Of a DNA stretch of 64,000 nucleotides, positions 1 to 64,000 are shown piece after piece. Position 1 is the first letter of the stretch. Every line of letters starts with the position of its first letter. Both the position numbers and the translations under genes were made by a program. The notes under the pieces are model-generated. The model saw nothing but the letters and a program-made list of their open reading frames with translations. It was not told the origin of the DNA and did no database searches. Source of the DNA: Podarcis tiliguerta (taxonomy: Eukaryota); assembly GCA_965153285.1 (NCBI GenBank), contig OZ229113.1. One strand, 5' to 3'.

Positions 1-142
1 CTTTCTGCACTCAAGCGGAAGTTGCATCAGACCTTCGGCTTCTGAAGAACGTTCGCAAGCTGGAACACTTACTTCTGGGTTTGCGGCATTCAGGAACCGA
101 TTTGTTCAACAACTAAGCCGTTTGAGAACCAAGGTACCACTG
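1..142. mobile_element. Right end of a Tc1/mariner (Tigger/pogo-like) MITE, truncated by the window start
   Basis: Ends ...GAGAACCAAGGTACCACTG followed by TA (143-144). Same terminal motif as the TA-flanked CAGTGGTACC MITEs elsewhere in the window. Confidence 0.7.
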
Positions 143-2048
143 TATTCAGAAATAAGAAGGGAGTGGCACAGTCCAGCTGAGCAGCATAACATCTATCCCC
201 TTTGAGAGTCAGGTTGCAATTCCATATGGATAAGTGAAGTTTGAGGTCCCCTCCCTGTGCTGAAAAATTGCAGCATCTCATGGGGTAGTTATGTTAGTGG
301 ATAGACATTTAGATAAGGGCAGTGTTCAAATTCTGTTTAAGTTGGCCTTGAGAAAGCCAGTAGCAGCCAAAACAAAAATGATTGTTATCTATTTTTGTAA
401 ATTTTTCTTACTTCTTTACAAATGTTTTTCATTTCAAGTCCCTAAGGTCATTATTTGGAAAGTTTTAGATACCTAATTATTCATCTCATGGTGCATTTTG
501 TTAATAAGCATGCACTTATTGTTCAGTTTAAAATGTATGTGGTAAGTTGGAATTCAAATAATTTTATGTGGCCTTCTGCAAGCCCTCCAAAACATTGTTT
601 GTGGACACCCCCCCCCACCCCCGAGAAACTGCTCCAGAAGATTAGCAAAACTGGGTTCTGCCCCGGTATACTCTGCTGTCTGAGGCTAAGATAAAGGGCA
701 AGCTTCTCCCACAATTTCTGCCTTCATTCATCCCTCTCTTGCATGGTGCATCTCAAGTAGGTAGCAAGATGGGATGGGGAAATTGACACAGTTCTTATGT
801 ACCCAATTGCTCTAGGTATTTGCATAGGCATTTTTGGATCCTGACCTATAAGCAGTAAGAATTTTTTTCTACACCACCTTGTTGTCACCCAGGCGAGGGA
901 CCACCTTTAAATAAAACATGGAACCAAGGAAGAAAATCAAGTCCGGCACCCAGTTAGGGATCCAGAGTTTATTAGATACTATTGAAGTAGGACAGAGCCC
1001 AACTTAATGTGGTAGTTCTAGCCAAACCACCACTTAAGAAGATTCACTCCCCAGTCCTAACTAGAACAACATCTTTAATGACCATTTGTGCCACCTTCAG
1101 GGTTAGATAGGGTTTATTGCTTATGGCCTAGAGAGCACAGGGGTTATAAAATGTAGGCACACAGGAGCCATGCATAAAAACTTTTCACTGCTGCATTCTA
1201 TCTAAATGCCATTAATATTTGAAACATAATTAAATCAAAATATACACCCTGGGTCTCTGATTCTCATATCAGCAGTAGTCAAGAGCAAAACCTAGGGCAA
1301 AACGTTCAACATCTTCTCTAGTGTGAGAATCTGTGTTGTAGATTTGTCAAATGGGAGAAAGAAGGGCTTTTCTGCGGGCGGACCCTAAAAGCTCCATGCA
1401 GGGACACCAGAGAATGAGAATGCAGTGTAGCCATTTGAAATACTATGGAATTCCATGCATCCAATGCAAGGATATAAGGGAAGCACCTTCTTCCTTGGGT
1501 AGGCTACTCACCAGAGCAGGAAGAAGACTACAAACTGAAGATGGGAGAGAATCTTATATGTACCATGTTCAAAAGAGGAGATAAGGCTTCTTCCTAAGAT
1601 ACTGATTTTTGATAGGACTGAGCCAAATGTTTGGGGTCACCATTTTTAGCACAAAACAGTTTTCAGAGAATCCAGAATGATTATTTAAAATTTGGCCCAG
1701 TGATGTCACTATTAACAGCAGAATAAGAAAGCAAACAAAAATGGCATTTAAGCAAAAGCTGTCTCCAGCATTTCTGTCCAGACTTAATTTCTGAGTTGTC
1801 TTCAGGATGTTATAGGTTGAACTGACTCTTTGTGTTTGCTTTAAAACTTGTGTGTATATTGGTTGTGAAAAAGAGTAAGTACTTGAGGTGTTCCTAACAT
1901 AAAAGTAATACGTATTACATTATTTAAATCACAAACCTTTCCTTCATTTGTGGAATGCTTAGTTTTACTTTCCTTTTAAATAACCTTTTTAAATGTATTG
2001 TTACTGTTATGTTAAATATTTGAGGGAATATTTTCTAAACATGTCTAA

Positions 2049-2416
<368 letters not shown>

Positions 2417-3601
2417 TAGCTCAGGATGTGTGAAACATCATATAGACTTCACAGAGTTGTGCAAGAATAATCCATATTTAATGGTGGTGCAATATTTTGC
2501 AGATTTCAGAGCAAGAAATTAGTAGTTTAACATAATAAATCCAGGAAATATTGCTTTCTGCTCCTTAAATTAGAAATTTCATGTAGGACCTGTAACAAAT
2601 TGTGTGTCGTGTAGAGTGCTCCTATTCAGGATACTCAGTTGAATTCTGCTACATAGTTTTCTATCCCCCTCCAATGGACAGTCACCATTCTGTGGCATGC
2701 TCAGTTTTCATTGGGTTTTTTGGGAGGAGGGAGTTCCCCACTAGAGTTTTCTCCCTGAGCCTGCAAACACCTCGCTCCTGTATATGGATGGTGTGATTTT
2801 GGCTACAAAAGAGACTAGGAGAATTGCGATCACTATTAGTATATATGATTATTAGATTTATCATATCTCTGAGCTCTCACAATCTTTGTAAGAAGAAAGG
2901 AGAGACGTATTAGTGCTTTTTGGACTGTGAAATAGAGTCCTAGAAAACATTGAGCAATAATAAGAGGCAGTCTCCCTTTCTATGTCATAACTCACATGTA
3001 AGGTCAGTTTTAAATTAAAAAGACTGAACAAAAATATAGTTGCATTTAACAAGTTATGGTCTCTTCAAGTCATATGAGGTTACCTAAACAGAAGTACACT
3101 TGAATTCAGGAGAAAATGAAATTATGTACACATATTCTAGATCTTTTGCCTTGGTGCCCATTTTGAACTTTTTATAAAAAGTAAGTATTGCTTTTATCTT
3201 TTGCATTTTGAGGTGTAAGTAATGTTGTTCACATCTTTAGAGGGGCACGTCTTTAGGACCTCGGAGAGTTATTGAAGGGCTGCCGAAGGCTAAATCTGTG
3301 GGTGGGATTCACCTAACGAGCTAATCAGTGAAAGCCCTGGTCAAGGATTTTTGTTTGTGCAATTAGGCTTCCCCCTCTCTTGCACAGATAGAGCCATTAG
3401 AAGAGAGTAACACGGAATTCCACCCATTATCATTAGAGATAATGGAGAGAAAGAGATATGACTTTAGAGATACAAAGCCGTGAGGACATAAATAACTTCA
3501 TAGCTTCATTGTCTCCAGTGTGTTAGTTTCAGCAGCACTTTTAATGCTGAAATTGCAATGAAAAGGCTTAACTTATTTTTCCCTATTTATCCTCTTCACA
3601 G

Positions 3602-3710
3602 CAGATTACTTTAAATCTCCTGATCTGACGTTACATGAGCGCTTCTCAAAAATAGAAGATAAGCCCTTGGCAAATGAAGTTAAAAGACATTCAAATCCAG
3701 AAATTCACAG
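3602..3710 (+). CDS. BCLAF3: BCLAF3 internal coding exon
   Basis: Acceptor cttcacag|CAGAT (NAGNAG) and donor CACAG|gtaaaa. Encodes (A)DYFKSPDLTLHERFSKIEDKPLANEVKRHSNPEIH(R), with the THRAP3/BCLAF1-family TLHERF and PEIHR motifs. Phase fits both neighbours. Confidence 0.93.
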
Positions 3711-4718
3711 GTAAAATAAACGTACATTGGTCCAGTAAAAATCTTGCTCAGTAGTTGACAGATCATTTCTTTGCTACCTGGCATGCCTCTCACCATGGTT
3801 CAAAGTTTGTTTCCATATCCTGGCTTGTTTGGAAGCCATTAACTTGGAAGCTCCATGTTCAGATGTAATGAGAACTGTGCTTAGCCACAGCTTGCTTGCT
3901 CAAAGGGAGCAAAGAAGTGGGAGCAAAGGGACTGCATGTGCATGCATGAAGTTCATTCATATCTTCACCTTCTATGCTAAGATTTGATCATCAGAGTGCA
4001 GTTGTGGAAACTTAGCACACAGAGTACAGCATACAAAGGCCGGAACTATATTGGCTTTTTGTTGGTTAATGACTTTCGTTTATGCCTCCGGGGTTTCAAT
4101 CCTAATAGACATAAATTACATGACTAGGAATGTATACAGAACATGGTGTTAAAACAGCATTATCTTGAATATGAATGTGACCAAGAAGACATGTCTTTCC
4201 CATGTGCATCAATTCCTGGCCTCTGATTTTTGGACCCTCTCCCATTACTCCCATAGTCCATGTCAATATTTCCCAGTCTGGTGCCTTACCAGCAGCTCCA
4301 CCAGCACAGTAAAACTCCTAGTAGCTCAATGGTTGTAAAGATGCATTATGCAAGTATTTTTGTACTGCCACTCATACTTGCGTTGCTCACTAACCACACC
4401 TCCCCCCTGCCAAACTTCCTTTGCTAACCTCCCACCCCTTCCTTTTACACGTCACTCAATCATCTCACAGCTCCTTCAACCCCCTGGGCCACCCACTTGC
4501 CCACTGTGCCACTCTCCTCACTTGTTTGATTTGCCCGGCTTAGCTCGCTTGCTCTGCCTACTGTTACCATCCTACAGTTCACACACCGCATAAACTGCAG
4601 CATGACTTTTTTCTTACACAATATTATATAGTAAGATAATTCAGTTCCTATTGAAGTTAACTTTCTTGCTTCCATTTGACCCTCTTACTGATGCTGAATA
4701 ATATGCTCATTACACCAG

Positions 4719-4782
4719 GAGAATCGATATGTCTTTGGCCGAACTTCAGAAAAAAAGAGCTGTTCCATGCAAGTCTGAGCAG
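4719..4782 (+). CDS. BCLAF3: BCLAF3 internal coding exon
   Basis: accag|G ... CAG|gtatgt. Encodes (R)RIDMSLAELQKKRAVPCKSEQ, continuing the PEIHR-RIDMS family motif. Confidence 0.92.
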
Positions 4783-5420
4783 GTATGTGTATTTTATTTT
4801 GGAATGTAAGGAAAGTGTATTTTCAGTGACAATATTGTAATTCTAAAATGTCTTCATATTTTAAAGTGGTATAGGCTAACTTAAATAATTTGTACCGGAC
4901 GGATATATATATTTAATTTACTTACATTTATATCCCATCCTTTCTTCAAAGATACCAAGCAAGGGTTTGTGATTCTCCACACACACACAGAGGTGCTCCC
5001 CCACCCACCCAAACAACCCTGTGAAGTCTGTTTTGTTGAGAGAGAGTGCCTGGGTCAACGTCAAGTGAGCTTAATGGCTGAATGAGGATTTGGACCTGGG
5101 TCTTCAAAGCCTTCCCCCAACACTTAAACCAGTGGGGGCCAGTGTGATGCCCTGTTGATGTTAATGGAAACAACTCCCATCATTGCTGCCTGGGTCTGAT
5201 GCGTACTGAGTTCCAGCACCATTTGCAGGGCACCCTGCTCTAAACCACTATACCGCATTAGAATCTTACGTCAACATAATCTGTGACACTGATCTCTAAA
5301 ATGTGAAGCTCTTTGTTTTGTTGGTTTATTTCTTCTAATACTAATCTTGTTCATAAGAAAAAAATGAAGAAAAATAAAAGTGAACTGTATCATTCTCTAA
5401 GCCATTTATTGTTTCTTTAG

Positions 5421-5540
<120 letters not shown>

Positions 5541-8500
5541 TAATTGTGTTCAAATAACAGATTGCACTTATATGAACTTTAAAACGTATTTCATTTTAGA
5601 GTATTCCCCCCTTTCCTTCATCGTTTTCAATGTAGCACTCAAAAGACACTTCAGAAATCCTATGTTTTTAATTTTCTATAATGTATTTAAAGGATAAATT
5701 AAAGTTAGTTTTGCTTTTGGCAATAATCTTTAGGTCCTCCTTTCTCTGATGCCGTATATTGTATATGTTAGTCCCAATAATAATAGAGATGAGGATGAGA
5801 AGTCAAACTAGTTTAGATGCTAAACTGTCACCATGCTATGTTAGGCTGTGTGAGAGTAATGATGGACATAGGGTGTAGAAAAGTCTATTCATTTATTCCT
5901 TCCTTTCATCTCTTGCTTGAGCTCAAGTAGGACTATACAGAAGGTTTTTGCTTTCTAGCCGCACAGCCCATTAGAGATGTCTCTTGCCTTTGGTGGTGTG
6001 GTTAAACTTTGAGTCAGAAGTCCGAGGGTGGAGCTCTCATTATGTTCGCTTCGATTTGTCTGGCTGTCAAAGCCAGATGATGCCCACTCTGCCTGTAATC
6101 CCATTCTGCCAAGCAGCATCTTCTGGATCTCATCTCCCTCCGAACTAGTCACAGTTTTCCATGAGCATTTTCTCTCCCCATTCATGTATTCTGGAGGACA
6201 GCTGTTACTCTTTGGTCATCTCTACCACATGGGAATTACAACAAGAAGACTGATGATGTGCATGATGCATAGAGACAGGAGCGAGACACTGACTCTTATT
6301 GTCTGTCTTCAACACCCTTTTCATCAGTTTACCAAAAAAATATGAATCATGCTATTTTGCAGTACCTAAAAGATAATGTAACTAATTGGCTTTATGGAGT
6401 GAAGTCCTAATTACATTGCTAACTGGGTATATATAGGGATGCTGGTATTGAATATGGTAATTGCAAGTGTGTAGTCTCTTCTATGACGAATAATTCAATA
6501 TTCTGGGATGCTTTAGTTTTTTTTAAAAAGTTTTGTAACCCATAGTGATTTGAGGAGAATTTTGAAAATGTATGGCTGATTTTTCTGAGAGTTTGTGACG
6601 CTTGAGGTTGAATGAGCAAGTGGACCTGGTATGCATGTAACCATCTTGTCTGTCTTTAGATTCCCTGTACCCATTCCCTTGGCCCCATCCTGTTGCTCTT
6701 ATTTCTTGGTTTCTTTCTCTGCAAACGTTCTGTCTGTGCTCTTCGCCTTTCCCTCATCCTTATAAATTTTCAAATGGTTAAAACGCTGGATTTTGGAAGT
6801 CTTATTTAATTAAGTTGTTTAATGAAAAATCTGATCAGTGAAATTTGGTTTAGATGGTATAGGATTTTAAAATTTCACAGTCCACATAGCCTCGACCAAC
6901 TGTGACAGCAGCGCAAAGCAATATATCGTGTCTTCAGTCACAGTGTTTGCAAAGTGCTGTCTGGCAAAGCTGTTCTGGGTGATGTATGGCCTGGTGAACT
7001 CTGGATGTCTCTGCTGGAAGATGAGTCATTCTTGGCTCTCTATACTGAATTTGTCACCTATTTTGTAGACCAGATTACTCAATATTTAAATAAAGTTAGA
7101 TCTTCTAATTGAATTCAGAGTGTGAATTCACAGTGTCAGGAATTTAGCCTGGCTTTATTCGTTGAGATAATTTTAAGTCATTGTTACATCCAGTGAGCAT
7201 ATAGTGCTCAGGGGGACGTGACTGACTCAGAATAGTTCTGGCTCACAAAGGCCTTTTGGAAGAAGCAGAATTCTTTTATCAACTCCAGCCATTTGCCACT
7301 TTGTCTGCAATGCTTCTCTGCACTTGGACACTCTCTCCTTTTTAAACCACTAGTTTTTCTGGCTTTCAGCTTGCATATGGTACTGAGAATCTAATGCTCC
7401 TATTTTATAATCTCTGCCTAGCATAATTGGAATAATTGTATCCTGTTGACCCTCTTGCATCTTTCATTCCTTTAAAACCTCTAGAGAAGATTACTGTAAT
7501 GTAAGTGGCTGCCCACAGAGACGGCTGGGATGCTTCAGCAAGCATAAAAGTAGTGGCCCATTTTCTGACCAGATGAATTGTCAAGATCTCAGTTCCTTCT
7601 ACCTGTTTTCCATTGTGCTCTCTTTTGATCTACTGAGAATGCCCTGTGGAAATTGATATCCATGTGGTATATCCACTCTATGAAAGGATTCTCAGTGGCT
7701 ACCTCAATATTTAAGTGTCCTTCCTCACAACATTTCCAAATAGGAGGAACATCAGTAAGTGCTTTAAAACCTTACAGAAACTGGCTTTCAGTTGCCAGCA
7801 TTATTTTGGTGGGTACTATGGTTTACATTTGATGTTTTCTAGAAATATCTTTTTGTTTGTTCAGTATCTGGCCAATTGTGTTTACAGATTTAAGACATAT
7901 CACGTAAATATTTGGTAATTCCCCAATTTTATGCATTTGAAGCAAAATACAGCTTCTTATTCTTGACAGTTTGGGGACTTCATATAGAACTCTGTAAAAC
8001 TGATGCATCCAAACTTAATGGAAATAATGCAGAGAAAAAAGGATTTCATCCTAGGTATTTGCATAAATACTGTTGTGATTTTTGACAACTCATAGTTTGC
8101 AATCATGCAGAAACTTTTAATTTCGGCATAAAGAATGTGGCACAAGCAAGGGTGCTTTGTGTATATGATATTTGTTGTGGAAACCTATGGCTTTCCATGA
8201 GACTCTTCCCTCTTGACTGCTTGTTTGTGTCTGAAAAAGTGTCTGTTTATGAGAAATGTCTTCAGCTCTCAAAAATGTAAGCTACCCATAGTAACAGGAA
8301 TACACATTAATTTTTTTAATGGATATTGGCTGTTATTGATTCATCCAACAGAGAACCTGCATTGTTTTTATATTTCTTCCCAGTCAGGTTATGAAGGCTT
8401 CATAGCAACATACCCGAGAGTTACCTTGGGTTTATTTTAGTGACCTTTACATTCAGTACTCTGCATTTTTGTTTGCATGGAAATTTTATTTCATTTTATT

Positions 8501-8896
8501 TTATCCTGTTTAGTCACAAAAACCTAAGTGGTTTATGTAAAACATGCATTAATATTACTGATAAAATCAGATATTTAAAACAAGCTAGCTTCATTTTCTT
8601 CAAAACCAACCATTTTAAAAATACACATTTAAAAATTGCATATTAAAATACATGCCAAATTTGCAGGTCTAGGTAGGCTTGCTTAAACAAAAAACTTTAG
8701 CAGGGATTGAAAACAGTGCACTGAATGTGCCTGCTTGATATCAATGGGTAGGGAGGATTAGCCTGGCTGGTTGGTGAGCTTATTATCATGGATTTTTAAA
8801 AAATAAATTGGTTATTTGATCCTAATTTCAAAATGCTATGCTGTTTGACATGGCATCATTTTAGTTTTCACAGCTTTTAATATTGTGTCTGTTTAG

Positions 8897-9011
8897 GGAT
8901 GAACAGAGTAGTAGCTTTCCAAAATTACGAAACACTCAAATGTATGGATTCCAAAAACCTGCAAGATTTCTAAGACCACCTTTCAGGAAGTTTATTAGGA
9001 AACCTCACATG
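8897..9011 (+). CDS. BCLAF3: BCLAF3 internal coding exon
   Basis: gtttag|G ... ATG|gtaagt. Encodes (R)DEQSSSFPKLRNTQMYGFQKPARFLRPPFRKFIRKPHM. Phase is consistent and it resembles recalled human RDDQNSSFSK...GFQKP...KPYM. Confidence 0.88.
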
Positions 9012-12000
9012 GTAAGTTGAAAGTATTATTACTTGAACACAGTGTCTGACTATTAAATTATTTCTTTATCAGGTAGTCAGGGATGCATTTTTGTAGCGCA
9101 TTAAAAGCTGCAAACACTAACAAGGCTTATCTTGTCCCCTGTATATAATTTTTTTGAGGAAACCCCCAGTTTAAGTTATTTTCAGGCTGTACAATATATA
9201 TAAAAACAATATAATGAATGACTGAGTCACTACAAGCTGGTACTTTTTATTTGTATTGGGATACCTTTTACAATTTTTTTGTTTTCAGATTGTACAGTTC
9301 AATAGTAAACAAATTGTGGCTTGACAACCAATGGAAGTTTCTACTCTCCAGCAGAAATATACTAAAAGTTCCTCTGAAAATGGGCTAAGAACTTTTCTCT
9401 TTCCACAGAGCCAGCACAGCCCTAACCTACTCACTTTCACATTCATGTATAAACCCAGCATATCAGACAGAGCGGCAAGACTTGTATCTCCCCACATCTC
9501 ATTTTCTGCATGATTTTTCTTCAGACTTAAACTTTGCCACCAACTCCCTTGCAAATATACTGCCCACAATTGAGAACACAATCTCTCACCCACACACTTC
9601 CTCAACAAACAAACAGAAAAATCAGTCCTGGTTTCTCCTAATCCTGCCCTAGCAGTTCTTGAAAAAATAATTTTCTGCTCAACTCTCCAACTTGCTTGCT
9701 TATTTATTTAGGTATTTTGGGGCCATCTGCAAATATCTGCAGAGGAGATTTCTAAAATACATTGTACAACATGTATCTCAGGAGGGCTCTGTTCTTGGCA
9801 CCCGTCCCTACATAGGGCATAAGTTGTTCCTCAGCAGGAATCTGTTTTCAAGACCAGGACAGAAGACCAATAAACCATTGTTTTGTTGACAGATATCTGC
9901 TCCCAGGTCCCCCCCCCCCTTTCCTTGCAGCAGCAGCTCTTGGCTTTTGTTTGCTTGTTTTCAATTTGCCCAAAGCCATTATAGAGTGGCTGAGATGAGC
10001 TAGGGATGAACCACAACTTCTTTTTTCCTTCATGATAATCATGAGAGGGTATGGAAGAAGCCAAAAATGGAGGCAGCTCTTACTCTGTAGCTGAGGGATT
10101 TGTAGAGAACCAGCATGGGGAAAGGAGATGGAACCTGCTGAGGCTACGATGAGCAGCAGAAAAGCTTGTACAGAAAAGGAATTTAAGAAATGGTCTAGCT
10201 GACTCCCTTTTAGTTAGCCAGTTAGGAGACTGGCAGAAATAGTGACTCAGAAGCAGCAGTTGGTCTGGCAGTTGAGTTTGCTGACTTAGTTGAGGAAATG
10301 CCAGCAGATGTTTCAAAAGAGCAAAATACCACAACTGCTTCTTGCTGGAGGTTGGTCATCAGATTTAAATCATGGTTGGTATGGGGAGAGTGGCAACAAT
10401 ATTCATTGATGGCTGAGACACCCCCTTTCTAGTACTTCAGTACTAATCTCCCTGCTTTGTAGAGCAACAAATATTACTGCCCTTCTCCACTGCAACAGGA
10501 CTCTTCTCTTCTAGCCCTGCTTGATTTGTTTGTTTGTATGCCATCCTATATCCGGAGGTCTCAGGGCAGTTCACAGGATAAAATCATAACATAGAAACAC
10601 GAAATACACAATCTATATAAAAACAAAAACAACCCAATAACCCCCACATTCATTGCAGATGAATTATTACCTTTGAATCAGGTTCAGGGTTGTACTGTAA
10701 ATGCCCAAATGTTGTTGGTTCACTAATTGATTATCTACGAAGACAAAAAATGTTTGTAAACTCACTTGCAATGGACACCTAAACAAAGAAACATCTGATT
10801 CTGGAATATGCCCTCTCCTGTGTTTCCTGCAACTGTTGAAGAAAAAAGCTGTAAATATGCCAGAACAAGTCACATGGGCAGATAGATAAATGAAGGAAGA
10901 TAATCATACTGGCAGATGGAAAGAGTTGTGAAATAGAAAAAGGGAGAGGCCATGTTGTCCCGTAGCACATTGCACAATTACACCTACACACAGTTGTATG
11001 TCACTGTTTTAAGGGGTGTCAGTATTGCAAAATAGTTGAACAGGCTAAAAAAAAGAAAAACTTGCATCTCTAGTCATAACCACGCAAAAGAAAATATTTC
11101 ATTTTCAAATACATATTTATATGGCTGCCACTAGCTTATGTTTCCTGAGCAGATATATCCTAGACTTCTTCGCACATCATGATAAGCCAGTATTCATGAC
11201 ATAACTGTGAACAAGCAGATCTGCTGCTGCACACTTCTGAATTTTCCCCATTTTGTTCCACCCTGCCCAGAGTCCAGGAGCAACATGTCACAAGCTTTGC
11301 TTTAGCATTTTGTGTGAACCAGCGCTAATAGTTTGTTTCTCTGCAAATAAGCCACAACTGGAAGCAAGAGATTTTGGGGAGGAACAAAATGCAAGCACTG
11401 GTTCAGAAGCCAAGGCTCATGGTTTGTTGTTCCCCGATCCAGGCAGGGTGGAGCGAAATGGAATAGATTCAGCACTGTGTACTAGTGCGGTCCTTGCTCA
11501 TGGTAAGTCATTGCCATGTAATCCAACCCACTACATTAAAGAGCAAGCTAATAACAAAAAGCAGTAATAAAAGCAGTAAAACATGGCATAAAGCTCCTTT
11601 TAAATACAGAAAATAGCTCAATAGCATATTATCACAAACCTTGGCTCTTTTGTTGTTTGTCATATCCCATATCAGAGTCTATATAATGTACAGAAATACT
11701 GAAATGTTAATTGTAGTTAACATTAGCTACTATGCAGTGTGAATAGCCAAAGGATATCAGTTGGATAATCCTTGGTTGATGAAAATAATTTCTTTACCAA
11801 TCCAGTAGTGGACTTAAATGTATGCCAAGAAAGGCATGGAAATTATGAAGCATAGCACCATTTAAAAGTTTGCTTTCCCTGTGAAACAGTTTAAGTAGTA
11901 CATTCTACACAGACGTCATTGGGGTCAGCAGTACTCAACCATGTAAAGTTCAAAAACCTACATAAATCCACAGCTTTTGTGTCATTTAAAGTATTTTGCC

Positions 12001-12753
12001 AATAATTTATGTATAACATAACAGTTGCACAAATATAACAGTACAATAATAGTGAGGGGGAATTGCCAGTAACAATAACAGCAAATCTCACAATGTATCA
12101 TGTGCTGCTTTAGGAGCACATTTCAATCACTACATGTTTGGTGGAGTTAGGGTGTTACTTGCTTGAAAATATTTGCAGATGCATCAGGGGTCTCAGTGAC
12201 CCCAAAAGCCAGATGTGCAAGTTTTGTGCAGAATGATAGCTATGATTGGGGGAAAGAAAAGGGTTTTTTTATTCATGGCTTCCTTGGAAAATATCTGAGT
12301 CCATTACTAGAGGTTGAACTGACCCCCCCCCCCCCAAAAAAAAAGCTGTAAGAGCAAAAGCTCACTAAATTAAAACACCACATGGCAGTTTACACCTCAT
12401 TGTTTAGGTATAACAGGAACATCGAGAGTTGTGGAAGACTGACACAAATGTTTTATGAATCTTTTGGGGAGTGCATTTGACCAAATGCTGAAAGGATTAT
12501 GTGTCATCTAAGACACATAGAACCAAAACTGCCATGACAAACCCCTCCAGAGAGTATCAGTAAGTCATTTAGGTTGCTTCAGAAACAAAAAATGTTATTA
12601 TTGTCACTTAATGTAAACCATTACATCCACAGAGAGGGTGTGTGTGTGCAACTTTACAATACCTGTTTTAGTTATAATTGACAAATTACAGTCTAATTCA
12701 TTAAAAAATCGTTTAAGTGTGTAGATATTTAGTGTAATTTTCTTTTAATGCAG

Positions 12754-12849
12754 AATCATTATTATACTTCAAAATCACATGGTGATATTGCACATGATCG
12801 GTTTGAAGACAATACTGAACATCATGAAACATTTCGAAGACCCTTCAAG
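12754..12849 (+). CDS. BCLAF3: BCLAF3 internal coding exon
   Basis: ttttaatgcag|AAT ... AAG|gtatga. A 96-bp phase-0 exon encoding NHYYTSKSHGDIAHDRFEDNTEHHETFRRPFK, ending RPFK as in recalled orthologs. Confidence 0.82.
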
Positions 12850-13898
12850 GTATGAATTCTAATTTTGCTGAATTCTAATGGAGTAGCAGAATTCATTTCT
12901 CTCTCTCCCACACCCCCTTTCCGGGTTGCAGTATCAGTTTAACTACATTTGAAAGATTGCCCTGCAATAGAAAGAGCATCATTGTCTTATGAAAAGCCAT
13001 TGTTTATGCCAGTTGCAGAAACAATTGCGGTATAAACAAAGATGCCGTGTATCTCTTCCTACCTGTTGAAAGCGTAAAGCTGTACATGGATGAATTAGTT
13101 TCAACTAATAGTAGGAAAGAAAGTAATTAATTTAATCTAGAACAACTTGTTTCTCTTTTATTGCATTTGGGCACTGTTAATTAAGGTATTGTTTCATTTG
13201 CAAAATGTTGCTTTTACACTATTTGGCATCCTCTTCATTTGTTTTACAAGATGCACAAAATTGTTGATTGGTTCTGAGAAGGTGTTGTGGTGCACATTAT
13301 CCCTTGGCTACATTGCCTGTTTTCAAAACTTGCTGTGAAAATAGATTGTTTTTGTAAGGCTAAGCTTACTCTCCACCCCCACACCTCTACCCTCACCCCC
13401 GAAAAAGGAAAGAAAAATATGGACTTGAAAGTATGAGATAGATGTGAGAAGAAATCTCCCTTTTGCTTCATTTAATCATCAGAAGCAGTTTTGATAAAGG
13501 AGCAGTGTATTCTCAGTTTTTTGCCTGGATCCAAAAGAAAATATCCAGATTTATTGACATTTGATAAATGGCCATATCCAGTACTGTATATGGATGTATC
13601 ACTGGGCATCTGTTCTACTGTTTGTATTGTGTTGAATTATAAGAGACTTAGAGATGCATTTTATAGAGAATTAATTGCATTTAAAATTCCTAAACATGGC
13701 ATGTTTTGAAAGTTGTTTCCACTGTACCATGTGAAGATGGTTTGTGGTGCTGTATTGAGTCTTGAAGGGGAAAAGATCAGTATCTTTAAAAAAAAATACA
13801 TTAGTCAATAATTTTAAAGTGTACATATTACTGTATATCAGATTAAAGGGTCAGAATTCTGAAAATTGTTTAATATGGCCATTCCTTTTCTTCTCTAA

Positions 13899-14069
<171 letters not shown>

Positions 14070-15246
14070 TGATCCCGAAATATGCTGCTTTTATCTGTAA
14101 ACGTTTTGTATGCAAGTGTTCACTCTGTACCTCCTTCTGATTACTGAATGCATTCATTTTGTGACAGTTGTAGTCTGTCCTTTCTCTAAGAAGGTCAGAG
14201 TGGCATTTTAGTTTCACTGCACTGTGAGGCAAGTTAAGCTGAAAGATGACAATCCCAGGCTCCCTAGTTTGCTTCATGGCAGCTAGCTGCTCACTGCTTA
14301 AAGTAGTATGCAGGAATAGAAAGACCTTGTCCTGACCCAGGAAGGCAATTATATTTTTGTTGCAGAATGAGTATTTAAACCTGAGTATCCCATGCCCAAT
14401 CTGCCACTGGATATAATGTTAAGGGTCTCCTCTTCACTCCAGGAGCAGAGGAAGTCAGCTTCTAATGCACTCCCTGCCACATTACTTTCTCCAATAGGGT
14501 CAGGAAGGTCAGCTACCATTAACACAGTTGCACAGCACAACAACGAAAGGTATCTATCATTTCCTCCTTGTCAGGCTTGAAGATACATGCTTTAACTAAC
14601 GAGAACAGTGCAGGCATCTATCCTCTGGGAATCTGTCCCTGAAAAAGGAAGCAAAATAGGCAGCCCGCACTGCCCAACTGATGAATTCAGTGGGACTGGT
14701 GGAGCACACATCCTTTTTCTGTTTCCTCCCTGTTTAACAGCAGGGCAAGATGCAGAAAGAAACCGGGAGGGGGGATGGGGACAGGGACGGGACGACGAAT
14801 CTGCATTCAGCTCTTCATTTGCCCATGTGCATAAACACAGTGCAACTAGGGTTACTTGTATTCTCTCTCCTCCCTGAGGCAGATAGCTTCCTAGCCAGAA
14901 AATGGTCTGATCTCTCGTAGTCTCTTAGCTATGCTTAGAGAGACAGAGGTAATGTGTGTCCACTTAACCAGAGCACACCTTTCCTCATGGAACAGAACTC
15001 AGTTCCAGATGAAAGAGGCTGTTTCCCTGTTTCCATCCCCACCTCCTTTTCATTCCCAGAAGTAGAAAGCAGTCTGTCTTGCATGCTCCAGAGCGGAGCA
15101 GCTCCTTTCTCGAAGCAGCTTCCGTAGCCATTTTCTCCCTCCCTTGCCCAGGAGCAAAGAGAAAGAAAATCAATTGAGTACTAGTTTTCTTTACCGGGGG
15201 GGGGGGGGGGGACCCAGAGCATTTTAACACAGAGAGATTGCATCAA

Positions 15247-15410
15247 GGGCCATAGCTTGATGCTCGAGCATCTGGCTTACAAACAGAAGGTCCCAGGTCC
15301 AAGTATAGGCTGGTAATATTGCCTGCCTGAAACCTTGGAGAGCAGCTGCCAGTCAGTGTAGACAGTACTGAGAGGGACCAGTGGTCTGCCTCTGTTAAAA
15401 CAAGTTCCTG
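15247..15410 (+). mobile_element. Degenerate tRNA-derived squamate SINE (Squam3-like)
   Basis: GGGCCATAGCT...GAAGGTCCCAGGT head and GAGAGCAGCTGCCAGTCAGTGTAGACAGTACTGAG...GGACCAGTGGTCTG body. The same body occurs at 40590-40614 and 41244-41290. Confidence 0.6.
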
Positions 15411-15650
15411 TGATAAGTGTTGTTTTCTGACAAATGTTTAGATCGGTTGGCATATGCTATGTTCCTCTCATGATGTGTGGCGGAGTTCCCCCAGTCCATA
15501 TGCGAGCTCCCCTTCCCCCTTTCCTGTCGCATGGAACTTGGAGCTTCAGAAGCAGCATTTTCTTGAAACGCTGGATAAATTAAAATGTGGATTAACTCTT
15601 TGTTTCAGAAACCTACTTCCGTATAATAACATCTATTTCTCCTTAAATAG

Positions 15651-15665
15651 GGCCTGGAAATCTGA
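15651..15665 (+). CDS. BCLAF3: Probable BCLAF3 terminal coding exon (GLEI-stop), followed by 3' UTR
   Basis: Acceptor tatttctccttaaatag|GGC CTG GAA ATC TGA in phase 0. Followed by AT-rich UTR-like sequence and AATAAA at 16047. The short coding part makes the assignment uncertain. Confidence 0.6.
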   Translation, partial: GLEI

Positions 15666-16046
15666 GCTGCAGTACTGAAGGCAGTATCTCTGATTATGAT
15701 GATCGTTGCAAGAGAGCATCCGATGGCATTTGTCAAGAACTGAAATGGGAAAAGCAAAACTAATACTTTAATTTTTCTTGATAAAGATAATTTTATTTTT
15801 CATTAGTGGGATGTTGCAGAACTTTTTTACAGTTTTAATAATGGCTTTTCAAATACAGTATTCAACTGAACATTGTAGGGTTGCTCCTTTTACTTCCTCT
15901 TGCCGGCAAGTCAGAGAAAAAAAAAACAACCTGAAGGGAGTCTTTATTTATTGAATATTTCCCCCTCACTCTAAGCATGGTTTTATTACTAGACATTGAG
16001 TTGTTATACACAGAAGTTTATATGTTTAAAGTTTATTTGCTTATAT

Positions 16047-16052
16047 AATAAA
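16047..16052 (+). terminator. Candidate polyadenylation signal of BCLAF3
   Basis: AATAAA about 380 nt after the putative stop codon, in U-rich context. Confidence 0.5.
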
Positions 16053-19000
16053 AATGAAAAAGTGCCTATTGCCATGAGTATCTTATGATTTCTCTAAGCA
16101 ATTACTTTTGAATTGCTATAGCTCTGCTCACCTGGAAGTTTTCTTAATACTGAATACAGAAATAGCCAATGTGGTGCCCTCCAAAGGTTGTGGTACTCCT
16201 CTCCCATGAGCCCTAGCCAGCATGTCCAGCAGTAAGGGATGTTAAGAGTCCAACAATATCAGTAGGATACTATGTTTAATAAATTTGGTTACATTCTGTA
16301 ACGCAAAAATGAAATTTGCCAGAAAACCTTTAGCCAGCTCAGAGCTGTTAAAAAACCAGTAGGAAATGTGGATCACGGAGTGCATGTGGATGACACTCAC
16401 CATTTTGCAAATGGTCTTTCGCTTGTGCAACAGTCCTTTTTTTTTTTTTTCCACCCTTCCTCCAAATCTATTCTGCAGCATCCCCAACCTTAGATCAGAT
16501 ATGTGGAAGGTAGAGGGGCTTTAGTGGGAAGATGGAATCGATTCCACCAGATGAATAATGGTATTTCAAACCTTGTTGCAATGGAGTGAGTTTGTAACTT
16601 GGATCACGGAAGCTGCATGATACATGCAGCTTTATCTCTGGGTCCACTTTTGTAATAGCGAATGGTGTCTCCAGGTTCCCAAAGTGCTACACTGAGTACA
16701 ACTGTCTAATAATGCTTTCATAGAATTATGAACTGTGGCATGTCTTACAACAGCACTGAAAGCTGCAGGCATCCCCATAAGCTCCAACTCTTCATTCACA
16801 GCCTCTTGCTTAAACTCAAACCAAGGCCATTTGAAAAAACAAGATGTTGGGAATAAGAAGAGCTGCATGTGGTTACTACATTGCAATGCATGACTAGTGT
16901 ATTGTGGGGCAATGGATACAAATCAGAATATGAGTAAACAACTGAAACTTGTTGCATCTGAAATAAAAGTAAAAGACAGGAAATCACTGTGAGAACAAAC
17001 ATAATTTCACAGAACAGAAGGTAACATTACTGGGTAATGAGACTTTAATTTCATTATAGTGAGCAGAAAAGATAGGCCCTAGAAGCCAAAAAAAGGCACA
17101 CCTGTTTTCTTTTTTTAATCAGACGGATGCAGATGGTGATATAAGTTTTTAGGATATGACAGTTAAAATTCTGGAGTGTATATCACAGAAGTGCTACTGT
17201 TTTATATTTCATAGGCTCATGTATTTTCAGGAGCAAATAAAGCACCTGTCTGTTTTCTGTAGCAGATAATCTTTTATTTCAGCTGATTTGTCTGGTAACA
17301 CTTGTTAATGAAGTAGGAGGCCTCTGAGCTGCTTAATTATTATTTTTAAAAGTTTTTTAGGAGTTGGGGAAATAATAAAATACAAATATTTCCCACCGTC
17401 TCTTTAATTTTTGCAGATGTATAAAGTACCCAATGTAAAAAGTGGTAAAGAGGATCTGTACAAATGATTGTTTTTCTGCAGTTGTTGGACAAGCTGTACC
17501 TGCCGAAGTGCTCTCTACTATATAACGACTGTTAACCCTGGAAGAACAACATTCTGCATTTACACTTCCTGTTCTACCAGATCTGTATGCCAGAGTGTCT
17601 TCTCACAGTAACAAAAGGAGGTTGCAGTTAGCCAGATCTAAGCCTTGTAAGTTTCTTCCCTAATTATAATACATTATAGGTTTCTTTCTGTCATAACAGA
17701 ACTGAGTTTATTCATAACAACTGTCACCGATGCATTTTTATCACACTTGGCCTACTTTTGTTGAGTTTCCCTATAACACAATCTTTTTAAAATCTTTCCA
17801 TTTTAAAATAAGTGAGCTGTGAAGAATCCAGGTCTACATATAACACATTTGTCCTCCACAAAATACAATTCTGAATTCTTATATGTCAAGTTCTGATAAT
17901 TAATTGAAGCAAGTATCGTACCAACAGATGGGAAAGAGAGAGCTTATTAGGCCTTTAATTTAGATGGTGATGATTAATCCCTAGCTAGCTGTACTATAAA
18001 CATTTCTTTACTTCAGCATCTTTTAAGGTGTATTTTGATGTCATAAGAATGTAAAAGTGTGATAGTGCTGAAGTTCATTGCTGATATGTTATTTATGCAG
18101 TCCCATGCTGTAAATGATCCATGCTGTGATTTTAACTAAAAATTCTTTGAAGGTTTTTTTGGATTTCTAGGAATGGCTGTGGAAGCTGTAACTGTATAAA
18201 TGCAAACTATTTTATTCCCCAAGCCTTTAACAATTAGCATTTATTTAGTTAGTTAATAGTTAAATGGGATCAAGCTTTAAGGCCTTTTTTAATTTACAAA
18301 ATCTGCAAAAATGTGATAATATAAATGTATGTACAGTGTACCAATGAGAAGGGAACTGTCCCCAGAAGCATGTGATATGCCATTGCTGAAAATAAGCAGC
18401 TGGGCTAAAGGGACATTTAGTCTGATCCAACAGATCCATTCTTATGTTAGGTTCTGGTTCTTGGCATGATATCAGAAGATGAGATGGTGAAGGCATATGG
18501 ACCTTCTATCTGTCATTTATAACTAGGAGGCCTCGGCCCCTCTGCTCACCGCCATCTCACCCCACCCCCACCCCATAGTAACACCAAAGACCTCCTTTCC
18601 AACCCATGGAACTATTACACCCCCTTTTCAGTTCCCCAACTCTGTTTCTGAGGTGTCCTCTCTTGGGACTGGCACTTTTAAACAGTGACAAGAGATTTGA
18701 GTAAAACAGGGGAAGCAGGGTTCTGAGGGGTTGCCTTTTTATAGAAAACAAGCAAGGATAAATAGAGAAGGGCATAACACAGAAGCAAACACCAAGAAAT
18801 TCACACAGCAGAACCTTTCCCAACTCCCTTCTCACTGTACTCAAATCTTTTTTTAAACTACCACTTTCCACCCCTCAGTGATCACTCTGCTGAAGCCTCT
18901 GCCATTGTTTACAATCACAATTTTTCCTCCTTTCAGTTTCCTTCCAAGGATGTGGAGCCCTCAAGTATTCCACTGCTTTCTTTACTCAAACACCTGTTGT

Positions 19001-19252
19001 TTTAAGCCACCACTTTTCACCTGTATGGGTCCGTTGCTCCTCACTCTCATGCCATGGCTGTTATAACTGGTCTACTCTTTTGCTCCCCTTCCTCATCCTG
19101 ACTTCATGCAAATCCAGGATTGTGATGCAACACTCCAAATCCTCCACTGGGGGCTGTGTGATGACAGCATGATATTTTTATGTATACAGGGAGATGTAAG
19201 CTAAGCACCAGTTTGCTTGCAGCTGCTTCTAGTTTGGTTACACCACACTTCT

Positions 19253-20510
19253 GCAAATGTAAGGTTCTACACTTAGGCAGGAAGAACCAGCAGCACAAAT
19301 ATGATAGTGGACACCTGGTTTGCCAGTAGTACATGTGTAAAGGATCTAGGGATCTTAGTAGACCATAAGATTAACATGAGTCAACAGTGTGATGCAGCAG
19401 CAAAAAAGAAAAAGCTAATACTGTTCTAGTCTGCAGCAATGGACTTAAGAGTCCCAATCAAGGGAAGTCATAGTCCCGTTCTGTTGTTTAGTCATTTTGT
19501 TGTGTCCGACTCTTTGTGACCCCATGGACCAGAGCACGCCAGGCACTCCTGTCTTCCACTGCCTCCCGCAGTTTGGTCAAACTCATGCTGGTAGCTTTGA
19601 GAACACTGTCCAGCCATCTCGTCCTCTGTCATCCCCTTCTCCTTGTGCCCTCTATCTTTCCCAACATTAGTCTTTTCCAGGGAGTCTTTCTCTTCTCATG
19701 AGGTGTATTGGAGCCTCAGCTTCAGGATCTGTCCTTCCAGTGAGCACTCAGGGCTGATTTCCTTCAGAATGGATAAGTTTTATCTTCTTGCAGTCCATGG
19801 GACTTTCAAGAGTCTCCTCCAGCACCATAATTCAAAAGCATCAATTCTTTGGCGATCAGCCTTCTTTATGGTCCAGCTCTCACTTTCCTACATCACTACT
19901 GGGAAAACCATAGCTTAACTATACGGACTTTTGTTGGCAAGGTGATGTCCCTGCTTTTTAAAATGCTGTCTAGGTTTGTCATCGCTTAGAGCAGGACTAG
20001 CCCTGTTCTATTCTGCCTTAATCAGACCCCCACCTGGAGTACTGTATATAGTTCTGGGCACTACAATTTAAAGAGGATATTTACAAGCTGGAACGTGTGC
20101 AGAGGAGGGTGACCATGATGATCAAGGGTCTGGAAAACAAGCCTTAGGAGGAACAGTTGAGGGAATGGGGTATGATTACCCCTATTCAACTATCTAAAGG
20201 ACTGTCACATGGAGGATGGAGCAAGCTTGTTTTCTCCAGCTTCAGAGCCTAGGACCCAAACAAAAGGATTCAAGTTACAAAATACAAGATTCCTACTAAA
20301 CATCAGTAAGAGATGTTCAACACTGGAACAGCTTCTCTCAGATGGTGGTGAACTCTCCTTCCTTTGAAGCAGGTTTTAGGCAGAGGTTGGATGGCCACCC
20401 CTCATGTATGCTTTAGTTAAGATTCCTGCATTGCAGGGCATTGGACTAGGTGACCCTCGGCATCCCTTTCAACTCTATGATTCTATGATTCACTTTCCCC
20501 CCATAGAAGT
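19253..20510 (+). mobile_element. 5'-truncated CR1 LINE 3' end, interrupted by a BovB insertion
   Basis: Degenerate ORF2 C-terminus (KCKVLHLGRKNQQHKY; HLEYC..FWA...K.DI.KLERVQRR.T) and a CR1-type tail CAACTCTATGATTCTATGATTC. Confidence 0.85.
19481..19987 (-). mobile_element. BovB (RTE clade) LINE 3' fragment
   Basis: Minus strand reads AMTNLDSILKSRDITLPTKVRIV...ESWTIKKADRQRIDAFELWCWRRLLKVPWTARR, with a BovB-type 3' end (CATGGGGTCACAAAGAGTCGGACAC..ACTAAACAACA). Contains a frameshift and a stop. Confidence 0.88.
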
Positions 20511-22763
20511 GATTAACTATGCATGGGAGAAAGAAAAGAACTTCATTTGGGAATAGTGCTTGATAAGGAAAAACTTGCTTCTTGGACTTAGAAGCAATAG
20601 TGATGGGATAAGCTCTGCCTCCAGTAGTATTCCTTAAAGTGTGTAAGAAGTCAATGTGTCCTTTGCTTTGGAAATACATAGGGTGATTTCCTCATGGACA
20701 TCTTGCATCTTGATTACTGACGTAATTAACACAACACAACCTTCCCCAACTCCCTTCTCACTGTACAGTGTGCAGTGTGTCTTTGTGTCCTCTAGAGGGC
20801 CACCTCACACTAAAAAAAAAATGCTCGGGGTTATCCACACTCATTTCCTCTGCTTTTCAGGGTCTTTGCAAATCATGGATCTTCCTCACATTCTGTTATA
20901 ATAGACACACCAGTAACAACAGAAAAGATGCACAGGTTGCCAGCTTCTTGCCTTGCTGTTAACCAGCAATCGGGACTCTTTGTCACAGCAGCAACAATGA
21001 GAACAAAGGTACCTGCTGCTTTTCTTCCCCACCCTTCCACCTTGCACCTTCAGATTATTTTGTAAATTGTAGCCAGACCCATATCAAGGCATGCCCCAGG
21101 TATAGTCTAGCCCTGGTTAGGAAAATCACCCCACCCCACCCCATTATGAGGTGGCGGGTTTTGCTGCTTCTGGCATTGCTTGCAGCAGCATGGGGACCAG
21201 GCTTAACCGCACTATCCCAGTTGACCACATGTGAAAAACTGGGATTCTGCAGTTGGAGAGCCTAGCCCTTGCACCCTTGCACCACTGCAAATAAGCTGGT
21301 GCCCACAGGGACTGGCACAGTGGGAGGCAGGGAGGCCAACAGCAGATGGAGCCATAGCCAGTGGCAGGCAGAGCCAACTCATTCTGGTTCTGTCCTCCTC
21401 ACTGGGATAAAACAGAAACTAACTGAGAGGAAGCTGACAGGTAGTGTGACCCCTTGGGCTGGCTGTAAGTAAGAAGGCAGGGAGGTGAGGGCCAGCTGAA
21501 AGCAGTCTGAGGATGGTGGGGCAGTGCCCCATTTGTCCAAACTGACCTCATCTAACTCAGGGCAGAAAGGAAACAAGGTAATTTCCCTTCCTCCTTGGAG
21601 CCACTGAGGCATTTTAAATGTGTGTGGCTGGCTTTGTCTGCTTTCAGGTTTGGAAAGGGGCAAAAGAAACCAGCTACCTCATCAAACAGTCAGACCCCAC
21701 CATATCTGGAAGTGAATTGTACACTCTATATTAAATTACTTTAAAAATCAATACAGTATAATGGGAAAGTGAGGAGAGGGGGTCTGTGTTTTCTTTGTTA
21801 GACTGTGTGTTTGGGGATGGTGTGTGTGTGTGTAGTTGAGTGAAGGATGAGAGGATTCTTGTGTGAAGAGTTGAGGGGGGAGGTCTTTAAAGAGAGAAAC
21901 TGCATTCAAAGGAGTACTTTTTATGTGATGAGGATCAAACGTCCATCTTCTTGGCATTTGGGTTCTGAGACAAGTTACATGTCTTCTAGTGTCACCAGTG
22001 TTCTTCTTGTGAAATAGACCTCTCTTAGAGCAGAAAACGATGGGTTGAAATATGTGGCTTGCACGTTTGGTATTTGGGGTTCAGACCCAACCTCTGACTT
22101 ATACTTATTCATTTTGTGATCCTGGCCAATAATCTCCCATCTAGTCCAGCACCTGGTTTGCAGCAGTAGCCAGCCAAACGTCTTTGAGGAATTTAAAAAC
22201 AACAGAGCATTTATCTATTCCATCATCGGCATTTGGTACTGAGGCAGAGAAAACGTGTGTTATGGCTCCTCTATATTACTGCTGCCAAATTCCTAATTGT
22301 GAGGCTTTTCTTCCAGTGTGTAAATGTCATGTGACTTTAAGCAACATCACTGTGTGTTCTGCATGCACACATATGGAAAATACACAAGTGCTGTAGTGGT
22401 GCATGCTACGTCCACAAATGATCATGAACTCCAGTAGAATTTATTGGGCTTCGTGGAGATAAAATTTTCTAGATACACTCAAGTATAGTGCAATATTTGC
22501 ATAAAGAATTCAGCAGCTCTAATCAGTTCTCCTACATTTTCAAGCAGGTATGACTCATTTAAGCAAACAGTGTTTAATCTAGGTCCACGAATCACAGTCC
22601 TGTTTACTCCTACATGCCATAGCATTTTGGCGACTCCGGTAGAGGTCTTTCATATCACCCACTGCCTGGTCCTTTTCCAGGAGTTGAGAAGTGCATCTAG
22701 ATCCAGATTAATGTCATAATTCAGATCAGGAGGTATTTTATTAATAAGTAAACGGGGGGGGGG

Positions 22764-23106
22764 GGGACTCAGGTGGCGCTGTGGGTTAAACCACAGAGCC
22801 TAGGACTTGCCGATCAGAAGGTCGGCGGTTCGAATCCCTGCGACAGGGTGAGTTCCCATTGCTCGGTCCCTGCTCCTGCCAATCTAGCAGTTCAAAAGCA
22901 TGTCAAAGTGCAAGTAGATAAATAGGTACCGCTCCGGCGGGAAAGTAAACGACATTTCCGTGCACTGTTCTGTTCTTAGTCCTGCTGGCCACATGACCCG
23001 GAAGCTGTACGCCGGCTTCCTTGGCCAGTAAAGCGAGATGAGCGCTGCAACCCCAGAGTCGGCCACGACTGGACCTAATGGTCAGGGGTCCCTTTACCTT
23101 TACCTT
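22764..23106 (+). mobile_element. Full-length Sauria SINE (lacertid type)
   Basis: tRNA-like head (GGTGGCGCTGTGG A box, GGTTCGAATCCC B box), the typical body and an (ACCTTT)n tail. Confidence 0.92.
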
Positions 23107-23399
23107 AAACACACATCTATATACAACACCCATCAACTGAACTCAACCTTGTCTAACTGACAAAGCTGAAAGGTTGGCTCTTACAAGATTCTATTCATTC
23201 AAGATACCGCCACATATTATTGTCAAGGGCTGAACCTTCTGCACGCAGAACATGTGTTCTACAACTGAGCTATGGCCCTTTAAAATACTCAGCTCTTCTT
23301 GCTATTTAAATTTTGAATAAATCTTAAGAATGTCGCCCCTCCTCCATTTAAATCTGCTTTTCTTGTCTCCTCCTCATGGCGGCCTTGAAAACAGGATGT

Positions 23400-25930
23400 C
23401 ACAGACCCGTTCCTGCCATGCACATGGCCTAAGAATAATTGTCGCACTGTAGGCACGGGCGTTTTAAAAAGCACTCCGCACTCCCCCTTGCTTCCCCCGC
23501 CGGCACTCATCTTCTCCGGCGTGCAGTGTGGCTTTGCGCGCGCTGCTTTGGCTTTGGAACCGAGTCCTTTTGCCAGGAAACCCAATTCTGCCCCGGTTGG
23601 CAGGATCCCGCCCCCGGGCGCCTGCAAGGGCGCCGCTTAACACTGCGCGAGGCGGTTTTTTGTGGGTGTGGCGGGACATGCGGCCAGTGTTGTGGGAGAA
23701 GTGGCCGGCGCCTGAAAAGCACCCGCGTCTCCGTGAACGAGGCAGTCCCCCTCCTGCGCTGGACTTCTCCCCGCGCCGGGCAGCCTGCTCCAAGGGCGAC
23801 TCCCCAACCCCATTTCCACCCTGCAGGCGCGCAAAGCGCCGCGCTCCGCAAGGGAGGTTTCTGCCGGGCGCGTGGGTTGCCACGCATTGCATACAGGGGG
23901 CTCCACAACAAGCACCTCCCTCTTTCCTACGATGATGATGATTACTACTACTATCCCTGTATGATTGTTGGAAAGGAGATTAGGCCCCACGAAGCTCGCC
24001 CTGTGGCCCCGCTTGCCCCCCCCCCCCGCCCTAAGCGGGCGACGCGTGTCCGGTTTTCTCCAGGCAGCTGCCGCCGCTGCTCGTCCGAAGGCGGTGCGCC
24101 GAGGCCGCCGCGGCGCGTTCTCGCGACACTTTCCCTTCTCGCTAGCGGTTATCTCGACGTTGTGGTGAAACCGGCGCCAGCCCGCTAAGCGAAGCGAGCC
24201 CGTTTTGCAGTAGCGCCTGCCGCTGCCGCCTCGGTTGTCCTGGGAAAGGGCGACGTCGCCGCCGCCGCCACCCCTCAGCCTCCCCATTCCCTTCCCGAGA
24301 ACCGCCACCGCCTCCCCCTCCGCTCTTGTTCCCGCCCTGGCGCGCGCGGGCGCGCGCAACCGCATCCACACGCGCACACTCGGCTCTCTCTCTCTCTCGC
24401 AGCCCCAGGTAGAATTCGGCTGCCTTCGCCCGCTCCTCTCCGCGCATCCCTCAGATTTGCAGGTGGCGTGTCAGGTGTTTCGCTTCGTGGTTCTCTTCTT
24501 CGCCGCCCCACCCCTTCCTCTTTTTTGACGCCAGGAAAAGCCTTTTTATTTTTTCTCGCTAGCGGGGGAAGCTTTTCGGAGCAGGAAATAAGATGCAGCT
24601 TCTCTGTTCTTCTTGCAACGGGCACTGACTAGCCGAGAGGAAGCCACGAAGTAGCAGCAGCAGCAGCTACAACGGGCGGAGGAGGAGAGGAGGGCAGCTG
24701 CACCGCCGCCTGGCTCGTCTCCTCTCCCTGCCAGACCTGCAGCCACCTCAAAACTTTCAGCCTGTCTGGCGGAGCCCCAACGCGACATCAATGGGTGAGT
24801 GTGGACGACACCGGCTGGGCTGGGAGTGCGCGGGAGTGCTCGTGCCTGCGCCTATCCCTCCCCTCCCGCCTCCTCTCTCTCTTGGCCAAAGGAGACTTGC
24901 TGCGTGGCTCATTGTAGAGACCAACCTTGCACGAGCCCCTCGACGTCGCTAGCAGGCCGAGGCAGCCAGGCTCTGCCCTCTGAACCAAGCCTGCAGGGAA
25001 AGCCTCATTGCATTGCATTATATTTTGAATAACAGCAATACTAGCAACCACACGTCGCGAGCTAGATCGGCGAACCGCGAGGGTGTGCCCCCCCCCCCCA
25101 ATGTTTCTTTTCTGGGTGTGTGCGCGTTTCGGTGCAGGGGAGCATCCTGCCTTATTCCCTTCGGAGACCTTTAACTCTTCGCTTGCCCCTTCCTCCCTCC
25201 CTCGGTGTTGACCCTCTTCGCGTCGCGCATGTGGCGAGATGTAACCGGAACCGTGTGAATGAAAGAAGGCCAAAAATAAAACAAAAACCTGAACCAAAAC
25301 AAAAACAGCACGGCGGCACCTTGCCATGCGCGGGCAAAATATGTGTGTTAAAGAACACACACACACACAGCCCTTCGCTCTCCTGTGGTGCCGCCCTGTG
25401 CACGACCCTGCGTGGCCAGCTGTAATGTGAGAGACGGGAGAAGGGCGCCTGGGGGCCCGAGACCGATGAAGTGGAGATAAGATAAAGCGGGGTGGGAGGA
25501 GAGCCTGTTTCCACTTCTTCTGCCTCTGTATTTTGTGTGTGTGAGTGAGAGAGAGAGAGAGGGAGAAGGCCGATGCAAAAATCAGCCCTCGCTGCCTGAC
25601 AGGAAATCGGAGGGGCGTGCTGTGCCTTTGACATTTTTTCGAGGGAGGGGAAGAGAGTCTCTCCCTTTCTCCAGCCCCCTTGCCCCTCCCCGCACCGCCC
25701 GAAATGCCTGGTTGGCAGCTTTGCACAGCATCTCTCCTCCCTTCCCTTGGAGACGCCTCATAGTCCATGATGAGCAACCCGAGGCTCTGCTGTGTAGCCC
25801 CGCTGGCTTACCTGTGTGCAGCTCTCTACGCCGGACTCTAGGGGCAGCTCTCAGACCTGGAGGTGTGGCCGGCTTTTGGAAGAGGCTGCGGCTGGCGAGC
25901 CTCATCGATCCTGGCAGCCATCCATCAAAG
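23400..25930. promoter_or_regulatory. SH3KBP1: CpG island / promoter of SH3KBP1, extending into intron 1
   Basis: Abrupt rise in GC and CpG content (GCC runs, CGCG tracts, GC-box-like CCCGCCC) around the ATG-containing first exon. Confidence 0.88.
24791..24794 (+). CDS. SH3KBP1: SH3KBP1 (CIN85) exon 1 coding part: ATG G
   Basis: CATCAATGG|gtgagt with a consensus donor. Splicing to TG GAG GCG at 45775 gives [10 protein letters not shown], the CIN85 N-terminus. Confidence 0.88.
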
Positions 25931-27994
25931 GAAAGGGCAGTCTAGGGTTACCAGATGTTGTTTGCCGCAGCACCACAGAGGAGGGATGGAGGGATCGTTC
26001 CGTATACGGTGTGTCCATTGAGCATCAGTGCTCTGAAATGTCCTCCCTCCACTCCCTCGCTCTTATTTTGTTAAAAAACTTCTAATTGGAAAGCCAAAAG
26101 GTATGCCTGATGTTAGAACATGGCTTTTCAGGAAAGAGAGCAGCAACAAACAAAGATTAAAACGTTGAGCGTAGTAGGGAGTTCATCATGGAGATAGAAA
26201 AGCCCAATAGGTTTGCGAGGAATCTCTTGTGTCGCATGTCAGCGAGAGTTAGGGAATGAATCATCCATTTATATCACTGTCAGGGGCTCTGGAGAGGCAG
26301 CCGTGCCAGGCACTAGCAATCTGAAGGGCAAGCGGCCTGTTTCTGCCTGAAGAAGGGGCTACATTCACGCTTCCACCATGTGTTTGTCATAAATACAATG
26401 TGCTCTCTGTTGCAAGCATTCACGCTTTTGGAAAGTGGGGTGTTGAGCTCTTCTGCCATAGCCACCCTATAGTGTCACATAGTTTTTTTAGAACATAAAA
26501 AACCCCACTTGTTGTATGCAATATATGTTTAGAAGGCAGCAGGCTGGAAGGAATAAAATGAGAGGAGTTTGGGCATTTTACAGCCAGTACATGAATATGG
26601 AAGGGTTTTTGGGTGGGGGGGAAGTCATTCCTTGTTGATGACTGAGCAAGCTTTTGAGCTGGCCAACTAAGTAGGGATTTGCAACTGTAGTTCCTGTGTG
26701 GGTCACATGATTTGCACCAGTTTTTCACTGCTGAGCTTCAGTTACTGCTGTAATATAATGAAGTTCATTCAGTATGTTGGTATTGCATTCAGATGCACTG
26801 ATCTGAGTTCAAATGCTATATTTAATTCACCATTCAATGCTTCTGATGTTCCAGTATTCAAGGGTAGAAGGATTGTGCTGGTCACCCTGACATTAAACTT
26901 TAATATACAACTTGGTGTGTGCATGTATTTTGCTCATTCATCCATATCTTGATTCAATTCTGCTACCCGTCAAGTTTAAATTGAGAAGGATCGTGCAATA
27001 TTTTGCTTCAGTACATTGATATTTTAGGGGAACTTAGTTTCTCAGACAATTTTTTTTGTACATTTCTTTCTGTATGTAGATTCTGATATAGATGTTCAGA
27101 GACTTAACCAAAAAAGAAACATTTTCTTTAGAGCTGGTGTTGCCAAATCTGTTACTGGGGATAGGGATGTGGTTGTCACATGCAACATTTTAGAATAAGC
27201 TTCAGATCTTGATCCTGAGTTTGTTTCTACCTCAATATGGTTGTTGAGAAATTAATGGTTTGCTTTGTACACATTTTGGCATTGATAGTGTCTTTTTGTA
27301 GTGATTGTTGGAGGGTATTGATAAATTTATTTATTTTTTACAGTATCACTTAGTTACTATCGCCTCTTAAGTTGTGGGCAAGTAACTCAATACAATGAAA
27401 ATAAAACTCATTTCAAACTATAAAATCAGAATTTACTTAAAATGCTTGCTGGAATAAAGAAATATTCAGTTGGTACAAGGTGTTCAACAGGGACAGGGCC
27501 TGTCTCACTTCAGCTGGAAGGGAGTTCCTTAAAATTGTGCTTGCGATACTGAACTCATGGCTCTTGGTGGACACAAGTCATGTATCCAAGCCATGGGGCA
27601 CTACTGCCTGTGACTCTCTAAAAGATGTCATTTATCAGGCAGGGATGTAAGGAAGGAATCAGCTGGTCCTTGAGGTATCCAGGACCTAAGTTCTTAAGAG
27701 CCTTGTACAAGAATCTTGAACCTTGCCTGTTAGGGTATGGGCAGCCAGTGCAAGCTTTTGAGCACCCAGGTTATGTGCTTGCAATATTCTGTCCCCATCA
27801 GGAACCTAGCTGCTGTGTTTTGCGCCAGCTAGAGCCTCCGGACCAGACCCAGGGGCAACCTCAAATAGAGCAATTCCTCCCCCATACCATTCAAATTATG
27901 CAAGGCATGTGCCTTCTGTACCCAGAAAGTCCCAGCTTCTGTGCTAAGAAAATCTGTATTCTGTTGTTAAGATGTATAATGCAGATTACGTATA

Positions 27995-28214
27995 CAGTAG
28001 AACCTTGGTTGTTGAACGCCTTGGTACTCAAACATTTCGGCTCCCAAATGCCGAAAACCTGGAAGTAAGTGTTCTGTTTTTCAGAAGTCGAACGTCTGAC
28101 GCAGCTGTCAGCTATTGTTTCTGGGATGCCTGCACCAATTGGAATCTGTGCCTTGGTTTTGGAACATTTCGGAAGTTCTGGAATGGATTGCATTCGAGAA
28201 CCAAAGTACCACTG
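27995..28214. mobile_element. Tc1/mariner-type MITE
   Basis: TA|CAGTAGAACCTTGGTT ... AACCAAAGTACCACTG|TA: imperfect TIRs and TA target duplication. Confidence 0.75.
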
Positions 28215-31200
28215 TACTGTAATAAGAAATGCCTTGGCTACTGTGTCTGCACCAGTTATATTTTGTGGCAGTTGGGTCTGAAGGTGCTTCAAGTTGCATA
28301 TGCAGCCTCTTATGTGTCCTGTCACTGTTAGTTTTACATTTTCATTTTTCTGAAGTTTGAACATTACCTGAAATGCAATGATTTGGAGCAGATCCAAAAT
28401 AGGTTTCTGCGACTGAAAGAACTCCTCCTGTTCACAGATGGAACCAAGATCCAGTGGATCTGCAGGAAGAGGAGGAAAAAGCAGTTTTCACAAATTCCTC
28501 CTGCAGAACTTCATGTCGCCTCTCATGCTGCTGTGGAGGGTGTCTAAACCTTCTGAAGAATATTTGGGGACACATAGTGCAAAGTAGTTGGTAAAAGTCA
28601 GCTCCCTCCTTCTGCTGATGGGAGGCCAAGGGATGCTGCTGCCAGGGGATACCTAACTAGGATCCAAACCATTATCCCAAATATTTGTGTGAGCTAACAG
28701 GGTCCTTCATCCTGTCTTATAGGCCCTCATCCACTCCTATTAATATGGATGATCTTCATACTGTTTGGAGGGATGCAATGTACTGTGTGTCCACATTACA
28801 TGACACAATTTGCTTTGTCTGTAGCAGGCAGTACTGCAGTGTGCCTCCCTACCACAGTAACCTTTGCTCCCTACCGCAGTAACATAACACCACCTGCTTC
28901 CCAAACATGTGCTCTCCCACTGAGCTACGGGCCTTAACTGGATTGATTTTTAGCTTGCTAAATTGTTAGTCATCAATGACAGACCTAAACACTTGTCATT
29001 TAAGACTCTCCCCCCTGTCTGAAAAAGGGATGGAGAAATGGTGGCCCTTGATGTTGCTGGGCTCCAACTCCCATCAGACTTAGCCAGCATGGCCAGTGGT
29101 CAAGGATGATGGGAATTGTAGTCCAGGAACATCTTAGAGGGCAACAAGTTCCCATCCCTGTTTTAAAGGAAAAGCTTTTCAAATTGTAGTGATGTGAATT
29201 TAGCCTATTAATTCACAGTCATTGTGAGTTACAGAATATATAATTTATTATAGTAAAGAGAAGGTTTAAATTGTTCCTTAAAATTTGAATTCCTTTGTTA
29301 ATGGTAAATACAACCATAACCATTTATCCAGTTGCAAAGAATGTGGACTAGTAAATATTTCGATGGAGAACCTAGGAGGGAGGCATGTCCTGAAGCGAAC
29401 TGAAAATAATACAGAACATGAAGCAAATTGACAGACTGCATAATAGAAAATACAAAGTTGAGACACATAAAACAAAATAAATACAAATTATTCAAATGTT
29501 TGTGTTGTTTCTTAACACATAGTTATATTGGGTATTGGACACCATTGATCTATGTTCAAGTTTGAGAAACCTGTAACATACTGAGAAACCTCATTTTTTT
29601 GTCATGCACATAGCATGTTGGTTTTTGTGTATATATTACATAATTTTTTCCCCTTCTAAAACTAAATTTACATTACAGAACCAATTTCCCACTGTTGCAT
29701 AAACCCTCATCTCTGGTTTGTGTCTAGTGTGCAGTCTGGTGTGCTGTTATTGCTTTGCTACTGGATAGGAGCATTTAACACTTGGATAACTCGACAGTGC
29801 TGATTTCTGTCCATTAGGGACTCACTCAGTGGAGAAAATAATTTACCCTCAAGGCTCTGAGATATATTAAACTACCATCTTGTGGTTAAAAACCTTACAA
29901 AGATTTTTTTTAAAGAGTTTGCTTTAATACTAACATGGTTTTCTTAAAATTGCAGGGTAGGAAGGAACCAAATGATAGTTGTGTTTGAAGCAACTGATGC
30001 AAGTCAGACAAGCCCCTACATAGTCACAATCCAGATCGCAGTGTACCCCAGTGGGGGAGTTGATATAAACTACATAATGTCACTGCTTTGAAAATAGATC
30101 CAGATAATACAACCATGAGAATCAAGCTGTATTATCTAGGGATGACCCAAACAGTAAAAGCAACAACCCAGCGTCTCTCGATATCCCTCCTGACAATTCA
30201 GCAAAAGTCTTCCATAGAGCCTGAAAATACCAACTGAATGCAAATCTCTGCAGTCTCTTGCTTTTAGTTGTGACGTATCACTGGTTTCCATGCTAGGTTC
30301 TCTTGAGCACCCGCATTATTTTGAGTATCTTAAGATACTTTCCTGCTGCAAGTGTGTCTCTCTGTGGGTCAGAATGTCAGAAATAGTGCTGGGAGTATAT
30401 TGCACTAGAGTGCCATAAAATACCAGTGATAATTTCCATTTGCCTTTGTGGCCTAATACCCAAAACTATTACATGTGTTTAAGATTAAAATGGTTATTTT
30501 TTTTCCATTTTCTGGGCCATTTTGTCGACTTTAATACCAGTATTCTGTATGTTCTTTATGATTGCTTGTAAGCTAGCTTGGCGTAGAAGTTGCTTTGTAA
30601 GCAGAGTTATGTGTTTCCAAAGAATGAAATGTTGGGACTGAAAAGCTGTTTGAGGGTGCTGTATAATAGTGTTGTGTGACTGAGTCAATTTCCAAGCAAA
30701 AGAAACACATGAAGCCAGCAAACATTATTTGGGAACCCCAGTTTGGTCTCTTCCTGAAACTGAGCCACAAAACCCCTGCACATTGGTTGCATTAATGAAG
30801 TCTCTAATTCCTGACCATCCACAGGACTGATGTTTGCAGAGCTGCTCCTTTTCTAGTCTTTGATCCATTCACACAGCCTAATTTGCATGTTGAAATATAG
30901 GTGAAGTTAAACTTTTCATGATTCACTTTATGAGTGAAGGTTGAGTGGCAGAGCAGCCAAACTACGTTCCTCCCATTCATTCATCCATTTCTGTTTTTAG
31001 TGTGTGTCTACCTTCTTCACAGAGTTGAAAAGTTCTGAAAGTCCACCTTGCCTGGCCACCTGCACTGTGCCAGCTTTTCTACTTGTCTGTTTCCCAGGGA
31101 TAAACCCATTAATTCTTCCTGCCATGGTATGTTATAAGCAGGGAGCAGGCATGCTATGGAAAGGTATTGTGAACATCTCCTCTAAGCTTGTGACTGCTCC

Positions 31201-32448
31201 TGGGAAAACTCGCATGCTTGAAATCTTATCAAAGTGCACCTGTTTCCAGAATGCCCCACCTAGCTCTGAAACTAGACACACAAGGGGCATTGTGATGTCA
31301 CATGCCAATCTCAAAATGTCCTTTCTGAACACGCTGCGTTTAGTTTCAGCTAGTTGAGATGTGAAAATTCAGAGCTTTCCAAAATCACTGCTGCTTACAG
31401 GTCAGTTTGCTCAAAATGGCTTAAACAAATGAGGCAAGTCATGTACTTCAAGGTGGAGGTAGAAAGCTATTTGTCTCTTCTGTGGTTTATTGCGTGTTAA
31501 CGTTGATTCTATAACTGTGTAAAAGAGAGATTTTTCAACTTGGCTCTTGGTTCTGTCATTTGCATTTCTGAAATCTCCTGGGAATAAATGTTTTCCCTCT
31601 CCACACTTCCTTGTCAGGTCCTATGGTTTTCCTTACTTTGAGTGATTGCTTATATTTGCTAGCAATCACTTAGGCACAGGCAGTAAAATCCTAGAAACTA
31701 AGAGGCTCCAGAAATCTCTGTGCACCAGCTTGTGAACCCTCTTATACATCTTGCACATATAAACACCATATAACCACTTTTAGATAGCTAGCGCACAAGG
31801 CCAGAAGAACTGGTAGTACAATGCAACAAATAGGCAGCTCATTTGGGAGGAGACAAGTATGACAAACATGTCCCTGGGACAAGAGTTCAAGGCCCACTAG
31901 TGAGGCAATTTTCATCTGAGGAGGAAGATCCTCTTCTCAGGGAATGAAAGAGAAGAACTAGATTAAGCCATCAGGGAAACTGCAGTTTTACAGAAGCAAA
32001 TGCTGGTAGCCACTGGTTGTGATCTCCCAACAGAAAAGGCTCAGTCTTGAGAATGTTTGCAGTCTGAGCCAATCGCCTGGTTCTCACAGGATTGAAGATG
32101 CCTTTTGTATCACACAGCCTCTGCCACTCCATCACTCACATCCACATCACAATCAGACTTCTTACCTTTGAAGGATCTCAAGTGGCTAGAGAGTGATGCT
32201 GCATTTGTATTACTGCAGATGCCACATAATACCCATTTTGCTATCATTTAGTGTGGCAGCACCAGCACTTTGGAACGCCCTGCCTATTGAGATCAAGTAA
32301 GCACCTTCACTGCACGGGCAACAACTGATTGATGGATAAATGCGCATGGCACCAAACCTAGAAGTGACCTGAAAACGACTTTCATGACCTGCCTTTCCAC
32401 TCTTGGAGTTTCCTGTGTGGAAGATGCTGCCACCCGCTACTGAGGAAG

Positions 32449-32648
32449 NNNNNNNNNNNNNNNNNNNNNNNNNNNNNNNNNNNNNNNNNNNNNNNNNNNN
32501 NNNNNNNNNNNNNNNNNNNNNNNNNNNNNNNNNNNNNNNNNNNNNNNNNNNNNNNNNNNNNNNNNNNNNNNNNNNNNNNNNNNNNNNNNNNNNNNNNNNN
32601 NNNNNNNNNNNNNNNNNNNNNNNNNNNNNNNNNNNNNNNNNNNNNNNN
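32449..32648. other. Assembly gap (200 N)
   Basis: Run of N with a round length, typical of a scaffold join. True size unknown. Confidence 0.99.
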
Positions 32649-33439
32649 GAAGGAAGTGAGGGGTTGTGTGACATGTGTTTTGGCTCTCTAACAGAATTCA
32701 GTGGAAGTATTTCTAAATAACACCACACAGGAACAAAGGAAGTTGCCTCAGAACACAGCAGAGTATTTGTCCATCTTCGCATATATAAAAGTTCCCATGC
32801 TGAACCCAGTGAGGTAAACTAGGTAGCAGATGATGATTGAGGCCACTGCCTGAAGACTCAGGAATGTGGTTGCAACTAGTTAGTAGACTGCACTGGGTTT
32901 GATTTCCATTCCATAAATCTTTCCCAGACTATCTATTCTGACTCATTGCAGCAGGTTTCCTGGGTCTCAGACAGACGCCTGCCACTCATCACCTGCTACC
33001 TGATCCTTTTAACGGCAGTTGCCAGCCAGAGATCAGACATGGGAACATAGAATTGTAGAACTGGAAATAACACTGTGGATCATCTAGTAGTCCAACCAGC
33101 TGCAATGCAGGAATATGCATATGGGGATTGAACCTTGGCATTATCAGCACCATGCTCTTACCAACTGAGCAAGACACATGCTCCCCCACTGAGAATTCCT
33201 TAATATGATTGCTAAGTGTGTTCCAACCTCAGGATTCTAGAATCACCTTGTATCTAAACACTTGGAATTCATGGTAGTGTTGCAAGAGATCAGCACATTC
33301 TTCTGAGATCCAGGAGAGACTAGGGGAATACGGATTGGAAAATGCAGGGTGCATTGGTCTCAGAGTCCCTGGGTTTTAGGAAGTTAGCGGAGCCAGGGAA
33401 ATGAGCATGCTGCTTTTATCTTGCAGTAGGATAAGACAC

Positions 33440-34003
33440 TGTCATGGACTGGTATGATGCTGAGGAATGATGGGAGGAACCAGCTGGGAAACCACCAAGG
33501 GAAGAAGGCTCAGAGCCTGGATAGTGATGGTGGGACAACAATGAGAAGAGGGAAGAGGAGGTGTCTTAAGTTGAAGGGGTAACAGGGCTCAGTGAGTTGG
33601 AAGAGTCTGTGGCAGATAGAAGTTCAGAACGAGAGGCAGAAGCTAAGGCAGGCTAGTGAGAGGAGGGAAGTCAAGAGACAGAGATGACTCAGACTGGTGA
33701 AGAGTCACAGGTGTCTCCCCGTCCTGCTATGACAAACTTCCCTCCCCCTGACTCCGAGAAGCAGGAGAGGCATGAAACGGGTGGAGCAAAGACAGGCATA
33801 GTCTTGGATTGCTTAGATAAAGCTTGAAGAGGAGGAGACATAGATAGCTGTTGGGAGGCAGGAACCTTTAGTCTGATTTCATTGATTAAGACCATGGCCT
33901 GCTAATGGTCATTAGACCTGAAACTCAGCCAAGGCTATTGAGATCATGTTTTTGCTAATAAAGAGTTAAATTGAACTCTGAACTGTGTGATGTCTACTCA
34001 ACA
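33440..34003 (+). mobile_element. Probable degenerate solo LTR
   Basis: Starts TGTCATGGACTGG, has a purine-rich body and AATAAA at 33957 close to a CA end. No clean TSD found. Confidence 0.5.
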
Positions 34004-35244
34004 CTGAGTAGACTCATTGAAATCAGTGGTTTTAAGTAATTTGCTCATTGACTGTACTCTTGAGTATGACTAATGTTTGGTATTGCCCTATGTGAATTCC
34101 TGTAGTTGATCTTCTATGTTCTTCTTTCTCCCTGTGGTCCAAGGAATTCACAGCATCAGCTAAAATATTTGAAGCATGTTGTAGTTTTGGTCATCTGTAT
34201 TACACAGTGTCAGCTTTTGTGGAAACTTCTTCATTCTTGAATGTCTGCTGAAAAGTCAGGGATCTGTGCCCATTGTAATGAATGTGTGTCTGGCAGGGTG
34301 TCCTGTGGATTCTAAAGTGGTCAGTAGTCTTTCTCTAGCAACCAACAGACTAATTCTATGGCTATTTGCTCATATTTATTAACAGACCAATTCTCAGAAA
34401 TATGCCCTATTTTGTTCAACAGGGCCACTTTCTAGCGTTTTTAGGACAGAGCCCCACCCCCCACTCTGTTTTTAGTGCCCTCTGATTGGAAGAGAAAGTG
34501 GTGGCTGTCAGGTATGGTGTGTTTTGCACCCATTTGATCTGAGGACAAAATTTGAGAGCCCCAATCTTACTAAGATTAAAGATGGAAAAATGTAAAGCAT
34601 GCCCATTTATTTTGGTGTTATTGCACTCAACTAGCAGGGTTGTAAGATTTCATTAGTAGATTAATCAACTAAAGATTTGATAGCCAATTAATCAGCGGGG
34701 ATGAACATTAAGAGCAAGACTGCCTTCCTTCTTTCCAGCCTCCTTGCTGAACTTGGTGGGATACTTGGATTTTCAAACTGAAACTGCTATGGCTTTCTTA
34801 CAATAAAGCCCACTGACAACAAGCTACTGTGCTAAAAAGAATGCAATTGCGTGCTCTAAATCAGCATCTTCAGCAATCTTGAAAGAATGGAATTTGAACT
34901 TCTTACCATTATATAGAGAAGTGTGTGGGTTTGACTCCGTCATTTGCCTGATTCACTGTTCACATTAAGCCAAACTATGGCTCAGTGTGGGAAAGGAGAT
35001 CAACAGTTGCTTCTTTCCTTCCTGGCCATTTTGATGTTGCACGGTGCTGAGCTCAACCGTGGTTTGAATTAGAGTGTCATCTAAGCCTGAGCTTTTGATT
35101 TAGTTCTCCCAGACAAACCATGAGCAGTAAACCATAGCACAAACCTTAGTTACAGGTCATAGTTAGTCTAGAGAGAACTATGCATGAGCCCAAGTTTGGA
35201 CAATGAAGTAAGCCAAACTATGACTTGGGTCATCATGGGAATGG

Positions 35245-36340
35245 GAAACTCCCCACCAGAGTAGAATCATATATCAAATAGATGGAAAGCTCTTCAATCT
35301 GAGCAGGCTGAAAGCAAAGAGTAAGGTTACCATAACTTCCGTCATAGAGCTTCAGTATGCTGATGGCAATGTAGTGTGTGCACGCTCAGAGGATGGCCTC
35401 CAAACCATCCTAACTATCTTTGCAGAAGCTTATGAAAAGCTTGGCCTATATCACTCAACATCCAAAAAACCAAAGTGCTGCACCAACAAGTATAAAATAA
35501 GCCCTCTGCAGTGCCACAAATCCAACTCAGTGGTGTAACATTGGAAAATGTTGATCACTTCTCCTACCTAGGCAGTTATTTTCCCACAAGGGCCAACATT
35601 GATGCCGAAATTGATGCCGAAATCCAGCATTGCCTGAGCTCTGCAAGTGCGGCTTTCTTCCTATTGAAATGCAGAGTGTTTGAGGACCGGGACAATCTCA
35701 GGGAAACATAAATGCTTGTTTACAAAGCTATTGTACTACCAACCTTACTATATGCTTGTGAAACATGGACCACTTATAAACGCCATCTCCAACTCCTTGA
35801 AAGATGCCATCAATGGTGTCTCCGAAAAATTTTACACGTCACTTAGGAGGACAGACAAACTAATATCAGTGTACTGGAAGAAGCAAAGATCACCAGTGTT
35901 GAAGCAACGATTCTTCAACATCAACTTCGTTGGACTGGTCATGCTGTGTGGATGCCTGATGATTGTCTTCCAAAGCAACTACTCTATTCCAAACTTAAAA
36001 ATGGAAAGTGTAATGCGGGTGGTCAACAAAAGAGGTTTAAAGACTGTCTCAAGGCAAATCTAAAAAAATGCAGTATAAACACTGACAATGGGGAAACACT
36101 GGCCTGTGAGCGCTCCAGTTGGAGAACATCCTTTACCAAAGGTGTCATGGGCTTTGAAGACACTCGAACTCAAGGGAGAAACGTGCTAGGAGGAAGGCAC
36201 GCTAGGCAAATCCACACCGTGATCAACTCCCACCCGGGAGCCAACATCCCCACTGTGGAAGGACATGTGGATCCAGAATTGGCCGTGTTTATGGAAGACA
36301 ATCTTACTGGGCTACAAGTGATTGCCAAATAAGAAGAAGA
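35245..36340 (+). mobile_element. 5'-truncated RTE-clade LINE (reverse transcriptase pseudogene fragment)
   Basis: DGKLFNLSRLKAKSKV...ELQYADG (degenerate YADD), LENVDHFSYLGS, YKAIVLPTLLYACETWT, QLRWTGH..RM-like, GGQQKRFKDCLK, a terminal CxxC-like knuckle and an (AAG)n tail. Contains frameshifts and stops. Confidence 0.88.
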
Positions 36341-37856
36341 TTTAAAGAGGAAACTGAAAGTATTGCTTCCCTACTTGGACAAAGATCTATTCTACAGCTT
36401 TATTCTACAGCTGTACTCATTTTTCTTCCCTTATAGCTTGCTTAGTAGTGTAGGATTTCAGATTGTGGATTATTAAGTGCAAAATCCCCCCCCCCCCCCG
36501 CTTTTTATGGTTTGTATATGCCTGCACTTTTATTTGGAGTTCCTTTAAAATAGGAGGCTAAAGTAGGAATATATTAGAAAATTATTATAATTGAATCAGT
36601 GACACCTGACACAGATCTGAATAACTCTCTTTTTGTATTTATGGAGCACCTGAAATATACTATTCTGAAATCAAATTTGTTAAAAGCATTTCATCTTTTT
36701 TCAAAGCAGCAGATCTCTTCTGTTGTGTGTACACATCCCTTCCTCTTCCTTTTCCCTCCGGTATGTAAAGTTATTTTGGTAGATTATTCCTATTTCTCTT
36801 ACTTGTTCTCATATAATTTTAATTGTCATTTTATGTAATAGCTTAGAGGACAATCCACAAAGCATTTCTCATGCCTAAATCAGCATTACTTTCAGTATGC
36901 CTTGTAATGGTGGATTATTTTCTTAGAGTGTAATCCTATACATGTCTACTCTGAAGTAAATCCCATTGAGTTCAGTGGGATTTACACCCAGTTAAGTGTT
37001 CATAGGATTTCAGCCTCAGTAACTGTATTTGCATAACAATTTAGGTATGAAATAAAAATGCTTTAGAAAAATGGCCTGTTAAAATAGCCGGCCATAGTTT
37101 GAGGCTTTTGACAATTTTAAGCTGTTCTAATTAGCAATGAGGGTGGTGAAAAGCTTGTTTGGAATGGTAGGTTAATTTTAAGGACGTGCAACACTGCATC
37201 TTGCTAAATTATCTATGACAGAGCTTTAAAAGCCTGTATAGCCTTTTAAAAAGAGGTAATGGATGGGATACAGATTTTTCTAATCATGGAGAAGGCTAAC
37301 ATAAGGAGTGAAATATGTAATGTTTCAAAACAATTCCTGTTGTTAATTACTGTCTTTTCAGGCAAATTCCAGGAAAATTGTTGTGAAAGAGTGAGGGGAA
37401 AAGGGGCACGGGTCTTTCCCTAACTCCATATTTATTCCAGTTTTAATTATTTACAAAATGTAAAGAAATGCTCATTAGCAAAGAATCATACTTGAATGTA
37501 ATTAGCAGTTCGATATTAAAGTAGGTTTTGGCAGGGGGTGGCTAATCTGTGGCCCATCCACATGTTGCTGCCCTGAAACTCCCATCGTGCCTTATTATAG
37601 GCCATGCAAGCAGGGGCTGATGAGAGCTGGGGTCTAAAAGCATCTGGAGAGTCACAGGTTATGTCCCGCCTGCTGCATCATATGGCTTTGTGAAATATTT
37701 GATTATCTCCCCTCACACTGGCTGCCTTGTTTGCAATTTAAATAGCACACAAATTGATTAATACATAGATTACGTTTAGTGTGGAAGCTTGCAACTCTTT
37801 GGAATTTTATAGCGCAGGATTGCTGCTTTAGAATTCAGTTGAACCAAAAGTGTGTA

Positions 37857-38096
37857 CAGTGGTACCTCAGGTTAAGTATTTAATTCGTTCTGGAGGTCTG
37901 TTCTGAACCTGAAACTGTTCTTAACCTGAAGACCACTTTAGCTAATGGGGCCTCCTGCTGCCGCCGCGCCGCCGGGGCACGATTTCTGTTCTCATCCTGA
38001 AGCAAAGTTCTTAACCCGAGGTAATATTTTTGGGTTAGCGGAGTCTGTAACCTGAAGCGTATGTAACCTGAAGCGTATGTAACCCAAGTACCACTG
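37857..38096. mobile_element. Tigger/pogo-like MITE, copy 1
   Basis: TA|CAGTGGTACCTC ... GTACCACTG|TA, with internal (GTAACCTGAAGCGTAT) repeats. Confidence 0.88.
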
Positions 38097-38880
38097 TACG
38101 CTGTATTTGAAGGAGCAGTTTTACCCAGAAGGCCGTGCTAAAGTGTGTTCGTTGCCTACTGCTTCCTACAGCTTTTGCCTCTCCTTTCCTAGCTTGTTGT
38201 CATCTTCCATAGCTCTAAGACTGGATATGAGTCTAGCTGGAGGATGGGCTACTGGAGTGAATTGGGCAAATGAAAGGTTTGGCACTGTTTACTGCTTTCT
38301 GCTTCTCTGCTTGAAATAGCTGCCCTGTCCCGCTGCTTTACTGCTTCTGGGCGCAATCCATATTCTTAAAATAGAGTTGTTCTGGTGTTCTTTTGATGGC
38401 TGTGCTTAGTACATATTGACACGGAACATAGAAGAACTCTTATTGAGTCAGGCCAAATGCCCATCTCGTTTGGTCTGCTGTTCTCAGAGTGGCCAACTGG
38501 GTGTCTTGGTGAAGCCTACAAGCCATACCAGACCTGCAGCAGTGCCACCTGTAATGCCTGGTTACCCAGACGGGGGTGGCTGTTGCAGCCTGTTGCAGAG
38601 AACCCCTACCCCTCAGGGAGCAGTTTGGCCCCTGGGGATTGGCGGGCTTTTGTGCCAGCTGCCTGGTTTGAATTCTGACTGGGCTGAGTGGACAGGGTTT
38701 TGTCCGGTTTGTTCTCCTTCACAGTCTAGGCCTTGCTCCTTGGGGAGAGGTCACTGCAAGTGGGTCCACAGTTCTTAGCAACCTATATTCAGAGCCATAG
38801 TGCCTCGATGAGAGTGGATGTGGAACATAGCCTATGTTGCTTATAGCCGCTGATAACCTCATCCTTCGTGAATTGGTCTA

Positions 38881-39101
38881 CGGTGGTACCTCAGGTTACA
38901 TACGCTTCAGGTTACATACACTTCAGGTTACAGACTCGGCTAACCCAGAAATATTACCTCGGGTTAACAGAAATTGTGTAGCAGCAGTGCGGCGGCAGCG
39001 GGAAGGCCCCATTAGCTAAAATGGTGCTTCAGGTTAAGAACAGTTTCAGGTTAAGAACAGACCTCCAGAACGAATTAAGTTCTTAACCCGAGGTATCACT
39101 G
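38881..39101. mobile_element. Tigger/pogo-like MITE, copy 2 (inverted relative to copy 1)
   Basis: TA|CGGTGGTACCTC ... GAGGTATCACTG|TA. The interior is the reverse complement of 37857-38096. Confidence 0.88.
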
Positions 39102-39120
39102 TAATTCTGTTTTAAAGCTA

Positions 39121-39611
39121 CCGTATTTTTCGCCCTATAGGACGCACTTTTTCCCCTCCAAAAATGAAGGGGAAATGTGTGTGCGTCCTATGGGGCGAAT
39201 GCAGGCTTCGCGGACCTCTCCGCAAGCAGCGGGAGCGCTCCAGCTGCTGGTGGAGAGTTGCCTGCATGCTGAAGCCTGCGCGCGCTGAGCTCAGCGCGTC
39301 CAGGCTTCGCGGACCTCTCCGCTAGCAGCGGGAGCGCTCCCGCTGCTGGCGTTGAGTTGCCTGCATGCTGAAGCCTGCGCGCGCTGAGCTCAGCGCGTCC
39401 AGGCTTCGTGGACCTCTCAGCAAGCAGCGGGAGCCAGCACTGGGCTCCCACGGCTTGCAGAGAGCTGCCTGTTTGGGGGCTGGGGTCGGGGGAACCTCGG
39501 GCTTCCCCAACCCCGCGCCTGGGGGGGGAAATAATTTTTTTCCTTTATTTCCCCCCAAAAAAACTAGGTGCGCCTTATGGGACGGTGCGTCCTATAGGGC
39601 GAAAAATACGG
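39121..39611. mobile_element. Non-autonomous Tc1/mariner-superfamily (Tc2/pogo-like) element with an internal 99-bp tandem array
   Basis: TA|CCGTATTTTTCGCCCTATAGGACGCAC ... GTGCGTCCTATAGGGCGAAAAATACGG|TA: perfect TIR and TA TSD. Repeat units start at 39202, 39301 and 39400. Confidence 0.92.
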
Positions 39612-40614
39612 TATACAAATTTGGGAACATCAATATATCTTGAAGTGAATTCCACAGTTTAACCATCCCCTGTGCAGATAAGCACTTTCTTTAGTCTGTT
39701 TTGAATCTTGAGTCAGTTTCATTGGATTTCCCTGAGTATTATGAGCGAACGAAAAACTTCTCTCTATCTTCACCATGCATTTTTTTTAATACACCCATCA
39801 TGTCCCCCCACCCCCTAGGTCTTTTCTAAGCTAAAAATCCCTAAATAGGGTTACCTTTCTTCATGAGACAAGTTGCTTGATCATTTTGCTGCTGACTTTC
39901 AGTACATGGCTGCCTGACTGTTGGCTAGCCCCATGGATTATGTAGCTGTATCAAGTGTTGAGAAAGCTATGTTGGTTGCTTGTTTGCTCCTGGGTCCAAT
40001 TCAAGATGATGGTGTTAACTTTTAAGGTTTTTAAATTATTTGGTTCTGGGGTGACTCATAGGATGCCTTGAAAATCCATCCCCATGTGATAATCAGATGC
40101 AGCCTGCTGGCATCTGAGCTTGGAGAAGGCCCCTTTGTGTTGTGTATTTTCTTCTCTTCAGGATGCCCTCAGAGCCACATTTTGAACACTTGTTGCTTTG
40201 GAAAGCAGGCGAAACCATTTCACTAAGGCTTTGGGGACCTTATCCGTGGGCAGTGATTAGTTAACGTTGAATGCTGCCAGTTAATTTTATTACTGTATCT
40301 AACATGGTTGAATGATTTGTTTGATTGGATTTTTGATGTTCATGTGTTTTATTATTATGACAAAGTTATTAGTCACCTTGGCTGCTCTTTATGAGTTGAA
40401 AAGGTAGCATGATAATGGAAACATAAACTGTAATATGTAAAGCCATACAGGAAAGAGATAGATTTTGATGTATGGTAGCTGTTTCTTCATTATGATTATG
40501 CTCATTATTTCATAAGGCACATGCTTTCCATGCATAAAGTACAAGGTTCATTCTCCAGCATCTCAAGGCACTCTTTTCTGAAACCCCAGAAAGCTGCTGT
40601 TAGTCAGTGTAGAC

Positions 40615-40862
40615 CAGGGGTAGGCAACCTAAGGCCCGGAGGCCGGATGCGGCCCAATCGCCTTCTCAATCCGGCCCGCGGAAGGTCCGGGAATCAGTGT
40701 GTTTTTACACGAGTAGAGTGTTTGCTTTTATTTAAAATGCATCTCTGGGTTATTTGTGGGGCATAGGAATTCGTTCACCCCCCCCCCAAATATAATCTGG
40801 CCCACCACATGGTCTGAGGTGCGGTGGACTGGCCCATGGGTGGAAAATGTTGCTGACCCCTG
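40615..40862. mobile_element. hAT (Charlie-like) MITE
   Basis: CAGGGGTAGGCAAC ... GTTGCTGACCCCTG termini, with perfect 8-bp TSD GTGTAGAC (40607-40614 and 40863-40870). Confidence 0.92.
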
Positions 40863-40888
40863 GTGTAGACTGTAGTGAGCTAACTGTA

Positions 40889-41243
40889 AAGGTAAAGGTA
40901 AAGGGACCCCTGAACATTAGGTCCAGTCGTGGCCGACTCTGGGGTTGCGGCGCTCATCTCGCTTTACTGGCCGAGGGATCCGGCGTACAGCTTCTGGGTC
41001 ATGTGGCCAGCATGACTAAGCCGCTTCTGGTGAACCAGAGCAGCGCACGGAAACACCATTTACCTTCCCGCCGGAGCGGTACCTATTTAGCTACTTGCAC
41101 TTGACGTGCTTTTGAACTGCTAGGTTAGCAGGAGCAGGGACCAAGCAACGGGAGCTCACCCCGTTGCAGGGATTCAAACTGCTGACCTTCTGATCGGCAA
41201 GCCCAAGGCTCTGTGGTATAGACCACAGCGCCACCCACGTCCC
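40889..41243 (-). mobile_element. Full-length Sauria SINE
   Basis: Reverse complement of the 22764 element, with a 13-bp TSD TGAGCTAACTGTA (40876-40888 and 41244-41256). Confidence 0.93.
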
Positions 41244-42480
41244 TGAGCTAACTGTACCAATGGTCTAACTCGGCATAAGGCAGCTTCCTATATCATTCTA
41301 TTAACACCTGTAGTTGGGTACTATAGATTCACCCATAAAGGTTTCCTTAGTAAACAACAACAACAATGCTGATAGATGTGGACATCTGATGCTGAGTGGT
41401 CATTTGGGAAGTCTAGGATGTTTTGCAGGCAAGGAAGCCTGTGTGTGTGAAGAACCCTGCTCTGCTGCTTACCGCATTTTGACTATCTCATCACCTCATA
41501 TAGTTAAGTTTAAAAGAAAAGACCAATCCGCCATCCCTAAAAGAAATTCCTTCTATGTTCTCTCCCTCACCCTTATGAAAAAAGCAGGAAAACAATGCCT
41601 GAAACAGAATAACAGGATTTGGCACAGCACTCGCTTAAACTAAGTATGGTTAATGTTAATCAGTTTCTGATGGCATAGCAAACTTTGGTTAACTATAAAA
41701 GGGGAAACAAAAGTCTCCAAACCACTCCTTCTGTGCAGCCATTAAGTTGCACACAATCGGTGCCTTTGACAAAGGTATCTTACTGTCTCTAAATATCAGT
41801 CTAAAATCTTTGTTCCAGGCTTCTTGTCAGTGGATTCATTATGGTTACAGCAGCATTGGAAATAATTGATTTTAATGCCACCTTACGGGTGTTTTCTTTG
41901 CTGTTCCGATTTCACTGTTGAAGAATGTCCTTAACAACCGATTGTGTTGGCATGGGAACAAACTTTCACCTTATGATCAAAAATCACGTGTACTGCTTTG
42001 GTACATATTACTTTTTAGGGAATACCTGAGGAGATGTTCACTATGTCATATTCACAATAGTTCTAGGGAACTCAGTGGACTTAAGACTAAATCAAAGCGT
42101 TGCTTTCAAAGGCGCTTCAAGTATGCCTTTGTCGAACACATTCCTGTGACCTACAGGAGTCACTGAATGATTTGCGTTTGACTTTAATTGGAGCTCTGAG
42201 ACTTTTAACATTTGTCACAGCTCTTTTATTAATGTGGAAATACTGCAAATATGTACAGACTAAGGGTTTTACTGTTGGAATTCTGTATGTCTGTGCAGAT
42301 TCGAGGTAGCAGTGAGAGAGGCTATTAAGTAGCATACTTAATAAGATGAAATGACCTATAGTGTCCAGGAGTGTTTATCCTCCTGGATGCTTGATATATA
42401 ACTCTCTGTTTCTAAACAACTGCCAATAACATGTTAATTGTTTACTCTGGGTCTATCAGGAGCAAACTCGTTTAAGATAC

Positions 42481-42505
42481 GTTGTTGTTGTTGTTGTTGT
42501 TGTTG
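42481..42505. repeat. (GTT)n microsatellite
   Basis: Direct reading. Confidence 0.9.
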
Positions 42506-42650
42506 ATGATAATCTTATTTATGAATTGCTTCCTGTGAAGCATCCTGAAGCGATGTACAATATCATGACATTTATAAAACAAAGCCCTTGGGTATAATTT
42601 TTTTTTAAAAAAAAAAAATTACAAATACAAAATCAATTTAAAACAGCAAC

Positions 42651-42695
<45 letters not shown>
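42651..42695. repeat. (AAT)n microsatellite
   Basis: Direct reading. Confidence 0.95.
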
Positions 42696-42697
<2 letters not shown>

Positions 42698-43004
42698 TAC
42701 CCCACCCATCTGGCTGGGCTGCTCCAGTCAGCTGAATTCAAATTCAAGACAGATACCAACTGGGACAAGGATTTTAGAAAGCTTGTTGAAAGAGGAACAT
42801 ATTTAGCAGATGCTGAACAGACAGTAGAGAAGGTGTCTGTCTGATAGGTAATGGGAGGACGTTCTAAAGGTTAGGTGGCATCACACTCAATGCCCAATTC
42901 TGACATAGTGTGGAATGGCCCTCCTGATATTTGCAGGACGCCCTCTCCTTCAGAACGGAGTGATTGGTTGGGTATGTAGGAGATTATCTTTTAGGTATTC
43001 TGGT

Positions 43005-43977
43005 CATAGTTGTCAACTGTCTCTTATTTGGCGGGAAACTCCATTATCCCAGCGCCATGTCCTGCTGCTATCCCTTATTAATGATGCCCCTTAAATTTCC
43101 TGGGTTTCAAAGGAAGCCCTGCCGGCCAGGGAGGAGGGAGGCTCCAACTGTGTTGCTTGGCTGCCTGGCCCACCCCCCCCCGGCCTCCTCTCACCAGCCT
43201 CGGCCCCCGGGAGCCTCTCCCCGCCAGGACTGGCGGGAGCCTCGGGCCCTTCCACCGCCATCCTCCTCGTGGCTGCCAAACTGATCGTCTCTGTCTGGGG
43301 CCTCCCCCCTGCCCGTTGCCGCCGCCGCTGCTCCCACTAGGCCATACTGTGGCTGCACTGTCGAAGGACCCGGATTAGATGGGCAGCCTGGTGTGGTCTA
43401 TGAATTGCTGAGGAGCCTTGAGAGGAGAGCGAGGGCAACCATAGAGAAAGCAGTTCAGAGAGAGGAGGAGGAGGTGGGGGAGGAGGTGGAGACACGGGCA
43501 GGTGTTCCAAGGGCTAACCATAGAGGGGGAAAGCGGAGGAAGGACCGCAAGTGCTTCTCCCATAGAGTTGTAGTGGTAGACTAGCATAGATAGTCTGATC
43601 TGCGGGTTTACTTCGGGCGCTATTCCCCCGCCCCCACACCTCTCTTCCTCCCGCCCCCTGATGGAACTGAGAGCTGCAGAGGGAGCATGAGAGAAAAGAT
43701 AGAGAACTGCAGCAGCATCTTCATAGCTTGGACTTCGTTTTGCGCGAAAAGTGGTTGCTGCTTGTAGTTATTTAATTGCAGTGTTTCATTAGCTGGTGTC
43801 TTGAGCAGCAACCTCTGGAAATGAAGGGCTAAAAACCGGCGCTGCTCTCCAAAATTATCTGGTCCCTTTTAACTTTGTATTTTAGCTGGTTGACTAAAAT
43901 CCCTTATTTTGGCTGCTGATCCCTTATTTTCGAGGCCGCTGGTCCCTTATTTTCAAATCTGTAAGTTGACAGCTATG
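43005..43977. mobile_element. Non-autonomous hAT element (CATAGCTGTCAAC family) with GC-rich interior
   Basis: TIR CATAGTTGTCAAC / GTTGACAGCTATG, perfect 8-bp TSD ATTCTGGT (42997-43004 and 43978-43985), and repeated subterminal TCCCTTATT motifs. No transposase ORF. Confidence 0.92.
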
Positions 43978-44757
43978 ATTCTGGTCCCAAGCTGTATAGG
44001 GCTTTGTACACCAGTACCAGCACGTTGACAGTAGTCTCATTGCTATTTAGCATCCTATGAAATGCTTTCAAGAATCAGTGGTCCCCTTCTCATGTTTGAG
44101 GGGTATAGATTGCTGCAATATATAGGTGTAGCCATCTAATGTTTTATCCTCTTATTAACTGCTTTGGTCAACATTACCCTGACTGTCTCAGCTGCTTGTT
44201 TCCCTGACAACCCCAGCACTCACTTAAGGCACAGGCAGAAATGATATGCATTGAAAGCTGATGCTTGCTGGTATTTCTTTACTTGCTCCTTTCAACCTCT
44301 TAAGTTGTAAATATGCTGAAGGAATGTGTCCTGGGGATGTTTCTACTCTGAAAGAGTCTGGGATTTCTAAATGCAGCTGTTTGGGATTCTGACAGCCTGG
44401 CTGCTTCAACAGGATAGTACTACTGGGATGGTTATTTACCAGGATGTTTGTATCAATGGTGACAACAACTAAGAATTGCACCTGTGGGGAAAACGCCACT
44501 CCAAACAGCATACAAACAATACTCCAAATCTCATTCTGGAACATGGAAGCGTTTTCATTACTTCTTAACTATTCAATTGACTACCCATGGTCTGATGCTG
44601 AAAAACATAGAATACGCCACTACTGTGATTGCCAAAGGTTTCGTCTTTCCATTTTGTGTTAGAAAAAAAATATTAACAGAGGTATATAAAGAAAGAAACG
44701 AGTGACAGGAAAACCAGTTCCATGCAAGGCAAAATGTGTTTGCAGTATGGTCTAAGC

Positions 44758-44893
44758 CAGGCATGGCCAAACTTGGCCCTCTAGCTGTTTTTGGCCTACA
44801 ACTCCCATGATCCCTAGCTAGCAGGACCAGTGGTCAGGGATGATGGGAATTATAGTCCCAAAATAGCTGGAGGGCCAAGTTTGGCCGTGTCTG
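44758..44893. mobile_element. Foldback hAT MITE
   Basis: CAGGCATGGCCAAACTTGGCCCTC ... GAGGGCCAAGTTTGGCCGTGTCTG, nearly palindromic throughout. Degenerate TSD GTCTAAGC / GTTTGAGC. Confidence 0.85.
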
Positions 44894-45063
44894 GTTTGAG
44901 CTAAAATAAGGGAAACTGTTGAGATCTGTGATTGAGGGACTATATCAATCTTGTTTTATTGTGGCTATAGCATTTATCAGCCACTGTGAGGGCATAAAAT
45001 GTTTTTATTTTATTTTTTTAATTAGTGAGCATATGATCTGGTATATTTTTTACCTGCCTGCTT

Positions 45064-45305
45064 TAGTGGTACCTCGGATTACATACGCTTTAGGTTACAT
45101 ATGCTTCAGGTTACAGACTCTAGTAACCCAGAAATAGTACCTCGGGTTAAGAACTTTGCTTCAGGATGATAACAGAAATCACGCAGCGGCGGCATGGCAG
45201 CAGCGGGAGGCCCCATTAGCTAAAGTGGTGCTTCAGGTTAAGAACAGTTTCAGGTTAAGGACGGACCTCCGGAACGAATTAAGTATGTAACTAGAGGTAC
45301 CACTG
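45064..45305. mobile_element. Tigger/pogo-like MITE, copy 3
   Basis: AGTGGTACCTCGG ... GAGGTACCACTG|TA. Same family and orientation as 38881-39101. Confidence 0.87.
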
Positions 45306-45774
45306 TAATGTTATCCGCTGTAGATCAGTGGTTAACATATATGAAATATTTCTGAGATACTCTGGTAACGGACTCTTGATTTGCGTCCTGTTTTGTTTAG
45401 ATCTCTAATGTTCTAAGTATACTTTAGCACTTTTCTATAACTTGATAAGCTTTACTTAGATTAAATTGTATGCATGTATAAATTGTGTTCATGCTATTAA
45501 TGATAGCTGATTACACCCAGGATTTTTTTAATGAGATCTCTATCTCTCTCTCTGATATATATAGTTGATCATTACATTTAGAGTTGGTTCCTAAATTTAT
45601 TTTTCAAGCTGTTCGCTCATTAAATGCTGCTGGTGAAATTGCTGCACATTTTAAAATTGTGGTTCATTAAATCTGCAGAGCTACAAAAATATATTTGCTG
45701 AGTTTTCTTAAATTGTGTTTTTGGGCGTTTTTGTTTAAATTCTGTAACATATGGCTCTGTTTTTCCCTTTCCAG

Positions 45775-45932
45775 TGGAGGCGATAGTGGAGTTTGACTAC
45801 AAGGCTCAGCATGATGATGAGCTGACAATCACTGTCGGTGACATAATCACCAATATCCGGAAAGAGGATGGAGGTTGGTGGGAAGGACAGCTTAAAGGCA
45901 GAAGAGGTTTGTTCCCTGACAACTTTGTAAGA
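45775..45932 (+). CDS. SH3KBP1: SH3KBP1 (CIN85) exon 2, first SH3 domain (SH3A)
   Basis: ttttccctttccag|TG ... AGA|gtgagt, 158 bp. Encodes (V)[52 protein letters not shown]. The position downstream of BCLAF3 on the same strand supports SH3KBP1 over its paralog CD2AP. Confidence 0.96.
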
Positions 45933-46851
45933 GTGAGTACAAAGTGAAAACTGTTACTGTTCTTGTGTTGCTGGCTTGTATTCTCTTCTTTCAATGCAGG
46001 TTTGCTATCTTGGTGATGTGTATGCTTGTATCTCCAAAATACTTTTGACGTTTATACAAGACCAGCTGTCATAAAAGACAATTCAAAGGGTCATAGTAGA
46101 TGGCAGATGGGAGCGACATTCCTACCATCCATTTGCACTGACTCTTCCCCATTCTCACCCCAGAATTGCACACCTCCAGCTATTTTTGAAGAAACAATAA
46201 GCCCCTTGAGTGAGTTTGTGATTTTGAGCAGAAAAAAATGTCTGTAGGAAAGGGGCTAAGCACCCAGTAGCAGCCTCCCCAGACTGTTTCAATTTCCACC
46301 CTTTAAGGGTAAGGAGGCTATATGCATCTATACATAACAACTAATTTGGCCCTGACCCATGGTGAAAAATGTTCAGTCCAGCCAAAATGAAAGTAAGGGC
46401 AGCTGTTGAATAATTGAAAGGGGAAAGGCCTGCTTGCGATGGGGTTATGCTGTTCCTAAAATATTTTGTTTACAGCTTAGAGGTACTTGTCATACCCAGC
46501 TTTATTCCTGAATTTTCAGGTGTCAGCTATGATCCAGTTTCAGTGGTTGTTCCAGGTGCACCCGTGCCTGAGAGCTGGAAACCTGATCACTCTTTCATGA
46601 CAACCTTTATGTTGGAGTGTTGCAATGCACTTTTTCTGGGTTTGTCTGTGAAGATGGTTTGGAAGCTGCATTGGTAAAAGATACCACTGTGTGACTTAGC
46701 TTGGAAAGCTTAGAATTTAAGTCTGAATGGTCATGGTATACTGGTATTGAAAAATTACATTGGTAACCACAGTGTTTTCTGGACCCAGTTCAGTCCTAGG
46801 CTCCAGATATCTCTGTGAGGTGTAAAATCATTCAGAGAGACCCGGTTCTTA

Positions 46852-47171
46852 AAGGTAAAGGGACCCCTGACCATTAGGTCCAGTCATGGCCAACTCTGGG
46901 GTTGTAGTGCTCATCTCGCTTTATTGGCTGAGGAAGCCGGCGTACAGCATGACTAAGCCGCTTCTGGCAAACCAGACCAGCGCACGGAAATGCCATTTAT
47001 CTTTCCGCCAGAGTGGTACCTATTTATCTACTTGCACTTTGACGTGCTTTCGAACTGCTAGGTTGGCAGAAGCAGGGACCGAGCAACGGGAGCTCACCCC
47101 ATTGCGGGGATTCGAACCGCCAACCTTCTGATCAGCAAGTCCTAGGCTCTGTGGTTTAACCCACAGCGCCA
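46852..47171 (-). mobile_element. Sauria SINE (small internal deletion, slightly 5'-truncated)
   Basis: Same sequence family as 40889-41243, with an 11-bp TSD CCCGGTTCTTA (46841-46851 and 47172-47182). Confidence 0.92.
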
Positions 47172-48803
47172 CCCGGTTCTTAGTTCCAACTTCTTCCGAG
47201 GCCAGATTTGTTTCTTCAAGAAGCAGGGCCCTCGAAGCTGCATCAGGGCTTTCAAAATCCTTTTCACCAGCTGCCTGTTTAGCTCCCTCTTGTTTTCCTT
47301 ATTTGTGAAACATCACCTTACCCCGCTTTTCAGCTTGTTTTCAGGGAATTAATTTACATAGATTGTGCTTTAATTTTAATCCTGTTTTAATTACCGTGTT
47401 GTGCACTGCTCTTTAAGTATTCATTGAAAAGCAATACAGAGATTCTGTAAACAGAATAAATACAGAACGATGCTGCATCATGACTGTTTTCACTGGTTTT
47501 AACATTGTGCTTCTTATAGTGCAAGATGACTTGCAAACAAATAGTGTTAGATCAGCGTTGAAAGGAGAAATGGCATCTAAATGGGCTTGGAAGGTTTGCA
47601 GTAAATCTGAGAAGACCAAGCAAATTGGCCCAGTTCATTCATAAGTGCAAGTACTTTTGTTGCCTTAGAAATGGCATAGGCATCTAGCCTGTCTGAAGCC
47701 ATTTGTACTTGCTGTGTTCTTTCTACTCATTTTCTCCACTGATAACTACAATAAGAAACAGGATAGGAGGCAGAGAGGCTGGCTATTTTAACTTGAATCT
47801 GAATGTGGGTTACTATTTGTTAGCAATGCAGTTTGAAATTCTAGGAAAGGAGTAACTTAGTATTTAGAGACATGTGCATAACCTGATGACTGACAGCTGA
47901 AAGTGTAGACAAAGTCCATTGAATTGCATTTTATTGAGGTCATGTGAAAGTACTTTGGTGGCTCATGCAGAAATGCAAGCCACTGCTTGATAGGTGCAGT
48001 CGTCAAGTAACGAACACATATGTGTACCTGATTAAAGAATAGCTTCATTGGAAATGGAGAGCGCTGTGTAGATAAACAATTTTGGGAACACTTAAGTGGA
48101 ACTGCTGTTTATAAATTCAGTAAATATTTTTTTTCTTAAAAAGTAACATGCAGCAGTTAGTTTGTGAGTTTTTTGCAATTACGTTTGCAATATGTGGACT
48201 TGAACAGCTTTGGAGTAACTGGTAGCATATTAAATGTTTCCTGTGTATGCTAGCACCGAAGTCATGCTGCCTTTTATTCTTCCAAATACTGCTCCAAAAT
48301 GCTTTATATGGAGGATTGAAAGTACTGTATATCTGAAATTCTGGAATGTGTTCTGTGAGAATCCCACTAGAAAAGCATCCCACTAATGTTCCGGGTACTT
48401 TTGACTATAACTTCCACGAACACAGTGCTGGCTGGACCTGATGAGTATTCTAGTGCAAAACACAACAAAAGGCATTGGGTTGCTGAGGGCTGCCTTAAAG
48501 ACTGGAGAGGGGCATGGCTTTCTGGAGGGCTGCAGCAAATAGTAAATACTTCAATAACTTTTTAGAAGCAAGAGATCAGCATAGTCTCCGTGATGATTTT
48601 GCAAGGCACTTTGAGGACAACATTGCCTGCCTCCATGCGGACTTGAGTGCTTCCACTGATACAGTGTTGACGTATATGATACACTATGCTGTCCTTTGTG
48701 GGACCCATTTCCTTTGTTGATGCCTGGGATGTGAAGAAGACGCTTGCCGCTGTGCAGCCTACTATATGTTTTCTTGGCCCATGGCCATCCTTGTTGCTTC
48801 ATG

Positions 48804-48991
48804 CGTAGCTGTCAACCTTCCCTTTTTTTGCGGGAAATTCCTTTATTCCAGTGCCGTTTCCCGCTGCTTCCCGCTGCTATCCCGGATTGTCAGATATCCC
48901 ATAGACTGTCCCTGGGACAGGTGAGGCTGCTGATCCCTTATTTTCGAGGCTGCTGATCCCTTATTTTCAAATCTGAAAGCTGAGAGCTATG
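48804..48991. mobile_element. Short MITE of the CATAGCTGTCAAC hAT family
   Basis: CGTAGCTGTCAAC ... GCTGAGAGCTATG. The right end GCTGCTGATCCCTTATTTTCGAGG...TTTTCAAATCTG is shared with 43005-43977. Degenerate TSD GCTTCATG / GCTTCAGA. Confidence 0.82.
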
Positions 48992-49638
48992 GCTTCAGAT
49001 GTGGTAATCACTTTGTTGTGTGATGTGTGTTCCCTGCTGCCTTGATTGTCCTGGATCTCTGTGGCTTGTGAAATTGTTGCATTTTTGTTTTCTGTTGTGT
49101 GTGGAAATTTTATTGAAAGTTGCATTGTTGTTGTTTTTATTTAAACTGGCTTAGAGATTTTTTTTATTTTAAGGTGGCAGTAATCTTTTAGCAAATAAAT
49201 ATATAAGAATTCCATATAGCTGGAAACCTTTTCATTTACCATACTGAAGATTAAGCTTTGTTGTGTGCTGGCAGATTTAAAAAGGAAGAGTAATGGAAAC
49301 AGCACAGATACATGTATGCACATAATACTAGATTCTAATCTAGCTCTGAGTGACTGAAAACAGATGTAGGCTATTTAATTTTCCAACTTTCTCTTTTAGG
49401 GTTTACATGTTTGTTGTTAAGATGGTGTAGTGGTGCTGGGGGGTTAACGTGGGGGGGGGTGGACACTACTAAGTTAGCCATAATTCAGCTGCATAGCAAT
49501 GATTGTACAGGAAGATACTGAATTATGCTATTGAAAATGGTCTCTTTTGGATGCTCTGCTCTGTAGATAACTGTCTTGTGAACTAACACTTAAGAATAAA
49601 ATGCAGAAGCTACTATTTCCTAAGTCTTTAATTTGAAT

Positions 49639-51242
49639 CACGGGTGTCAAACACAAGGCCCGCGGGCCAAATCCGGCCCGCCAGACCTCGTCATGTGGCC
49701 CGTGTAGCCGCTGCTGGCCGCCAGCCTTCACCTTTTATTCTCGCTTTTTTTTTTCCGACACAAGAAAGTTTACATGGTGCGGCTCCCTACTCGCCCCCCC
49801 CCCCGTCGCTCTTAAGGACGTGGCTGCTGCTTCAAATGTCCCCGCGTCTCTCAACCTTCGCCTTCGTCGTCGGGGGCTGAAGCGAGGCGGGCAGCTGGCT
49901 TCTCTCTCCCGCTCACTGCTCAAAAAGAGCAGGCGGAAGGTCAGGTCTCTCCGTGCCGCGGAGGGGGAGTCTTTCTCCTCGGAGAAACTTTTTTATTCCA
50001 GCCTTGGATCTTCTCCGGGGATGCTGGATCCTCCCCGCCCGCCCCCCAAACTCCCCTTTTCTTCCAATCCTCAGCCACCTTGGAATCCCTCTTGGTGGGA
50101 GAGAAGCGTTTTTGGCTTCTGCGGAAGGTTCCCCTTGCTGCCGCTGCCACCAGCAGCGGCAGCCCCGTCTGTCTGAAACGGCCGCTGTTTGGTTTAATAA
50201 CACGATTTTGTTATGTCTGCTCAGCTCCGGCCAAGCGGCTCCTTCTCTGCGAGCGGATCCATGTGCGTCCACATTACATCTGGGGTTCCCACGGCCGCAC
50301 TTCCCGTGTCTCCCCCTCCGCCCTCCACCGAGGTGCGTCCCCTTGCAACATCTGAAATTATTTTCTCATAAACACCAACTTTGGGGCTCTCCCTCTCTGC
50401 CCCCCTCCGCTGCTCTCACGCTCTCCCCCCTCACCAATCCCAGGATCTGATTAGATTTCCAATCACAGCCCAGTCCGCAATCGGATTTCTGATTTCAGCC
50501 AGGAGCAAGCCAGCAATCCGGAGCATCCGCGTCTTCTCCTCGCCAAACTCTTCGCGTTATTATATCCGTTCGCCTTGCCTCCAACTCCTCTGCATTCCCC
50601 CCTCCCAGAATCGCACATCAAATGCAAAGAGATGCTGATGGTGGCGGCGGCGGCGAGCTTGGTGGCGGGAGGAGGAGAAAGCAGGAAGAGAGAGAAAATA
50701 AAATCCCCACCAGATGTTAAGAATCCATCATCATCATTTTTTAATTTTTTTAAAAGGAGAGTCCGCTCCCAGGGTGGGTGGCTTCGAAAGCCCCTCTCTC
50801 CTCGCATGTCCTGCTATTGCTTCCCGATCCTTCCCGGCATGCAAACTCGCCCTGCGGGAGGCGTCCTCTTCTCCTCCACGCTGGATTTCACCAGCCCGGG
50901 GCTTCCCTTCCTCTTCATTTCGCCTCCCTCTCCATCTTTGCACAGCCAGCCTTTCCAGGACCGACGATGCCCGTGATCAAGTTGTTCTTTGGGAATATGG
51001 GGTGGCTGGTGGGGGGGGGTGAGTGGGAGAGAGAGAGAGGCGCGCGCACACACTCCAAACACCCTTAAAATGAATGTAAAGTAGATCGTCTACATTATTA
51101 CAAAAAACAGTAATAATTGAATGCAGTGACAATAATTTATGATAAAAAAGAGTGGACACATAGTCCTACAGATACAACCGGCCCTTTGAGGGTGACCAAA
51201 CTGCTGATGTGGCCCCCGATGAATTTGAGTTTGACACCTCTG
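49639..51242. mobile_element. 1.6-kb non-autonomous hAT (Charlie-like) element carrying CpG-island-like sequence
   Basis: TIR CACGGGTGTCAAAC / GTTTGACACCTCTG, GGCCCG subterminal motifs and perfect 8-bp TSD ATTTGAAT (49631-49638 and 51243-51250). The interior is GC/CpG-rich with no transposase-like ORF. Confidence 0.92.
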
Positions 51243-51496
51243 ATTTGAATATTGACAAGCCAAAAAGTGAAAATGTGGCAAGGAAGAAGGCTCAGAATTG
51301 AGTGGTCAGGCCTACATTTCTAAAATATCCTTGAGAGAATTTTCAGTAGACAAAAGAGGAAGAAGTAAGCTTTTGAAATGTACTTGGGGAGAGAATTAAG
51401 TTTATCAGATAGTTGCCCTTTAATAAGCTTGTGCTGAATAAGCAAATAATAATGTTTTGTACATGTTGGGGTACGGTAGTTTGTTTTTGTTACAAA

Positions 51497-51507
51497 GATA
51501 GATAGAT

Positions 51508-51556
<49 letters not shown>
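51497..51556. repeat. (GATA)n microsatellite
   Basis: Direct reading. Confidence 0.95.
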
Positions 51557-51557
<1 letters not shown>

Positions 51558-52683
51558 AGTTGCACTCCTCATTCAAGTGTTTTCCCCCTCTAGCAATTGT
51601 ATTTGACTATGCAGCTCAGAGATGGGAAGATTTTGCTGATAGTAAATGCGGAGAAATATAAAGCAGGAAACTGAGGTGACAAACCAGTACTTGTTGATTT
51701 TAATTTGCGTTTGCATATGTATCTGATACGATCGTGGATAGCTGGTAAAATGTATGCTCCATCAGTGACCTTATTTCTCTCTGAATGTTCTCTCACCTTC
51801 AAACAGCCTGCAGAGTAGGGTGACGCCTCAGCAGATGCACCTTCTGAGCTACCGAATGAATGTGCTGCAGGATCTCAGCTGCTTCCGCTGGTTGATGCAC
51901 AATACTGGCAACATTTTTGCAGATGTGGCTGCAGGTGGTTAGTATGCTGTGAATCATGGCATTCGTACCAATAATCATGTCAGTTTCTTGGCAGTAGTGG
52001 CAGATGTCTAAATAAACCATTGAACTTCCATTTAAACCCACTGCAAAAGTTAGCAAAACTGAAAGGTATTTAGTTAGGTTTCCTTGCCAGCAGACTAAAT
52101 GAGCAGAGCTGAGCAGCTGCATCTCTTTTGGTCAAGAAAGCAAGAGAGACCTCTTTTCCCATAGAACTTTTCTGTTGTGTACAGTGATACACACGCCAAA
52201 ATTACCAGAGGGATTCATGAAATGCACATAGAATTAAAGACTTTAATTGTAGGTGGTCCTTTCTAATTGCATAGTTATTACCACACAAATATAGAGCTTC
52301 TTAACAGTGGGTTGGCTGACACTTGCCATTTCATCCTGTTTGATACCAGTGTAGCAAACCTGTTATTGTAAAGCATAGTATTCACTCTTTTTCTCAACAA
52401 ATGCACACCTTGAGAGTTGGTGCCTTGTCCTTTTGCAAGTTAATATCAGTAATGGCTCTTCTCTGAGGTTGTATGTAATTGGAAAGAAAGTGCAAGCATC
52501 CAGATTTCTCCACAATTCAGTTGGGTGGATAGCATAAAAAGTAAATTGCCAGAGATTAAACATTAGTTAGCTATTGTGACTAAGGCAGGGTAAAATATTG
52601 GTTTCTGCTGTAGGTGAAATAAGTTGCATCTCTTCCCTTTATGACTAATTTGAAAGGTCTCTGAAGTGTATTAAGCTATCAGT

Positions 52684-53417
52684 TGTTGTAAACAAAAATC
52701 TGCCCTCCCCCCCCCCATGGGGTATCCAAGAGCCCATATAGAGTCCTTACGTAGGTTCCCTACTGGTAGGAGAAAATAACAGAGGCCAACCAGAGAATGT
52801 TGAGAAGCAAAGCAGTTAGTAAGCCTGATCTTTATTGATCTGTTGCAACAGGGTCCTCACTCACTACACGCAGGAGGGAGGAGGAACCCAGAACAAAGTT
52901 GTGCCTGCCCTTATATAGACATTTTAAATTCCCTGCCCTGGAGCTCAAGACCACCCCTCCATACATCATACATACATCACAGAAGGGGTGTAACCTAAGA
53001 CCACCCCCCAGATACATCACAGAAAAGGCGGTCTACAGCAGCAATCTGAATGCATTGTTTATCTCATCTGACAGGTTACCTGTTTAATGGTCACTTGATT
53101 GGATACCCTGGGGGAGCCTGGCCAGTCTTTTGTAATGATAAATACTTAGTTCCTGAGCCAGGTCGCAGGCTCACACCCTTTTCATATCTTAAATGTGCCC
53201 TTAAGACAAATGTGCCCTTAAATGTGCCCTTAATGTGAAGGAAAAGACAATGGGGAGGCTTTTCCATTTTCCTTTGATCTTGCATAGAAAACATTTGGTC
53301 AGTTTACGAATCAAAAATGGTTTCAGGTTGGTCTTCCTGTGCTGATCTATGTACCTGCTTGGTTGGTACACTTATGAACATTTAACATATATCCAAGACC
53401 TCAAAATTCCTATCACA
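52684..53417 (-). mobile_element. Solo LTR (ERV or Gypsy type), antisense to SH3KBP1
   Basis: TGT...ACA termini and a 4-bp TSD CAGT (52680-52683 and 53418-53421). On the minus strand a TATA box (CTATATAAGGG, about 52908-52918) is followed by AATAAA (52831-52836). Confidence 0.8.
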
Positions 53418-53867
53418 CAGTAATGTTTGGCTTTTTGGAATTTGGAAATTACAATGTGAGATCTCGATCCAAGAAGCTGCTCTTAAGGTGTAGTGAAGCC
53501 TGGTGGGCTGGAAGACAGACTGAGAAGACACTTAAATGTAATATACCTGAAAGTATAAAACAAATCTAACGAATTCTTTCAGGGTAATGCACTGCAGGTG
53601 TTGTCCTCACTTTTATTTACACCTACACAGTCATAAAAACTAATAGCTCCGCAGTCTTCAAATGCAATTGCTTGGGAGTAAACTCTATTGAACACACTGG
53701 AACTTCTTTCTGAGTGTTCCACTGTTGGTGAGTTATATTAAGTGGGCTGGGTGCTGATGAAAGTTCTGAATGTCACACTATGACTAGGAAGAGAAAATGT
53801 TTCTGATTGATTATTGACCTTAAATCCTCTTATGGTTTGCATTATTCTTTCCACAGGAGTGTGTGTG

Positions 53868-53918
53868 TATATATATCTATATCTATATCATCTATATCTA
53901 TATCTATATATCTATATA
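53868..53918. repeat. (TATATC)n-like low-complexity repeat
   Basis: Direct reading. Confidence 0.8.
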
Positions 53919-56900
53919 ATGTTTATATATAAACATTTTTCTTTCTTTGATATGATGTCAACGTGTATAAATAGGAAACGGAAGAGAGTGAATGTAAAGC
54001 AGATAAGTGGTCAATATTGTTTACGTGGTATAGAAAGAAGCATTTAAATTTGCTGAATTTCAGCTTAAGCCCTAATGGAATAAAAAATTCAGCTTTGTCA
54101 TTGTTTAAAGATTGGCTGAATGGCAATGCAACAACGTACTGATAATAACTTGGGACTGACAATAAATACTTTATTTCCCTTAGCTTAAATGCACTTAAAT
54201 ATTATTTAGTCTGTTTCAGTAATGCCATTAGATAAAAGTTTTAGAATCAGGTTGGAAGCTCAGTTTGGTTTTTTATGTTTTGATTCTGGTTTTTTTGGAT
54301 GCACAATTTACATATGCAGTTCTCTTGGGATTTGGGAGATGTGGGAAAAGGAAGGACAGATACTTCCCTTTTGATCCATTCTATTCTTGGCTTTCTCCAT
54401 TGAGGCAAAATATGCATTTCCTTGGGGCTTGTTGGTTTTATGTTTGCCTTTGGTTGGAATGCTGCCGGAATGCATTTTGCAATGCATTTCAAAAAGAAAA
54501 AAGAAAAGAAAAGAATTTGTTGCTTTCTTTATTTTAGACCTGCCCTATCCCGAAGGGCCAGCATTTATCTACAAAGTGACTACAACCACACATCATCTCC
54601 ACAAAGCAAGGTTCAGCTTCCCCAGGGCAAAACACATTTATTTCTTTATTTAGGACATTGTCTAGATTTTATTCAGTGAGTTCCTCTTTAGGCTGCTGCT
54701 TCTAACAAGTAAAGAGGTGCCACAATATCTGCCTGTGGTTCTGCTCAGATATGTAGCAAGTTCTTTGCTACAGAGAGAATCCCAACCTGTTATGAAATAG
54801 TTGTATAGACTAGCTGCACATGTGGCATGTCTCAGAAAACTGTATGAAAATTTATCTGCAAAGTTGAGCCAAGTATGTTGTCACACAGGAAATGTAGTTT
54901 CAGGACTGAGTCAGATTGTTCAGCAGTAGTGCTGAAAAACTTTTGGACAGTGTGGTCGTAATTTAGCTCAGCTATATGTAGTTTGTACTTTGGGAGGCAA
55001 TATGTCTGCTCTGTTTACAGAAATCAATGTAGTCTTGGTAGCTAAAACAGTTTTTGTGCTTGTATAAGATATCCCTGATAAAAGCACAGGCTGAGGAAGT
55101 GGTGACACTTGAGATGTCTTGTGATGCAGAGGCCATGTTTAGGCAGTTGTCTATCACAAACCATGGTTTGTGAGGTTGCAGATGAGAGCCCTGAATGTGT
55201 TCTTTTACTCCCTTCTCTATTTCATGTGCCAACTTTGGACTCTTAATGCCATGCAAACCAAAGAAGGCTGGGATTACCTGTGAGTCATGTTCTCAGCTTG
55301 TCTGACAAGCAGAAGAGACATCAGTTGCAAACGTAAATGCTTAAGAGGATCATATCTGAAGAACAGGGGTATCTTCATCCCAGTAAATGAGAAATGTTTA
55401 TGCCACCCTGGAAAAAGTTGTAGTTGTCTCAGTTTCAAAAAAGAATATGCAACAATAACAGTGGTGGTAGCCCATACAACATGTGGAAATATACTTTAAT
55501 CATCTGATTAATTTACAAACTGGGCAGTGTTTGGGAATATCATTACATTTGCTGGTTGTAGCTTTAATCCCAGATTATTATTCTGCCCATCAATAGTTCA
55601 AATAACTTGGATGAAGAGGGACAGTAATCATAATGTTTTCTCTTAAAAGTTATTTCATTCATTACTGTTTTAATTGATGGTGGTGGTTATTTTGTATAAG
55701 ATTAATTCCAAAATTGTCGTCCCCCCCCCCCCCATATGCTTATTCATTGACTAGACATCAGGGATGGATGGGGTGGAAAACTCAACACACTTCAGACTGG
55801 AAAATCAGTTTTGCTTTCACACCCTTACATGCAAATCAAGGTTACATTTTTATTTGAGCTCTGGAATATTTGAATACTACCAAGTATCTGGTGCATCATT
55901 ACATAAAAATGTCTACACTGTAGTCATGTGACAAATTGTGCCAGATTTGAGCACACGTTGAAGATGAATTAAATGCAAGTGTTCTAAATTTGGGTAAAGG
56001 TAAACTAAATAAATAAATACCGATTTTATCTAAATGGCAGCAATCTCTAATAGTTGTGTTTGAATTGTTTTTTGTTTTTAAGTAATACACTCCACTGTAT
56101 CCACTGAGGACATCACTGCACAGGAGTTGCTTTTTATTAATGAAAGAAAGGCCCAGATGAATGAAAATGCTGCGACCTTTAGTGTTTGAAGCGTCTAACT
56201 GTGACTGTGGGCTTACAGCCATCTTGTCATCACACTCTGCTCTTTAAATCAGCAGCTGCGTTGTAGCACTGCACTAATTGCTCATAAGAGAATGAAGAGC
56301 CTCTTTTATAGAGATCGTGATTGGTCATTGAGAGCCCAGCTGGTACCCTCCTTCTCGTTTATAAAAGACAGCTATGTGCTCCATAGTTCTTTCAGTCTTC
56401 TACATTGACTAGTGCCTGGCATTTCTAGTATAATCTTACTGTTCCAAAAGTTTCTGGAATACTCGTTCTGTGTGATTTAGGGTCTTCCCCCCCCCCCTTT
56501 TCTGAGAATGTTCTTTTTTTGGTGGCAGATCAACAATCCAGCTATCAGAATGTCATGTGTCAAACACCAACAGGTACCAGGCTCTTTTTTTGCTGTCACC
56601 TAACAGGAAAAACAAAACCTGCCAGCTTCTTAATAGTTGCTTGTTTAATGGTTGTCTTGTAATGCTAGCTCTGTTTTCTCTTTCATTTTGTCTGAGCCTT
56701 TCATTTTAATTTCTTCAATGAGTTCTCAAGCACTTTATTGGAAAAGGCACACCTTGTGGTAGTGGAGCCCTGAATGAGCACCCCTCAGTATAAACTATGC
56801 GCATACAGTTTATATTTTACAGTCTCTAATGCTAATGATTATTAACTTTTATAAGACCCTTTCTACTGTAACAAAAGCCTCAAATAGTTTCCATAGGAAC

Positions 56901-57565
56901 AAGGTCATAATTGAAAGAAAAACATTTGATTGAAAGAACCGGAATGATAGACATAAAAATTATAATCCTTGCAGAGCTTTAGATGCCTCTTTAGAATGAT
57001 TAGAATAATTTGGCTGCCAAGTTGATCAAATTCAAAAGACTAAGCTTCTCCTTTTGTCATTTATGTAAAGCTGTTAAATAGAACTTCTTTTACTGAATGA
57101 GGCCTTTCTAAGTTGGGGTGTCTGCTCTATTTCTTTTCCCCATTGGAGTAAGTCATCCTTTTTTTTCTCTGGGACCAAAACCATTCTAATGTGTCTTGGT
57201 TTGAAAGGAATGTTATAATGTGGCCCCATTAAAGCACATCATTTGTGCTATGTTATCCAACCAGCATCTCTCTCGTTTAATCTTGGGTATGTTTAAATAT
57301 TTACAACCCCAAATCTCTTTCAGATAATTCTCTTTAACAATAATGTCAGAAGTATATACTCCCCAGGCCAAGAGTGCTTTCTATGTATAATTTGTTGGAC
57401 AAACATGTGAACACTTAAACTAGGAATGTGTCAGGCAGACTAAAATAAAAATAGACCTGCAATTCAGAGTCCATCAGCCCATGGTACATATATAGCAAAC
57501 TCCTTCCACCCTCATGTACCTCTGATAACTCTGATTGTTAAGATTTTTTTAAAAACTTTATTCTG

Positions 57566-57568
<3 letters not shown>

Positions 57569-57597
<29 letters not shown>
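57569..57597. repeat. (TA)n microsatellite
   Basis: Direct reading. Confidence 0.93.
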
Positions 57598-57600
<3 letters not shown>

Positions 57601-60600
57601 CTTTGTCATCTAATGTTCACTTTTGTTTGGAACAATCGCTTTATAGCCGGAAGTACTGTGTTTTCCTGAGTACATGATTATCAGGCAGCCTCTGTTGCTG
57701 CTTGTTGCAGAAACAGCTTGTTGGCTTCCACATTGTCACTGTAAAGATGTGGAAGGAAATGCATATCTTTCTGCCAACATATAGTAGCAGATGTTGAAGA
57801 AACTGTACTGTTCTAGTGAGGAAATGAATAAAGTTGAAAGGAAGGGAAAATGAATGTGCTGTTGTTGTTGTGTCAAAATACTGTTATTTAAATATTGGTT
57901 GGTTATTTTGTGGTAGTGGTGGTGGGTAAGTGGGGATATTCTTCATCCCTGTCTGCAATTTGCTGACATTAGCTATCCATGGACTGGGTGAGAGGTCAAA
58001 TGCAGCCCTCCAGTCTTCTTCTACCTGGCCCTTGGGACTCTCCCCAGGTCACGTCCCTTACCAGCCTTACTTCATATGCTCCTTGATTGTTTTTGCCTGG
58101 CTGGAATGTGTTTGTGAACTTTGGTAATGCATTTTGGTTGCCTGGATGTAAGATAGAGACGTGTATATGTAGAGTAACCAACCTACCATACAAAGGTAAA
58201 TGTGCATTGGTTACTTTGCCCAGTTTTGCCACCTGGGATGGTCTCTGTCCACCCCAGCATGTAGTTCCCAGAAGGTTGCCCAGGTGGGAAAGGTAGCCCA
58301 TGGTCTGAAAAAGATTTCCCACCCTGGGACTAGCTAGAATAAGTCTAGCAGGTGCGGCAGTAGCTCTACACAGTGTGATTCGTGACTAGCTGTATTGCAG
58401 GATCTGCTGCTGTGATCCCATGCCCACATTTCTTCATCTGCAGATGAACACCGTTCTCAATTAGTATGCTGTCATTTCAGCATCTTCACTAGCTCAGCTC
58501 TCACCCAAGGGCGTGTTTTTGTTGAGAATCAGGTTGTGGTGGAGGCTGTAGTGTCTTTAAGAAGTATGGTTTAATTACACACATTTACACCTGAGTTTAG
58601 ATGAAAGGGGGTGCAGATCTTAAACCATTGTCATCTCAAGAGCAGCTTGTTCTTCATAGCCGCCCAGCATTGCAGACAGAGCCATCCTAAGCGCCATCCC
58701 TTTGCTCCTGCTTCCCATCTAGTTCTAATGGTTGCTGCCGCATTTTCCCTGTGACATCATGCTCAGAACCTTGGCAATTTCACCATTACCTTCCAGACTA
58801 CCCAGCCAGTTGCTGGCTGGCACACAGGCTTAATTAAGCTGATCGCTTCTCTCCCTGTCTCTTGTTAAGCTTAATCACTTCCTGATGGCCCGCCTGACAA
58901 GTGGCTTCCTGGTCCCAGAGAACAGGTCTCACCTATATTTTAGCACTTTGCTAATTCCAAGGTCTGGCTCCAAGCATTTATTAAATTGGAGAACTTTTGG
59001 GAATTTGCCCCCCCCCCCTTATAACAATAGCACTAACAATAGGTTAGTTTAAATTTAAAAATGGCTTAAATTCATCATTGCACAGGTGCTTGTCTCTTGC
59101 AACTTGATATGGGATTCTCAGTTCTTTTTGAATCACAAAGAAAACACTCAAGAGTTCTTAAATACCTTTCTTCTATGTATCTTGAGTCCAATAAATGTGT
59201 TTCATTAATATACTTTTGAAAAGCACCTAGTCTTGCTGGCTGCTGACTATCATGAAGTATTTGCTACAATTGCGAGTAAGCTTTTATCTGAAACGGAGCC
59301 AGAAACATAACCGATTGACCTAAAAACCTCAGCTTTTGTTTGAAACGCCTTCATTCATATCAGTACAATGCTTAGCACAAGAACCAGAAGGAAACTAACA
59401 CTTCTCCCTTGAAGTGATTCTCATCCTCTGAGAACCAAACTTGGGTTCAGTGGGGGCAGATAAGGGAGATTTTTATGGTTCCCCCTTATTAAAATGCTTA
59501 GTCCAGAGCCTAATAAAGATTTTCAATTCATACACATTCTGAATAATGTTCTTCCAGTCCACTTTTGTGTCACCTTCTTCTCCCACATAGATGCTTCCAC
59601 TCCCCCCCAATAATTACGTTGTCCAAAAGTGTGAACTATGGTTTACACTTGCCTGCAAACCAGAAACAAATCCTGATGTGCCAGGCAGCAAGTACAAACC
59701 ATAGCTTACCTGTTTTTATGAAGCAGCAGTTTCTGGTTTTCTTTTTTAAAAAAAAAAAAAACAGAACTGGAAATAAAATAGCCACTCATGATTGGAAGGT
59801 CAACAAGGGAGCACATGATCTAAAAGCAGATCCGTGCTTGTACTCCTTAACATTCTGTACTGCTGGGTCTGGACTTATGGGGACAAAGGTCCCTCTGCCT
59901 CTCCACCTTAGTCGAGGAGGAGGCCTGGTCATAATTCCAAGCCATGGTTTACTACTTAGATAGCTACACAGTCCCATAATCTATACCCGAGTAAACATGG
60001 ACCCTGTGGAAAAGTTAAAGTGCATCTTACACTGCTTTCACTTAAGCAACTGCAGCTTTGAGACACTGCCAGAGCTCTCTCACCGCGTTCCCAAAGCTGG
60101 ATAACTGAAGCGATTTGCTTACTAGGCTCTGGGAAGGTTGTGGGAAGGCCCTACGAAGCTCCTAAGACTTTTCCAGAACCCAATAAGCAGCCCTCCACCT
60201 TGGGGGAGGGCAGTTCTGGCAGTTCATGGCTTTAGGCAGTTTTGCATTTATGTGTGGCCCCCCGGAATCAAATTCCCAAGTAGCATGCAAGTTACCTGTA
60301 TATGCAAATTGGCAATGAATAACACTTAATGCACTGATTAACATGAGGTTTTTGACATGCAATAGCACTTTTTGGTCTTTTTTGTTTCTGCTTTGTAGAG
60401 CAGTTGTGGACCTGCAGACACATTTGGAATACTGGAGAGCAAAGATTTATGCAGAGGGAGAGTGGGTAGATTCTGGTATTTTTCCATTGTGCAGTGACTT
60501 CTGCTTGTTACGCCACTGTGTTCCCAGCAAGCAGGACTTTTGCTCCTTTATTGAAAGCATAGCGACATCTGAGTTTAAACACATGTTGCACCATATCATT

Positions 60601-61123
60601 AAGGAAATGTTCCACAAGCGTTTTCCCATACGGTAACTACAAAGTATATGGTAAGATGGGAAAATATAGTTATTATGAATTGCCTATGGAGGAAAATGAT
60701 TACAAACAAACAAAGGTAAGGATGATATGGTAATAGATAACATCACTGTTTTTCTGTTTTGCAGGAAATGTAAGTGTATAAATGTAAAAGATTGCCAGCA
60801 CTTTGGCATTAGTTTATGATTCTATATACACAATCTAGTATTCCTCTGACCTTATTTATATATATAAATGTTTTGGGTAGATTGCAGAGCAAGTATGGGT
60901 TGACTTCAGTCTTACACTATCTGCTTCTTGATGTTTTCACTTGGAATCCCTACAATGAATTGCTACAATCTAAATTTTCAAAGCAAGAATTTTAAAGCTA
61001 CAGTTAAAGAATTTTAAAGCTACTACAGTTAAATCTACTACTAAGAGTCCTACAGTTAAAGCTAGTATTAAGTGGCCACCAGTTCTGTTCTCAGGAAGGC
61101 AAAAGTAGCTTAATGGAATGGAC

Positions 61124-61329
61124 CAGAGCTTTCCAAACTGTGTGTCACGACACGTTAGTGTGTCAGCTGCAGTGTGTAGGTGTGTCGCGTGAATGTTCCC
61201 CATGCTTCTCCCGGGGCTGGAAAGGGGTTAGTTTAACCTCTGGTTTGCTAGTAAAACTGAATTACTGTGTTGCAAAATGATGCATGTCTAAAAAGTGTGT
61301 CACCAACATGAAAAGTTTGGAAAGCTCTG
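61124..61329. mobile_element. hAT MITE
   Basis: Perfect 16-bp TIR CAGAGCTTTCCAAACT / AGTTTGGAAAGCTCTG, internal TGTGTC(A/G)CG motifs and a degenerate 8-bp TSD GAATGGAC / GAATAGCC. Confidence 0.85.
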
Positions 61330-63686
61330 GAATAGCCCGTAGTCCTCCAAGTCCAGCAGGTGCCAGGTAGTACAGTGCAAAGCCCAAAAGCTTTTGTCCA
61401 TCTCAAGACTAAACATCAGTCAGATGCAGTTGCTGAAAGTTGCCCTATGTTTTATTATGTACTTTTTTGGTGGGGGGTGGATATTACATAAGATTGTAAT
61501 AGGGAATGGGGAGGCCACAAAGCTCTGCTGCATATGCAGAAAATTGCTGTTTGGCATTTAGGATCCTACTTGATGTGATATCAGATAATTCTAAAATATG
61601 CAGTTTTTGACTGTGAACTTTCTTTGTTTGCATCTTAATTTAGTGAACTTTCTTTTCAGAATCAAAATAAAAAAATCCTTCCAGTAGCACCTTAGAAGAG
61701 TAATTTCTGTAAGATTTACAGTCAACGTAGGGTACAAACATAATGCAGGCTGAGATTTGTGGAACGCAGTAGGAAGGGATTTCTGAATTGGGATAAGCTG
61801 AAAGTCTAAGACAGTGAAAGTTGTTAATTTTACCTTTGATCAATGAGCAGACAGAATTCTGACCTGCACTTTAAAATCCAATTCAGCGGTCTGCATATCA
61901 TTGCAAATACTGATAAGTTGTTGGGGCTCTTTTCTGTGGGGAAAACTACTTTAAAGTTGCCTTTACGTAAGTCGCATTGTGCCTGTGCACTGTAGTGACA
62001 GTACAATCCTCTGTTTAATATGGATTTTCATAAAAAAGGTAGCAATCTAGGGTACAGCTGTTTATGCTGGCTCTGTCTGGAGAGCATGAGACACTTACTC
62101 TCAGGGTTGTGCATTTGAACACCACATTGGGCAAAAGGTTTCCTGCATTACAGGCAGTTGGACTATATGACCTTTGTGGTACCTCCCAATTCTATGTTTA
62201 TGCATTGCTTCTGAGGAGTCTGAAGTGCACAACTATGCAGTAGTTTGTCTCCTGACCCATGTTTAGACTAGCTAGTAAACACTAAACCAGATATGCTTTA
62301 ATTAAATCCTTCCTTCCTTTCACATCTACAACAGAATCCACAATTAATTTCATATGGTTAATCTAACAATACGGCTTTTACCCAAGTGATATGGTACATG
62401 TAATGTTCTCAGCTGATCCAGTCATTCTACACAAATAAAGCAAAGTTGGGCCACATGTCTTTAGCAGGAAAACACTAGATTTCAGAATGTTGTTGCTTGT
62501 TTCTCTCTCCCTACAAGTTTCTACAGGGCGGAAATGAGTTCAGAAAACACGGCATCTTGTGCTGCTTGTTAAATTGTTTTAGAGAAGCATAGCAAATGAA
62601 GCATGTTAATTGGCAAGGGCATCTGAATTGGGAAGGTGGGCACTTACATCTTTGGGTTGAGTTTAATGAGTACTTATCAAACCAACTGAATAAGGTTTAG
62701 ATTTTGACTTTAAAATAATTGAGTCTTATTTATTTAAATTTATATGCTGACACTTGAAATCTCAGATTCCCAGAATGTAGTGGCTAGTTTTGATACATTA
62801 GGCATTTTGTAAGATGAAGAATGTGTTGAAACACCTGAACAAACAAAACATTGGAACGAATTCTTAAGCCTACTCTTAAGCTGTTGTTTATGGGGTGAAA
62901 AGCCAGTGGAGTGATAGTATCCTGCAGAATTTGCAGCCAGCATTATATCAAGGGTTTCCTCTGCCCACACTTCCAGTTATGTGTGTATTTACCATTGTCT
63001 GCTTTGTGCGTCTGACTGATGTCATGCCACAAAGGATAAATACCATATATCCTCATGTGGCTCATGTCACGAAGGATTCATGTATTGACCTAAAAATTTT
63101 CATAAAACTACTGTTGAGGAGGAAAGTAATAGAATCCCATTGTTTGAAAATTCTGTTTTGTTCCTTTTCATTTTTCCTTGTTTTAAAGTTTTTCCCATTG
63201 TTTTTCCACATTGTGTCCTTAACCTCACCCTGCCTGTTTATAGCTCTGGTTGAAGCTTTGCTGATGGGAGATGTCATTGTTTTCTACCTTCAGTTTCTTG
63301 CTCTTGATAGGGAGGGAACTGAGTTCATGGCCTTACACCTACCACTTGTTAACTGAGGACTTATATTTTGAATATATGGGCAAAGATGTATGGCATCGTG
63401 TGCTCTAGGAGAGAGCAGGGAGTGGGAAGTCAGCAAGTGAAGAAATGGGAACTTTCTGAGAGGGAAAAGAGGCAGGCATGGAAGCGAGGATGAAACCAAG
63501 GCTGCGCTTTGATCATTAGCTCCTCTGTTGCTTATGAGATACAGATGTAGAACTTGCTTGGGATATGTGCATGGCTTAGTATAACAGCATTGTTTTAAAG
63601 CTGCATCTGCCAACTACATTTGACCCGTTCAGGCATTCTAAATCCTTCATGAGCTGGAGAAGAAGGTTGAGTGCACTAGCTCCAAG

Positions 63687-64000
63687 CATAGCTGTCAACC
63701 GTCCCTTATTTGGCAGGAAACTCCTTTATCCCAGCGCCGTGTCCCACTGCTGTCCCTTATTGATGATGTCCCTTAAATTTCCTGGGTTTCAAAGGAAGCA
63801 GCTCCTCTCCCTCCCTCCCTGCCGGCCAGGGAGGAGGGGGGCTTCAACTGTGTTGCTTGGCTGAGTCTAAAGACGTCTGTGGGGTGGATGAGCTTGCATG
63901 CCTTGTGCCGATGAAATCGGCCACGTTGCCTGGGGACTCGCTTTTGCTCAGCGCTTCCCAGCGGAGAGGTGACGGTGGTTTTCCTTGCTGCATCCCCTTT
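63687..64000. mobile_element. Left end of a third CATAGCTGTCAAC-family hAT element, running off the window
   Basis: 63687-63863 aligns by eye with 43005-43163. The sequences are unrelated beyond that point. Confidence 0.85.

Follow-up and report, generated by a model that had tools for sequence, protein, structure and literature searches.

The second intron of SH3KBP1 in Podarcis tiliguerta contains a block of GC-rich sequence that looks like a second CpG island of the gene. The locus raises the question of whether this block is a regulatory element that belongs to SH3KBP1 or DNA that arrived with a transposon and, in the latter case, where the transposon obtained it. The stretch of DNA analysed here (the window) is 64,000 nucleotides long. 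In this window, the block proves to be the interior of a transposase-less hAT-type element of 1,604 bp, located at 49639-51242 in SH3KBP1 intron 2. The locus as a whole is likely to represent one very recent, probably polymorphic insertion of such an element, which carries its CpG-rich interior as passive cargo.

The identity of the host gene is established by an exon at 45775-45932, which encodes the SH3A domain of SH3KBP1 (best PDB match 2bz8, E 2.3e-30; CD2AP is lower, at 71 bits). The element starts 3,706 nt past the end of this exon on the gene's strand side. Elsewhere in the window, the stretch from 23351 to 25650 passes CpG-island criteria (2.3 kb, GC 0.61, observed/expected (o/e) CpG 0.86) and is likely to be the SH3KBP1 promoter and first exon. 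Two other stretches, 39051-39650 and 46851-47250, likewise pass these criteria and could conceivably be repeat cargo as well. The window also contains a run of Ns at 32449-32648.

The element is assigned to the non-autonomous hAT-type transposons by its target-site duplication (TSD), its terminal inverted repeats (TIRs), its target pattern and its lack of a transposase (Table 1). Similarity between the two TIRs extends to about 35 nt in a gapped alignment, and the element's ends are of the CAGGGGTGTCAAAC type. The right terminus, CAGAG, fits the pattern YARNG, whereas the left terminus, CACGG, deviates from it at the third base. Elements of the hAT superfamily usually prefer the target pattern nTnnnnAn, and the duplicated sequence fits it with T at position 2 and A at position 7. 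None of the 18 open reading frames (ORFs) of at least 50 aa in the element has a Pfam match at E<=1, and no transposase remnant was found among them. No tandem repeats were detected, and a text search of the literature with its terminal word gave no match.

Table 1. Coordinates of the element, its parts, its deletion variants and a splice-like interval
Feature	Position	Strand	Remarks
Left TSD copy	49631-49638	.	ATTTGAAT, perfect 8-bp duplication; empty-site contigs keep a single copy ('both = 8')
Right TSD copy	51243-51250	.	ATTTGAAT, perfect match to left copy
Left TIR	49639-49654	+	CACGGGTGTCAAACAC; 13/16 positions equal to right TIR
Right TIR	51227-51242	-	Reverse complement is CAGAGGTGTCAAACTC
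Left terminal region common to very abundant family	49639-49704	+	Hairpin fold of -32.6 kcal/mol; GGCCC-type subterminal motifs
CpG-island-like interior ('cargo')	49705-51059	.	GC 57%, CpG o/e 0.74; no protein or RNA family match
AT-rich right subterminal region	51060-51161	.	Common to larger subfamily; X1 contig 50903-51120 continuous with interior
Right terminal region common to abundant family	51162-51242	-	Ends in TIR 51227-51242
Internal-deletion variant 1	50114-50745 missing, TTG filler	.	Organism A: X1 joint 50113 to 50746, depth 75
Internal-deletion variant 2	50030-50833 missing, T filler	.	Organisms E and F: joint 50029 to 50834 in two X13 contigs (depth 75) and in X15
Splice-like 60-nt interval	50959-51018	+	Putative: acceptor TTTCCAG/G, ATG at 50967, donor GGG/GTGAGT at 51019

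This architecture is not expected by chance. A scan of the window for perfect 8-bp duplications that directly flank an inverted repeat of at least 13/16 positions returned four cases: the element studied here, an element at 43005, a 248-bp MITE at 40615-40862 and one TA-repeat artefact. The same structure occurs at a mean of 0.04 cases per window across 100 Markov-simulated windows. No further copy of the element's termini exists within the 64-kb window. When the element was compared with the window by blastn, two short matches were the sole result (22 and 30 nt, E 0.002-0.007); both are taken as chance or low complexity. The same comparison rules out the SH3KBP1 promoter island as the donor of the interior. 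A search of Rfam at E<=1 returned two chance-level matches below 20 bits. One of them pairs the left hairpin (49637-49706) with the mir-9209 precursor at 19.4 bits, against a gathering score of 90, with an E value of 0.84. Some miRNA families descend from transposon hairpins, and this weak match is probably due to chance or reflects such transposon-derived families.

Other elements of related type are present in the window. The element at 43005-43977 (973 bp) is of hAT type, with a perfect duplication ATTCTGGT, TIRs CATAGTTGTCAAC and CATAGCTGTCAAC, and a GC-rich interior (GC 0.55, CpG o/e 0.46). Its ends differ from those of the studied element, and the two have no sequence in common beyond 30 nt of low complexity, in keeping with their placement in unrelated families by the initial annotation of the window. 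The terminal word CATAGCTGTCAAC of the 43005-type family has 9 matches in the window versus 2.1 expected (for example, at 63687-63699 and 46519-46531), and the extra matches may mark further members of that family. The 248-bp element at 40615-40862 has a perfect 8-bp duplication GTGTAGAC and TIRs CAGGGGTAGGCAACCT and CAGGGGTCAGCAACAT. This third hAT-like MITE is located within a CpG-island-like stretch (40551-41250). A MITE of about 188 bp at 48804-48991 has 43005-type ends (CGTAGCTGTCAAC at one side and the reverse complement CATAGCTCTCAGC at the other), TCCCTTATTTT subterminal repeats and an imperfect duplication (GCTTCATG and GCTTCAGA). Its contig word depth of 170,000-370,000 in three lizard runs indicates that it belongs to an extremely abundant family.

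The interior of the element at 49639-51242 differs sharply in composition from its surroundings. Positions 49710-51050 have a GC content of 0.571 and contain 79 CpG dinucleotides, which corresponds to a CpG o/e of 0.74, compared to 0.31 and 0.17 in the two flanks and 0.32 in the whole window. In a Gardiner-Garden-type scan (length >500 bp, GC >55%, CpG o/e >0.65), an island of 1,400 bp is called at 49601-51000, with GC 0.564 and o/e 0.79. The right end of the element (51051-51242) is AT-rich, with a GC content of 0.385. The initial annotation had described a CpG-island-like block at about 49.7-51.05 kb, some 3.7 kb downstream of SH3KBP1 exon 2, which has an AT-rich right end, lacks a transposase and is bounded by hAT TIRs with a perfect ATTTGAAT TSD. 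Each part of this description agrees with the measurements given above.

The history of the insertion can be read from public sequencing runs. Logan contigs of four runs were aligned to 48600-52400: X1 from organism A, X5 from organism B, X13 from organism E and X15 from organism F; the other organism A runs (X2-X4) and organisms C, D and G stood outside this comparison. Organism A is the best-matching species and has the same species label as the source of the window, with flanks that are identical or within about 1%. One 623-nt contig of X1 (record 3) joins 49630 to 51243 with 0 mismatches. Eight letters at this joint fit both sides, which means that the site carries ATTTGAAT only once, and the contig is unbranched across the site with a depth equal to that of the flanks. 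The joint is the same in X5, whose flank is about 2% diverged. In X13, which is about 4% diverged, 49594 is joined to 51243 with TCTTTA between them, an arrangement that amounts to the same empty site with 30 bp of flank deleted. Organism E lacks the 30 bp immediately left of the insertion site (49595-49624), and organisms B and E both have an 8-bp insertion, AAGTTTTG, after 51449.

Excision of hAT elements normally leaves a footprint, and three clean single-copy sites therefore indicate that the ancestral state was empty. Because the site is empty in organisms A, B and E, the copy in the window postdates the divergence of these species. At least one allele lacks the insertion in another animal that bears the same species label, although contigs demonstrate presence rather than absence and X1 could in principle carry a filled allele too. 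The insertion is very young and is probably polymorphic. The view that it brought the whole CpG-island-like block into the intron, which the initial annotation had put forward, is borne out by the empty sites in these three runs, each with a single ATTTGAAT, next to the flank deletion in the case of X13.

The interior itself is present in the same runs. Contigs of X1 cover 49799-50113, 50084-50795 and 50903-51120 with 0 mismatches and word depths of 221, 166 and 208, respectively (range 166-221), compared to 9-19 for flanking contigs. Contigs of X5 and X13 span the same interior ground at about 97-98% identity; interior and flank depths are about 62-67 and about 20 in X5, and 25 (core) and 12.6 in X13. 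Since the interior is found at 97-100% identity in runs whose SH3KBP1 site is empty, it must occupy other loci. The roughly 1.35-1.45 kb between the shared ends does so in all four genomes sampled and is over-represented most in organism A, where interior contigs are about 10-15 times as deep as flanking ones. Contig word depth is not copy number, and a figure of about 10-15 copies is only a rough reading, according to which there are many interior copies in organism A and few in organisms B and E. The initial annotation had treated the element as a one-off; it is instead one copy of an amplified subfamily.

Depth also delimits the portion of the element that is common to a much larger family. 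In the bin at 49616-49742, word depth is about 11,000-29,000 versus 10-20 in the flanks, with loose ends starting after 49704. At the other end, the bin at 51140-51266 reaches about 8,500-30,000, with loose ends before 51162-51176, and the adjacent bin at 51013-51139 has depths of 500-824. Thus, what the element has in common with the very abundant family is confined to about 66 bp at its left end and 70-80 bp at its right end. An X15 contig from organism F (49643-49837) spans the junction of the left terminal region and the interior, which shows that ends and interior travel together in other species too. Two internally deleted forms were also recovered. Internal deletions are the usual product of interrupted gap repair in cut-and-paste elements, and their structures imply that the long form is ancestral to both variants. 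Together, the empty site in the same species label and the many apparently identical copies of the contig-covered 1.2 kb indicate that hAT elements were active very recently in a lacertid.

The differences between species bear on the question of methylation. Among the 19 best-supported interspecies differences listed in the element, eight are TpG or CpA in the window where organisms B, E and F have CpG, and one is the reverse; 113 further differences are spread across the whole stretch at 48600-52400, flanks included. In these best-supported differences, CpG loss amounts to about 8% versus a change of less than 1% at other sites, values that serve as an indication rather than a measurement. 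Such a bias from CpG to TpG and CpA suggests that the cargo is methylated rather than protected in the manner of an unmethylated island. On this reading, the element is a CpG island by composition only.

Mammalian SH3KBP1 reportedly starts SH3A-less isoforms from an internal promoter in the same intron, and the initial annotation had built on this to suggest that the insertion could supply a promoter or enhancer. In its full form, the proposal casts the island as a newly gained promoter or enhancer from which SH3A-less SH3KBP1 transcripts start, or as the source of an added exon. The literature lends support to the mammalian background only as far as the many isoforms known for SH3KBP1 (PMC5940257). 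The motifs that had been pointed out are present: CCAAT at 50434 and 50459, around CTGATTAGA, and splice-like sites GGAAG/GTCAGG at about 49939 and TTTCCAG/G at 50958/50959. With its island-like composition, two CCAAT boxes and a TATA-like motif upstream of ATGs, and an acceptor/donor pair at 50958/51019 on the same strand, the interior resembles what such a promoter or exon would require. However, an insertion that is missing in three of three DNA samples, one of them with the same species label, cannot be a conserved internal SH3KBP1 promoter, and its CpG losses resemble those of methylated DNA. No run listed as matching the stretch is on record as RNA. Contigs of a presumed RNA run continue through the splice-like sites with no sign of splicing; the X15 contig at 50879-51019 spans the TTTCCAG/G acceptor in this way. 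Splicing of the 60-nt interval onto exon 2 (phase 0) would bring translation to a TGA at the sixth codon of the interval. One donor-like site is a derived mutation: the GT of a candidate exon running from ATG 50213 to GAG/GTGCGT arose by a CpG-to-TpG change, the other three species reading GCGCGT, and this candidate was rejected. Use of the insertion as a promoter or exon of SH3KBP1 is thus highly improbable.

The initial annotation regarded the element as a Pack-hAT, that is, as a transposon that captured a gene-proximal region. The architecture demanded by this reading stands, since TIRs and a TSD occur without a transposase, but no host donor was matched in Pfam, word-based, phmmer, PDB or Rfam searches. 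A word-based protein search with the 165-aa ORF at 49953-50447 gave no match, nor did an exhaustive phmmer search with the 133-aa ORF at 50575-50973 against 1.84 billion representatives. A phmmer search of the PDB with six ORFs of the element returned nothing significant (best E 0.07). The best candidate for an exon running from an ATG to a splice donor lies inside the 133-aa ORF and extends from ATG 50632 to AGG/GTGGGT at 50774 (47 codons, MLMVAAAAS...); searched against the protein atlas, this 47-aa candidate found low-complexity look-alikes only. Another candidate (ATG 50967 to GGG/GTGAGT) has 17 codons, which is too short to search. The Pack-hAT reading is plausible but unproven.

Where, then, could the interior have come from? 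A 1.35-kb block with a CpG o/e of 0.74 is unusual unless it was recently unmethylated in the germline, and recently unmethylated vertebrate DNA consists mostly of host CpG islands. This favours a germline-unmethylated host CpG island as the source, and on grounds of composition and analogy we judge the chances that the interior had such an origin to be about even. It may instead be the family's own central region and never have been part of a host gene, in which case the family would be an orphan non-autonomous hAT family and its interior could be non-coding sequence left over from an autonomous element, a piece of some other repeat (an LTR, for example) or horizontally transferred DNA. Its island-like look would then be due only to GC-richness and youth. 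This origin would account for an interior that resembles no protein, domain or RNA family in the searches run and that, in several species, exists in multiple copies linked to the termini. The CCAAT boxes, the TATA-like TTATAT at 50560 and an AATAAA at 50697 could equally be LTR-like. Precedent comes from eight Anolis hAT families that have similarity only in their TIRs and possess unique central regions (PMC3014272). Against it, an o/e of 0.74 over 1.35 kb would be hard to keep at the methylated rate of decay observed, and inspection by eye of the interior's edges, with an LTR origin of the cargo in mind, reveals no TG...CA boundary that has a short duplication of its own. An origin outside any host gene region is accordingly credible but rather unlikely.

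A passive-cargo model consistent with a host-island source can be outlined. The interior would go back to a single acquisition that predates the divergence of organisms A, B, E and F, perhaps by repair or template switching within an older element. The loaded element would then have multiplied, most recently in a burst within organism A. Mobilisation would occur in trans, through a hAT transposase that is encoded at another locus, binds the shared ends and moves the element by cut-and-paste, the interior being carried along passively. Integration of hAT style at ATTTGAAT in SH3KBP1 intron 2 made the 8-bp duplication. Once at new sites, copies would be silenced by methylation and their CpGs would decay.

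Animal Pack-TIRs are analogous to the Pack-MULE and Pack-TYPE elements of plants. Tan et al. (2021) described 370 Pack-TIRs in 100 animal genomes, with hAT as the most frequent carrier at 208 (PMC8277862). The SH3KBP1 element is like these Pack-TIRs, and Pack-hATs in particular, in having TIRs and a TSD without a transposase and an interior unrelated to the transposon, but the parental locus that defines the class was not found here. Multicopy Pack-TIRs number only four in animals (1.4% by the paper's own figure), and the present element, which is multicopy and has deletion derivatives, is in this respect unlike most of them (PMC8277862). A second point of reference is Anolis carolinensis, in which Novick et al. 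(2010) described young hAT families whose TSDs are 8 bp long, whose termini follow YARNG and whose central regions are unique, together with 'incorporation of extraneous DNA' (PMC3014272). Orphan families of this kind, for example hAT-N4_AC, are matched here in the squamate host, the 8-bp TSD, the CA-type termini, the young age, the confinement of similarity with relatives to the ends and the family-specific central region (PMC3014272). Unlike the hAT-N4_AC type, the present element has a lacertid host and a strongly CpG-island-like interior, and the likeness is one of description rather than of sequence comparison.

What distinguishes the SH3KBP1 element is the direct evidence of an empty allele combined with apparent recent amplification, and the fact that an entire annotatable "CpG island" is really a segregating transposon. 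Among amniotes, cut-and-paste transposons that still move are uncommon, and it is rare for a Pack-type element of an animal to have multiplied. For SH3KBP1, the finding carries a caution: the assembly's 'second CpG island' is a segregating repeat insertion and not a conserved regulatory element.

If the cargo is indeed a host promoter island, the family would offer a natural system for studying how DNA transposons capture the 5' ends of genes, whether a CpG island remains unmethylated after being transplanted, and at what frequency insertions of this kind give rise to new promoters or poison exons. Plant Pack-MULEs are biased towards the GC-rich 5' ends of genes. A broader and more doubtful proposition is that wall lizards harbour an active hAT system that repeatedly captures DNA of promoters or CpG islands unmethylated in the germline and then multiplies the elements so loaded. 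Were it true, this system would be an animal counterpart of the plant Pack-MULEs, and would seed genes such as SH3KBP1 with ready-made CpG-rich promoter modules that still segregate in populations.
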